From Bispira polyomma (lineage: Eukaryota): a stretch of DNA of 64,000 bases. The notes beneath the pieces were generated by a model. The model saw only the letters and a program-made list of their open reading frames with translations, was not told the origin of the DNA and searched no databases. Both the position numbers and the translations under genes were made by a program. This document shows, piece after piece, positions 1 to 64,000 of the stretch. The stretch is from assembly GCA_965649765.1 (NCBI GenBank), contig OZ287750.1, positions 100,006,001 to 100,070,000 on the forward strand, in the 5' to 3' direction. How positions within the stretch are numbered: the stretch's first letter is position 1; each line of letters opens with the position of its first letter.

Positions 1-1389
1 TATACTGAACAGTATTGCCTGAATTATTGAAAAATGAAATAGTTTAGTGGATTTTGCAAAGTAAAAGGAAATAAACATGAAACTAATGTGAAATAATTTT
101 ACTAGAAATTGAATCGAAATTAGAATCAGTAATTGCATGATAATTTGAATAAAATTGATTTTGAATAAAAAGAAGAAGTATTTTATTGTATGCCATTGGT
201 AACAGAGGAGGGTAACTGGAAGAGAAGTTTATAAAATAATAGAAACAATTGTGGATAGGAAAATACATTGGTTAGAGAAAAGTTGTTTTGATATTGAATA
301 TATTGTATTGACATAAACTGTATTCTTGAATGTTGCATGTTGCTTGTAAAAATAAATAACTTACCACCCAGCATTACCTTTGCATAAGTTTACCCATACT
401 TGTACATACTTAAGTAAATTGCTTCGTGGGTAAATTTGCTGTGATGAGGTGGAAATGGTTTTATAAATATACTGTATTGAATGTTATCAGTAAGTGTGGA
501 AAGTCCCAAATCTGAAAGTGGTCTGCATGGAATGGAAGGAGATTATGGGACCAGTTAATTGAGATTAGAGGTATTGGTCTGGAGAGAGCTACAATTATAA
601 TGAATGCAAATGGAGGTGAGTTAACAGAAACAAAATTCTTTCGTTTGCCAAATATTTCTTTTGGATGTCAAGGACTCAATAGTGACCCAAGGTTTGTTAA
701 CATTTAAACATCCATTAGCAATTGGTAGAAAAGAGGGTGACATTGCTGAGGTTATTTCTTTAATGAGAGAAGCTGTGAACATGATGCTTGGTAATGTTAA
801 GGAATCCAGACACTGTATTGAGGCAATATCTAGGAATGCAAGTGAAATGAACAGAAATGCTGAGACCATTTGGACAAATTTGACCGAATGGGGGAATAAG
901 GATCAGTATTTCATGCATGCAGTAATTCTTTGGTGATTAATCAACAGATGTTGGGTAAGAGGAATTTACAGGAACTTAAACATCAGAGTACAGGAAAGAT
1001 TCAAGTGTTGACAGGAGAGATTAGAACAAAAATTTGGGTGTATCTGGATACTTATAGACAGGAATTGCAGAATGATTTATTAAAGATATCTGAGGACTAC
1101 AGTGAGGTTTTGACAAGTGACAGAATGCCAGGTGATGTAGCAGTGTTTTTGCACTACCATGACTGTACCTCCTCTTGAAGTAACTGGAATGTCAGAAAGT
1201 ACGACACAAAAAATGACAGTATCACCTATGGCACCAGATAGTTTACAAATAGGTGAGTCTACGTCTCATAGTGCTCTAGTGACAAGTGTATTTGCCACAA
1301 CTGCAAGTGTTGCACAGCCATCTGCAACACCGGTACAACTGACCGTGTCGGTGTCCAGTAGTGTAACAGTTACCTCTGTAACAGTTGTT

Positions 1390-1730
1390 CCTTCTTATGA
1401 CACTATTAGAGCAGAATTGCTCCAAATACACGGACAGAAGAAAGTGATCAGTTTTGGAAGTTGCATTTTAACTCCTGAGCAAAAGAAATACTATACTACT
1501 CATAAGGAACTTTTGGCTATAGTGAAATTTACCAGTCAGTACATTTTTGGTTGGGTCAAAAAATTGTAGTTCTGACTGACCATAGCAGTTGGGCATGGTT
1601 GATACGATTTAAATACATATAGGGTCAATTAGCCAGATGGCTTGAGGAGCTTGCACAATTTGATATGACCATCATTCATTGGGCAGGTGTAAAACATGCT
1701 AATGCAGATGGACTATCTCGCATCCCGGAT
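1390..1730 (+). pseudogene. Gypsy RNase H domain (frameshifted)
   Basis: DTIRAELLQ..KKVISFGS..YYTTHKELLAIV, then LTDHSS..GQLARWLEELAQFD..HANADGLSRIP. Confidence 0.9.
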
Positions 1731-2056
1731 AGAACAAAGACATATAATTGCCATGTAGCAGGGGTGGAACTGTCACAATTGTCTTGTGGTGCTGGTTCGT
1801 ATTGTGTGAGAGCACAGAAACATTGGGGACGGTTTAATGATGATGTGGACAACGTAGTACCATTAGCTATGACAACTGACCCCTTGACTATAAGTAGATT
1901 AGAGAAAGAACCCTGGTTTCTACGATTGACCAAAGATGAGATTAGATTTGCTCAAGAAAAGAACAATGACCTTCAACCAGTCTTTGACAAGAACCCATGA
2001 GACTATCACATACAAATCAGCAGTGCAGCAACTAAGTCTTATTAGAGAATCATACT

Positions 2057-3210
2057 TTGCTCACTGTCCTAGATGGAATTTTGTATTATAAATGGGTGCC
2101 AGATGATCCATTTGATAATGTGAGATATGTGTTAATAGTACCACAGACCTTAAAAGGACAAGTTCTTGAGTTATCACATGATATTCCAAGTTCAGGACAT
2201 TTGAGAATGACATTGGACAAACTAAAACAAAATTTTGTTTGGTACAAAATGAAGGATGACTGTCAGAATTTCATCAAACCTTGTAGACAATGTACCATGA
2301 ATAAAAAACTGTCCAAAAAACCTAAGGCTTCCTTGGAATTGTTTCATGTGGGAACACCGATGGAGCGTGTTCATGTTGACATGTTGGGTCCGTTCATCCC
2401 AAGTGATCAAGGTAATGTTTACATTCTGATGATAGTAGATCCGTTTACAAAGTGGCTTGAACGCTTTCCAGTTCCGGATCAAACTGTTCAAACTGTTTCT
2501 AAGACAAATGTAGACGATTTTATTGCTAGATTTGGTGGCCCATTGCAGGTCCATACTGATCAGGGACGTAACTTTGAGGGAAAGCTGTTCCAACAAGTTT
2601 GTAAACTACTTAAGATCACCAAGACTAGAACTACTCCATATAGAACTAGTTCTAATGGACATGTTGAGAGATATAATGAAACTCTTTTGCAAATAATGAG
2701 GTGTTACATTGAAGATAATCAAAAGATGTGGGACCAGGACTTACAGTTACTTGTGGGTGTCATTAGGGCTACCTAGAATAGGCATACAGGTTATTCAGCT
2801 AACATGATGATGCTAGGTAGGGAGCCTACACAACCGGTAGACCTTATGTTAAAGGAGACTGACCAGAACCTTAGACAGCAATATCCAGCTGAATATGTGC
2901 AACAGTTACAGCAAAAGTTACAAAGTGTGCATACTTTTGCTAGAGACAATCTAAAAACCAGACTATTACGACAAAAGAGAGACTATGACACCAAGCTGTT
3001 ACAGACAGTGTTCAGTGTGGGTGATTTAGTGTATCAAATAAACTCCTGCTTCAAAATAGGTCAAAGTTCAAAACTTTAAAATGTGTGGAAAAGTCTGTAT
3101 TTAGTGACTGAGGGGCGTTTGCCTATTTTATATCAAATAGCAGGAAGAAAATCTGAATCAGTCGTGCATCATGATAGACTCAAAAAGTGTGAGGATAGGT
3201 CAATACCCTT
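2057..3210 (+). pseudogene. Gypsy integrase (HHCC, DD35E, C-terminal region), interrupted by stops
   Basis: HDIPSSGH..CRQC; HVDMLGP; HTDQG-35aa-VERYN; VVHHDRLK; stops at about 2774 and 3077. Confidence 0.93.
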
Positions 3211-4559
3211 GTCAAATAGGAGAATGAGACATCAGTTGTTAGAAACCGAGGTTGAGGAATTGATTGAGAGGTTACAGTTAGACACTTTGTTCGGGGATGA
3301 TACTGAGGAAATTACTAAATTTCCTGAAAATAATGAACCTTTATTCGGTACACCTGAGTTAGAACTTGATGAAGTTGCCGTTCAATTAGATTCTCAGGAA
3401 GATGACAATTACATACTCACACATCACAGAAGACACTCAGATGACTAGATTTAGACGAGTTAGCGTACGTCCAAGACATTTGTAGGATTATGTCACATAG
3501 AATAAGCATTGTGCATGAGTAGTCAATTAGGTTGAATTGTTTGCATAATTAATTCAATTTTTGGTTAAATTATGAGTCATGTATGTAAGCATTACAAATT
3601 TAGTGCTAATCAGCCTGGTTTGGGTAATGGTTTCTTAAGAAATACCAAAATTTATTTTACTTGAAATATTCAAATGGTTATAATTTTTTGCAGTTCACAG
3701 GAATTGTCGTTTGACAACACAGTTAGCAAAATGTCAGTGTGCTTTATGCTTATGAGGAGGAAGAGATCTTTGCGATGCTAAAAACCAAATTTTGGTTCTT
3801 TGAACCTATTTTGATTCTGACAGCCATTCAGAATCCTGTAAGCAGGATTCTGCCTGTAACACAGAGTACCGTTTTGATGCGGTGTTTGGATTATCTGTCA
3901 AGGATAAGTTATGGGAGTGTCCCATGAGTTTCTACTGCTTCTGTTGTACTGCAGCCAAAGGCTGCGTGTGCACCTGTTGCTGCTCCAGTGTCTTTTTTGC
4001 CAACCATTTGCATGGCAATACCTTCTGGGGTGATGACCCAAGTCATGGCGGTACCGACTAGGCCCAGTGAGGTCTATATGCCTTGACTGGAGCTAGGCAT
4101 ACCATAGTTGATTCACCTTTTGGGGTGAAGCAACCTGATTGTGGTTATGTACCTTCCTAATTTGCAGCTGCCAGTGCTGCTGTGGGGTCACCTTTTGAGG
4201 TGAGAAATCCATCTGCTTTTGAGTACACTCTATAGTTGCACCTACTACAACTCTTTCGCCATGGTGGCTTCCTATTTGATGACCTTTGTGTCCACTGTTG
4301 TCGTTCAGACCAGTTGTGTACAGAGTGGCACGTCAACTCCTAGGATCTCCACAGGAAGTTCAGGTGAAGATGTTGGTTGAGTCAAACAAAAACAACAATG
4401 TTTGAAGGTGACCTTAGACAATATGAGTACTCCTGATGATAGTGTAGCTTTCAAGCATGAGGATGATTGGACGATCCAAGGGAGCAGGCTGCATCTGTGA
4501 TTCACCAGAGTGAGTGTGAGGTTGATGATCGTAGATATGTGTGTTATTTGGATTAGATG

Positions 4560-5280
4560 GGACAATACAAGTCAGGATATAGAGGTGAGGATCAGTTTTT
4601 GCAGGTTGATTTTGAGAGTCAACCACCAGAGAAGAGGGCAAGGGTAGTGTTTCCACAGAGACAGATTGCAGTGATGCATACTTCAGCCAGAAACCCCCAG
4701 AAAAGAATGTATCATGAAGGGATGTACATTAGTCACCAAGAAAATGCACATACACATAGAGAATGCTCATTTGCCTGCATTGTTTTGCTAAGGAATGTCT
4801 GGGTAAGAAGTAGATTTACAACTATTTGTTAAAGTTGGCCGTACATTTTAATGAAGAGGGAATACAGCGTTTCTGAAATATTGTCGAGATCTGAGTGTGT
4901 ACCGTCGCAGGTATCTACATTGTTAATCACACCTCGGTATAGGAAGTTATCGCACAATTTTATGGACTTTTTGTACAAGGAACAACCCAGATGTAGGATT
5001 ATTATTTCACGACCAAATTGTGCGGGAAGGCTGATTCATTGGCGCATGGTGATTGCTATAATGAACGCTGTGGGGACTATGCAATTGGCTGGTGATCTTT
5101 GTGCATCAACGCTTGCTTAGTCTCCTCATGGGGAGATGATAGACAGTCATGGCCATTTATCAAACTGGCTCGATTGATATTCACTTTGCCAGAATAGCTT
5201 CAGGGATTTTGAACAGGTAATTAAGTTGATGAAACCAACCCGTTTGAAGTGTGGGGGTGTATTTTCGACCAGTAACACAG
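4560..5280 (+). pseudogene. Gypsy 3' accessory ORF remnant: C2H2-like zinc finger plus TatD-like N-terminal motif
   Basis: CIMKGCTLVTKKMHIHIENAHLP at 4708-4776; LIHWRMV; MIDSHGHL at 5136-5159 in frame after one TAG. Confidence 0.5.
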
Positions 5281-5289
5281 TTCAGATAC

Positions 5290-5941
5290 CAGGTTCGAGT
5301 CAACAAAAATATTTAAGGGACAGGATAGTTCCTTTTATGGAGACCTTGAAAGCCATCCCCGACGTACAGGTTATGTTGAATCAACAACTTGCCCAGTACT
5401 AGGCCCGTGTGCAGTGCACACTTACCCAAGGTAAGCATCAGAAATCCGGGCTTTCAATAATATGGCCATCACTGTTACGGCACCGAGATTTAGATGGGCC
5501 AAGGTAGGCGATTCTTCTTGGAAACACCCCATATACAATGGCTTAACCTTGCCACAATGGGCAGCAGGTAAGTTAGCCAATGCCCTTCAAGTTACAGACC
5601 CCACAGTCTCTCGCAATATGATGCAACAAGTTGTACTCTCCCTTGGGATGCGATTTCACTACCCTGAGTCGCTCAGCTTGCACAAGGTTAAGACGGGACG
5701 ACTCAAATGGAACGATACTACTCAATGGGCCCTGAACCGGCTAAGCGCATCACAGATGGTGACGGCCAATTCATCTACTACAAATTCTTCAAGCGTGTTC
5801 TCTTTCAACTCATCATCGGGCAGAACCATCTGCAAACTTTTCAACTCAATGCTCCCATCGAACCAACCACAGGCAATAAAAACACAATTGTTGTCATTGT
5901 GTGACAGTATTGAAGGAGGATGCCACACATCCAAAATTTAA
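5290..5941 (+). pseudogene. YR-retrotransposon (DIRS order) gag remnant
   Basis: TQGKHQKSG, YNGLTLPQWAAG, RLKWND and ICKLFN align with GKLKSQRG, YDDLTLVQFVSG, RLNWTD and CRFFQ of the intact gag at 16940-17935. Confidence 0.65.
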
Positions 5942-6657
5942 ATGTTTTGGGCAAATTCTACCAACCAAGCTGAGGAAAGAACTTCAAATAACAGTTTGGA
6001 TGCTAGCCGTCGACCAGATAAAGTGACAATGGAAGTGAGTGTTAAGGCTCGAACTGATAAGTTTATTGTGCTAAACAGCATGAGATAATTAAGAATCTTA
6101 AGAATAAGCAAAATTATAAGTAATTAACAGTGACATTCGAAAAGTGAAGATAAATACTAGTAATGATAATAAATTCGAATCACATTTAAAAGGAGTGACT
6201 GACTATGACAGTACTACTGAAATATTAAATATAGCTAGCCATTTTGGCAAGCAAGAAAAATTTGTTGCTTGTGATGACTGTTGTGAAAATGACAATTATT
6301 TAATCAAACGAAAACATAAGTTAGTAAGGGAGCGTTATGAAAATAAGCGATCTCCATGATTTAGTAGTTTCCCTTGGTCCTTGGTAAACGATATCATTTT
6401 GTTATTCAGGTTGTTACTAGTAATAGGTGACATTAATATCTAATTTCAACTGTAACGGCATGTGTTTAAGTTAAGAGTAGCTTGGGTTGACCAGTTATCT
6501 CGTATTACCAGTTATTGTGTATTAAAACATTTTGTTTACAGGCCAGAGCTATTGCTGTGACTGGATTTATTATGTACTTACCAAAATACTTACCCATATA
6601 CTTACCATTATACTTAACAGCTGTCCTTAACAGCTGTCCTTTTTAATAAGTGATCAA

Positions 6658-6800
6658 ATCAACACATGGTTAAAGTCCATGCGGACAATATATGGCAAGA
6701 TCAAGAAAATTACAAAGTCCGGCCATGCAACCAAGGCTGAAACTGCACGCCAGACATAGAGACTCTGATTATTCAAATTCCTGGAGGCCCATCTGGTGGC
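6658..6800 (+). pseudogene. MADF/Myb-SANT domain fragment, probably Harbinger ORF2 remnant
   Basis: Manual translation INTWLKSMRTIYGKIKKITKSGHA..TARQT*RL*LFKFLEAHL; similar to the MADF ORF at 55170-55430. Confidence 0.6.
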
Positions 6801-8127
6801 CCGTTTAGAGAGTCGTAGGCTGGGGATAGGGCCTTCCCTGCCAAGATGTGATGACCTGGAGGATGATGAGGAGCTCTCCAATCTTTCCTCAGCCCCTTTT
6901 GGGTTCAATGCGGAGTCAAGCCCCACCCACCCCACCCTTTCCGATTCCAACCAGACTGGTCAGCCCAGCACCAGCCAGCCCAGCCCTGCACTAGCCAGCC
7001 CTGCACTAGCCAGCCCAGCACCGCTCGGGTTCTCGACCAAGGCCAGGAAATGGTAGTCCCAGGAGGATAGACGATGCCATCATACAGCTGGCTGATGATT
7101 TCGCCACCTCCTAACACAACGATCTGCCGCAGTCGATGGTGACTGTGGCCAACAACCCGAGAGTGTCGTTGTGCAACTGGATTGGGCTGGAGTCAGAATC
7201 TCTCACCGGCCAGCAAAACACCAGCCATCAACCCAACAACCAGTCTTCTTGCAGCCCATGGTTCGGCCCTCCTCTGCTCTGCTTTGTCCAGCATCTTCTT
7301 TTACACCACCAAATACCTGGTCACCACCAACACCACAACAATAACAGCTGAACCTTTCACAGAGCAGTTATGGGACTCTTAACACTTTGGGCATATTAAC
7401 CATGCTGGACAGCATGTAGGTGCAATGGACACCTCAAGCTCAGCCCAATCACGAAAACTATTTGTGCACAAACAATATAGAAACAGCTAATGACACAACC
7501 TTTTTTAGAGATTTCTCCAAGGCCAATTGCGGTGTCATGCAGTGTAGTGTAGTGAAGTGTCGTGCCAGGACTAGTCTTATTAATTAATACATTTCTTCTT
7601 TTTTTATGTAGTGTCATGCCTTGCAGTCGTCGGTCAGTAAAGTCCTTTTCTTAATCAACATTAGACTCGTGATTAAGGTGAAACAAGTATGATGTGGCAT
7701 AGAAGATTAGGTATATAAAGTTTCTGGGAAATGTTTATCAGGGCTTCAATTCTTCAAAGAAACTCAAGATCGAACTCAACTCAAGTGAATACTATCTGGA
7801 AGTCTCTGTATATAGAAATGACCTATACTTGTGACCCTTCTTTTTAATAGAGCTTTCACTGCTAAATTGAAATATTTACTCAGATTTTATTCAACTACAC
7901 TTTACCCAGCGATAAGAAGTCTTTAGATTTGAAAGCACGAGTCTGAGTTGATCCCTGAGATCTTTCAAAAATAAGGTCCTCCTACAAATATTGTGTTCAG
8001 GATGGAATTGTAGTGAAGAAATAGAATTCCACATTTCTGTTAAATGGTAGGCAAATTTTATAAATGCTGAAAATCTTGCGTTGCTTTCATGTTATCTATA
8101 AATAAATTTGTCTAGGTTTTATCTTAA

Positions 8128-8443
8128 TTAACAGCACATGTCATCTTTTCCCAGATACTGATCGCATAAACCCAACACCGTCCCATTGACTATTGTATAG
8201 TCATATCCAAACAGCTTCATGTCTAATCCATACTTTGTCATTAGTTCCTGAATGGTCTTTTGTGGATCTGGTAATGAGCTAAAAAGAGAAAGTATGCTGC
8301 CTCGTGTGTTAGCAGTCTTAGAGCCTTTGGTAGGGTACTGTCCAGTTTCCTTATTGAATCGAATAGGCTGTCCCCATCCAGAAAGTTTTCTATTGATAAT
8401 GTAAGCCATATCTATGTAGGCTGTTTCTGTTTTCGCAATAAAG
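8128..8443 (-). CDS. Carbohydrate sulfotransferase exon 3
   Basis: Acceptor actgtag|C; splicing rebuilds the family motif PCAIPYNFIAKTET; C-terminal KYGLDMKLFGY; exons 157+529+316=1002 nt = 333 aa plus stop. Confidence 0.9.
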
Positions 8444-8923
8444 CTACAGTATGAATTAAATTAATAAATAATTAGTGTTAATTAGTTATGCATTAATCAA
8501 TTAAAATGGAAGGTTGAAGTATTTTAAAGATATAGTTTAATAGTGTAGTACATATGCAACACATCAACTCTCCCCAAATATAAATTAGAGAAATAAAAGT
8601 TTTGTTGCATATATTTACTTTAGCAATCATTCATGGGTATTGTCAATTTTGTAATTTTACTACATAAATGATATATATATATATATATTTGCTAAAACAG
8701 ACCATAATATAAAGTTGTTGCAGAACTACTTATCTCAGAAATAAATAATATCATTGACAGTACTGAAGTTGTGTTAAAAGCCTGGAATTAGTCTATACTG
8801 TAAAAAATCATTTCTGAATTGTGTAATATAATTAGGTTATCTACAGCTCTTGTTAAAAACCAATTGCAAAACATGGTTGTTGCAATGTATATAATAATAC
8901 TAAAATTGGTAAAAAAAACTTAC

Positions 8924-9452
8924 TTATATGGAATTGCACATGGTATGGATGCCACATGCATTGGTTCAAAGTGCACATTCATTTTCCCTTGTTCCTCAAT
9001 ACGGTCATTTAAAAATACCTGAAACATCTCCTCAATTCCTGTTTTGTTCTTTGAATGGCGAAAAACTTTATTCCTGAAGCCCGACTCTAAACGAGCCAAG
9101 GGGTGGCGCACAGTTACGATGGAATAATAATGAAGTAGTTTCCAAAGGGCATCATCATCATCCAAGCATTTCATTTGTTGGTTATGTTTATCATTCTTGC
9201 AGTCAAATATGGTTGGAGTTCTTATTAGTTTACTTGTATTGAGAGCATTTGCGACAAAAATGGCATACCATGAGGTGATCCCAGTTTTGGGAATTGGTTT
9301 TATTGTTAACTTATGCCGATCATCCACAAAATGCAGTGTCTTCATCAATTTATATGCAATTTGATCAATATTGCTAGGATTTAGTTCTTGTCGGTACTGT
9401 AGGCATTGAGTCTTGAGGCGCTTTAATCTTATTTGCTGGCATTTCAATAGAT
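8924..9452 (-). CDS. Carbohydrate sulfotransferase exon 2 (PAPS-binding motifs)
   Basis: Acceptor tctttcag|AT (phase 1); 5'-PSB IPKTGITSW; 3'-PB VRHPLARLESGFRNK; donor AA|GTAAGT at 8923 (phase 2). Confidence 0.92.
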
Positions 9453-9719
9453 CTGAAAGATAAAGTGTGAACTGATAATAACGGTTCCAGAACTATGCAA
9501 TAAAAGGATAGTGATTCTATTAAAACAGTAAATAACAACCTTCAATTGTACACATACACAATTTAAGGTTACCAGTTCTATTTTAAATTTGGTTATAACA
9601 TTATAACTCCTTAACCAGTAAACTGCATTTACACACTGTAATTTGACCTTAATTGCCAGTTGTCTAAAGTTTAAGTGATCCCCAATGAATCTTCTTGGTT
9701 ACAGCACTGTTTGATAAAG

Positions 9720-9721
<2 letters not shown>

Positions 9722-9795
<74 letters not shown>
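9722..9795. repeat. (TA)n microsatellite in sulfotransferase intron 1
   Basis: About 37 perfect TA units. Confidence 0.98.
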
Positions 9796-9799
<4 letters not shown>

Positions 9800-10469
9800 A
9801 AACATGGTTGTTGCAATGTTTATAATAATACTAAAATTGGTAAGTTGTCATATGTACTGTGTTTGCTTAATATATTGTAATAATAAAGGAGGGTGATCCT
9901 GTTGTACCCATGGTATTTTATGACTACATTAGAGGATACTGATACCCTCATGATACACCAATTTTTCTGTCCTCGACGATGCTTTGGGAAAATGAACAGG
10001 CTTTGATTTTTACTGATGGTATGCACAACGGGAAACAGAGCGATTACCATAAACAAAAGTTCACAAATCTGACACGGCAGTTTATTATGTTCTCTTCAAC
10101 GGGAAATATATGGAAATATTTTCAAATAATTATATTTAATTAAACAAGTACTTTCAGGTTTGCCATAAGTTTTCATATTGTGTACAGCTATTGAAATAAA
10201 CCACAAACTAAATATGAAAATGATTCTTTTTGCATGTTATATGCGCCTAGCCGAATTTGTGAAGTTTTGCTTAAGTTAACCACTCAGTCTGTGGTGGCCA
10301 CAAAAGCCATGAAACACAGACAGAAAACTCAGTCTACAGCACTCACAGGCTGCAGCGTTACATGTATACTTTTAATTTAAACTGTTTGCTGGCAGTGTTC
10401 CATCCCTAAAAGTGACATTACATCCTTGTTTCATCAATGATCAAAATCATTTTCCAATGGTGGACCTAC

Positions 10470-10626
10470 CATTGTATTGATCCATATCTCTGTTAGGTAT
10501 TTTTCTTGGTTTAGGATTTCCTTTGTCCACCAAATACTGACCAGATAATTTAATTTTTCCATACATGTATAGAGTAAGTCCTATGACAATAATAGAAAAT
10601 GGTATTGCTAGAATATAGCGTGTCAT
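10470..10626 (-). CDS. Carbohydrate sulfotransferase (Sulfotransfer_2/CHST8-14-like), exon 1: type II membrane anchor
   Basis: ATG 10626, MTRYILAIPFSIIVIGLTLYMYG hydrophobic segment; phase-1 donor G|GTAGGT at 10469. Confidence 0.75.
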
Positions 10627-11599
10627 TTTATTATATGAAATCCCACCTAGCTTGGATTTTAGATATGTACCTATAAAAACTTTACGCATGAAACCATTTG
10701 GCTTTTAAAGCCAAGTGATAGCTTACTGCAAAATGAATCAGTTTGTCTCAAGTAGATTGCTTCAAACCAATCCATGGAGCCCTTACAAATTGGCGGCGTC
10801 CTTTTTAATGGCGGCAGCTGATAAAAAGAGACTAAAGTAAAATAATTTTTATATTTTATTAATGGAAAAGTAAAATATTTCTTATATTTTATAAATGGAA
10901 AGCACATGTGATTCATCATTTTATACTGAGATGGCCTGTTTGTCAGATTTATTATTGATAATCCACACACTAAACTTGATAGGTATGTAAGTGATTTATC
11001 ATTTTGCAAATGTTGAACATTGATCAGAAAATATGTTCTTCACCAGCAGGTCCCTTGGTAATGTTACTCAGAAAATGTTTTTTTGGTATGAAGAGTTTTA
11101 TTATCTAAACAACTATATTTAATATCAAAAACGTATTTATTATAAATGGCATCTGTAGTTGTTGGTATTTTAAAATGAATATATTGCAAACAATTAAACA
11201 GTTGTTTATGGAATGGTGTGAGACACTTATCTGTTCAAAATATATTTTTTCTATATTTAGTAAGTGCCATGTACTGTTCATCAAGTATTATTTTTCACAT
11301 TTCCTCAGTAACAGTCCAAGGGATCCGAGGTTAGGAAGACTAGGTGAATAGACACAAAATGCGGGTAAATTTATTCATTAGACTAAATGTTAGCAGCTAC
11401 TATGTACATAAGGTCACCTTACAATTTTGTTTAACTTAAACACAAGGGTGACTTAAGGTCACCTAAAATTAAGAAGAGAAATTTAGGAGAATAAATAAAT
11501 TATGTAAGGTCACCTTACTTAATACTATAATGTTCATATTTATAGAAGCCGAACCATAAACCGGTTCAGGAGTAAGGTGACCTGAAGGCTAAAGGAGGG

Positions 11600-12587
11600 T
11601 TAAAAGGCTAAATTTTGCCTGAAAGAGTCAGCAACCTGTTGACCCGCATCTGTTGTGTCAGTGACGTACCTCCAAATGCAGTCCGACGTCCAGGTGCCAT
11701 GGTGTTGAATCTTTTGTATACTAACATTATGATTAAAGGCAAAAGTGCCACCTAAACAACGGAAAGCGTGGAAAGTAAATCCAGAATCTTGCAGTTTAAG
11801 TCTAAGCAAAACGTCCTTAAAATAACGGCACACTCTAGTATCAGTGAGAGATTGCCAGTTGTCATTAACTCTGATTTTAAAAAGGGGTGAGTTAGGTCCT
11901 GCAGGAATAACTTTCATAATGGCCTCCAGTGAGTCGACTGGGCATAAAATGGAGCCAGGAAGCCTAGTGATAGTTATTAGTTTAATTTGGTTATTGATCT
12001 GCATGGTTTTAGACCATTTTTTGAGAATAATAGTTTTATCCGCCTGAAAAATGACATCAGCTCTAGCTAGGTGCCTTAGGGGTGAAAAATGAGAGGCCAA
12101 ATGAGGGACTAGATTTGACAAATGAAGAAAGGAGAAGAAACTAAGAAGGTAAACTGCTTGAAAGCTTTAAATATCAGTCCCATATAGGTAGAATTACACA
12201 AGGAGACACTATTTTTTAAGGTTTCAATGTCAATGATTCTCTTAAGTTTAACATTGAGAGGTGCAGACAACTGAACAGCTTTTTGATAGAAGGCTATACA
12301 CGGATCACTGAAGGCTACTATGTTTATATTGTGTAATATGGATTCGGCCCTGATAGCAGACAAGTAATTGGCCATATAAACAGGCTTGACTGAATTAGAA
12401 TGTAAAACTTCTAAAAAACATAGCAAATCGAACGCAGTCACCTCATGTGCAGGCCAATCCATAAACACTGCGAAAGCCAAGTACATACTGTACATGGCTC
12501 TGTAGGACCTGGCAGTGGACCGGCACAAGGTCAGATGGAGTTTTTTGGTTGCATTAAGGTACAGTTGCTTTTGTAAGGGAGTAATAT
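11600..12587 (-). pseudogene. Tyrosine recombinase (frameshifted)
   Basis: KWSKT, HAFRC, HGTWTSDCIWRY; frameshift near 12120-12160; strong acceptor ttttgtatgtttcag at 12588. Confidence 0.92.
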
Positions 12588-13337
12588 CTGAAACATACAA
12601 AAGGTACAAAGAAGTTCCTGCCACAGAGTGTTGTTTTATCAACACTTCCCCGCGTGACAGGCCAAAGGGTCAGAGGTCAAGAAGGCAAGATAGTAAGTAA
12701 GCAGAATGCGGTAAAATGTTTTATTGTTAGTCTATGTTAAACTACTACATACAACGTGACTTAAGGTCATGATAATTTGTAACTTTAAGTCATACTAAAT
12801 TGAATGAAAGTAATAATAACATTTTACATAACTTCAAAGAACAAGATAAGGTCACCTTAACACAGTTAAATAAGTGAAATTACAAAGCCCGTAGGGGACT
12901 TATAAATGGAGATGATCTTATAATTTAGACTACAAAAGGGGGCTAAAGATCACCTTAAATACAGGTTAGTATACTAAAATTTTAACCCATAGGGGAATTA
13001 ACGAAATTGAGGTGACCTTAAATGTATAGAAGAAGAGTTAAGTTGTAATTTTTCAGTTAATTACAGATTCTATTACCTTTTAATGAAACAGTTATTTCAT
13101 GAAGTTGAATTACTAGTTGTAGCATACAATTACTAGGAAATAAAATACTACTCTGTGAAGTTAACTTTATAGTTATAACATGAAATGACTAGCAAGTGAA
13201 ATAGTAATTTAAATTCTATATGACACTATACATGACTAGCATGTGACTACATGTAATGCAAAAGTTACATAATTATCTAGAATATGAAATATAGACTAAA
13301 TTTTGAGTAGAAACACCCAAACCCAGCAAGTAGGAAG

Positions 13338-14326
13338 CTAGGAAGAAGAAGTAGCAAGATGATGGCGAAATGTGTCCGATACCTGCTGGCCCGCATCCAC
13401 TGAGTCGGTAACATACCTCCACACGCAATCCGACGTCCAAGTGCCATGTTTTTGGATGTTCTGAATGCTGACGTTATGGTTAAAGGCAAAAGTGGCACCC
13501 GAACGTCGGAAAGCGTGCAGTGTGAGGCCAGAATCCTGCAACTGGAGCCTGGCAAGTATCGTTTTGAAATGCCTGCGGACACGGGTGTCAGTAAGCGGAA
13601 CCCAGTGAGATTTGTCTCTCAATTGAAATAAGGGTGAATTAGGTTCAGACGGAGTAAGAGCCATAATTGCCTGCAGTGACCCCACAGGGCAAAGAGGGGA
13701 ACCCACCAAACGTGGGATAGTAATAAGTCTAATCTGATTATTACTCTGCATTGTTTTGGACCATTTTACCAAAAGGACAGCTTTGTCCCTGTGAAACATA
13801 ACATCAGCCCTTGATAGATGTCTTAAAGCAGAAAACTGAAGACAGGAATGAGGTACTAAGCTGGATAACCTCAGGAAGGAAAAGTAGCTGACCAAATACA
13901 CAGCTGTAAAGATAGGACCCATGTAAGTGGTGTTGGAGACATTGACGATACTAGTCAGAAGAGGTATGTCTATAATCTTTTTGAGCTGAACATTTAAGGG
14001 GGCAGCTAATTGGACAGACTTTTGATAGTAAGCCAAGCGAGGGTCACTGAAGGCATGAATGGGCACATTGTATACAATACTCTTAGCTTTAATAGCAGAT
14101 AAATAATTGGCCATATGGGCAGGTTTTACAGAGTTAAAGTGTAACAATTCTAAAAAAACAAGAAGATCAATAGCTGTCACCTGGTCACAAGGCAGATCCG
14201 AGAAGGATGCATAAGCTTGGTACACCCTATACATAGCAGTATAAGATCTGTCTGTAGACCTGCAGAAGGCCAGGTGAAGCTTCTTCGTTGCATTTAGATA
14301 TAATAACTGCTGCAGGGGAGTTCTAG
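13338..14326 (-). CDS. Tyrosine recombinase (predicted to start at a splice acceptor)
   Basis: Catalytic residues present: FLRLSSL (R), KWSKT (K), HAFRR (H-x-x-R), HGTW (W), VWRY (Y); acceptor tgtgttatag|CT at 14327. Confidence 0.93.
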
Positions 14327-14408
14327 CTATAACACAAACACAAAGCAGACAAAGTAACATTTGTAAAGGTTGATCAACATAATACCATGCAACCAGACAA
14401 AGCAATAT

Positions 14409-16949
14409 CTAAATGTGGTGATTAAGCAGTAAGTGGTCCTCTGTCACGGCACACCATTGGACATTGCCCACCAGCTCCTGTAAGAGAACATTATCCTTAA
14501 TTGAATTTGTCCAGCGCGACAAGAGGTCAGCAGTGGTATTGTCATTTCCTAGAATATGAACCACCTGTATCTCTACATCGAGCTGGCTAGCCAGCATGAA
14601 TATGTTCCGTGAGTACAGGGCTAATTCGCTATCTCTAGTTCTACCATGAGTAAGGACACTTACAACCGCCTGGTTATCACATTTAATTAACAGTGTACGT
14701 CCTTGCCAGTATTTGCCCCACAATTTCAAAGCCACATGAATGTTAAGCATCTCCAATGAAGCAATATTATGTTTCTGCATAGCAGCAGGAATGGGAAGGT
14801 AATATACTTGTTTGCCATACACTCCTCCCATGCCTGTTAGGCAGGCATCCAACTCTACAATGTCAGTAATGGGGGCATGATGAAAAAATGTCACCCCATT
14901 GTGTTTATGGAGAAACTCGATGAACCAGTTAAGGTCCTTTTTGAACTCAGGGTTAATTTCCATACTTCTTTTGTGGTGATTGCTTCGGAGGAGTTGCAAC
15001 ATCCGAATCAGAAAAAATCGTGAGTACTTCACGCATTTAGAAATATATAGCAAAGAACCCAATAAACATTGGAGCTCCCGCTTAGTACACTGCTTTTTAT
15101 CACTCCAATTGCCACATATTTTTTGAACCTGAGCTAGTTTGTCCTCTGGTATCGATGTAGTGAACCGAACTGTATCTATAACTATGCCTAGGCAGGTTAC
15201 CCGGGTGGCTGGAGGAACCAGCTTCTTTTTGCTGAGAGTCAAACCTAACTCGGCCAAAAGGGCCTGCAGTCGGTGGTACGTTTTATAGATTTTTGAGGGA
15301 ACAGAAGAACATAACAGATCGTCTATATAGTTGGTGATTTGATGACCTTCACCTTCCATTATATACCTTATACCGTCAGAAATTCTCTGAAAAATCACTG
15401 AACCGTGTCGGTAGCCAAAGGGCAACGAGCCGTCGACATAGTAGCCGTCCCAGTATAAGCCCAGGCGATTGATGTCTCTGGGGTCTATGGTCACGTGACG
15501 GAATGCGCGACTAATGTCCGCTTTAAATAGCAAGGAGCCCCTACCGTTTTGCAACACTTGTTGGGTTATGTCATCTATGGAAGGGTAAGTAAGTACAAAT
15601 TCCTTGTCCAGATACAAACTCGATGACACGGCTGCATTAACCGAATGACCGATGGGCCAACTCAGATCGATTATGACTCGTCGGTTAACCGAGCTTGATT
15701 TGTCTCTAGTCATAAATGGGGATGTGTGCACATCATCAATTGGGGGATGGACGAAAGGTCCATACATAGCACCCATAGAACATTCTTCTTTCAGGTAATG
15801 GTTCACATGTTCAGGATAGTGATTGGCTGAAGCATGATTGTTCAAGTCAGACTTGAACTCGTGTTGTTCATTACAGTCAAGAGGAAATCTGAATTTTATC
15901 AGTAAGGGGAGTTCCCAATCCCAATAATTCGCTAAGTACTTTTCCCAGGCAGGGACCGTCAGTTGGGTGTGTATGGGGACTTGTAAACCCTTATAATTTG
16001 GTCTCCCATCCAATTTAAGGGACTTATGTAGTGTAAACACGTCTGTGATCAATTGGTTATTGGAACAATCAATCACTGGGGTACCCCAGGAACTAGTTGG
16101 TATGAACCCATATTTTCCACTATTCTGTATATCCCACAACTTGTAGGTCACATTATCTTTAGCTGCATTTAAGCGCTGTCTTTTATCAAGGCCTCCTGAG
16201 AGGTCCAGTACATACTTGTCATCACACGGGTTAGATCTCTTGTTAGGTGGTGGATTAGGTGTGAAATCGACCTTACATAACGTGTCACTCGAGTCAGGAA
16301 GTTCTACACCAGGAATGTCTAAACAACTAAACCGGTTATGAATGGGAAGGCGAAACCCACTATTGTTAGCATTACTTGGAGTGGTACCCGCGCCAATTGT
16401 TTTCACACTCGGAGAAACCAGAACTTTAGGGCACCCTTCGCCATCCCTTAGTTCAATTTTTTTGGACACAATTGGTTTGTTTTGTAACATACGGTTTGCA
16501 TTGTTACCGACCCGCCTATTCAAGGATGTTTTCACACCACCCAAAGGTGTTTTTCTTAACACCTCTTGGTGATTTGTTTTCTCACGTCGCCTGTCAGCTG
16601 GTGTATTTAACACCTTCACGGGTAAATGCTTTCTTCCCGACACCTTGTGCAATGATGAATTATGGAACACGAGTTTGCTACCTTGGGGAGTTTTATTAAC
16701 AGAAACAGTGTTAACTTTTCCCATTTCCCGGTTTCCACAAATCTTGGTATCAGTAACCACAAGGCCCTGTTTCAACACGTCCCGGTATGACCTGTTAACT
16801 CGGGGTCCAGTACACACATTATATTTACAACACACATGATCAAACAGTTTAAAATCCCTAAAAGTAGAATTATATACAACTCTAGAGCAGGTTTTATGTA
16901 CAAGTTTCTTAGCAGCCACTGCAATACTGCAGTGGCCCCTTAGTTTTTT
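14409..16949 (-). CDS. Pol: DIRS-type reverse transcriptase plus RNase H (probably reached by -1 frameshift)
   Basis: RRVIIDLS, KADISRAF, LPFG, NYIDD; RNase H LDACL, LEML, CDNQA, ADLLSR; overlaps the gag end in the -1 frame. Confidence 0.95.
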   Translation of the reverse strand, partial: KKLRGHCSIAVAAKKLVHKTCSRVVYNSTFRDFKLFDHVCCKYNVCTGPRVNRSYRDVLKQGLVVTDTKICGNREMGKVNTVSVNKTPQGSKLVFHNSSLHKVSGRKHLPVKVLNTPADRRREKTNHQEVLRKTPLGGVKTSLNRRVGNNANRMLQNKPIVSKKIELRDGEGCPKVLVSPSVKTIGAGTTPSNANNSGFRLPIHNRFSCLDIPGVELPDSSDTLCKVDFTPNPPPNKRSNPCDDKYVLDLSGGLDKRQRLNAAKDNVTYKLWDIQNSGKYGFIPTSSWGTPVIDCSNNQLITDVFTLHKSLKLDGRPNYKGLQVPIHTQLTVPAWEKYLANYWDWELPLLIKFRFPLDCNEQHEFKSDLNNHASANHYPEHVNHYLKEECSMGAMYGPFVHPPIDDVHTSPFMTRDKSSSVNRRVIIDLSWPIGHSVNAAVSSSLYLDKEFVLTYPSIDDITQQVLQNGRGSLLFKADISRAFRHVTIDPRDINRLGLYWDGYYVDGSLPFGYRHGSVIFQRISDGIRYIMEGEGHQITNYIDDLLCSSVPSKIYKTYHRLQALLAELGLTLSKKKLVPPATRVTCLGIVIDTVRFTTSIPEDKLAQVQKICGNWSDKKQCTKRELQCLLGSLLYISKCVKYSRFFLIRMLQLLRSNHHKRSMEINPEFKKDLNWFIEFLHKHNGVTFFHHAPITDIVELDACLTGMGGVYGKQVYYLPIPAAMQKHNIASLEMLNIHVALKLWGKYWQGRTLLIKCDNQAVVSVLTHGRTRDSELALYSRNIFMLASQLDVEIQVVHILGNDNTTADLLSRWTNSIKDNVLLQELVGNVQWCAVTEDHLLLNHHI
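16915..16949 (-). promoter_or_regulatory. -1 programmed ribosomal frameshift cassette (gag to pol)
   Basis: In-phase A AAA AAC, 6-nt spacer, 9-bp stem GCCACTGCA-GTAT-TGCAGTGGC; homolog at 20547-20582. Confidence 0.82.
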
Positions 16950-17935
16950 GACACTGAATTTTTGGAGCACAACTTGGTTTGATGCGTGCCACCACAGCTC
17001 TCACAGCAGTGTTTGAACCACTGTCCAGAAGTGCGATGGCTGGCATCAAATTTGCACGTTCCTTCTTGGAAGAACCGACAATTTATTCCAGCTGTTTTCA
17101 CCGAGGTTTTACCCCTACTGCCAACATTGCTCTTAGAAAGGCCAGACCCACTAGCTGAGGACGTTACATGACGCTGTGCATGAGCGCGCCTTACCCGGTC
17201 GACCTTTTCGACATCCGTCCAATTCAATCGGTCCATTTCCATGTTGGTTAACAAAATGGCGTGAGCGGCTTTGGCGGCGTCCCACGAAAAATTGTGGGCG
17301 TCATCCATCAGACATGCCAGATATTCCAACATGGCCTCGCGGACAGAGGACTCTTTTTGCTCTTGCGTACAGCGAACAAAACCGGAGACGAATTGGACCA
17401 AAGTAAGGTCATCATAAGTGGGTCTAACCTTTTTTACACCAGATAAGACAAAATTTTTTGGCCAATCAACATGACGTTTAACGGGAGCTTCCGCGCCACC
17501 TCTTTGGGATTTCAGTTTACCTCTCGTTAAAGCATTGAGTTGTTGCAGTTGCAGCAAGCGCTGGTCTACCTGACTCTGTAAGCCGGAATTTGAACGCAGG
17601 TAATCTAGGGAAGGCACAACGGCCTCAACCACTGGTTCACTAACACTAGGGACATTAGATACAGATTTAGAAACTGTGTTACATGCCTGTGCGCTGGGTT
17701 TACACAGCGCCGCCTCAGTAGCTTGTACTCGTTGATCCATGCTGTCCATCTTTTCATTCATCACGACCAGTTGTTGAAGTATCAAACTAGATACGGAATC
17801 AGAAACAGCAGGCACAGCAGGATCAACGGCAGCCACCTCATCAGCGACGCTGTCCAACGGATTAAATTTACATTTCTTCCCAACTGGACGTTCGTGCCGA
17901 CCAGAACATACACTACACGGGTATTCTTTAGGCAT
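16940..17935 (-). CDS. Gag-like ORF1 (331 aa) with N-terminal CCHC and C-terminal Cys/His zinc fingers
   Basis: CSVCSGRH..C at the N-terminus, coiled-coil-like segment, CRFFQEGTC..H..HCCESCGGTH..C at the C-terminus; directly upstream of pol. Confidence 0.9.
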   Translation of the reverse strand: MPKEYPCSVCSGRHERPVGKKCKFNPLDSVADEVAAVDPAVPAVSDSVSSLILQQLVVMNEKMDSMDQRVQATEAALCKPSAQACNTVSKSVSNVPSVSEPVVEAVVPSLDYLRSNSGLQSQVDQRLLQLQQLNALTRGKLKSQRGGAEAPVKRHVDWPKNFVLSGVKKVRPTYDDLTLVQFVSGFVRCTQEQKESSVREAMLEYLACLMDDAHNFSWDAAKAAHAILLTNMEMDRLNWTDVEKVDRVRRAHAQRHVTSSASGSGLSKSNVGSRGKTSVKTAGINCRFFQEGTCKFDASHRTSGQWFKHCCESCGGTHQTKLCSKNSVSKN

Positions 17936-18042
17936 GACTACACATTCAATTAAAAATGTAAAACAATATCTGGGTAGTAAAAGCCCGGGGTAGTAAAAGC
18001 CCCAATTGTAAAAACACTTGTATCTATGAACTGTTTTTAACT

Positions 18043-18077
18043 AATGATGGCGCCTGTTGGCGGCAATCCCTTTTATA
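18043..18077 (-). promoter_or_regulatory. Putative TATA box plus initiator of the intact YR element
   Basis: TATAAAA at 18077-18071; TCATT Inr-like motif with A about 32 nt downstream; about 110 nt before the gag ATG. Confidence 0.55.
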
Positions 18078-18166
18078 CTCGCCCCCGTGACCCCAAGTGG
18101 CCTAATTGGCCCCCCAGTGACCTGCCACCAGAACTGAGGGGGGCTGTCGCATGGGCGTCAGCCCAC

Positions 18167-20582
18167 CAGTATCAAATGCTGGTCAGTCACTGAGCACCAT
18201 TGGACTGGACCAGAATATTTAACTAAATATAATCCTGTGGTATTTCTCTCCATCTGGACAACAGGTCAGCAGTGGTGTTGTGATCACCTAGGATATGTAT
18301 GACCTGCAATTCTACATCATGATGGCTGGCCAACATAAAAATATGTCTTGACTACAAAGCTAACATACTAGTCTCTAATGCAACCATGTGTAAGGACAGT
18401 AACTACGGCCTGGTTGTCACATTTGATGAGCACTTTGTGACCAAGCCACAATGCACCCCACAATTTTAATGCTACAAATATTTTTAATTTCCCTAAGCAA
18501 GCAATATTCTGATTCTGTAGTTCAACTGGAATATTCATAGTGTAAACCTTCTGACCAACACCCCCCCCCCCCCCCCCCCCATGACAGAGATCTAACTCGA
18601 CTGTTACATTAATGGGGTTATGGTGGAAAAGGGAGACACCATTAAATAATTTAAGGAAAGTGCGAAACCAACTCTTTTGAAAACTCCTTGGAGATTGTAA
18701 AGGTTTTTGCCTTGTAATTACTTCTGAGTAGATGTAACATATGATTCTTTTTGAATCGCATGTTACATCTACGTATTTGACACATTTTAAAACGCAGAGA
18801 AGGGAGCCCAGTACACACTGGAGTTCCCTTTTCGTACAATACTTTTTACCAGCCCACTTGTCACACAAGGCTTGGATATTAATAACAATACCAAGGCAAG
18901 TAACTTTGGTGGCAGGAGGGACCAATTTCTTGTCACTTGAGGTCAAACCTAACTCAGCCAATAAGGCTTGTAACCATTGGTATGTTGAGTATATTTTTGA
19001 GGGAACCGAGGAACAAAGGAGGTCATCTATATAATTCATTATATGGTAACCTTCACCTTGCATAATGTACCTGACGCCATCAGAAATTCTTTGAAATATG
19101 GCCGAGCCATATCTATAGCCAAATGGGAGAGAACTGTCTACATAGTAAGCTCCCCAATACAGGCCTTGTAAATTGAGTTCTCTGGGGTTCATAGGCACAT
19201 GTCTGAAGGCTGATGTCTGCTTTAAATATCAGAGAACCCCTTTCCCATAGCAATTACCTGAGAGTTTATGGTGTCAATGGAAGGGTAAGTTATAAAAAAC
19301 TCTCTATTTAGATACGAAGTAGGGCAGACGGCTGCATTTACAGAATGACTTTCTGGTCAACTGAGGTCAATTATGACATGGCGATTGGCAGAACTTGATT
19401 TATCGCGAGTCATAAATGGGGAAGTGTGTAAATTTAAAATTGGTGGAGTAACATGCTCTGGGTACTGATTGGCAGAAGCGTGATTCTCTAGTGCCGACTT
19501 GAATTCATGTTGTTCAGTACAATCAAGGGGAAACCCAAATTTTTTTAAGCAATGGGAGTTCCCAGTCCCAGTAGTTTCTCAAGTAATTAGCCCATACAGA
19601 AGCTTTCAGCTGAAAAATGACAGGGACCTGGAGACCCGTGTAGTTTGGACGGCTATCCTTTCACAAGTGCTAATGGAGTACAAACACATTCATAGAATTT
19701 TGTTTCCGGGAATTATCTGAGATTTTTTGCCCCCCCCCGATGAGAGTGGAATAAATCCAAATTTCAAACTATTTTGGACGTCCCATAACTTGAAAGTATC
19801 ACACTCCTTTGCAACGTTAAGTCTTTTATGCTTATCACGCAACCTGCACATATCCAGAGCATTTATCATCCGATGAGTCAGTAATGTTATTGCTCAAGTC
19901 GTTTCTAGAAACTGACATTTTGTTGACGTTTTTATTTATACTCTTTTCATTCGACACGACCACACAGGAGGGGACCTTTATACAATCAATTAAGTTTGAA
20001 CTGTTCTCTCCCTCCCCACAATGTGTGTATAACACACCAAACCTTTTTTTTCGAGAGTGTCAATTGAAAATCATTGTTGGCACCCCTCATGTCAACCCCT
20101 TTCTGTTTGAATAATGGTTTGTTAACACCAAGGTCTTTTTTGGCGCGTCAAGCCCCTTGGACACCTCTGTTGACTTAACTGTGACACCCCATTCACACCT
20201 GTGTACAGGAGTGTGACTGTGGTTATTTAACCAGTTAGCATTACCAGAACAATGCATGGGATCAATTTTACTCTTAAGTGGTTTCTTGTCAAAAACAATA
20301 CCCCTTTGGTAAACCTACAATTTCTATTTTTGACAGATTCTTTTGCCAACACACACCTGTCAATTTTGCCCACAGCAGTATTACTTCTCGGGTTTTTTTT
20401 TTCATAACCTGATCCCCGACAAGCACATCTTTATATGATCTATGTACAATTTGGTTAGTACAAGAATACTTTTTAAAAGACATATTAGACAATAATTTAA
20501 AATCCTTGAAATATGAATTGTACACAATTCTACTATACACTGACATGCCCACTGCATTACTGCAGTGGGCCTTCAGTTTTTT
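18167..20582 (-). pseudogene. Degenerate DIRS-type RT/RNase H
   Basis: LPFGYRYGSAIFQRISD, NYIDD, CDNQAVV, ADLLSRW; several frameshifts. Confidence 0.92.
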
Positions 20583-21598
20583 AACCTTTTTTGAACACAA
20601 TTTTGTTTGATGTTTGCCATCACAAGTCTCACAACAATGTTTAAAGAGTTGCCCATCATCCATCAGGAGGTTCGGTGAGAGGCATTAAATTTGCAAGTGC
20701 ACTCCTGAAAAAATCGACATATGACACCTTGAGCTTTATTCTGAACCTTTGCTTTTCTACTAGAGCCAGATTTGTTATTAGCACCACTGTTGGCACCACC
20801 CGATATGTGACGTTGGGCATGAGCCCGGCTTATCCAAATGACCTTGTCTACATCGGTCCATTTAAGGCGATCCAGCTTCATATTAGTCAACAATATAGCA
20901 TGAGAAGCTTTAGCGGCTGCCCCAGAAAAATCCGTGGGTGTCATCCATAAGGTTGAATAAATATTCAAGCATGGCTTCCTTAATCTCAGAGGACTTTCGT
21001 TCTTGCACACATCTTATAAAGTCCGAAGTAAACTCAACCAGAGTTAAATCATCATAGGTTGGCCGAACCTTTTTGGCACCCGATAATTCAAAATTCTGAG
21101 GCCAGTCAACTGCCTTTTTAATGGGGGTATTGGTGCCACCCCGTTGGGATTTCAGTTTACCTGCTCCCGTTAACTGGTTGAGTCACTGTAGCTGCAGTAA
21201 ACATTAGTCAACCTGAGTTTGCAAGTTTTCATTCGACCGCAAAAATGTAAAGCGTGGACCACCGCCTCAACCCCTGGTTGAACTGCACTGGGAGTGACTA
21301 CATTTGATGTGACATTAACACTGCTATTAGGTAAAATGCTACCTGCCTTACTGGTGCTTGGTGGGCACAGCGCCCCCTCCGTGACCTTCATACGTTGATC
21401 CATGCTGTCCATTTTTTTATTCAGCGACTGAAATTGTTGTAAAATTAAATCAGATGTCGAGTTTGACTCACCAGCAATACAAATAACCGTGGTCACATCA
21501 TCAGCGATGCTGGCCTCTATAAATCGACACTTTTTGCTCACAGGCTGTTCATGTTTTCCCAAACAAGCATTGCACTGGTACTCTGATTTAGGAGTCAT
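20573..21598 (-). pseudogene. Degenerate gag of the older YR element
   Basis: MTPKSEYQCNACLGKH; GKLKSQRGG; CRFFQECTC; HCCETCDGKH. Confidence 0.9.
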
Positions 21599-22016
21599 AA
21601 TTAGTAATAAATAAAACAAGTTTTAAAACAGTAAAAGGGTACTTAAAGCACCAATCGTAAAAAGCACTGTCGTTGTTATATTTTTCCTTTGGTTTAATGA
21701 ATGTTAATTTTGTCTTTTGGTTGAATCATTTACATTATGTTATTGTTATTTTTGCAATTGGCATGTTAATTAATTACTGGTTGTAACAGTAGCTATTACT
21801 TTAGGATGAAACCCGTATATTGCCTGAGGACGTTCATACCTCTGCTGAAATAAGCAATAAAGCTCTTCCCTAGAATTTATTAAGATTTATTAACTGGTAA
21901 AATCTCTGTATATTTATAATCATGGTTTAAGTAGAGTGGAAATTATGAATCTATTTTTACTCTGTAATTAGATACTCTTCTGTTTATAATTGTTCCATAC
22001 AAGAAAATGTTGCCTG

Positions 22017-22142
22017 GGACAGTATTCACAAGAGTCACTGGGAGTAATACCTAAATCTTCAACCATTTTAGCCATAATTGAAGACCAAAATCAGAGAAGC
22101 TTAAGACTGAGTTAGGACAAAGACCTTTTGTTAATATGGTCC
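22017..22142. mobile_element. Small MITE, Harbinger-like (CWG target)
   Basis: TIR GGACAGTATTCACAA / GGACCATATTAACAA (12 of 15 match), CTG on both sides. Confidence 0.55.
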
Positions 22143-23007
22143 CTGGTTTTGAATAAAAGAGTTCCTGTCTTGACAGTTTATAAACAACTGACCTGATAAG
22201 GTAAGTAATATACAGTCAGACCCCTTAACCTGGAAAAAAAATTAGTAGTGCCACAAAAGTTTTCTCTTTTAAATGTCTAGCCAGTAAAGTGGAAATCCTG
22301 CTTGTGGTTTGACTTAAAGGGTTTAACTGTTGTAATTACCTACACTTGTGTCCTTTATAGGTTGTCATGTATCTTGTCTAATTTCTTCATATTTGCTTTT
22401 TAACTTTTTTTTGTATATTTCATATGGGAGAGTTTGTGTTTTTGCTACTTTTATAATTATGTGACAAAAAAAAAGTTTTCTGAAAAAAGTTTTTTTTTTA
22501 GCTAAAATGCTAGAAAAAGCACAAAAACGGTGATAATTTTAGAAAAACCTTAAAGTTACACTCTTCTGAACAGAAAGATGTTTGTGTTCTTTCGTTTTTA
22601 TGAAAAAAGGAAAGATTTTGAAAAATGTAAATCATTAGAAATAATATACATGTTTTTATGTATATAATAACATATATAATGTCTACATATGTGTTTAACC
22701 AATACTCGTATTGTATCACAATAGACGGAGTTCTCTGCGAGAATTGCTTACAAATATGACGTTCTACCAGAGATTTCAAATTGTGTGACGTCACAATACA
22801 AGGATGTTTCTAGCATGACACGGCTGTGTCCGCGATTCTGATTGGCCGACAGCCTCGGAAAAAATAACCGTATACCCATAAACAGAAATAGACTAATTTT
22901 GTCAGTAGGGTACTAGATGCCCAGTAAATATAGTTCCTTTAAAAACACAATTATGCAGTAAAAAAAGCTGGAATCAGGTAATAATTTTAATTTGTCATGT
23001 TGGAATT

Positions 23008-23150
23008 GGAATAACCAATTCCAAAGCTCAGTATACGGCAATTTTTACTACTCTTGTAGACGCAGACACACTCAGGCTTCGCCTTCGTGTTAATACGCCT
23101 CCAATCGTGGTAAAAATTACCTTATACCAAGCTTTGTCATTGGTTGTTCC
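23008..23150. repeat. 143-bp imperfect palindrome, possibly a non-autonomous Crypton-like terminus
   Basis: Ungapped 69-nt arms, 51 of 69 complementary, around GG-CTTCG-CC; TCTGATTGG motif upstream at about 22837. Confidence 0.7.
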
Positions 23151-26100
23151 TATATTATATGGCTGTTTTAATCACTTTGCAAAGAAATATTAAACTTGTA
23201 AATGGTATTTGCATATAAAAATGATTAAAACGGTCACTAAAGACATATTTTGAGGCTGCCATAGTGGATTCCCAGGGTTAAAACATTTAACTGAGGTATA
23301 ATTTACAGGTTACTCATTTGTGTGTTTACGTTACTAAAGCCTTAAGGAAACATTTGGCAAATCTTAAATATACCAATCAGCTAGCCTGGGACATTGTCAA
23401 AGAGAGCTTTTTGTAACTCTTCTTGCAACTTTCAAAACACCAACCTAGTGCTCTCACAACATATTCTTTTAACTTAGTGAGATTTCAGGTAAAGCTAATC
23501 AGTCAGGGATTAGCTTGCAACACTGTCAGCAAAATTTAGTGTTCTGTAACACTTCCTGTAACTTTGCCCACCGCACACTTATCGTCAAGAGAAGCTAATC
23601 AGTCAACGGCTAGGCTGGGACACTGTCATGCAATTTTTTCAACTCCCACCCAGTGCTGTCAAAAAAAATTTACACTGTGAAAAAGGTTTAAATAAATTTT
23701 TATTTGTTTTTCATAAGTGATTTTGACAATTCCATGTACTTGGTTTATTTGTTACATGTCATTTTGCAACCAATAGCCATTTCACCACGGCCATTTTGGG
23801 ACCTTTGTAGTTCTAGAAATAATTCACCACTTGATTTAGTTTCTGACACATTTTTACTGAATGAAATACAACAAATAGTGGATACACATTATTTAAATGC
23901 CGAATTTGTTTAATGTGTACACAACATACTTTGTTTCAGTGCATCAAAAAGCCTATAGGACATACAATAGTCTAAAACTATTTGCCAAGTAGAGAACCCA
24001 GGCTGGGTGTAAATTGCAAATCAGATGAGACCTCAATAGAGGTAATATACATGTATTTCACACATTTCTACCTTAAATATTTATTAACTGAATATTAACT
24101 GAGATATCTTAAGTAACAGAAATATCTTGTAGATAAAACTACAAACAAAACAAATATAAATGCTTGAATAATTAAAGTATTAATAAGTTATATAAGGCAG
24201 CGACCCCAGCGTAGGGGTTTACAGTTTTGGGGTACCAGTCTTTTCTAAAATGTATAGCTTCATTGACTGCAGATTTCCCTATACAAGGATGTGCCATTTT
24301 AATGTCCGCCTTTTAAAAACAATAGCCGTACACAGAACATCACTTTGAAACAAATGTTCAAAATTTCTACAGTTTTACGTTGTTCCACACTGTTGTAGAG
24401 AATTTTAATCTGTTTTGTCTGTTTTATATCATTACTGAATTTTATCATGCCTTCGTCAGTGAATTGTTCTAAATGTTTGGGCCAGTCGGGGCTGAATGTC
24501 AGTTAATGGTTAATGCTACTACTGCTGACATTGACCAAGGTGAGGAACTCAGAGATGCTGGTCTGGCTCAGGATGTGGGGCTGAGTACTGTGTCAAATCA
24601 AATACTTTTACAGCTCCAGTCCATGAGCCAGATAATGGAAAAAATGGACTAGCATGTGCAACTGAGGCGGCGTTGGCAGCGGATGGAAACAAAAAACAGG
24701 CCAGTAATTTGACTTCTAGCAATAGCTCTGTAAACAATACGGCTGAAATAGCTACACCTGTCAATGAGGTACAAAATGTTATACCTCATTGATGTTATAA
24801 ATAACACAAAAATTCAAAGCCAGGTAGAACTTCGGTTGGCTAATTTGAAGCGCCTCAACGAAACCCCCAGTCGGGGTAAGCTTAAGTCTCAGAGGGGGGA
24901 GGGGTAGATGTCATTAAACGTGTTGTCGAATGGCCACAAAATCGTGTCCTTTTCGAGCTAAGCCCACATACGACGACTTGTCTATGAGCCAATGGGTATG
25001 TCGGTTCACCAGGATTATTCAGGATGAGAAATCAAATTCTGTTAGGGAACTAATGCTCCAATACATGTCCAAATTTATGGAGGACTCGGAGGATTTCTCG
25101 TGGGAGGCAGTGAAGGCTTCTTACACTGTTGTGCTCATGCACATGAAAATGAACAAGCTTTTGTGGTCCGACGTGGATAAATTAGACCGTTTACGAAGGG
25201 CTCACGCTCAGAAACAGGTGTCCAGTAGTAGTACTACTCCTGCTAATGCCAGTTGAGGCAGTAAAACCAGTGGCATGGCCAAACAAAGTGCAAATTGCAA
25301 TTTTTTCCAAGATGGGTCCTGTAAGTTCCCCAGTAGTCACAAGATAGGGAATATGTATTTTAAGCATGTCTGTGAAACTTGTGGGGGGAACCCGTAAAAC
25401 TAATGCATGTACCAGAAAATAGGTAAACGTTGACACAGTGGGCAATTACCATTTGGGTAGTATGTTTTATAATTCAAAATTTCAGGAACAGCATTTACTG
25501 GAAAAATCAGTTGTAAATAAAATGTTGTTGTATTACAGAGGTAAACAGACTCGCTGCACGTACAGCGACGCTGTTTCAGTGGGAAGTAAAATATGTCAAA
25601 ATAAAAGTGTTGGTGAACAAGTCCTGAAAAGTGACCCAAAGCCTTTCAATGCAGTAGAACTCCATAAGCAAACAAGGTGTCAAAACACCTCAGTGAAAAC
25701 TGTCTAAAGGTGTCGAAAATGGGTGTCCATGTCCTGGGTGAAGCCCCCTTTGTCTCGGCCACATGAAACAAAATAAATACTTTTGAGTCGAGACAAAGGC
25801 CTTCAACCAAAGGCGTGTCAAACAGAATAAACCCATGAACGAGATAGGAGGTCAGATTGTGTTGCATAATAGATTTCTTCCACTCTGCCAAACCACTGTT
25901 GAACCCCGGCAGCAATGGGGAGGGGGGGGGGGGGGGGGGGGTAACAGAACAGGGTGTTGATATTGTGCCTAAACAAAAAGCCTGTGTTAACTTTGTGTTG
26001 CACACGGCTGGTATCAAAAAATCAAATTCAATTAGTGTCACCAAAGATGATGGGGACAAATACTCTCTCGAATTTATAACAAAAACGTAACAAGCGAGAA

Positions 26101-26387
26101 CTGTTGGGCAAAGCTCAATTAAATGATACCTACATTCAATGGAAAGCCCAAAATGAAGTTGAATGTGGCTTTACGCCCCTGTCCAATTTAGGTTGTAAAA
26201 TCTGTGACTTTGGTAACACTGACCACAAATTCATAATTTTTGAAATGCACAACAAATTAAGACAAGATGGTAGACAAAATTTTCAGGGCCTCCAGCTTGT
26301 TGTTGAGTCGCAGTTAAATGCTGACAAGTGGGACAAATACCTTGAGAACTACTGTTACTGGCAACTCCTTTTGCTCATTAAGTATCT

Positions 26388-26877
26388 AAAGCAAACATAA
26401 AGTTGATAAGAGACAGGCTAGTTATAAACAACAAGCCAAAGTCGGACATTTTTTAGAAGAATCCTTTAGATCCCACCATCTCTACAGGGGAGTCCATAAA
26501 TTATGATGTTATCCACCATTCCAACCCAGTTAGCATCAAAGGGAGTACATTCCAGGGACATTACTATCCCATACATTGCATGGAAGAAGCGGTTCAAGCT
26601 TTGAGAGCATTACATCTAAACAAGTCGTTGTGTAAAAGTCACCACTTCGTCTACGCCTACAATTACTGCGATACTGATGGTCAACTGATGGTCGGGATAC
26701 TCAGATGATGGTGAGTGGAAAGCAAGCAGTTTATTGAAGGGAATGCTTGACGCTAGCAAATGTTCTGATGGAATATTGATGGTGACCCGCATACACGACG
26801 GACCAAATCTTGGTAAGCAAAGATTTCACCTGCTAGAAAGAGTTGCTAAAGAAGTTCTAGACAATGCCTCTGTATAA
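26388..26877 (+). pseudogene. LINE ORF1 C-terminus fused to an IMPACT/Yih1 (UPF0029) domain
   Basis: KANIKLIRDRLVINN, then KGSTFQGH, HHFVYAY, GYSDDGE, LMVTR, GPNLGKQRF; one stop and one +1 frameshift near 26695. Confidence 0.85.
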
Positions 26878-27643
26878 ACGTCACTCTCTAGACATTAGAA
26901 ACCATTATATAATAAGTTTTGAACATTCTAGTAACAATAAAAACTAAGTTTTCTGTTAACAGGACATATTAAATACATTCATTACATGTTTAAAAGCCTG
27001 CTTGACAGACTGTTTATTTTTCAAAATACCATGTTTATGATGACATTTGCGTTTGTGAATATAATCGATAGGGAAAACCAGTTCTGCTGTATTTTTTTAT
27101 TATAATCAGGTTTGCTGTGATGATTTTGATTTGATGAGTTAGCTTACAACTTTTTCTTATAGCGTAACCACAGCTACCAAAAAATACATGTATGTCAGAT
27201 GATGTTGATTCTTGATTCGGTATGCTAGCATAGACTATTATTTTCCCCAGTTCTACGTGTATAAACGTCACTCTCTAAACATTAGAAACCATTATATAAT
27301 AAGTTTGAACATTCTAGGAACAATAATAACTAGTTTCTCTGTTAAAAGGATATATTAAATACATTCATTACATATTTAAAAGCCTGCCTGACAGACTGTT
27401 TATTTTTTCAAAATACCATGTTTATGATAACATTTGTGTTTGTGAATATAATCGATAGACAAAACCAGTTCTGCTGTATATTTTATTATAATCAGGTTTG
27501 CTGTGATGATTTTGATTTGATGAGTTAGCTTACAACTTTTTCTTATAGTGTAACCACAGCTACCAAAAAATACATGTATGTCAGATGATGTTGATTCTTG
27601 ATTCAGTATGCTAGCATAGACTACTATTTTCCCCAGTTGTACA
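26871..27643. repeat. Tandem duplication of about 387 bp in the LINE inter-ORF spacer
   Basis: Near-identical units start TGTATAAACGTCACTCTCTA at 26871 and 27258. Confidence 0.97.
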
Positions 27644-28399
27644 TGAATGGCAGATGATATATATACTTAAGAATCAATATTGCAATTTTTATGTTTTAAA
27701 TTTAATTAACTTCTAAACATTGTTAAATTTTGAGTTGGTATGTGAACATACGACTGTGTTGGTGTTTTTTTTTTTTGTTGGTTTTTTTTTTTCGAGTTGT
27801 ACATGTAAATAGTTTGCCGTTAATATGTTATTGAGAATAAATATTGAATCATGGACAGCTAGTAAAACAGCACTAATTTGTAATAACTTACAAATTGGAT
27901 TTTTAAAAATTTTATTGTCACATATGGTGGATACCTCATGACATAAACTATTGAACATGTGAAATGTACATAAGCTCTCTCAATAGTTCACAGTGTCACT
28001 TTTTTATTTTTTGTAGAGTATTTTATTTTGATAAAACATTCATTCTGTAAAGAACGCCTTAATTAAGTTATGTTAGTTTTTTTTTTCTTCTTTAGCATCC
28101 TTAGGTTAAGAAATATGTGTTTGTTTTTCAGAAATGCATTAAAAAGGTGTTACCTTCTTGCAATTATTATTAAAATGAAAGGTATAATTTTATTTTTTTC
28201 AATAGATATGTGGTCATCTTTTGTTAGTTGTAGCAAGTCAATAAATATTAAATATAAGGTACTAATGTGGTCTTCAAAGTCATCAATCATTGAAAAAATA
28301 ATGGTTAAAATAATTAATCGTCTACTCCAGTCAAAACAAAATATTTTGATGCTGCTTATTCTAGAGAGTGCTGTGTGTTATTACCGCAACTTTTTCCGA

Positions 28400-31300
28400 A
28401 ATAATATTAGGGTGTTATCTGCAAACTGTCAAGGATTAAGAAACAAACATAAAAGGATAGATGTTTTGGCATACTTCAAAGAAAGAGAAGCTGACATAAT
28501 TTGTCTCCAAGATACACATTGGATCAAAAGTGACTTGAGTCTGTGGAATGGCAATTGTTATATTCATGGGTCTAAAACCAATGCGCGTGGTGTAGCAATT
28601 CTTTTAAAAAGTAATTTTGAATATACTGTATTGTCAAGTGAACAAGACACAAAAGGAAACTTCCTTTGTTTACCTTAAAACTTAGCTCTATGACAATAGC
28701 TCTTATTACAATATATGCCCCAAATAAGGACACTCCACTTTTCTTTACAAAACTGCAGAATGTTGTGCAGAGTAATAATTTCGATCACTGCATAATATGT
28801 GGTGATTATAACTTAGTGATCAATCCTGCACTTGATACATACGGATATAAACATATAAATAATTCAAAAGCTAGGCTAACAGTACTTAATATGATGACCG
28901 ATTTTGATTTTCTAGATATTTATAGGCAACTACACCGAAACAATCGCCGATATACATGGAGGAAGAGAACTCCCCTAAAACAGGCCAGGCTTGATTACTT
29001 TTTGGTGTCCAAGAATATGTTAGATATAATAATTAAATGCGAAATTAAACCTGGTTATAGGTCAGACCACTCCATTATAGAATTAGAAATTGTGTTGAAC
29101 CATTTTAAGGTGGGAAAGGGGATTTGGAAATTTAATAATAGCCTACTTAAAAACATTGATTATTTAAATTTAATAAACAAAGTAATAAAAGAGGAAATTT
29201 TAAATTATGCGATACCTGTATATGACTTAAAATTTTTTGAAAATAATTACAATGATATTAATTTCATGATAGACAATGATCTCTTTCTTGAGGTACTGTT
29301 GCTCAGGACAAGAGGGGAAACAATTAAATTTACAAGTGCTGTAAAAAAATTAAATGCCTCTAAAGAAAAAGATCTGATGAAAGATATTGAGTATTTGGAA
29401 ACAAATATAGACTCCCAAAATTGTAATTTACAACTGCTATCAGATAAAAAAAGCCGAATTGGAATACATTAGAGAAAATAAAATGAAAGGGGCACAGGTT
29501 AGAGCTAGAATACAGTGGCTAAATGAGGGAGAAAAACCCTCCAAGCTATTCTGTAATGTAGAATCGAGAAATTATGTTGAAAAAACAAAATTACAATTAG
29601 ATGATGGTTAAACAATTTATGAGCAAAAGGAATTGCTACACCACGTCAAAACTTATTATTCCAATTTATTCAGCAACCGAGACATGTATCTTAATGTAGA
29701 AAGCTTTGATTCTTTGAAAGAGGTTCAATCAGAAAAAGTCACTTGGGTGGTTCTGTATCTGTAGGTGAATTGCAAACAGTTTTAAAAAAGATGAAACATA
29801 ACAAAACGCCAGGTTCTATATCTGTAGCTGAATTGCAAACAGTTTTAAATAAGATGAAACATAACAAAACGCCAGGAATAGATGGTCTTACTGTGGAATT
29901 TTTAATAGTTTCCTGGGGAATGCTAAAGTTTTTTATGGCTAGAGCAATCAACTGTGGTTTTGAAAAAGGTTCAATGTCAATAACTTTGCGCCAATGCATT
30001 ATAGTCTGCTTACCAAAAGGAAACAAGAACAGAAATTTTATGAAGAACTGGCGACCTATTTCACTAATTTCTGTAATTTACAAACTAGCTTCGGGTGTAA
30101 TAGCTCAAAGATTAAAAACAGTTTTAGATCTTATTATATCAAAATCACAATCTGGCTTTGTACCAGGGAGGCAGATAAGTGATAGTACCAGATTAATTTA
30201 TGATATAATGAATTCAGCAGAAGTAAAAAATCTCCCTCGACTTTTAATGCTTCTAGATTTTGAAAAGGCATTTGACTCCATTTCTTGGATATTTCTGTAT
30301 AAAACTCTAGCAAGGAATTTATCAAGTGGGTAAAACTCTTTAACACCAACATCAAAGCACATGTACTTCCATGTGGTACTTTATCTGAAGAAATTTCTAT
30401 TGAAAGGGGTTGCAGACAAGGTGACCAACTTTCACCATATTTATTTTTGATAGGGGCTGAAGTACTGTCTTCATTACTAAAAGTAAATCCAAATATAAAA
30501 GGTTTTAAGTTGAGAAACGAAGAGATCAAATTAACACAGTTTGCAGATGACACAACCCTTATACTTGATGGATCACAGCGCTCTTTAGAGACAGCACTTA
30601 ATATACTAGAAATATTTGGAAATTGTTCTGGCTTAAAAATGAACATGGAAAAAACAAAGGTGATCTGGATTGGTCAGAAATGTTTCTCTAAGGAAAAATT
30701 AAAAATAGAACACACCCTACAATGGGGCAACTCAGAATTTTCTATGTTAGGATTAAATTTTTCAACCAATTTAGGTGATATTCCAATCATAAACTACTCT
30801 GAGGCTTTAGAAAAAATTAAGAAGGACATGGTAAATTGGAGAAATAGATATCTCACACCTTTTGGGAGAATATCACTTATTAAAACCAAATTTTTGTCAA
30901 AACTGATACACCTCTTCATTACCTTGCCTGCACCATTAGGTATTTTGAAACAGATAAATAAAATGATGTTTATATTTATATGGAATCATAAACCTGATAA
31001 GGTTAAACAAAAAACCTTATGTGGGGATTATTCAAAATGGGGTTTGAAAATGATTAATATATTCCATTTTGAAAAGGCATTAAAAATAGCTTGGATACGA
31101 AAGACAATCTATCAACCAGAAGTAGGATGGAACAAGGTATTACACGAATCAAATAGTAAAGTAAAAAAATTATCTGGACTGGGTGGAGAATTAAATTCAA
31201 TCTACTCGAAAACATTGAAAAACGAGTTTTGGACCATTATTTTTGGATACTGGAATGACTTCTGTTCAAAAAATCAACCCTCATCAAATGATGAAATTTC

Positions 31301-32040
31301 AGATTCATGTGTATCGTATAATAGTCAAGTATCAAAATGTATTCTATATTACCCAACTTGGTACAAAAAGGGAATAAGCCTAGTGGGTGATATAATAAAT
31401 GCAGAAGGAACTGTAATTAGTCATGCAGAATTTAATAAAAAATATAACATTTCTACAAATATTTTAGACTATCACAGGTTAAAATTCTCGGTTGAGAAGT
31501 TCCTGATCAATATGGGCAGTAAAACTAAATTTCACACTTGATATCAAGGTTTGGGAAAATATTTTTAAGGCCAGTTTCAAGTCCATTTCAGATAACACAT
31601 TGATATGGTTTCAATATAAAATACTTTTTAACATTTTGGATACCAATCAATATTTGCATAAGATAAACGTAATTGATTCAAACTTTTGCAATTTTTGTAA
31701 GCGACATCCAGATTCTATTTACCACCTTTTCACTCAGTGCACTTATGTTGACAAATTGTGGCAAAATATATTAGATTGGATCTGGAAAAAGTTGGCTCTT
31801 AAAATAGAGCTAAGCGATGCTAGAAAAATTTTAGGGTATGAAGAAATGGACTTAAATTTCTGGCCACTGAACTTTTTGCTACTAGTACCAAGGTATTACA
31901 TATTTTGGTGCTCAAAGAAGAAATTTCAATTGAACATATATTTCCTTCAGAAAAAATTTAAAAATATATTTTTAGAACAAAAACTTTTGTCGAAAGTAAA
32001 TCAAACAGAACAAAAATTTGACAAGAAATGGGAAGTATGA
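28400..32040 (+). pseudogene. LINE ORF2: APE endonuclease, RT and C-terminal CCHC (frameshifted)
   Basis: VLSANCQGL, LQDTH, GDYN, RLDYFL, SDH; KTPGIDG, NWRPISL, LDFEKAFD, QFADD; CNFC..HLFTQC. Confidence 0.96.
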
Positions 32041-33262
32041 GAAAACCTAATAGTGTAAAAAATTGTTGTTTTTTGCTGAACTTCTGCATAAGATGACCAG
32101 TGAGAAAGTGAGCATTATAAAAAAAAAAAATTATTAAAAAACATGTTTTTTTTTGTTTTTTTTTGTGATTTGGTAACCAGCATCGTAGTATAAACTGTTG
32201 TAAAAAATTTATTGCATTTATTAAGATGTGCTTACTGTATATTTGTAATATTTTCTTATTTTTTTTTTATACAACAAACAGAAATAAAAGTATAAAAAAA
32301 AAGGTATCGCTTCCTGTTTGTATGTAGGGACAACATAAATCAGTCAGAGAATGCCAACCAAAGTTCTTCGAGTTGTTTTCCTGAACACGTGGAAATGTAT
32401 TTAAAAGAAGAATGCCACTTTGGGGCCATTCTAGGTCCTTTCACCAGCCCACCGATTAAAAACCTGCACTGTTCGCCGATGATGACTCAGGAGAAATCCA
32501 GCTCTGCTAATAGGTTTGTTATTATCGATTTAAGCTGGCCACATGGTCAGTCAGTTAATGCTGGGGCCTCTCCCACTTGCTATCTAGCCACAGAATTCAT
32601 ATTGTCTTATCCTTCCATAGATAAAATTACCAGTGAGGTCAGTAAGTTGGGCAGAGGTTGCCATATATATATAAGGTGGACGTAAGTCGTGCATTCAGGC
32701 ACGTCCCCATTGACCCCGGAAATATTAAATTTTTGTGCTTAAAATGGAAGGGCTTCTATGTAGATAAATGCCTTCCCTTTGGCCACCAGAACGGGTCCAC
32801 TATTTTTCAAAGACTCTCGGACGCGGTCAGATATATTATAAGGGCAGAGGGCCAAAACATTCACAATTACATGGATGATTTTTTGGCCATTAATTTGCCC
32901 AGCAAAATTGGGCCTAGTTATAACCGGTTCCAGGCGCTATTACAAAAACTTGGTCTCATGGTTAGTAGTAAAAAATTAGTGCCCCCCCAGCACACGTGTT
33001 GTGTGCTTGGGTATCCTCATTGATACTGAAACGTTCTCTAATTCTATACCTGAAGACAAATTATGTGAAATTCGAGACAAATGTCTGTCTTGGCAGGAAA
33101 AAACTCATTATACTAAAAAAGAGTTACAGTCGTTGCTAGGCTCCCTTCTGTATGTGGCTAAATGCATTAAGTATGCACGAGTTTGCCTTAACAGGATGCT
33201 CCAATTACTGCGTGATAATTATGGAAAAACCAGATTTCTCGTTACAAAGGAATTTAGGAAAG

Positions 33263-33490
33263 GACAAACTTGTTCAATTGTTATTTACGTGGACAGGATT
33301 GTGGTCAGGCCGGATTCGTTTCATTATTGTATTATTGTATGAACTATTAAGAGTATCTCAGTTGACTGTAATTGTATAATTGTTATTTTAATTGTTAAAT
33401 AAATTTGTTAAGTGAAATTTTTTGTCTTTTCCTGTTACAACTTGAAAGCAACCGGTAATTGCTACCGTGCTTGCTCCCGTGACCATAACA
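33263..33490 (+). mobile_element. Probable LTR 3' fragment replacing part of the YR-element RNase H
   Basis: Non-coding AT-rich insert with AATAAA ending in ATAACA; pol homology stops at EFRK and resumes at WTSRSDIE. Confidence 0.5.
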
Positions 33491-33714
33491 GTGGACCAGT
33501 CGGTCCGATATAGAAATTGTGGTCATTCACATTATGGGCGTCAAAAACAAAAATGCAGACTTATTGTCACATTGGGATAAAACCAGTAATAATGACCAGT
33601 TGTTGGCAGAATTGGCAGGTCCAGTGAAATGACTGCAAGCAGATGCCAATCGGCTTTGGGTAGACCCTACAATATAACAAGAATATAATTAAGAATAACA
33701 TAATTGTGTTTCAG

Positions 33715-34677
33715 GTATGCACCCTGCAGAGTCACTGCTTGTAGGCGCATTCATTATCCATTTGCTGCCTCAACTGCCAGGGCTTATGACAGGATGTTTA
33801 GGCTGTTTGTTTCCTTTGGGACGATTATGAATTGGCCCCCATCTCAGGTGAATGTATTTAAACTCTTATGGTTTCTTGAGTTCTTAAATTATAATTCCAT
33901 GTCAGCCTCACAAATTGATAACAACCTGTCAGCCGTGAAAGCTAAGTGCAATCTGTTTCACATTAATGTAGAGTGTTTTTCTGACCCGATAATATCATAT
34001 TTTAGTCGGGCTCTAGCTTTACACAAACCATTGCAAGCTAAACTTAAAAGCCTGTTCGATATTCCCTTGATCAAGGCCCTTGTGTTAAATTGTGATAGCA
34101 CATATATGGGCCAGATATGCAAGGCAATATGTCTCACCAGTTTTTTCAGGTTTTACGTCTGTCAAACTTGTGCCCACACTCAGTGGCGGCTTTTTCCCTT
34201 CTAAAGCATTTGGCTAGAGGTGATTTTAAAACTTGGCTATGTTACTCTATTAATAAAGTGGTCTAAAACCATGCAGACGAACAATGCCATTAAGCTTTTG
34301 ACAATTCCAGTGATCCCTTTATCCAGCCTGTGCCCAGTAGCTGCCTTAAGGAATGTCCTCGCCTTAACACCCCCTGGCTCCAACATGCCTCTTTTTCAAT
34401 ATAAAAAGGGCTGCTCCTGGGAGGAGATGACGGACACCCATGTAAGGCATCTTTGAAGAATGTTTTACAGCTTCTGGGTTGCCAGCACAACAATCTTACT
34501 TTCCATGCTTTCCGGCATTCAGGTGCCATGTTTGCCTTTAATAATAATGTCAACATACAGGACATTCAACGACATGGCACCTAGACGTCGGATTGTGTCT
34601 AGAGGTACATAACCGATTCGGCCCATGCTGTCTCTCCGTTTGCAGACTCCTTTAGATTGTCGCTACAGCACTACTAG
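33715..34677 (+). pseudogene. Tyrosine recombinase (degenerate)
   Basis: STARAY, KWSKTMQ, FHAFRHSG; acceptor ttgtgtttcag at 33714; stops and frameshifts. Confidence 0.9.
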
Positions 34678-35779
34678 GTTTCTTGGGTTTGGTACTGGGT
34701 TTTCTGTCTCAGCTGTAAATATAAAATACAATGCATTAATGTATAATAAATAAAGCTTAAATGTGGACAGTACAGCAATGACTGTCTGGGGACATAAGGT
34801 CAACCTAACTGCTGGGTGCATAATGCACTCTTCACAGTCTTACTAGCTGAAACTGTACATAAGTTGGCATTCGGCTAGCTATATGTATAAAGTGTCAATG
34901 AAAGCATGGACGGTGACTAGGGGCTAAGTGTGCCATTGGTAAAGCAGTCGATTCTTATTACCAACCTGATATTTTAAATATCTACTATTTCACCTATGGA
35001 AACAGTTCCCTTCACAACTACTTCATTCACAGTTAGCTAGACAAGTTTACTTGTTAAATGTTTTACTGCATAATATCGTGCCCACAACAAACGTTTAGTT
35101 CTGATTCAGAATGAAGTTTCACCAAGATCACATCCGTACGAGTCGGTTGCATCTCAACAATTTTTACAGGGTAAGTCTCTTCCTAAAAAAACATCTAGAC
35201 ATTACAAGGGGTGTTTATCCGGTATGTATCAGTAAAAAGAGGTTATCTAATGATGATTGGACACATTCACAAGCCCTTCTATCATCAGGTGCAACGAACA
35301 GCACCTCTAATGCAGGAACAAAGTCTTGGGTTCCTTGTTATTATCAATCAAACCAATGTCATTAAGATACAGATAACAAGAAAGTGACGTCAGTATTGAA
35401 GCATATTTGTGCCAATTGTTTTTGTATTAGCTGAGGAGAGAACACTACTACTACACAGGGACAATTGCACAGTCAACGACTAGCTGATAGAGGCAATATT
35501 AGGTACAATTAGTAGTTTTGAAATGTATAATAGGTTAGATAATTCTACTAGAACTATAGACTCAAGTTTGGATTGCAAATTTAAATATTGTGAGATGAAC
35601 AATGAAATTAACAATTTTGATAAGCTAAACACATTATCCAGTAATGGGACAGACACGCAATTTTTAATTGGTAATTCATATATAATTACAATCATATATA
35701 ATTACAATCAGTATAGCAGTCAATACTGTTTTTTTAACAGTAAAGACATCGATAATTTGTCAGCATTAATAATTTAATG

Positions 35780-49249: not shown

Positions 49250-52200
49250 TTTCAAATTGTCTAAGCCTAATAACCTTTCATCAGAATCAACCACATCACC
49301 AAGAGTATTGATGCCTCTTTTTGCCCAATTGGGGAAGAAAACCTTGGTGTTAGAGATGTGTTTCTTAAACCCAATTATACTACTCCAAATGTCACTGTTA
49401 GACTTAACCATTTGTATTCTGCACAGGTTTTTCCGATTTTCGAAACGGTTTTTCAGATGGTTTAATTTGTCTAAAAAATGTAAGACACCAGTTATATTTC
49501 AATTAATCTTTTTCTTCATCTTTTAACTTTTTTTTTCAAATATGATACTTAATTGGTTCCCCTCTAATTCTTAAAAAAGAGTTCTTAAAACATGTCACTA
49601 TAAACTAACAATTGGATATCATTGCTGTTTTGTAAATAACCTAATTATATAAATAGGTAAAGCTTATTTAATTTTTTCTTCATTAATAACTTTATTCATT
49701 AAATATAGGTAATCTTTATTTTGCAATCATATGTTCCACACACCTTTTCCACACTTAAAGTTGTTCAAACTTATGTGCATCTCAATCAAGATTGGTCAGA
49801 TCGATAGCTACCAGTAATACTAAATTTTTTAATAATATCCATCATAGTACTGGTTACCAAGAAGTAATCTTGCCTTGCTTGCTTGAAAGGATTTTTGTCT
49901 CTCCAAAAAAGAACCAGTCTGTTTATAATTGTTCTAGATTTTGGGTTATTAATATGTACATATTATAGTAGTCTTTAATTTTTTCAAAACATTTAGGATT
50001 GTCTTGATTTGGTGCATATAGCCAATTTAAATTGTGCCACATTAGATTAGTAATTGTAACCAATTGCCATCTGTATTTTTATTCACTTTAATAACTTTGT
50101 ATTCAAAGTTATTATTTAACACCACAAGAATTGGTTCTAAGACCATGTATGTAACAATCTGGTCACTAAATGTGTGTCATTTTAAGTAAGATGTGTATCT
50201 TATAGAAATACTATGTTTGCACCTGTGTCCTTCAAAAATTTAGGTACATCTATTCTTTTCTCACAAGTAGGAAGACCTTGACAGTTTGCAGACAACACGT
50301 TAATTCCATTGGCTATATCGGTCATTTTGTATTACTGAAATGTTTTTGCAGACAATGACATATTAAAAGGTGTTATGTTTCTAAAAAGAGCCATCAAGTA
50401 CATCAAAAGGAATACTTCTGAAATAAATCATGTTACACATCTCAAATAGCTGATGAAAAAAGGATTTTTTTTCAACTCTAAAAACAAATCTTTTTATACA
50501 GTTCAAATAATACATTTAAACACATTGTACAAACAACTTATATACATTCATAATTTATGGTAAAAAAAAACATTACGTAAATAGGAAAGGAAACAAAACA
50601 TTTAAGAGAATTGCAAAATTATCATTTTAAACTCGGTTGTAGCATTTAATAAGAAAAAAGTAAGATTTGATTGAAAAGGTTTGTAAACACAATGAACATT
50701 TCATACATTACACACAAATGTAGTTTTCAAATAAAATTTTAAAAATGTAATCTTTTAAATTTTCAGTTTGGTAGCATGTATAGCCTTTGTATACTGTAAC
50801 ACTATGACACTGTCAACAAACAAAGTAAATAAGAAGACACAATAACAGTTGTTTTACTATATATTCAATGATAATAGTACTTATAGGAGGAACTGGTAAA
50901 ACAAAAACGGATGTAATATAGGTTGTGTTATTGGTAAGACAACACATGAGATCTACACAATATATGTCACAACTGTAAATATATTTGATCTAATAATGAA
51001 TCTGTGAGGTAAATCATATTTAAAATTAGCATTATTTTTTTCCCTATTTGATTAAGCTGAATGAATACAGTTATTATCCACCTTTTTGTTTTATAATAAG
51101 GTACAATTGTTTTTAATAAGGTACAATTTTTTTTAAAATCTAACAGACGTTTCTAAAATTATGAGTGGTTTTCAAAGTGAGATGGAACTCTGTTATAACA
51201 AGCCCCCGTTTGGATTGATACTTGAATATTTATAAAATTAAAAAGGTATTTTTAGGCAAAGAAATTTGACAATATTTAACAACATCTTATAAAGCCAACA
51301 GTTTGCTAGTAGTGACTTTTCATAATGAATTGAAATTATGCATAAAAATATTTATTCAACCTAATTATACATAATCACTTGCTACTTAATAGCATACAAT
51401 AGCTTTTTCTTTTGCGAACAGACCAATACAAATTATATAGATATTAAGATATAATTTTAAAAGATCCATACAGACAATGAGTATGATAAATACAACTATA
51501 TATGACTACTTGCTCTTCAAAAAATTACAACACAAAACTATTATTTATAGTATTGGTTAGACATGATCAACACTGTCTGTTCAAAATACTTCCAGGTACC
51601 ATATGAAAACATAATTGGAGATGTATATTAATTATAATCCAGTTGTCTTTTTTAAATATTAAAGTCTAAACTTGTACAGGTAAACCATAACTAAAGCAAG
51701 TACTGACCAGACTAGCAACACACTAAATGATGACAGAAATTTGAACACTAATAAACTATAAAGACAAGAATATCATGCCATAGTAGCAAATATATATCAA
51801 TGTTGTTTATATATAAATTTTTAAGTACAGTTTAAATGTCAAATAGTCTAAACATTAAGGTGTTGTCAACATAAAAAGGTTAATTTTGCACTGTGGCAAT
51901 AAATTTTCATTAAATTATGTTCAGACTACTTAAAGTCTATTTTGCACATCACTTGCTTATTTATTGTTTATTGTATCAGTGACCGCCCCAGTCTCACAGT
52001 ACCCCCACTCGACTTACACAAATTGTGCCACATTGAAAATACTCCCTCCAGTTTTGAGATTACATCTATTGCCGTAGTTATAATTAGGTCTAACCTTTTC
52101 TTACGGATATTTGGTCCCTTATGACACCTAGATACTGCCAGAAAAATGTTGAGGAGGGGTTTATCTTGGAGCAAATTTCGTAATATCTGGCTTGACCCAA

Positions 52201-52425
52201 CTTTCCCATCATGACTATAGCCAGTGGTAACTGTGGTCCCTTGATCTGAGCATCCGTCTTCATCCAGGGAATAGACGTAGCTAATGTGATGTGCATTTGA
52301 TAATCTGGGTTCTGCAGTAGTGCTGCGTGAGCAGCTTGTGCCTCAGAGATAGAATTTATTCTATGTACATGACCTTAAAATCAATATCCTTTCCACATCG
52401 TAGGACCAGGTCCGGAGAAATTATG
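49250..52425 (-). mobile_element. Second, older L1/Tx1-like LINE (IMPACT-domain ORF1 end, spacer, internally deleted ORF2)
   Basis: ORF2 starts at 50325: MTDIANGINVLSANCQGL..KRIDV..FL*DTH; C-terminal WAKRGINTLGDVV; RT core missing. Confidence 0.8.
51968..52425 (-). pseudogene. IMPACT/UPF0029 domain remnant (LINE ORF1 end)
   Basis: KGY*F*GHVHRINSISEA; NAHHISYVY; GYSHDGK; NIFLAVSRCHKGPNIRKKRLDLI. Confidence 0.78.
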
Positions 52426-52559
52426 TTACATTATTATCTTGTTTCATACATATGATATTACTTTTATTCAGGAACATTAGTTACAGTCTGATCAATTTAT
52501 ATTATTCAATTAAACCAACTGTAACATTACCTACTATTGTCTCTTTGAACAAACTTCAT

Positions 52560-53990
52560 TATGGTAGACCCAATGGTGGGTGCGGTATTCTGTGGAAAAA
52601 AACACTGATAGCTTTTATCTCTCCTATTATGACTCAATCTAACAGACTATGCACTGTGAAATTGTTAGTTGGTAATGTATATTTTTATTTAGTTAATTTT
52701 TGTATGCCAACCACTATTGTGTCAATTGTTAATATAGAAGTGCTTTAAATTAAATAAAATCGTTGATTAACGGTAACCACTGCAAAAATGTTATTATTGC
52801 TGTTGACTTCAACACTGATTTTTGTTAACAAGGAGCAAATGTTAATTCACTGAAGTCTTTTATAGAAAATAAACATTTAAAAAGTGCAATGTTGAATAGT
52901 GTAAGTGATGTAAAGTTTACCTTTGAAAGTAAATCTAATTTATGTCAGTCCACTATTGATCACATTTTAATTGATGATAAACTCTTTAATAGTATAAGTG
53001 TGTGTGATTCTATCCACAGTGGATATAACTTGTGTCAGCAAGGACTTTGATAGGGTTGAGTATGTTAAACTGTTTTCACTCTTATTTGACAGAGGTTTGA
53101 ATTTGAATTTGGATATTTAGCGTCCACTCTAGTACCTTTCATTGGGTTATATTAGGACGGATAGTTGGAACTGCATAGTTGGTCAAGGTTATGCACTGAA
53201 ACCAGCGGCCTACAGAAAGGAACTACCACCTTTCCCACATAGACATCGACAGGAAGCAAATTCACGACCATTCGATCTCCAGAGGTAAGAGACCATTGAT
53301 TGTGAAGCGCAATGCTTGGTAACCACTAGGCCACCGCTGCCCCCTAATTGACAGAGGTGTGTGTCTGCTTACTTGTAGGTTGTTGGCTTATATGTATACA
53401 AATCAAACTTCGCGTGTTAAATGGGGTTTAAGTATTTGGGTATGCTGATGATGCCGTTTTACTAGCCTCTACTGTTAATTCTCTGAAAAAAAGACTACTT
53501 AATATTTGTAACGAAGTTGGTGCTAAATATAATGTATTATTCAATCCTTGTAAATACCAACTAACCATAGGGAGTGTTGTACATAATAAAATTATGAAAT
53601 ATAACTCTAGTGCCAATCACTTGGGTCATATTATAGATGTAAATAAGAATAATAAGTCGGCAGAAGAGGATATTTATAATCTAATTTTATCTTTTAATGG
53701 TGTTTTGTCTAATTTTGCATATGAACTTGTCGATGTAAAATTCAAACTATTTGAGACAGTTTGTATTTCCTTTTACGGTTGCTAAATATGAGATTATAGC
53801 CCTAATTCTATAGCTAGATTAGTAGTCAACTGGTATAAATGTGTGAGAAAGTTATTTAATATATCCAAAATGACACAAAGTAATTATCTTTTAATCTGTG
53901 ATGATATACCAGTGGAGCTACAGCTTTTCAAGTGATGTAATAAATTTATTAATCATTCACAGCAGAGTGACAATAAGTATGTTCTCTCAA
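52560..53990 (+). mobile_element. Highly degenerate APE-RT LINE fragment
   Basis: GRPNGGCGILWKK; DFN; STIDH; FDRVEYVKLF; GYADD. Confidence 0.75.
53097..53344 (-). mobile_element. tRNA-derived SINE family A, copy 2
   Basis: Reverse complement of the family A sequence; TSD TTGACAGAGGT. Confidence 0.9.
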
Positions 53991-55169
53991 GAAGCGACTA
54001 AATATTTATCAGACTACTTCGGTACAAATTAGTCTGTAATGTACATGTATATATTTTGTCAGTTAAATAGTTCAATTTTTAGTGTACCTTTTTTATGTTG
54101 TTTTCAATATTCTTTTGATTTTTACTTCTATAGTTTGTATACCTAGAGTATGAATAGTGACATAAATAAATATAGATATATTATCACACTTGTTAACAGT
54201 AAGTTATGTATTAAATCTTAAATTATCTCTTAAGCGGTGGTTCCACACTGCCGATTCGGTCCCGACCTACCAAATTTTGAGGTCCGGGGCATGTTTATAT
54301 AGTTTGGTGGACCAAAATGGGGCGTACGCGGTGACTGGGAAGAATTTACAAATGTTTGATATTTCCCAAAACTAGATCTCCGGACCCCAAAAACATATTA
54401 GTGAATATTTCCAATTGTATTATCAATACGTTCTGTCAGATAGGTCTTTTTGCACTCCAAGCCTGTCCTAACACTGGCCCGTTGGTTACATTTGGGAGTT
54501 CTTTTGGTAGGACAGAACGGGCCAGTGTTAGAGTGAAACTTATTGACATTCTGATCTGAAGTATTGCTCGCCGATCAAACTTATTGTCACCTCGTTAGAA
54601 TTTAGACATAATACTTTTTTACCTCAATCAAACTGGTCAGAGTAGGACAGAAGGTATTGGCTATAGGATCTGCCGGGGGAGCTAAACGACCAAATGGGTG
54701 AATCATACGATCGAACTTACAGCCATTAGGACTGATGCTTGTTTTTGGTATAAAAACATCCCGTCAGTGCGGCATTCGTTATATCTGGAGACTGCTGGCT
54801 GGAGATACATGTTGTGATTTTAATAGCGAGGTTTTTTATTGTTTTTAATATTATATGTTTTTGACTTCAGGGACTATTTCACAGTTAGGTTTTTTTATCA
54901 CACACAACATTTTTAATGCTTAGAGGGAAGAAAGACGATGGAAATGGAGTAGGAGAATAAGAGGATTCCAGAGTTCGAGGTATGGCTTTCTTCTGAAGAT
55001 TCAGAAGCGCAGAGGAAGAAGAGGGATGAAAGGACTAGCCCAGCACCCAGTGGGAGGGAGAAAGAACAGAGTGACAGAGAGGTCAGCAGAGCAGTCCCAG
55101 TTCAGAGGGACAGTGAAGAAGATAGGAAAGATGGTGCATGTGATCCTCACTGAGGCAGATGAGGATATT

Positions 55170-55430
55170 ATGTGAAGGAACACAAGGTTCTGTACAACAA
55201 GCGCCACGAACAGTTCAAGGACCAGTCAATGAAGGACAGGCTCTGAGATGAGCTTGCAACCACCCGTGATCTGAAGGTTTCAGATATCAAGACTTGATTT
55301 GAGTCTCAATGCATACGTTTTGGCAAGCTTGTTACAATGAAGTCAGACCAAGCACCCCCAGATTTCACTGACAAAGGAAAGGGCTCATTGAGTCGATTTT
55401 TCTTCCTTGGTTCGCACATCCTCAGACATG
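55170..55430 (+). pseudogene. MADF DNA-binding protein (Harbinger ORF2)
   Basis: VKEHKVLYNKRHEQFKD..KDRL*DELA..IKT*FESQCIRFGKL..KS. Confidence 0.8.
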
Positions 55431-56329
55431 TCAAGTCATCGGCTTTCAAGCCCAGTGTTATGTTAACCCAGTGAGCTTCAAACCCGCCACAGAGACAGAC
55501 GGAGACCTACAATCTGTCCAGGTGTTTGAGCATTGTTGGAGACAGCGCAAAACAGACCAGTCTTAGAAGTAGTCACAGAGCTTCTCCACCCAGTCAGGGC
55601 TCTGACAACAGCACCCAACTGATACAGCACCTAGGCAAGATGTGCAGCATGATGTCCAGTTTTGGGGTCGAGACACAGAAGTCTGAGAAGCCACAGTATA
55701 ACAGGTCAGCGTTTTTTTTCAGTACCTGGCTGCTGAAGTTGATGCAGGGGATTTCCAGACATTTAGAAACGAGACATTTTCCACAGCATGACAGAAATCA
55801 TCCGCGTTGTGCTTTCACCAGAACCACACCCAGTTTCACACAGTCCAAGCTACCTGCAGTTTCAACCTATGTGCCTGTAAGGGTTTTTTTTCTTCAGTGA
55901 TATTTCATGTTGGGTTCGAACCTATTATGTTTCTATGGTGAGGCCAAAAATACTACATCTATGGATGTTAAGTTCAAACCTTATTAATTGTGATTTGTGA
56001 TATGTGATTGGGTTAGGGGGTGAGGGTTAACAACAAACAGCTTTGTAAGTTTTCTTGAAATATTTGGGTGGTCCTGAAAAGGACCTTTTTTGGTTACAGC
56101 TAGTTCGACATCTCAGGCACGGGGTGGCTTCTTATCAGGCTCAGGTGTTTAGGCTAAGGTCAGGTTCAGGTCAAACTTCATACTCTATCATTCTGCTACA
56201 GGAGTGCCCCCTCATTAATAAAGCGTCCCTCACTCTTTTGTCCGTCTAGAAGGATTACTATCTCCCAGCGACACTTCAGGCTTAGGCAGATGGTTTTGTG
56301 GATGTCGGTGCTCTAGTGCTGCTTTGCTA

Positions 56330-57640
56330 CAGCAGCTTCTTAAAATGTTGTGTAATATAACACATGTTAACGTAATGTAGCCACTAAAGCATGGTTGTCA
56401 GTATAACCCGGAACCTACGAACTAATATTCCAAAAGGCATTCTCAACGACCCTTCTCCCCCTGGATATTCTGTAGTTGCACATCCTTTGGTGTTAGTGAG
56501 TGCTCTCCTGGAATAAGGTTTCATCAACCAGGGCTTCAGAGCGAATGCATCATTCCCCATTAGAAAGTAGTTGACATCACGTCTGAATCTTTTTGTTTCA
56601 GTTCCGAATGGTTTAAAATTTAGGTGTCCGAGCAGGAACCACTGCAGCCAAGGACACCTAAATAAATCTGTAGTTACCATCAACCAGGGCTAACAGCACA
56701 ATTACATATTATTATTATTATTATGCATTTTTAACGCGCTTTATTGATGCTAGGAATTTTCTAAAGCGCAACAGCAGAATCAGTGATCCAATCGTAAAGT
56801 CCATGGGCATAGCAAGGTCATAAGGGTAGAGGGGTTAACAACTGGTTAATCAGCAAGCAACCAGACTGGGTGTTAACCCACCCCACAGCATCCGGTGGGA
56901 AGGGGTGCAACTCCCTTTCACACTTCACATGGTAAAGGGTGCCTTTGTAGTTGTAATATTCACTGCCAGCCTTTGGATGTTTCTTGGTGGCTACATGTTT
57001 CCCGTCAATGGAGCCCACAGTGTGAGGGATATTCCATCTGTTTCTGTATACTTATTTAAGTTTTATCTGGTCTGAGGGGAGGTAGGGTCGGACAGATTTT
57101 TGGCTTTGTATTCTTGATTAATAGCCTTGCAGATCTCTGGGACAAAATTGGTAATCATCCATATTCCCACACTGCATAGGTATGACAAGGAACTGTAACT
57201 CTCCCCAATGGCCAGCAGGTGCTTTAGGGTGACTGCAAGTTTGAGTCCGACATTCAAGTTCTTTCTGAACCAGGTTGTGCTTCTTTTGACATAGGGTGTG
57301 ATCCTCTCCTTGATTTCCGGTAATAGATCTAGGGGCAATCTGAAGAAGTTCCTGTGTGCTGGTCAATCCCCTTTCTGTAACTCCGGCATTAAAGTGTGGT
57401 TATAGCCAAGGGTCTTTCTTTTGCTGATATTCGTGGAGGCTGGACCTTCTCCGCGGGGCCCAAGGGGCAAGTGGTGGTCTTGGGTTCAATTTCTCTTGTC
57501 TTCTGCAACCCTGAGCCTGGGCTTTGTGTATTTCCCATTGCAGTACTACCATAAGGAAGCATATTTGTAACTAAAAAAAAACAAAAAAAAAAAATTACTT
57601 AGCCTCCTCATACATTCTCGCTTGTCGATTGCTGGCATTG
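56330..57640 (-). pseudogene. Harbinger DDE transposase (HARBI1-like), interrupted by a SINE
   Basis: NFFRL, KLAVTL, GSIDGKH, YYNYKG..IVLLALVD, GNDAFALKPWLMKPY, FGILVRRFR. Confidence 0.92.
56707..56943 (-). mobile_element. SINE-like repeat family B, copy 2
   Basis: Homologous to 36030-36264; inserted between YKG and IVLLALVD of the transposase. Confidence 0.82.
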
Positions 57641-59636
57641 TACTCAATTTTCTACTCGAGAATACATGCGTTTTAGGGCTTAAAAGGGGTATATATAGGG
57701 TCAAGTAGTTTTGGCATAGCCATCCCGACCTTGAATATTGGAGGTTCGATCCTAAGAAGCGGGGTATAGATACGTCAGATCCTATCACCAATCAGTTTGA
57801 TCCTAACTGGGTCGAAGAGGTTGGGCATGTTCAGGTTCAAAGTTGTACAGACTTCAAGGTCTATCAGGATTAGTGTCCATCCATATATCCAGTTATATCC
57901 AGTCAAAACGGGACGCAATGAGTTCGATCTGGGCAGTCGCCCCACATTTTTTTAAAAAGCGGGCCCATTTTGCAATCGTACTTAATAGTAGAACCACCAC
58001 TTTTCCTTCAATACTACTCAGTGAAAGTAAGCAGCCAATTAAACTTTTTACATGAAAACATTTTAGAGTACATTTTTGTCAACATATTTGAACCGTTAAG
58101 TTATAGATAAAACAAATTTAAAGTAACTACATATGTACTGCTAAACAATATTACTTACTGAAATAAAGATTAATTCTTTTTACATAATGTTTCTTTTCTT
58201 AATTTGTGACACACTGGTTATATCTTATTATAGTAGCTCTCCTCTATAAAAGAGATTTATTTTTAAACTTAAAATAACTTACCTTAAAGCTAAATATAAT
58301 CAATTTACTGTCCTTTAATTTCAATACAACATAAAATTACACTTGACAAGATTTCAATAAATATAATATTGAAGGACATATTGACACATGTAGTAGCTGA
58401 TATTTAACAGGTTTTGCTTTAACTTTTCCATAAGATTACTTTTAGTTAAATGCCAATTAAACATGTTTTGTGTCTGAACTAGGTCAAGTTTTTTTTTATC
58501 TATTTGTACTGGTTTTCTTTGCTGGTGTTGACACATTAATCCTTATACTAATCCTAATATTAAGTTGGATGCTACCACCATAGCCTACAAAGTAGCAAGA
58601 GATACATCATGCCTCGAATGACCACCACATTGGGCGTGGGACCATGTGAAGGTCGGGGATCATATCCTGCTCGCGTCTGAGAGGCTTGAGCCCTTTTTCC
58701 TCTGCTAGGTGATAAGGTACCCTAGGCCCTATGCCCCCAATCTCACCTGGAATCCCAATGATTCTTTATACTATGCATTTAACCTTGAGGAATATACCTG
58801 GGTGAATATATAGTGATTTTTTGGGGGTGAAATAGGTCACTAGTAGTTGTACTATTACAAAGTTGTCCTTTCTATTGTTGGCTAGTCCTTCACATCAGGC
58901 AGCCCAAGCTTATTTGCTTGATATTGCTCATCCTTGCTTGACCTTCAAGATCATACTCTTGCTGTCAAAGTTTCGGGCCAATCCCATTATGTGGTATGCA
59001 CTGTTTTTTTTGGGTTTTTTTTATCTTGTAACAACTTGTATTAGTGTTATATCTTTCCTGTAGTTCTTTGCTTATACATGTTTCCTGTGGGCTTTGTTCA
59101 TCCGCCATGTGGGCTTATCTTAAAATCTCATATTTTATAATATTTTAATATAAATTTTACCTCTTTATGTATATACCCACTAACATGTATAGAATAAACG
59201 CCTTAAACTGTATCTTTAGTCTTTCCTCAATTCTCTATCATTCACCTTTCAATACATTGGGAACTGACCACCTACAATTTAGGTCCTCCGTTATTTGGTA
59301 CTATCCACATGACACGCTAACGAACCTCAAGAATATTAATGAATGGTCATCCTCATGCCTCTATGTCACTTAGTTACAAAAAATAATACAGTTGTGCAAT
59401 TAAGCTAAGATTAATTAGCATTTTGAATCCTAGACAAAGAAGGATGCCTTGTTGAGTATAATAACTGTAAATAACTATAACAGTATAGTGGTTATTATAT
59501 AACTAACTTTGCCAGAGAGTGGAAGCTCAATACCTATGTACTTGTATATATTTGTAGTTTAAAAGAATATACACAACACAAACAACACCAATACAGTGCA
59601 CTAGAAAATAGCAGCCAAGATCAAGACAAAGAAGCT

Positions 59637-60572
59637 TTGAAAGAAGATAGAAGACAACAGTCAAAAGATTCCTTTGAGGTAGAGAGCTGTACTAGCTGTA
59701 TCTGCACTAACTTTATAGTGACTATTACATTTCTAAGCTATGCAGCTGGATGTATTGGTACCCAGTTGACAAGAGCCAATGTTTTACAGATTAACTCAGT
59801 ACGCTATGTCATCATGTCAGTGTTGACCCTGAGTATAGTCTTCATCTTCAAATATCCTCTGAACATAAAATCTCATCATTTTTGGAAATTAGCAGTATGC
59901 ATACTGATGCATCAAATCTATGGCACGGCATATTACTTTACTGCTTCATTTATGCCTGTAGGGAATTTTGATGGCATTCAAAGTGCTTTTTCGACTGTGC
60001 TGGCAACAGCATATGATTTTTCCAAGGGGAAGATTAACAAGTTGACCACAATGAGTGCTGTGTTTGCTGTTTTAGGCGTCATCCTTCTGATGCAGCCATG
60101 GAATGAAAAAAAAAATATCACTCTGCACTCATCCCATGTGAGGTTCTGGGGAACATAACACAACTCTTCATCCCAAATAGTATAAATGGGAGTGATACTG
60201 GTGGTGAGCAAGCACATACATATGTCCATTTGAAGAACGTTTTTGAAATGTATCAAAACACCATTGGTTACCTGCTGATGTTTACCATTTCTACCACATC
60301 TGTTATCAGAGGGGTCCTGATCAGAGATTTAATCAAAGAGTACCCAGTCGCACCATTTTTGAATGCATCTCACTATCACTGCCAACCTGATGTGATCACA
60401 TATCATCGACACACCATTTTTTGACATTCCATCAGGAGCTTTGTGCTTTGTGATCATTTGTTACTTTATAACTTTTGCAGTGTCTGGAAATACATTGTCC
60501 TATTACTCATATGGGCATACTTATGTATCCACTTACGCAGTCATTGAAATTCTGTTTGCTGTGTTGTTGTAC
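59637..60572 (+). pseudogene. SLC35G/EamA-like (DMT superfamily) multi-pass transporter pseudogene
   Basis: Multiple hydrophobic helices, LQINSVRY, ASFMPVG, GVILLMQP; frameshifts and stops after 60150; SINE inserted at the 3' end. Confidence 0.65.
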
Positions 60573-60578
60573 GGTACA

Positions 60579-60848
60579 GGGGCCGCGGTGGCCTAGTAGT
60601 TAGCAAGCATTGCGCTTCACACTCACTGATCTCTCACCTCTGGGAGGCGTGAGTTCGAATCCCATCGATGCCTTTGTGGGAAGGTGGTAGTTCCTTACTG
60701 TGGGCTGCTGGTTTCAGTGCAGAACCTTGATCAACTGTATGCAGTGTTTCCTCCAGTGTTTCCAACTACCAGTCCCAATATAACCTAAAACAGGTACTAG
60801 AGTGGACGTTAAATATCCAAAATTAAAAAAAAAATTAAACACCCCAAT
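60579..60848 (+). mobile_element. tRNA-derived SINE family A, copy 3
   Basis: GGTGGCCTAGTAG A-box, GAGTTCGAATCCC B-box, TSD GGTACAG. Confidence 0.92.
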
Positions 60849-61422
60849 GGTACAGAGAATAACCAATGCAATTATTATTATTATTTTGCATTTTTAACAT
60901 GCTTAATTAATTCAAACAATTTGAAATATACCATGGAACATCATATTTGTAAACAAATGTTACAAAGAAGGCTTTCTATTGTGACACAATACGGATATTG
61001 GATCTTCTGCAGAATATGTCCATATTATTTTCAATTATTTATTATTTTCAATATATGTTTCCTTATTTTATCAAAAAAGGATAAAAAGAAATATGGGTTT
61101 ATTCAGAAGAGAGTAGTCCAAATGATTTTTTAAAATTATGTCGGTTTTTGCATATTAATTGAAAAACTAAGTAATGCTAAAATTTCCCTTTTTCTAGCGA
61201 TGTTTTTTCTATGCGAGTTGTGTCATAAAGCATGGGCTTTAAAATGTAACCTTTTTGTCATCATTTTACAAATTGATACTGTTATATGTATTTCATATTG
61301 TAAAGTATCTATTAAGATAACACTTAAAATGTATAAATCAGCTCATAATGGAAAAAAACAACATGTTATTTTATGTTGATCAAACAAGTTATTTGTATTG
61401 ATCAAAATGTAAATATATCACT

Positions 61423-64000
61423 CATAACTTGAGTTTAAGGTAAAGTAGTAGAGGTCCAAAGAAGCTAATCACATGCAACATGGTTTATCGGCGATCAATT
61501 TATGTATTTACATTATCAGTGCCTCGTACTTTATATTTGTAGCTGTGACCTTAACAGATGACCTTGCAAAGTTAGTACTTTAAGCAAGAGAAGCAGTTGG
61601 GCTATATATATTTATTTCTACTTACTACACTATGTACAGATTGTAAAATAGTTAACATTTGTGAAATATATAAGGCCACCCTATGAGTTTAAGTAAAGAT
61701 AATTTAAAAGCAGTTTAAGTTTAAGCAAATAACTTTACGTTAACCTTAACTTACTATACGTAAACTGGTTTTAAGGTAATCTTAACAGTTTAAGTTTTAA
61801 CTTTAAGAATTGATATATGAGGTTACCTTTAATTTGGAAGTTAAGGTGGCCTTAAGATTTGATGAAGTTTGAAGTGTAAATTTTAAAATGTAAATTATTT
61901 AGTGAAAGAAGAGCACCAAAGCCCAACTTAGGATGTAGTGGTTGCAGCGAGTCTGGCCTGGAAAGCCAGGGCTACCTGGTCTGAAGCTGAATGATTTTGT
62001 GTTATATAACTCCATACGCAATCTGAGGACCAGATACCATGGCTTTGAATATCTTGGATTGGGACGTGAGAGTTAAAGGCAAAAGTGGCTCCTGAGCGAC
62101 TAAATGAATGAAAAGTGATATTTGTGTCACTTTTGCCTAATCTACTTAGAATAGTTTCTCCTCAATTTGCTATCTGTTAAGGGCAACCAAGTGCCATTAA
62201 CCTTGATCTGGAAAAGAGGTTTGTTCTTAGAATCTGGGGTAATAGCCAGTAATACTTGTAAGGCTCGAACCGGACAAATAGTTGAATTGTCTAAGACAGG
62301 GATTTTAACCACTTTGATGGTGTCTCTATTCTGTAAAGTTTTTGATTATTTAATTATTATGTGGGCACCAGGTGGGGCGAATAATATGTCAGCCCTCGCT
62401 AGTTGTTGTAGTGGTGTGAAGGCAGCATAACTGTGTGGTACCAGATTTGAAATTCTTCAAAAGGAAAAGAAAGCTGTAAGGTAGGCAGCCTTATTTACCT
62501 TACCCATGTACATGAAATCACATACCAGAGCTATTCTTGTGAGTAATTCTATATCAATAATGGAATTAATTTTTGCTTTAAAGGGTTTTTGGAGCACTAA
62601 TGCTTTTTGGAAATATGTTAACCTTTGATCAGAGAAAGAAGTTGTGTCCTACAGGGAACAATTAGCCTTAATAGCAGCCAGATAATTAGCTATTGATGTG
62701 TGGGTGACTTTATTGGACACTAAGCATTCTAGAAATGCCAGCAATATAGGAGTTGTGATTTGAGTAACAGGTAAATTTGCAAAGCAACAATATGCTAGAA
62801 AAACTCTGAACATCGTGAGATAAGCTTTTTGAGTGGAAGGCTTAAATGCTTGTTGAGCTCTCAGGGCTGCCTTGGCTGCAGCTTTTCCAACCCACCCTTG
62901 GAGACCTGAAATAGAGTTTTCTATATAGACCAGTCAAGGTCCAATATTTCATCAGAGACTGGAACCCATATGGGTTGTGGGATGACTTGTTTAAGTTTAC
63001 TTATATTATTATCAGTAATGTCCCATCTTGACAACAAATCAGCTGTGTAGTTGTCCTTACCAAGAATGTGTACTGTTCTGAGCTCAATGTCAGCCCTAGC
63101 AATTTCCATAAATATATTTCTCGCCATTGCAGCTAAAGTAAGGCCGTAAGTTTTACCAGAGTTTAAAATAGAAACGACTGCTTGATTGTCGCAATGCACT
63201 AATAGTTTTTTACCTGTCCATTGTGATATCCAAACTCGAATTGCGACAAGTATGTTAATCATCTCTAGATGTACTATAGTGTAATTTTTGAAACCAAGGG
63301 GAATTGATTTGGTATATACTTGATTGTTACATCTTGCACCTATACCCTGAAGGCAGGCATCTAACTCAACCTGTTCTGTGACAGGGGCATGGTAAAAAAA
63401 CGCCATGCCATTAAATGTTGGTAAGAAACTCTTAAACCAATTTTAGTCTTGGTGAAATTCCATATTCAGGTTCATTTTTGTGGGATTGTTAGCCGAACGA
63501 AGTGTGTCTAACATTCGGTTTAAGCTTTTTACGCATTTTGATACATATAACAATGATCCCAGCAATGATTGTAGCTGATTCTTAGAACACATTTGCTTAT
63601 TCTCCCAAGATTTACAAATAGCTTGAATTTCTTGCAATTTTTTGTCAGGAATAGATACAGTGTAGTCTTCTGTATTTATTAATACACCTAAACAAATGAC
63701 TTTTGTACTGGGTTCTACTATTTTCTTTTGGCTTAAAATGAAACCAAATTTTTTGAAGATGTCCTTTAAGGCAGTAAATGAGGCATCAATTTTGTTACTA
63801 GGGCCAAAGCCTATGACGTCATCGATATAATTTATGACGTCATAACCACGTGACGTCATGACATATCTAATTGCGTCACTGAGTCTTTGAAAAATGGCAC
63901 TGATGTGGCGATAGCCAAATGGGAGGCACGTGTCTATATATACATCTTCCAGTTTAAGTCCTAAGAGTTCATAATCAGCTGGGTCAAATTTTACGTGCCG
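61423..64000 (-). mobile_element. Degenerate Ngaro-like YR retrotransposon (RT/RNase H 64000-62921, YR 62905-61928), continuing beyond the window
   Basis: LPFGYRH, NYIDD, LDACL, CDNQA, ADLLSRW; YR with RISNLVP, FHSFSRSGAT, HGIW. Confidence 0.92.

Follow-up and report, generated by a model that had tools for sequence, protein, structure and literature searches.

A conserved palindrome array in the B repeats of Ngaro-like retrotransposons from Bispira polyomma

Structure of the locus

The window, a stretch of 64,000 nucleotides from contig OZ287750.1 of Bispira polyomma, contains an intact tyrosine recombinase (YR) retrotransposon (18168-12643) inserted between the RT and the YR of an older element. 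The ends of the intact element were set from 20 close copies and its coding regions from open reading frames (ORFs). The features are as follows, with mismatches in dyad copies counted against the 13-bp palindrome TAAGGTNACCTTA.

12643..18168, minus strand: intact Ngaro-like YR retrotransposon of the form A1-gag-RT/RH-YR-B, with no A2-X-B2 tail; begins TG and ends TG
18006..18168, minus strand: A repeat of 163 bp, containing TATAAAA (18077); 4 of 20 close copies have it a second time as A2
16940..17935, minus strand: gag, with an N-terminal C-x2-C-x3-H-x7-C finger, a predicted long helix (residues 44-78) and C-terminal CCCH/CCHC-type fingers
17521, minus strand: splice-donor-like AG/GTAAAC within gag
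14409..17000, minus strand: RT/RNase H frame, no methyltransferase match
13338..14408, minus strand: tyrosine recombinase frame with H-x-x-R, H-G-x-W and W-R-Y
Ending near 14327, minus strand: acceptor-like pyrimidine tract and TAG in the YR frame
12643..13319, minus strand: B repeat of the intact element, about 676 bp; includes the array and the right end, with AATAAA at 12725
13008..13020, no strand assigned: dyad copy, 1 mismatch, C centre on the element's sense strand
12945..12957, no strand assigned: dyad copy, 2 mismatches
12847..12859, no strand assigned: dyad copy, exact, G centre on the sense strand
12762..12774, no strand assigned: half site only, 3 mismatches
11600..12642, minus strand: YR of the older element, frameshifted; 67-69% to that of the intact element
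11297..11599, minus strand: the older element's B region, shortened, and its right end; dyads at 11573, 11505, 11454 and 11409
18169..21601, minus strand: 5' part of the older element (gag, RT/RH, broken), parted from its YR by the insertion
34795..34807, plus strand: first B-region copy of a truncated YR element whose intact relatives have 4-7 copies
61671..61854, minus strand: third array, five copies, the outer two being complementary variants; a diverged YR (44-52%) lies upstream

The intact element has gag-like, RT/RH and YR frames in Ngaro order, with Pfam matches to RVT_1, RNase H-like and Phage_integrase. No Pfam methyltransferase match is found at E<=0.05, and the YR directly follows the RH. 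The copy in the window lacks A2-B2, but its relatives, including members of other clades, carry split direct repeats in the order A1-B1-A2-B2. Among the close copies (L011-L030), 4 of 20 have the form A1-ORFs-B1-A2-X-B2, with A of 163 bp, a spacer X of about 485 bp and B of about 676 bp duplicated as B1/B2 (L016, L017, L018 and L030); the other 16 lack A2-X-B2, and 2 of these are also 5' truncated. Together with solo B and A-X-B pieces (L112, L135 and L143), the tail-less copies suggest recombination between B1 and B2. Spacer X adjoins a YR at 26 of 30 loci. In L016 (6922-7406, between A2 and B2) it opens with a pyrimidine tract and AG, resembling a splice acceptor, as it does in other clades.

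Likeness to Ngaro-like retrotransposons, as laid out in the available portions of four publications on the order DIRS (PMC9210276, PMC8547959, PMC4157794, PMC6681497), covers the gag, RT/RH, YR order, the A1-ORFs-B1-A2-B2 repeats, the missing methyltransferase match, and the H-x-x-R and Tyr of the recombinase. The present elements differ in that a spacer of ~485 bp separates A2 from B2 and that many copies are only A1-ORFs-B. By structure the elements fit a Ngaro-like assignment, in a tree that holds no named Ngaro or PAT references, and structure alone can mislead in classifying such elements, according to the accessible part of one source (PMC4157794).

Three insertions in repeated DNA (L029, L044 and L027) reveal the empty site: there is no target duplication, no bases are shared with the target, and both terminal TG dinucleotides belong to the element. 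Contigs from three sequencing runs of one study contain the B/A joint, which is no proof of circles because full-length genomic copies contain the same joint; none of the sequencing runs listed is an RNA run. YR relatives in other assemblies number 375. By eye, a downstream open frame in three metagenome YR loci (L217, L231 and L232) resembles the SGNH hydrolase of some Ngaro elements. Elsewhere in the window, a plus-strand YR element (24482-26385 and 32302-34656) is split by a LINE-like insertion and cut off shortly past its first motif copy, a broken integrase of Gypsy type (Pfam rve, H2C2) occupies 2036-2776, and a LINE-like region with endonuclease/RT, likewise broken, occupies 28067-32040.

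Palindrome copies in the window and the genome

The initial annotation had placed ten perfect, near-perfect or variant copies of the palindrome in the 3' regions of YR elements. The array is real. Matches to TAAGGTNACCTTA lie at 11409 and 11505 (0 mismatches) and at 11454 and 11573 (1 each) in the older element, at 12847 (0), 13008 (1) and 12945 (2) in the intact element, and at 34795 (2), where a variant had been noted. Eight of the ten sites thus have 0-2 mismatches; the others, at 12762 (3, one arm intact) and 12908 (4), are not near-perfect. The window as a whole has 17 matches at <=2 mismatches against 4.2 expected, a number reached by 0 of 100 shuffles, and a third array of five copies behind another YR gene (61671-61854) was absent from the original list. 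Start-to-start spacing is 45, 51 and 68 bp in the older element and 63 and 98 bp between good copies of the intact element. The remark that the intervening DNA is not conserved agrees with the two B regions, which give no mutual blastn match at E<1e-4; in a global alignment of older and intact B, the motifs and the last ~110 nt line up, with short patches only between them.

The 1.035-Gb genome contains 7,312 exact sites, whereas the reversed pattern gives 90; exact pairs 10-40 bp apart number 521, with 0 in the reversed control. The motif is not common in unrelated DNA and does not belong to an independent minisatellite. In the YR elements the array occupies B, the 3' one of the split direct repeats, downstream of the YR stop and upstream of the last AATAAA. 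Where the YR end could be mapped (96 of 100 YR loci, with 40 loci belonging to one clade), 245 copies at <=1 mismatch fall within 1 kb past the stop and just 1 across all bins up to 5 kb upstream. Past the last copy, AATAAA follows after a median of 60 bp and the right end after a median of 150 bp (34 families). The array is kept across lineages with YR identity of ~30%, in a quick tree from which 3 short rows were dropped; the count of deep lineages is biased, since it was the motif that led to many of the deep rows.

An unbiased sample, the first 51 exact sites of contig C1, makes up 33 loci. Ten lie within 900 bp behind a YR match, and 12 carry the B-end hallmark against a background of 1.9%. 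By eye, solo B regions account for several more, chance matches in RT coding sequence for two and an LTR family for another two, and about ten of the 33 are not tied to a YR element. The exact motif in RT coding DNA falls on K-V-T-L codons (L111:2525 and L131:2496), a coding coincidence. Tandem arrays with one motif per unit have units of 39 bp (L260:5006-5212, 149 kb from the contig end), 28 bp (L126:1657-1893) and 96 bp (L114:1417-2293). Metagenome YR loci of other hosts show 0 motif matches in the 25 of 34 that have enough 3' DNA, an absence that is confounded because YRs with enough 3' sequence are outgroups. Viral contigs contain no YR relative and no motif pair.

Symmetry of the site

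The profile built from 121 sites, taken from 28 non-redundant B regions, is near-symmetric and extends weakly to TTAAGGTSACCTTAA. The centre base is C or G in 93 sites and A or T in 28, and both arms are conserved irrespective of it. A dyad with a 1-bp spacer is seen 84 times against 1.2 expected, and each other spacer of 0-15 bp at most 13 times. The symmetry is consistent with the original proposal of a site for a dimeric protein, since a fixed sequence with dyad symmetry would be expected where such a protein reads a duplex. A strand-biased companion, CTTAAACT, is also enriched (27 vs 4 in reverse).

Two other forms of site were considered and rejected. A hairpin formed by a single copy disagrees with the substitutions, of which 3 of 46 double changes are compensatory and 23 of 107 single changes wobble. 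Core sites of the loxP/dif type have a 6-8 bp spacer at the crossover, flanked on either side by an arm of 11-13 bp; here the spacer is 1 bp, and the palindromes are not core sites because the recombining junction, ~150 bp off, looks unlike the motif. The analogy with arm or accessory sites drawn in the initial annotation is half sustained: repeated sites do lie beside the donor crossover, but fixed, helically phased spacing is missing, with phasing at 10.5 bp not convincing at either <=1 mismatch (R 0.04) or <=2 mismatches (R 0.18).

Pairing between copies

Partner copies carry compensatory changes. Complementary substitutions between two copies of one element number 24 against 11.4 in rank-preserving shuffles (P=0.001). 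With one family per clade the median P is 0.0025-0.005, weakening to 0.06-0.18 under the stricter limit of <=2 mismatches, and same-orientation sharing of changes is likewise enriched (14 vs 6.1). In one clade, for which 20 of 34 loci were skipped, C6 is present in the first copy of all 14 analysable loci and the matching G8 in the last copy of 12 of them, while either change occurs in 0 of 42 middle copies. The outer pair is A9/T5 in a second group and C8/G6 in a third (30 loci). GGGCA/TGCCC flanks around the outer pair produce 18-bp inverted repeats, and a C-centre copy precedes a G-centre copy in 83 cases against 13. First and last copies likely pair with each other, because complementary changes appear in three separate clades and not in middle copies. 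The outer pair is not seen in several lineages (L270, L258).

For 8 of 8 arrays the computed fold has a z between -2.8 and -5.4; scrambling the motifs shifts this to between -2.2 and +0.7. G.T and A.C in paired copies stand at 23 vs 25, 6 vs 3 and 2 vs 2 across three tests; no folding strand is favoured, because G.T does not clearly outnumber A.C. The array has no match in Rfam. The covariation between copies lends support to the suggestion, made at the outset as an alternative, that the palindromes act as RNA signals.

The motif in a Gypsy LTR family

One Gypsy LTR family without a YR carries 2-5 motif copies, all in direct orientation, in 14 of 14 fetched loci. Its LTR is 3.63 kb long and has TG...CA ends; all 5 of 5 solo copies show 4-bp duplications, and no YR match is seen. 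In L194 the LTR is followed by primer-site-like sequence and a CCHC gag. The array consists of 2-5 tandem 44-bp units that share the companion AAACTTAAACT; with the motif masked, the LTR flank has no clear kinship to 133 B regions. The family may have captured its array from a YR element or gained it independently. This family (L203:340-3967 and relatives) has many solo copies, some near chromosome ends, and diverged relatives of it were located. A further 20 Gypsy loci from about 10 families have no family-wide array, and the idea of a general LTR enhancer is not supported, given about ten other Gypsy families without the array. Of the other motif clusters, those in L283 and L285 have no counterpart in the 93-95% twins of these loci and resemble inserted B regions, and the one in L291 is another repeat.

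An array-less clade and the Gag finger

An active YR clade does without the array: in a search from a motif-less YR, a copy at <=1 mismatch occurs in 0 of 30 loci. The Gag N-terminal zinc finger of this clade is reshaped, and its members repeat no replacement dyad. The array is missing from 12 of 12 elements seen with a C-x2-C-x8-H finger, which has a five-residue insertion; all are of one clade, so that the link between finger and array is a single evolutionary event. Twenty further elements have arrays in 2 cases, one copy in 2 and none in B in 16. The x3 finger is found in L344, yet this element has no copy, and L342 and L355 have only one; in this lineage of at most one dyad copy, TAAGTGCA is repeated several times in B instead. 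Gag N-termini of motif-bearing elements are 16-51% identical and their finger residues vary, while the motif is fixed.

The initial annotation took the YR or a GagN-YR protein as the simplest reader. The YR has only ~30 residues ahead of its core domain and no N-terminal arm domain, and an arm-type reader would therefore have to be a GagN-YR fusion. In 8 elements a donor-like site falls at one Gag glycine, and in 7 an acceptor-like site precedes the YR; together they predict a Gag(N)-YR fusion that would add a zinc finger and a long helix to the recombinase. A fold search with GagN gives no match at E<=0.001, and an Atlas search no usable match.

Interpretation

Judged from their sequence, the palindromes make up a cis-element that a deep clade of Ngaro-like retrotransposons conserves in the B split repeat. 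The reading preferred here, tentatively, is that they may serve as a folded accessory platform on the copy intermediate, read by a dimeric element protein, the spliced GagN-YR, whose binding is putative. The outer copies would pair in a single-stranded copy intermediate and yield a folded landing platform for protein; the duplex dyad would be recognised by a dimeric protein of the element, for which the predicted Gag(N)-YR fusion is the likeliest candidate; and this would take place next to the B/A junction, which would be recombined into the chromosome. We infer the binding, its dimeric state and the identity of the protein as GagN-YR, as well as pairing in vivo and a part for the array in building the integration complex. 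Counting against this reading, a whole clade transposes without any dyad array. A more elaborate version is quite unlikely: Ngaro integration would proceed through a lambda-like intasome on folded single-stranded cDNA, in which a spliced Gag-finger-YR dimer reads dyads from paired palindromes, so that the junction captures targets without shared sequence or duplication.

A host homodimeric DNA-binding factor is a smaller but real possibility, retained because the motif outlasts protein divergence and occurs in an LTR. The array would then work like U3 as an enhancer or insulator, with the TATA box of A2, or that of a circle, 240-500 bp downstream. That the motif stays the same between YR lineages with proteins only ~30% alike fits such a factor, as do the tandem 44-bp units with the same companion in an unrelated LTR, the location of B1 just upstream of A2 and its TATA, and the roughly 10 of 33 unbiased loci not tied to a YR element. 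The 0 matches in 25 metagenome loci of other hosts also fit, but the YRs concerned are outgroups. About 10 other Gypsy families lack the array, the main promoter, A1, has no array upstream, the published literature yielded no matching factor, and an array of factor sites has no need of position-specific complementary changes in its outer pair. Another account is structure alone in RNA or single-stranded cDNA, with a closing helix for dimerisation, packaging or strand transfer that Gag or RT would read by shape and not as duplex DNA. The outer-pair changes and their flanks fit it, as do the C-before-G polarity, motif-dependent folding and the placement of the array upstream of the last AATAAA. 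Pairing alone does not explain an invariant sequence, however; single copies are not hairpin-like, direct-only arrays exist, and neither a strand bias nor an Rfam match was found, and a purely structural role is unlikely.

Two further accounts have little probability. Neutral spread of palindromic seeds by duplication and inversion during reverse transcription would produce motif-bearing tandem units such as those of 28, 39, 44 and 96 bp, and would enrich direct and inverted sharing alike, as observed. It is very unlikely in view of a 13-mer that persists while spacers and proteins diverge past alignment and that is strictly confined to B. Monomeric nuclear-receptor half-sites, which the initial annotation had raised on account of the AAGGTCA in the motif, are scarcely credible. 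The C- and G-centred copies (93 of 121) do hold AAGGTCA on one strand, but the idea fails because both dyad arms are kept: the AAGGTCA arm has 25 changes against 15 in the other arm of C-centred copies and 30 against 31 in G-centred ones, and the 28 A/T-centred copies lack AGGTCA altogether. An extended half-site, with the AAGGTCA arm kept and the other free, is not what the profile displays. The two half-sites overlap by 3 bp, and two receptors could not occupy them together.

Relation to known systems and significance

Lambda Int arm-type sites and other YR accessory sites are repeated, non-core, and located on one side of the crossover, 100-500 bp away, in the donor only. The palindromes share each of these properties; they differ in being dyads that probably pair mutually and in their variable, unphased spacing, and only a fusion to GagN, with putative binding, would give the YR an arm domain. 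In integron attC and CTX phage attP, duplex YR sites are rebuilt by folding of one strand. The same principle may operate here, the cDNA of DIRS-1 being single-stranded according to the available part of one report (PMC7192593). In contrast to attC and attP, the paired sites lie away from the crossover and no strand preference was found. Mobile elements also carry arrays for host factors, among them the gypsy Su(Hw) sites, LTR enhancer repeats and baculovirus hr palindromes. Common to these and the present array are a terminal location, a fixed site in 3-8 copies, variable spacers between the copies, and tandem amplification in one LTR family; here, unlike in those systems, a matching factor was not found in the literature, the outer pair covaries, and most LTR families tested lack the array.

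A conserved dyad array inside B goes unmentioned in the available portions of the four publications on Ngaro-like elements (PMC9210276, PMC8547959, PMC4157794, PMC6681497). Variants of the 13-mer were not found in published papers, and no title on such an array in these elements was found, within a coverage that excludes closed journals, Repbase, supplements and the original Ngaro papers. The array looks like an undescribed cis-element of a known element type, with a putative protein reader.

End recognition and integration of DIRS-order elements are an open question, and YR specificity had not been tested as of 2020, according to the accessible part of one source (PMC7192593). An invariant short site with natural compensating variants offers direct substrates for binding and integration tests, and the array-less clade with its changed Gag finger, together with dozens of young intact copies, supplies natural controls. 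If the reader is instead a host protein, these elements would have spread over 7,000 exact sites for it through the genome.

Follow-up and report, generated by a model that had tools for sequence, protein, structure and literature searches.

The ORF1 proteins of LINE retrotransposons are known to be modular. The L1-type (type II) ORF1p, represented by human L1 ORF1p (PDB 2yko), comprises a coiled coil, an RRM and a CTD, and described ORF1 modules also include zinc knuckles, an esterase or PHD domain in CR1/L2-type ORF1 (PMC3905857, PMC4120745) and, recently, a NADAR domain in ORF1 of oyster Tx1 LINEs (PMC12477816). The translation regulators IMPACT and Yih1 (PDB 6bqi) combine an RWD domain with an 'ancient domain' (UPF0029, Impact_N, PF01205) that is conserved from bacteria to humans and is also found in bacterial YigZ and TTHA1053 (PDB 1vi7 and 2cve), where it is followed by a C-terminal DUF1949 domain. 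Yih1 and IMPACT associate with Gcn1, actin and ribosomes and inhibit GCN2 when overexpressed, Yih1 inhibits Gcn2 by competing for Gcn1 binding, and the invariant features of the ancient domain cluster on one face, although the function of the domain is unexplained (PMC4503747). The contact with Gcn1 is made by the RWD domain. Here we analysed a 64,000-nucleotide stretch of Bispira polyomma DNA (contig OZ287750.1, positions 100,006,001 to 100,070,000; hereafter the window), in which an ORF1 of L1 type is followed by an IMPACT ancient domain. Full-text literature searches found no paper linking UPF0029, IMPACT or YigZ with LINE ORF1, although library entries such as those in Repbase may well contain such elements without comment.

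The original prediction described an L1-type ORF1 tail running in frame, through one stop, into an IMPACT/Yih1-like domain without RWD, inside a LINE bounded by a target-site duplication. Three-frame translation of window positions 25900–27000 confirmed the tail, the stop and the domain. One frame reads the tail KANIKLIRDRLVINN, a short linker containing the stop, and then the motifs IHHSNPVSIKGSTFQGH and HHFVYAY; after a shift, the next frame reads GYSDDGE, LMVTR, GPNLGKQRF and AKEVL and runs to the terminal stop codon (Table 1). The two halves match the Pfam profile PF01205 colinearly and adjacently, so that chance is not a reasonable explanation. By contrast, a phmmer search of the first half-domain against PDB sequences gave only chance hits (flocculin, E = 0.4), and the profile of the family was needed to recover the solved homologues. 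A second example, also decayed, lies elsewhere in the window on the minus strand.

Table 1. Features of the LINE copy and its surroundings, in window coordinates.
Feature	Position	Strand	Evidence
Upstream part of the ORF of the older retroelement that received the LINE; resumes in frame at 32305 and reaches an RT domain at 32658–33020	26104–26384	+	Open frames; RVT_1 E = 3e-11; possible 4-bp target-site duplication, GTAT, at 26382–26385 and 32304–32307
5′-truncated, decayed copy of an L1/Tx1-type LINE (ORF1 remnant, spacer, broken ORF2, poly(A))	26385–32302	+	5′ limit of homology to sister copies at 26385; 3′ limit at 32302 in about 30 copies; ORF2 domains by Pfam
Conserved C-terminal tail of the L1-type ORF1 CTD (KANIKLIRDRLVINN)	26388–26432	+	Aligns with the conserved 'KL..DKL.I(N/D)' tail of all relatives; strands 250–259 of the CTD in the model
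In-frame TAG stop, private to this copy	26454–26456	+	GAG in the other aligned copies, except one (L011), which reads GAC
N-terminal half of the UPF0029/IMPACT ancient domain (GSTFQGH and HHFVYAY motifs)	26538–26672	+	Piece 26457–26705 matches PF01205 profile 1–43 (E = 9.5e-4, 19.6 bits); 92% identical to the intact sister ORF1
1-bp insertion that shifts the frame inside the domain, private to this copy	26686–26692	+	All ten sister copies lack one base here
C-terminal half of the UPF0029 domain (DDGE, VTR and G..LG..RF motifs), next frame	26695–26859	+	Piece 26692–26874 matches PF01205 profile 50–107 (E = 2.4e-7, 31.1 bits, cut-off 27 bits); 98% identical to the intact sister ORF1
ORF1 stop codon (TAA), directly after the domain	26875–26877	+	Translation and alignment with sister copies
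Long ORF1–ORF2 spacer with a tandem duplication of about 390 bp (26871–27262 and 27258–27648)	26878–28414	+	Self and cross matches; some sister copies have one unit and others two
ORF2 apurinic/apyrimidinic-type endonuclease, split over two frames	28415–29079	+	PF03372 and PF14529
ORF2 reverse transcriptase, split over two frames	30022–30758	+	PF00078, E = 2.8e-16 and 2.9e-7
ORF2 C-terminal zinc-binding domain (zf-RVT)	31609–31761	+	PF13966, E = 6e-8
Short poly(A) tail at the 3′ end of the LINE	32294–32302	+	Sequence; homology to other copies ends here
Second, decayed example of the ORF1–IMPACT architecture	52055–52342	−	

We next examined the locus against its own genome. A DNA search of the assembly (1.035 Gb in 75 contigs) found about 30 related copies at 81–97% identity, and alignment of their 5′ parts showed that sister copies continue upstream of the point at which the window copy begins. 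This ruled out the reading of that point as the true 5′ end of the family: the window copy is 5′-truncated and retains only the last 163 codons of ORF1, with tblastn aligning it from ORF1 residue 246. The ORF2 is broken into at least six frames. The genome holds more than 500 candidates for the 3′ end of the family but only about 15 for the 5′ region, the usual signature of LINE 5′ truncation. A target-site duplication is only weakly supported, at best 4 bp long; the stronger evidence for a clean insertion is that the interrupted ORF of the surrounding retroelement resumes in frame after the insert.

Three sister copies (loci L035, L036 and L032, each at 1015–2238 on the minus strand of the locus) keep an unbroken 408-amino-acid ORF1, and all intact sequences used here are such natural copies. 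Pfam finds UPF0029 at residues 297–403 of this protein over the full profile (positions 1–107, E = 1.5e-15, 57.6 bits) and nothing else significant: neither RWD (PF05773), which was absent from every ORF1 tested, nor Transposase_22 (PF02994), which gave no hit even at E ≤ 1. An AlphaFold2 model built on an alignment of 21 relatives (mean pLDDT 81) predicts a disordered N terminus, a helix spanning residues 49–123, two α/β domains corresponding to RRM and CTD, and a C-terminal α/β domain. Foldseek matches modelled residues of about 100–290 to a chain of the human L1 ORF1p trimer (E = 4e-7, TM score 0.66 by target, 191 columns), its best structural match, and the C-terminal part, in which pLDDT is mostly 83–95, to Yih1, TTHA1053 and YigZ (E = 6e-6, 4.6e-4 and 1.6e-3; rmsd 2.9–4.5 over about 120 columns). 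The ancient domain is joined by a linker of about 30 residues just after the point at which related ORF1s end; those lacking the domain stop 6–12 residues after the conserved CTD tail, in agreement with the original assignment of an L1-type tail.

To test whether the domain is a lasting part of these elements, we searched for other ORF1s that carry it. A six-frame search of the genome with PF01205 gave at least 427 candidate hits; all 150 that were scored exceed the cut-off, and by our count 39 lie in stop-free frames of 350 codons or more. The loci retrieved fall into at least five distinct families besides close variants: open frames of 513 codons (one of 510) at six loci that look nearly identical at the ends compared, suggesting recent activity; open frames of 532 and 458 codons; open frames of 458 and 378 codons; an open frame of 362 codons; and the family of the window copy. 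Other families in the genome score 87–96 bits against the profile. In each family for which downstream sequence was open, an APE-type ORF2 starts 0.7–1 kb downstream in the same orientation. Beyond this genome, a word-index search found 18 full-length relatives with PF01205 at 28–59% identity, and on two of their contigs the ORF1 with Impact_N is followed by an ORF2 with endonuclease and reverse transcriptase domains, in one case also with zf-RVT. A profile search of 1.84 billion cluster representatives found 1,201 proteins at E ≤ 1e-30, and nearly all of the best 150 span both the RRM/CTD part and the UPF0029 part. The nearest ESM Atlas clusters carry Impact_N and, where taxonomy is recorded, are mostly from Mollusca; Atlas clusters named Transposase_22 appeared only as weak leads (scores 0.79–0.81). 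The nearest named ORF1 relatives, which lack the domain, come from the bivalves Mya arenaria and Dreissena polymorpha. On these relatives alone, the host genome would probably be placed in a mollusc, possibly a bivalve. A search of RNA sequencing runs found none that holds the ORF1, so expression is not shown.

We then analysed selection on the domain and its history. In 21 ORF1s that are 25–58% identical to the window family, the invariant columns of the C-terminal part are the UPF0029 signature residues S299, F301, H332, Y335, A336, D353, G388 and F392. Across 163 full-length fusions the signature motifs (S.F..H, H..YAY, DDGE, R and G..LG..RF) are kept in 126–160 sequences, and H332, D352, D353, R380 and R391 in 154–160. 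Near-identical pairs differed at too few sites to be informative and distant pairs had saturated dS, so copies diverged by 10–15% were used to estimate dN/dS. Against four independently diverged copies of the window's family (dS 0.13–0.23), dN/dS of the domain is 0.33–0.42, even though decayed copies push the ratio upward; in distant pairs the dN of the domain (0.26–0.40) is lower than that of the rest of ORF1. Pairwise divergence of the two parts of the protein is correlated (Mantel r = 0.58, with 0 of 999 permutations as high). A tree built only from the coiled-coil end, RRM and CTD of 63 ORF1s (47 with the domain, 15 without and 1 with NADAR) requires a single change to explain the presence of the domain (SH-aLRT 97). 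This was a quick search on 153 columns that samples only those domain-less ORF1s returned by the similarity search, and because the root is unknown the change is either one gain or one loss. Collectively, these results support the original interpretation that a LINE lineage carries the IMPACT ancient domain as a lasting, in-frame ORF1 module, whereas its suggestions of what the module does remain hypotheses.

The domain is of the eukaryotic IMPACT type. The family profile hits Yih1 at E = 7.9e-28 over its whole ancient domain (residues 133–251), against 1.4e-5 for TTHA1053 and 6.6e-4 for YigZ. The one host-type IMPACT found (P0092) and its 120 best relatives are fungal; in a profile–profile comparison (hhalign) with this group the probability is 99.7% over 124 columns, with only the ancient domain aligned and nothing matching the RWD domain or the linker. 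The clade of the LINE is inferred to be Tx1, because the ORF2 has a zf-RVT domain, because Tx1 is the L1-like clade reported in bivalves (PMC10294476) and because oyster Tx1 ORF1s carry NADAR (PMC12477816). The endonuclease, reverse transcriptase and zf-RVT domains of the window copy's ORF2 were also found in locus L049, and the ORF2 of a relative best matches human L1 ORF2p among solved structures (E = 2e-26, against 1.5e-17 for R2).

What the analysis establishes directly is that the window holds a dead, truncated LINE copy whose ORF1, intact in sister copies, adds an RWD-less, eukaryotic-type ancient domain to an L1-type ORF1p architecture, and that this domain is widespread and highly diverse in public data, inherited together with the rest of ORF1 and under purifying selection. 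The remainder is inference. An ancestral LINE may have picked up the 3′ part of a host IMPACT message, which would explain the absence of introns, although donor lineage and mRNA-capture route are inferred without a metazoan IMPACT sequence in the comparison. By analogy with L1 ORF1p, the protein would bind RNA and trimerize through its coiled coil and so display three ancient domains on the LINE RNP. The near-invariant loop residues H332, D352, D353, R380 and R391 are those shared by all UPF0029 proteins, suggesting that the domain most likely keeps the ancestral, still undefined ligand-binding activity. We favour a mechanism in which the domain holds ORF1p at the translation machinery decoding the element's own RNA, which would help cis-loading of the RNP and perhaps translation of an ORF2 that lies 0.55–1.5 kb downstream. 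Ribosome binding by this domain is an extrapolation, as in Yih1 the region sufficient for ribosome, actin and Gcn1 binding overlaps the linker rather than the ancient domain alone (PMC4503747). We place the reading as a whole at about 0.75, with the architecture and selection at about 0.95 and the ribosome or translation role at only about 0.3. A bolder version, in which a large, old lineage of molluscan LINEs has recruited the domain as a transposon-encoded translation module that, displayed in three copies, engages the ribosome or a conserved ligand of the translation or stress machinery to secure cis-loading and translation of the distant ORF2, is not excluded but is doubtful.

The strongest alternative, which we regard as possible and about as tentative as the translation role, is that the domain is an enzymatic or ligand-processing accessory module, such as a counter-defence or an RNA- or nucleotide-processing activity carried on the RNP, and that the C-terminal end of this ORF1 type is a slot filled by different small catalytic domains in different lineages. 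A relative, P0094, carries a NADAR domain (E = 1.3e-38) at residues 298–447, in the same C-terminal position, and groups on the ORF1 tree with the ORF1s that lack IMPACT. The conserved His, Asp-Asp, Arg and Arg residues look like a polar active or binding site, and the ribosomal S5 domain 2-like fold is shared with enzymes and RNA-binding proteins. However, no catalytic activity has ever been shown for any UPF0029 protein (PMC4503747), and the slot idea rests on a single NADAR example examined here. The original suggestion that the domain damps GCN2 and eIF2α phosphorylation, as host IMPACT does, draws on the eukaryotic type of the domain but is improbable, as competition for GCN1 by Yih1 depends on the RWD domain that is absent here. 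Least likely, and already largely refuted, is that the domain is a neutral passenger or that these are domesticated host genes: transduced host fragments do occur in LINEs and most hits carry no source annotation or are called only 'hypothetical protein', but retention of the domain across divergent ORF1s, its dN/dS below 0.45, its slow evolution relative to the rest of ORF1 in distant pairs, the downstream ORF2, the 5′ truncation and poly(A) tails, and the signs of recent transposition all speak against it.

The finding adds a new ORF1 type to LINE classification and, together with the NADAR-bearing relatives, points to a C-terminal accessory-domain slot in molluscan Tx1-like ORF1s. It places a universally conserved domain of undefined molecular activity, kept for a long time under selection, on a presumably RNA-binding and ribosome-proximal transposon protein without the RWD domain that dominates what is known of IMPACT, which separates the function of the ancient domain from GCN1 binding and gives a direct read-out through RNP formation and retrotransposition. 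Hundreds of such copies per genome will also inflate UPF0029/IMPACT gene counts in automatic annotation of mollusc genomes.

Compared with human L1 ORF1p, the protein shares the order of coiled coil, RRM and CTD and the position upstream of an ORF2 with APE endonuclease, reverse transcriptase and zinc-binding domains, but an extra folded domain of about 110 residues is predicted to follow the CTD, its sequence is too divergent for the Pfam Transposase_22 model, and the spacer between the ORFs is 0.55–1.5 kb, where human L1 has only a few tens of bases. Compared with IMPACT and Yih1, it shares the whole ancient domain with the eukaryote-type motifs GSTF, H..YAY, DDGE and, in most families, R-W-(F/Y)-GG..(L/V)GP.RF, and likewise ends right after the domain; the window's own family has diverged in the last motif (IHDGPNLGKQRF). 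It has no RWD domain and no charged linker, and it occurs as hundreds of intronless copies inside LINEs rather than as a single-copy host gene, so it is not an IMPACT orthologue and cannot be assumed to bind GCN1. Bacterial YigZ and TTHA1053 have the same fold and signature residues but are much more distant, and none of the ten ORF1–IMPACT proteins scanned with Pfam shows a second domain after UPF0029. With the LINE ORF1s that carry esterase, PHD or NADAR domains the principle is shared, in that a host- or bacterium-derived globular domain is added to ORF1 and kept by a LINE lineage; the domain itself is a different one, and in the NADAR-bearing P0094 the added domain occupies the same C-terminal position of a related ORF1.

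A second UPF0029 segment lies on the minus strand of the window. This segment is diverged and decayed, is 29-33% identical to the ORF1-IMPACT proteins, retains recognisable H..Y.Y, HDG, VSR and GPN..K.R motifs, and belongs to another LINE family, which an earlier note records at 49250-52425. We noted that a related ORF1 of 449 aa (P0094) carries a NADAR domain (PF08719, E 1.3e-38) at residues 298-447, the position where the IMPACT domain sits in the others. On the ORF1 tree, P0094 groups with the IMPACT-less ORF1s, suggesting an exchangeable C-terminal accessory-domain slot. In a further protein of 569 aa (P0200), Pfam detects three UPF0029 stretches in tandem (E 3.5e-66, 3 stretches); the domain can apparently be multiplied within one protein.

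Every ORF1-IMPACT LINE examined (the window copy and loci L053, L078, L070, L069, L080, L049 and L050) has a long non-coding gap of about 0.55-1.5 kb between the ORF1 stop and the start of ORF2. In the window copy, this spacer contains a tandem duplication of about 390 bp that begins within the last codons of ORF1. Among the sister copies (loci L002 and L003 versus L010-L013), some have two units and others one, so the duplication marks subfamilies.

Features noted in the window, with positions.
Feature	Position	Strand
Second UPF0029 segment	52055-52342	minus
Tandem duplication in the ORF1-ORF2 spacer	26871-27648	
Gap between the ORF1 stop and the start of ORF2	26878-28414	
Older retroelement, two parts	24930-26384 and 32305-34204	
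RT domain of the older retroelement (RVT_1)	32658-33020	
Downstream ORF of the older retroelement, sequence looks recombinase-like	33703-34204	
Run of G residues	25920-25942	

The window LINE is inserted into an older retroelement, inside which a run of about 23 G residues lies upstream of the insertion. This older element has a gag-like ORF, an RT domain (RVT_1, E 3e-11) and a downstream ORF whose sequence looks recombinase-like. It may be a DIRS-like, tyrosine-recombinase element.

What the first reader, a model, noticed from the sequence alone, without database searches (positions are those of the whole stretch)
49250..52425. Second, diverged LINE repeats the IMPACT-spacer-ORF2 architecture
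Seen: on the minus strand, 52425-51968 translates to KGY*F*GH..NAHHISYVY..GYSHDGK..NIFLAVSR..GPNIRKKRL. About 1.6 kb downstream lies an ORF2 starting VLSANCQGL..KRIDV..DTH, the same signature as the LINE at 26-32 kb. The two copies share motifs but little obvious nucleotide identity. Inference: this is an old, diversified clade-level design rather than a one-off transduction of a host gene.
Basis: partly seen in the sequence, partly recalled or inferred. Interest (0 to 1): 0.8.

Follow-up and report, generated by a model that had tools for sequence, protein, structure and literature searches.

The report
Dead LINE copy with IMPACT-domain ORF1
This stretch is a broken, dead copy of an L1-type jumping gene whose RNA-binding ORF1 protein ends in the conserved "ancient" domain of the translation regulator IMPACT, a design shared by hundreds of related elements, apparently mostly in molluscs, and not described in the papers I could search.

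Summary
On the minus strand, 52380-52046 is a decayed UPF0029 (IMPACT "ancient domain") remnant. About 1.65 kb of AT-rich non-coding spacer follows, then an L1-type ORF2 start (VLSANCQGL, 50316).

The interpretation, a clade-level design rather than a one-off capture, is supported, with one correction. The IMPACT-like piece is not a separate module. It is the C-terminal domain of ORF1. Intact genomic relatives encode a 432-aa ORF1p: coiled coil, then L1 ORF1p-like RRM and CTD, then UPF0029.

The window copy (true extent 49127-52380) keeps only ORF1 residues 321-432. It also lacks about 1.77 kb of RT, is cut at the 3' end, and has mutated core motifs.

The copy at 26-32 kb belongs to a sister family (ORF1 36% identical) with the same layout. 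Trees of the UPF0029 domain, RRM+CTD and ORF2 give the same split. UPF0029 is as conserved as the RNA-binding core. At least 150 intronless UPF0029 matches lie in this genome. Public data hold 574 clusters at E<=1e-30; the nearest ESM Atlas clusters are labelled mostly Mollusca. Seven other contigs show ORF1-UPF0029, a 1-2 kb spacer (3.1 kb in one), then APE or APE-RT.

I found no paper describing this. The domain's function is inferred only. First-stage notes report the same design in other windows of this genome.

The parts
52046..52380 (-). Remnant of the ORF1 C-terminal UPF0029 (IMPACT ancient) domain, family B residues about 321-432. It has a frameshift near 52310 and stops near 52380. 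The original stop is lost, so the frame runs on to 51971.
   Evidence: Pfam PF01205 at 17.8 bits. tblastn with the intact family B ORF1 gives 69% identity for aa 345-432; DDGE is now HDGK and LGKKRF is now IRKKRL. blastn to a family B copy covers 52380-51800 at 81%.
50317..52045 (-). Non-coding inter-ORF spacer, about 1.65-1.7 kb, 26% GC, 37 ATGs, longest open stretch 61 codons. It contains about 875 bp (51680-50804) that the younger subfamily lacks.
49545..50316 (-). ORF2 N-terminal remnant: apurinic-type endonuclease plus linker, equal to residues 3-317 of an intact 1266-aa relative. Several frameshifts and stops.
   Evidence: tblastn with the L064 ORF2; pieces listed
49490..49498 (-). Junction of an internal deletion of about 1.77 kb that removed the reverse-transcriptase domain (ORF2 residues about 337-926).
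   Evidence: In relatives the flanking matches lie 1768 bp apart. The query jump in tblastn runs from residue 317 to 934.
49127..49489 (-). ORF2 C-terminal fragment (residues about 934-1053). Family homology stops at 49127, so the zinc-knuckle end and the 3' UTR are missing.
26385..26874 (+). Sister copy (family A): ORF1 residues 246-408 with the UPF0029 domain, one stop and one frameshift.
   Evidence: Pfam 19.6 + 31.3 bits; 90-98% identity to the intact family A ORF1
26875..28405 (+). Family A spacer, 1.53 kb, 28% GC, with a 386-bp tandem duplication at 26871-27642.
28406..32305 (+). Family A ORF2 (APE, RVT_1, zf-RVT; a few breaks), 3' UTR and short A tail. The whole copy sits inside a DIRS-like element, flanked by a GTATC duplication.

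Best explanation
SHOWN. Window 49127-52380 (minus strand) is a decayed fragment of an L1-superfamily LINE, here called family B. It is 5'-truncated, has lost its RT through an internal deletion, and is cut short at the 3' end.

The IMPACT-like peptide is the last domain of the element's ORF1 protein. In intact copies that protein is: a disordered N-terminus, a long coiled coil, an RRM and CTD folded like human L1 ORF1p, and then a full UPF0029 domain. A spacer of roughly 1 kb follows. It is AT-rich, full of AUGs and non-coding. After it comes an APE-RT-zinc-knuckle ORF2 that is most similar to human L1 ORF2p.

The copy at 26-32 kb is a member of a sister family with the same design. The domain sits at the same position in both families and co-diverged with the rest of the element. 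It is as conserved as the RNA-binding core. It is closer in sequence to eukaryotic IMPACT/Yih1 than to bacterial YigZ.

INFERRED. The domain was captured once, from a host IMPACT-type gene and without the RWD domain, before the two families split. It is needed for retrotransposition.

My preferred mechanism, at about 30%, starts from the reported association of IMPACT/Yih1 with ribosomes. The domain would keep ORF1p at the translating ribosome or on the element's own mRNA. That would favour cis-assembly of the RNP, or translation of the distant ORF2. The window copy itself has no function.
For: Intact 432-aa family B ORF1s occur in several genomic copies. They match UPF0029 at 49.9 bits (family B) and 55 bits (family A) over the full profile.

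An AlphaFold model (pLDDT 77.7) matches Yih1 6bqi, the human L1 ORF1p trimer 2yko (TM 0.64 by target, 193 columns), TT1547 2cve and YigZ 1vi7.

ORF2 of a complete relative matches human L1 ORF2p at E 1e-95, against 1e-27 for R2.

Family A and B ORF1s are 36% identical over 333 aa, a stretch that spans all domains.

Across 14 ORF1s the FQGH phenylalanine, a histidine, DDGE and the G..LG..RF motif are invariant.

Per-domain identity is 0.55-0.60 for UPF0029 and 0.61-0.65 for RRM+CTD, against 0.22-0.49 for coil, linker and N-terminus. dN/dS is about 0.16 where it can be computed.

Three partitions give the same split with support of at least 0.998.

The ORF1 profile hits IMPACT homolog 6bqi at 2e-21, against 5.6e-3 for YigZ.

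In this genome 150 of 150 scored UPF0029 matches pass the cut-off, out of 427 candidates; none shows an intron. Public data hold 574 clusters at E<=1e-30, and most of the best 150 span RRM to UPF0029. The nearest ESM Atlas clusters carry PF01205 and are labelled mostly Mollusca.

The same layout is seen on other contigs.
Against: No function is known for the UPF0029 domain. A 2015 paper states that its role and binding partners remain elusive (PMC4503747). The mechanistic part is therefore inference.

That paper maps ribosome binding in Yih1 to a region overlapping the linker, not cleanly to the ancient domain.

Pfam does not recognise the RRM/CTD part by sequence; that assignment rests on a predicted fold.

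The congruence test has only five lineages. dS is saturated between families.

A single origin for all UPF0029-bearing LINE ORF1s in the genome was not tested, because no more genomic DNA could be fetched.
Confidence: 0.85

Rival explanations
1. One-off event: a host IMPACT pseudogene or a transduced host exon happens to lie upstream of a LINE at this locus.
For: Taken alone, the window copy shows only an isolated, stop-riddled UPF0029 piece 1.65 kb from ORF2.
Against: Dozens of dispersed genomic copies keep the same linkage, with the domain inside an intact ORF1. The same holds for family A and for contigs from other samples. No RWD domain is seen in the ORF1s, and none of the 150 scored genomic UPF0029 matches shows an intron.
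Confidence: 0.01
2. Families A and B captured a UPF0029 domain independently; that is, LINE ORF1s capture host domains recurrently.
For: First-stage notes report other ORF1 C-terminal add-ons (NADAR) in L1/Tx1 elements of this genome. This suggests that ORF1 C-termini are modular.
Against: The domain sits at the same position after the CTD in both families. The ORF1s align continuously through the junction. The UPF0029 tree gives the same split as RRM+CTD and ORF2.
Confidence: 0.05
3. Functional rival: the domain manipulates the host stress response (GCN1/GCN2/eIF2alpha), as IMPACT does, to keep translation on during retrotransposition.
For: IMPACT/Yih1 inhibits GCN2 (PMC4503747). The LINE domain is of the eukaryotic IMPACT type.
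Against: According to that paper, GCN1 binding and GCN2 inhibition depend on the RWD domain. The LINE ORF1s have no RWD match.
Confidence: 0.1
4. Functional rival: the domain is simply an extra nucleic-acid-binding or chaperone module, or a small-molecule-binding or enzymatic module, that extends the CTD of ORF1p and has no link to ribosomes.
For: The invariant residues (H, DDGE, G..LG..RF) are the ones shared with Yih1 and YigZ. There they cluster on one face, suggesting a conserved ligand (PMC4503747). ORF1p is an RNA chaperone.
Against: No ligand or activity has been shown for any UPF0029 protein in the papers I could read.
Confidence: 0.3

Closest known systems
L1 (LINE-1) superfamily retrotransposons, including the Tx1 group reported as common in molluscs
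   Same: ORF2 has APE, RT and a C-terminal zinc-knuckle (zf-RVT) and is most similar to human L1 ORF2p (E 1e-95). ORF1p has the coiled coil, RRM and CTD fold of human L1 ORF1p. Insertions are 5'-truncated, and copy 1 has an A tail and a short target duplication.
   Different: ORF1p carries an extra C-terminal UPF0029 domain. The inter-ORF spacer is 1-2 kb with 22-40 AUGs; by my recollection it is tens of bases in mammalian L1. Family A has no AUG in the open frame just before the conserved ORF2 start. Site specificity of the Tx1 kind was not examined.
IMPACT / Yih1 (eukaryotic RWD + ancient-domain proteins)
   Same: The C-terminal domain is homologous in sequence (profile E 2e-21 to 6bqi) and fold, and keeps the family's invariant motifs.
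   Different: There is no RWD domain, so the known GCN1-competition mechanism should not apply. The domain is fused to a retrotransposon RNA-binding protein and is present in hundreds of copies.
Other LINE ORF1 accessory domains (esterase, PHD, zinc knuckles; Khazina and Weichenrieder 2009 and Metcalfe and Casane 2014, cited from memory)
   Same: Modular addition of a host-derived domain to ORF1.
   Different: I found no report of UPF0029 among them. Literature searches gave no hit, and three TE surveys do not mention it.

Membership tests
L1-superfamily LINE | ORF2 with an N-terminal APE endonuclease | tested here: met
   Copy 2 keeps residues 3-317, degenerate. Relatives and copy 1 match Pfam Exo_endo_phos.
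L1-superfamily LINE | Reverse-transcriptase domain closest to L1 ORF2p | tested here: met
   Met for the family: the L064 ORF2 matches human L1 ORF2p at 1e-95 against 1e-27 for R2. Not present in this window copy, where it is deleted.
L1-superfamily LINE | Type II ORF1p: coiled coil + RRM + CTD | tested here: met
   Foldseek matches the model of the intact family B ORF1 to 2yko at E 1.9e-7 and TM 0.64. Pfam Transposase_22 is not detected by sequence. This part is absent from the window copy because of the 5' truncation.
Tx1 group specifically | Placement in an RT phylogeny with reference Tx1 elements; target-site specificity | not tested
   No reference LINE set was available. Only similarity to L1 ORF2p was measured.
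UPF0029 / Impact_N (PF01205) | Pfam match above the gathering score | tested here: met
   Intact family B scores 49.9 bits and family A 55 bits against a 27-bit cut-off. The window copy 2 piece alone scores 17.8 bits, below the cut-off.
UPF0029 / Impact_N (PF01205) | Conserved motifs (H..AY, DDGE, G..LG..RF) and fold | tested here: met
   The motifs are invariant in 14 ORF1s. The fold matches 6bqi, 2cve and 1vi7. In window copy 2 the motifs are mutated.
IMPACT/Yih1 protein proper | N-terminal RWD domain that binds GCN1 | tested here: not met
   No RWD match in either intact ORF1 at E up to 1.

The most novel reading that the evidence does not exclude
The IMPACT ancient domain is a ribosome- or translation-docking module. 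An L1 lineage centred on molluscs co-opted it so that ORF1p stays on the ribosome translating its own RNA. This would make possible cis-preferential RNP assembly, and translation of an ORF2 that lies 1-2 kb and dozens of AUGs downstream. If so, these LINEs would be a natural handle on the unknown function of UPF0029.
Probability: 0.2. Interest if true: 0.8.

Novelty: new variant of a known kind. Interest (0 to 1): 0.6.

Why it matters
LINE ORF1 proteins are known to pick up accessory domains, but I found no report of one carrying the IMPACT ancient domain.

UPF0029 is conserved in all domains of life and still has no assigned molecular function. A large, diverse family of selfish elements keeps it under purifying selection, fused to an RNA-binding chaperone and followed by an unusually long inter-ORF spacer. 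This points to an RNA- or translation-linked role and gives an assayable system.

For genome annotation, the hundreds of intronless "IMPACT-like" open frames in this genome, and probably in other mollusc genomes, are retrotransposon ORF1s and not host genes.

Tried and rejected
The 3' end of family B and the other UPF0029-bearing LINE families were therefore not examined.
- Pfam did not recognise the RRM/CTD region; the fold search was needed.
- dN/dS between families could mostly not be computed because dS is saturated.
- Spacers of different families showed no nucleotide similarity and no conserved ORF. I therefore dropped the ideas of a hidden third ORF or a conserved RNA element detectable by sequence. 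RNA structure was not tested.
- Literature searches for UPF0029, PF01205, Impact_N or "IMPACT domain" together with retrotransposon or ORF1 terms found nothing relevant. Three TE surveys do not mention it.
- Cluster look-ups gave no names or organisms. The molluscan attribution rests only on the ESM Atlas taxa labels.
- Some ORF1 relatives end before the UPF0029 part. I could not tell truncated gene calls from real domain-less relatives.

Full report
**What is in the window**

A short piece ending in GHVHRINSISEAQAAHAALLQNP lies in one frame. After a frameshift near 52310, a 124-codon open piece follows at 51971-52342, with NAHHISYVY, GYSHDGK, NIFLAVSR and GPNIRKKRL.

That second piece matches Pfam UPF0029 (PF01205) at E 0.0035 and 17.8 bits over profile positions 30-104 of 107. 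This is below the 27-bit cut-off.

The ORF2 start, with VLSANCQGL, KRIDV and DTH, is at 50331-50203. The copy at 26-32 kb on the plus strand gives two UPF0029 pieces (19.6 and 31.3 bits), and its ORF2 matches Exo_endo_phos, RVT_1 and zf-RVT. The two copies share only a 29-bp match and a 271-bp match at 65% at the nucleotide level.

**What the IMPACT-like piece really is**

DNA searches of the whole 1.035-Gb genome found multi-copy relatives of both window copies.

- Family A (copy 1) has copies at 94-96% identity across the UPF0029 part, the spacer and the ORF2 start.
- Family B (copy 2) has dozens of dispersed copies at about 80-85% identity to copy 2.

In those relatives the UPF0029 part is the end of a long open frame. 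This is a 432-aa ORF1 in family B (L052:541-1836:+) and a 408-aa ORF1 in family A (L022:1888-3111:-). Both match UPF0029 over the full profile, at 49.9 and 55 bits, and have no RWD match.

An AlphaFold model of the family B ORF1, built on a 14-sequence alignment, has mean pLDDT 77.7. It shows:

- a disordered N-terminus;
- one long helix at residues 72-143;
- a beta-alpha-beta-beta-alpha-beta unit with a following helix and hairpin at 147-278;
- a compact alpha/beta domain at 314-431.

Foldseek against the PDB returns Yih1, the yeast IMPACT homologue (6bqi, E 1.1e-7). It also returns the human LINE-1 ORF1p trimer (2yko, E 1.9e-7, TM 0.64 by target, 193 columns), TT1547 (2cve) and YigZ (1vi7).

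ORF1p is therefore an L1-type coiled coil, RRM and CTD protein with a UPF0029 domain added at its C-terminus.

ORF2 of a complete relative (L064, 1266 aa) matches human L1 ORF2p at E 1e-95 over residues 7-959, against 1e-27 for R2. The elements thus belong to the L1 superfamily. Placement in the Tx1 group was not tested.

**State of the window copies**

Copy 2. Alignment to a family B copy and to an intact ORF2 shows that copy 2 spans 49127-52380.

- It starts at ORF1 residue about 321, almost exactly at the start of the UPF0029 domain.
- Its spacer is about 1.65 kb and includes 875 bp that the younger subfamily lacks.
- It keeps ORF2 residues 3-317 in several frames.
- It then jumps to residues 934-1053. 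The reverse transcriptase is gone: 1768 bp present in relatives are missing.
- Homology ends before the zinc-knuckle end of ORF2.
- In the UPF0029 remnant, DDGE has become HDGK and LGKKRF has become IRKKRL.

Copy 2 is a dead fragment.

Copy 1 runs from 26385 to 32305 and starts at ORF1 residue 246. It has a 386-bp tandem duplication in its spacer. It ends in a short A run and sits inside a DIRS-like element, with GTATC on both sides.

**Is it a clade-level design?**

The ORF1s of families A and B are 36% identical over 333 residues, running continuously through coil, RRM/CTD and UPF0029.

Across 14 ORF1s from this genome and from public assemblies, the invariant columns include the FQGH phenylalanine, a histidine, DDGE and G..LG..RF. 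These are the motifs also shared with Yih1 (alignment).

Per-domain amino-acid identity between lineages is:

| Region | Identity |
|---|---|
| UPF0029 | 0.55-0.60 |
| RRM+CTD | 0.61-0.65 |
| N-terminus, coil, linker | 0.22-0.49 |

Where dS is not saturated, dN/dS of the UPF0029 part is about 0.16-0.17.

Maximum-likelihood trees of the UPF0029 part, of RRM+CTD and of the first 600 residues of ORF2 were built for five lineages. All three give the split {A, L065} against {B, L061, L064}, with support of at least 0.998.

Copy numbers and public relatives:

- In this genome, a PF01205 scan scored 150 of 427 candidates. All 150 passed the cut-off, none showed an intron, and many lie in open frames of 400-540 codons.
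- A word-based search of 5.8 billion proteins found 26 relatives.
- An exhaustive HMMER search of 1.84 billion cluster representatives found 574 at E<=1e-30. Most of the best 150 span profile positions from about 40-90 to 416, that is, both RRM and UPF0029.
- The nearest ESM Atlas clusters carry PF01205 and are labelled Eukaryota, most commonly Mollusca.

Contigs from other samples repeat the layout:

| Locus | ORF1 (aa) | Spacer | ORF2 |
|---|---|---|---|
| L064 | 436 | 1271 bp | 1266 aa |
| L065 / L066 | 415 | about 980 bp | 1273 aa |
| L071 | 454 | about 1.2 kb | 1135 aa |
| L070 | 514 | about 2.1 kb | starts with the same VLSANCQGL motif |
| L061 | 421 | about 3.1 kb | broken (split by an in-frame stop) |

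**Origin of the domain**

A profile of the ORF1s hits the eukaryotic IMPACT homologue 6bqi at E 2e-21, against 1.1e-3 for Thermus TTHA1053 and 5.6e-3 for E. coli YigZ. The domain is 32% identical to the Impact_N part of an RWD-plus-Impact_N gene on an unrelated eukaryotic contig.

Capture from a host IMPACT-type gene without the RWD domain is the likeliest origin. The donor was not identified.

**The spacer**

In every lineage the ORF1 stop and the ORF2 start are 1-2 kb apart (3.1 kb in L061). The spacers have 25-30% GC, more T than A, 22-40 ATG triplets and no long open frame. They show no detectable nucleotide similarity between families.

In most lineages an in-frame Met lies 5-10 codons before VLSANCQGL. 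In family A none is present in the open frame.

How ORF2 is reached was not tested. Simple scanning or short-range reinitiation looks unlikely, which leaves internal entry or a separate transcript as inferences.

**How it may work**

It is shown that the domain is an integral, conserved part of ORF1p.

Its function is not known for any UPF0029 protein. A 2015 paper states that the domain's function and partners remain elusive. It also reports that Yih1/IMPACT binds GCN1 through the RWD domain and associates with actin, ribosomes and Cdc28 (PMC4503747).

Because the LINE proteins lack the RWD domain, direct GCN2 control is less likely. My preferred inference, at roughly 30%, is a translation-linked or ribosome-linked role. 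It would keep ORF1p near its own mRNA, or help ORF2 expression across the long spacer. An extra nucleic-acid-binding or ligand-binding module is about as likely.

**Literature**

Searches for UPF0029, PF01205, Impact_N or "IMPACT domain" together with retrotransposon or ORF1 terms gave nothing relevant. A gastropod LINE survey, a bivalve TE survey and the pan-eukaryote L1 survey do not mention it.

First-stage notes of this scan report the same design in other windows of this genome, and NADAR-ending ORF1s as well. None of those notes had been followed up.

**Limits**

- No further genomic DNA could be fetched.
- The host organism was not identified.
- The congruence test has five lineages.
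- The fold assignment of the RRM/CTD rests on a predicted model.

**Verdict**

The window copy is an ordinary dead fragment. The family it belongs to is an apparently undescribed variant of L1-type LINEs.

Noticed in passing
L068:505-13231 (ena:ERZ25073789 contig): An unrelated eukaryotic contig carries repeated HEPN_DZIP3 and Impact_N genes, a 569-aa protein (P0124) with three tandem UPF0029 domains, and an RWD gene followed by an Impact_N gene. UPF0029 seems to be used in contexts other than LINE ORF1.
   Followed up: partly
window 13338-17935 (minus); fragments at 18368-21619, 26050-26384, 32306-34204 and 62921-63859: DIRS-like retroelements (gag-like ORF, RT/RNase H ORF of 853 aa, tyrosine-recombinase ORF of 355 aa). 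LINE copy 1 is inserted into one of them, with a GTATC target duplication.
   Followed up: partly
window 53096-53343: A roughly 250-bp repeat with thousands of genomic candidates (6485 first-look candidates), probably a SINE or MITE, just upstream of the truncated copy 2.
   Followed up: no
window 26871-27642: A 386-bp tandem duplication (2 copies, 94% match) inside the inter-ORF spacer of copy 1. Several other family A copies have only one unit.
   Followed up: partly
L002:3476-5323: The family A ORF2 open frame has no ATG upstream of the conserved VLSANCQGL start, unlike the other lineages. This hints at AUG-independent ORF2 initiation.
   Followed up: no
window 8920-9447 (minus) and 59637-60158 (plus): Likely host gene exons: a Sulfotransfer_2 domain (E 7e-12) and a weak EamA-like transporter match, in an otherwise transposon-filled window.
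   Followed up: no
window 29441-29710: A short internal duplication in copy 1 ORF2 (residues about 354-443 of the reference ORF2 are matched twice).
   Followed up: no
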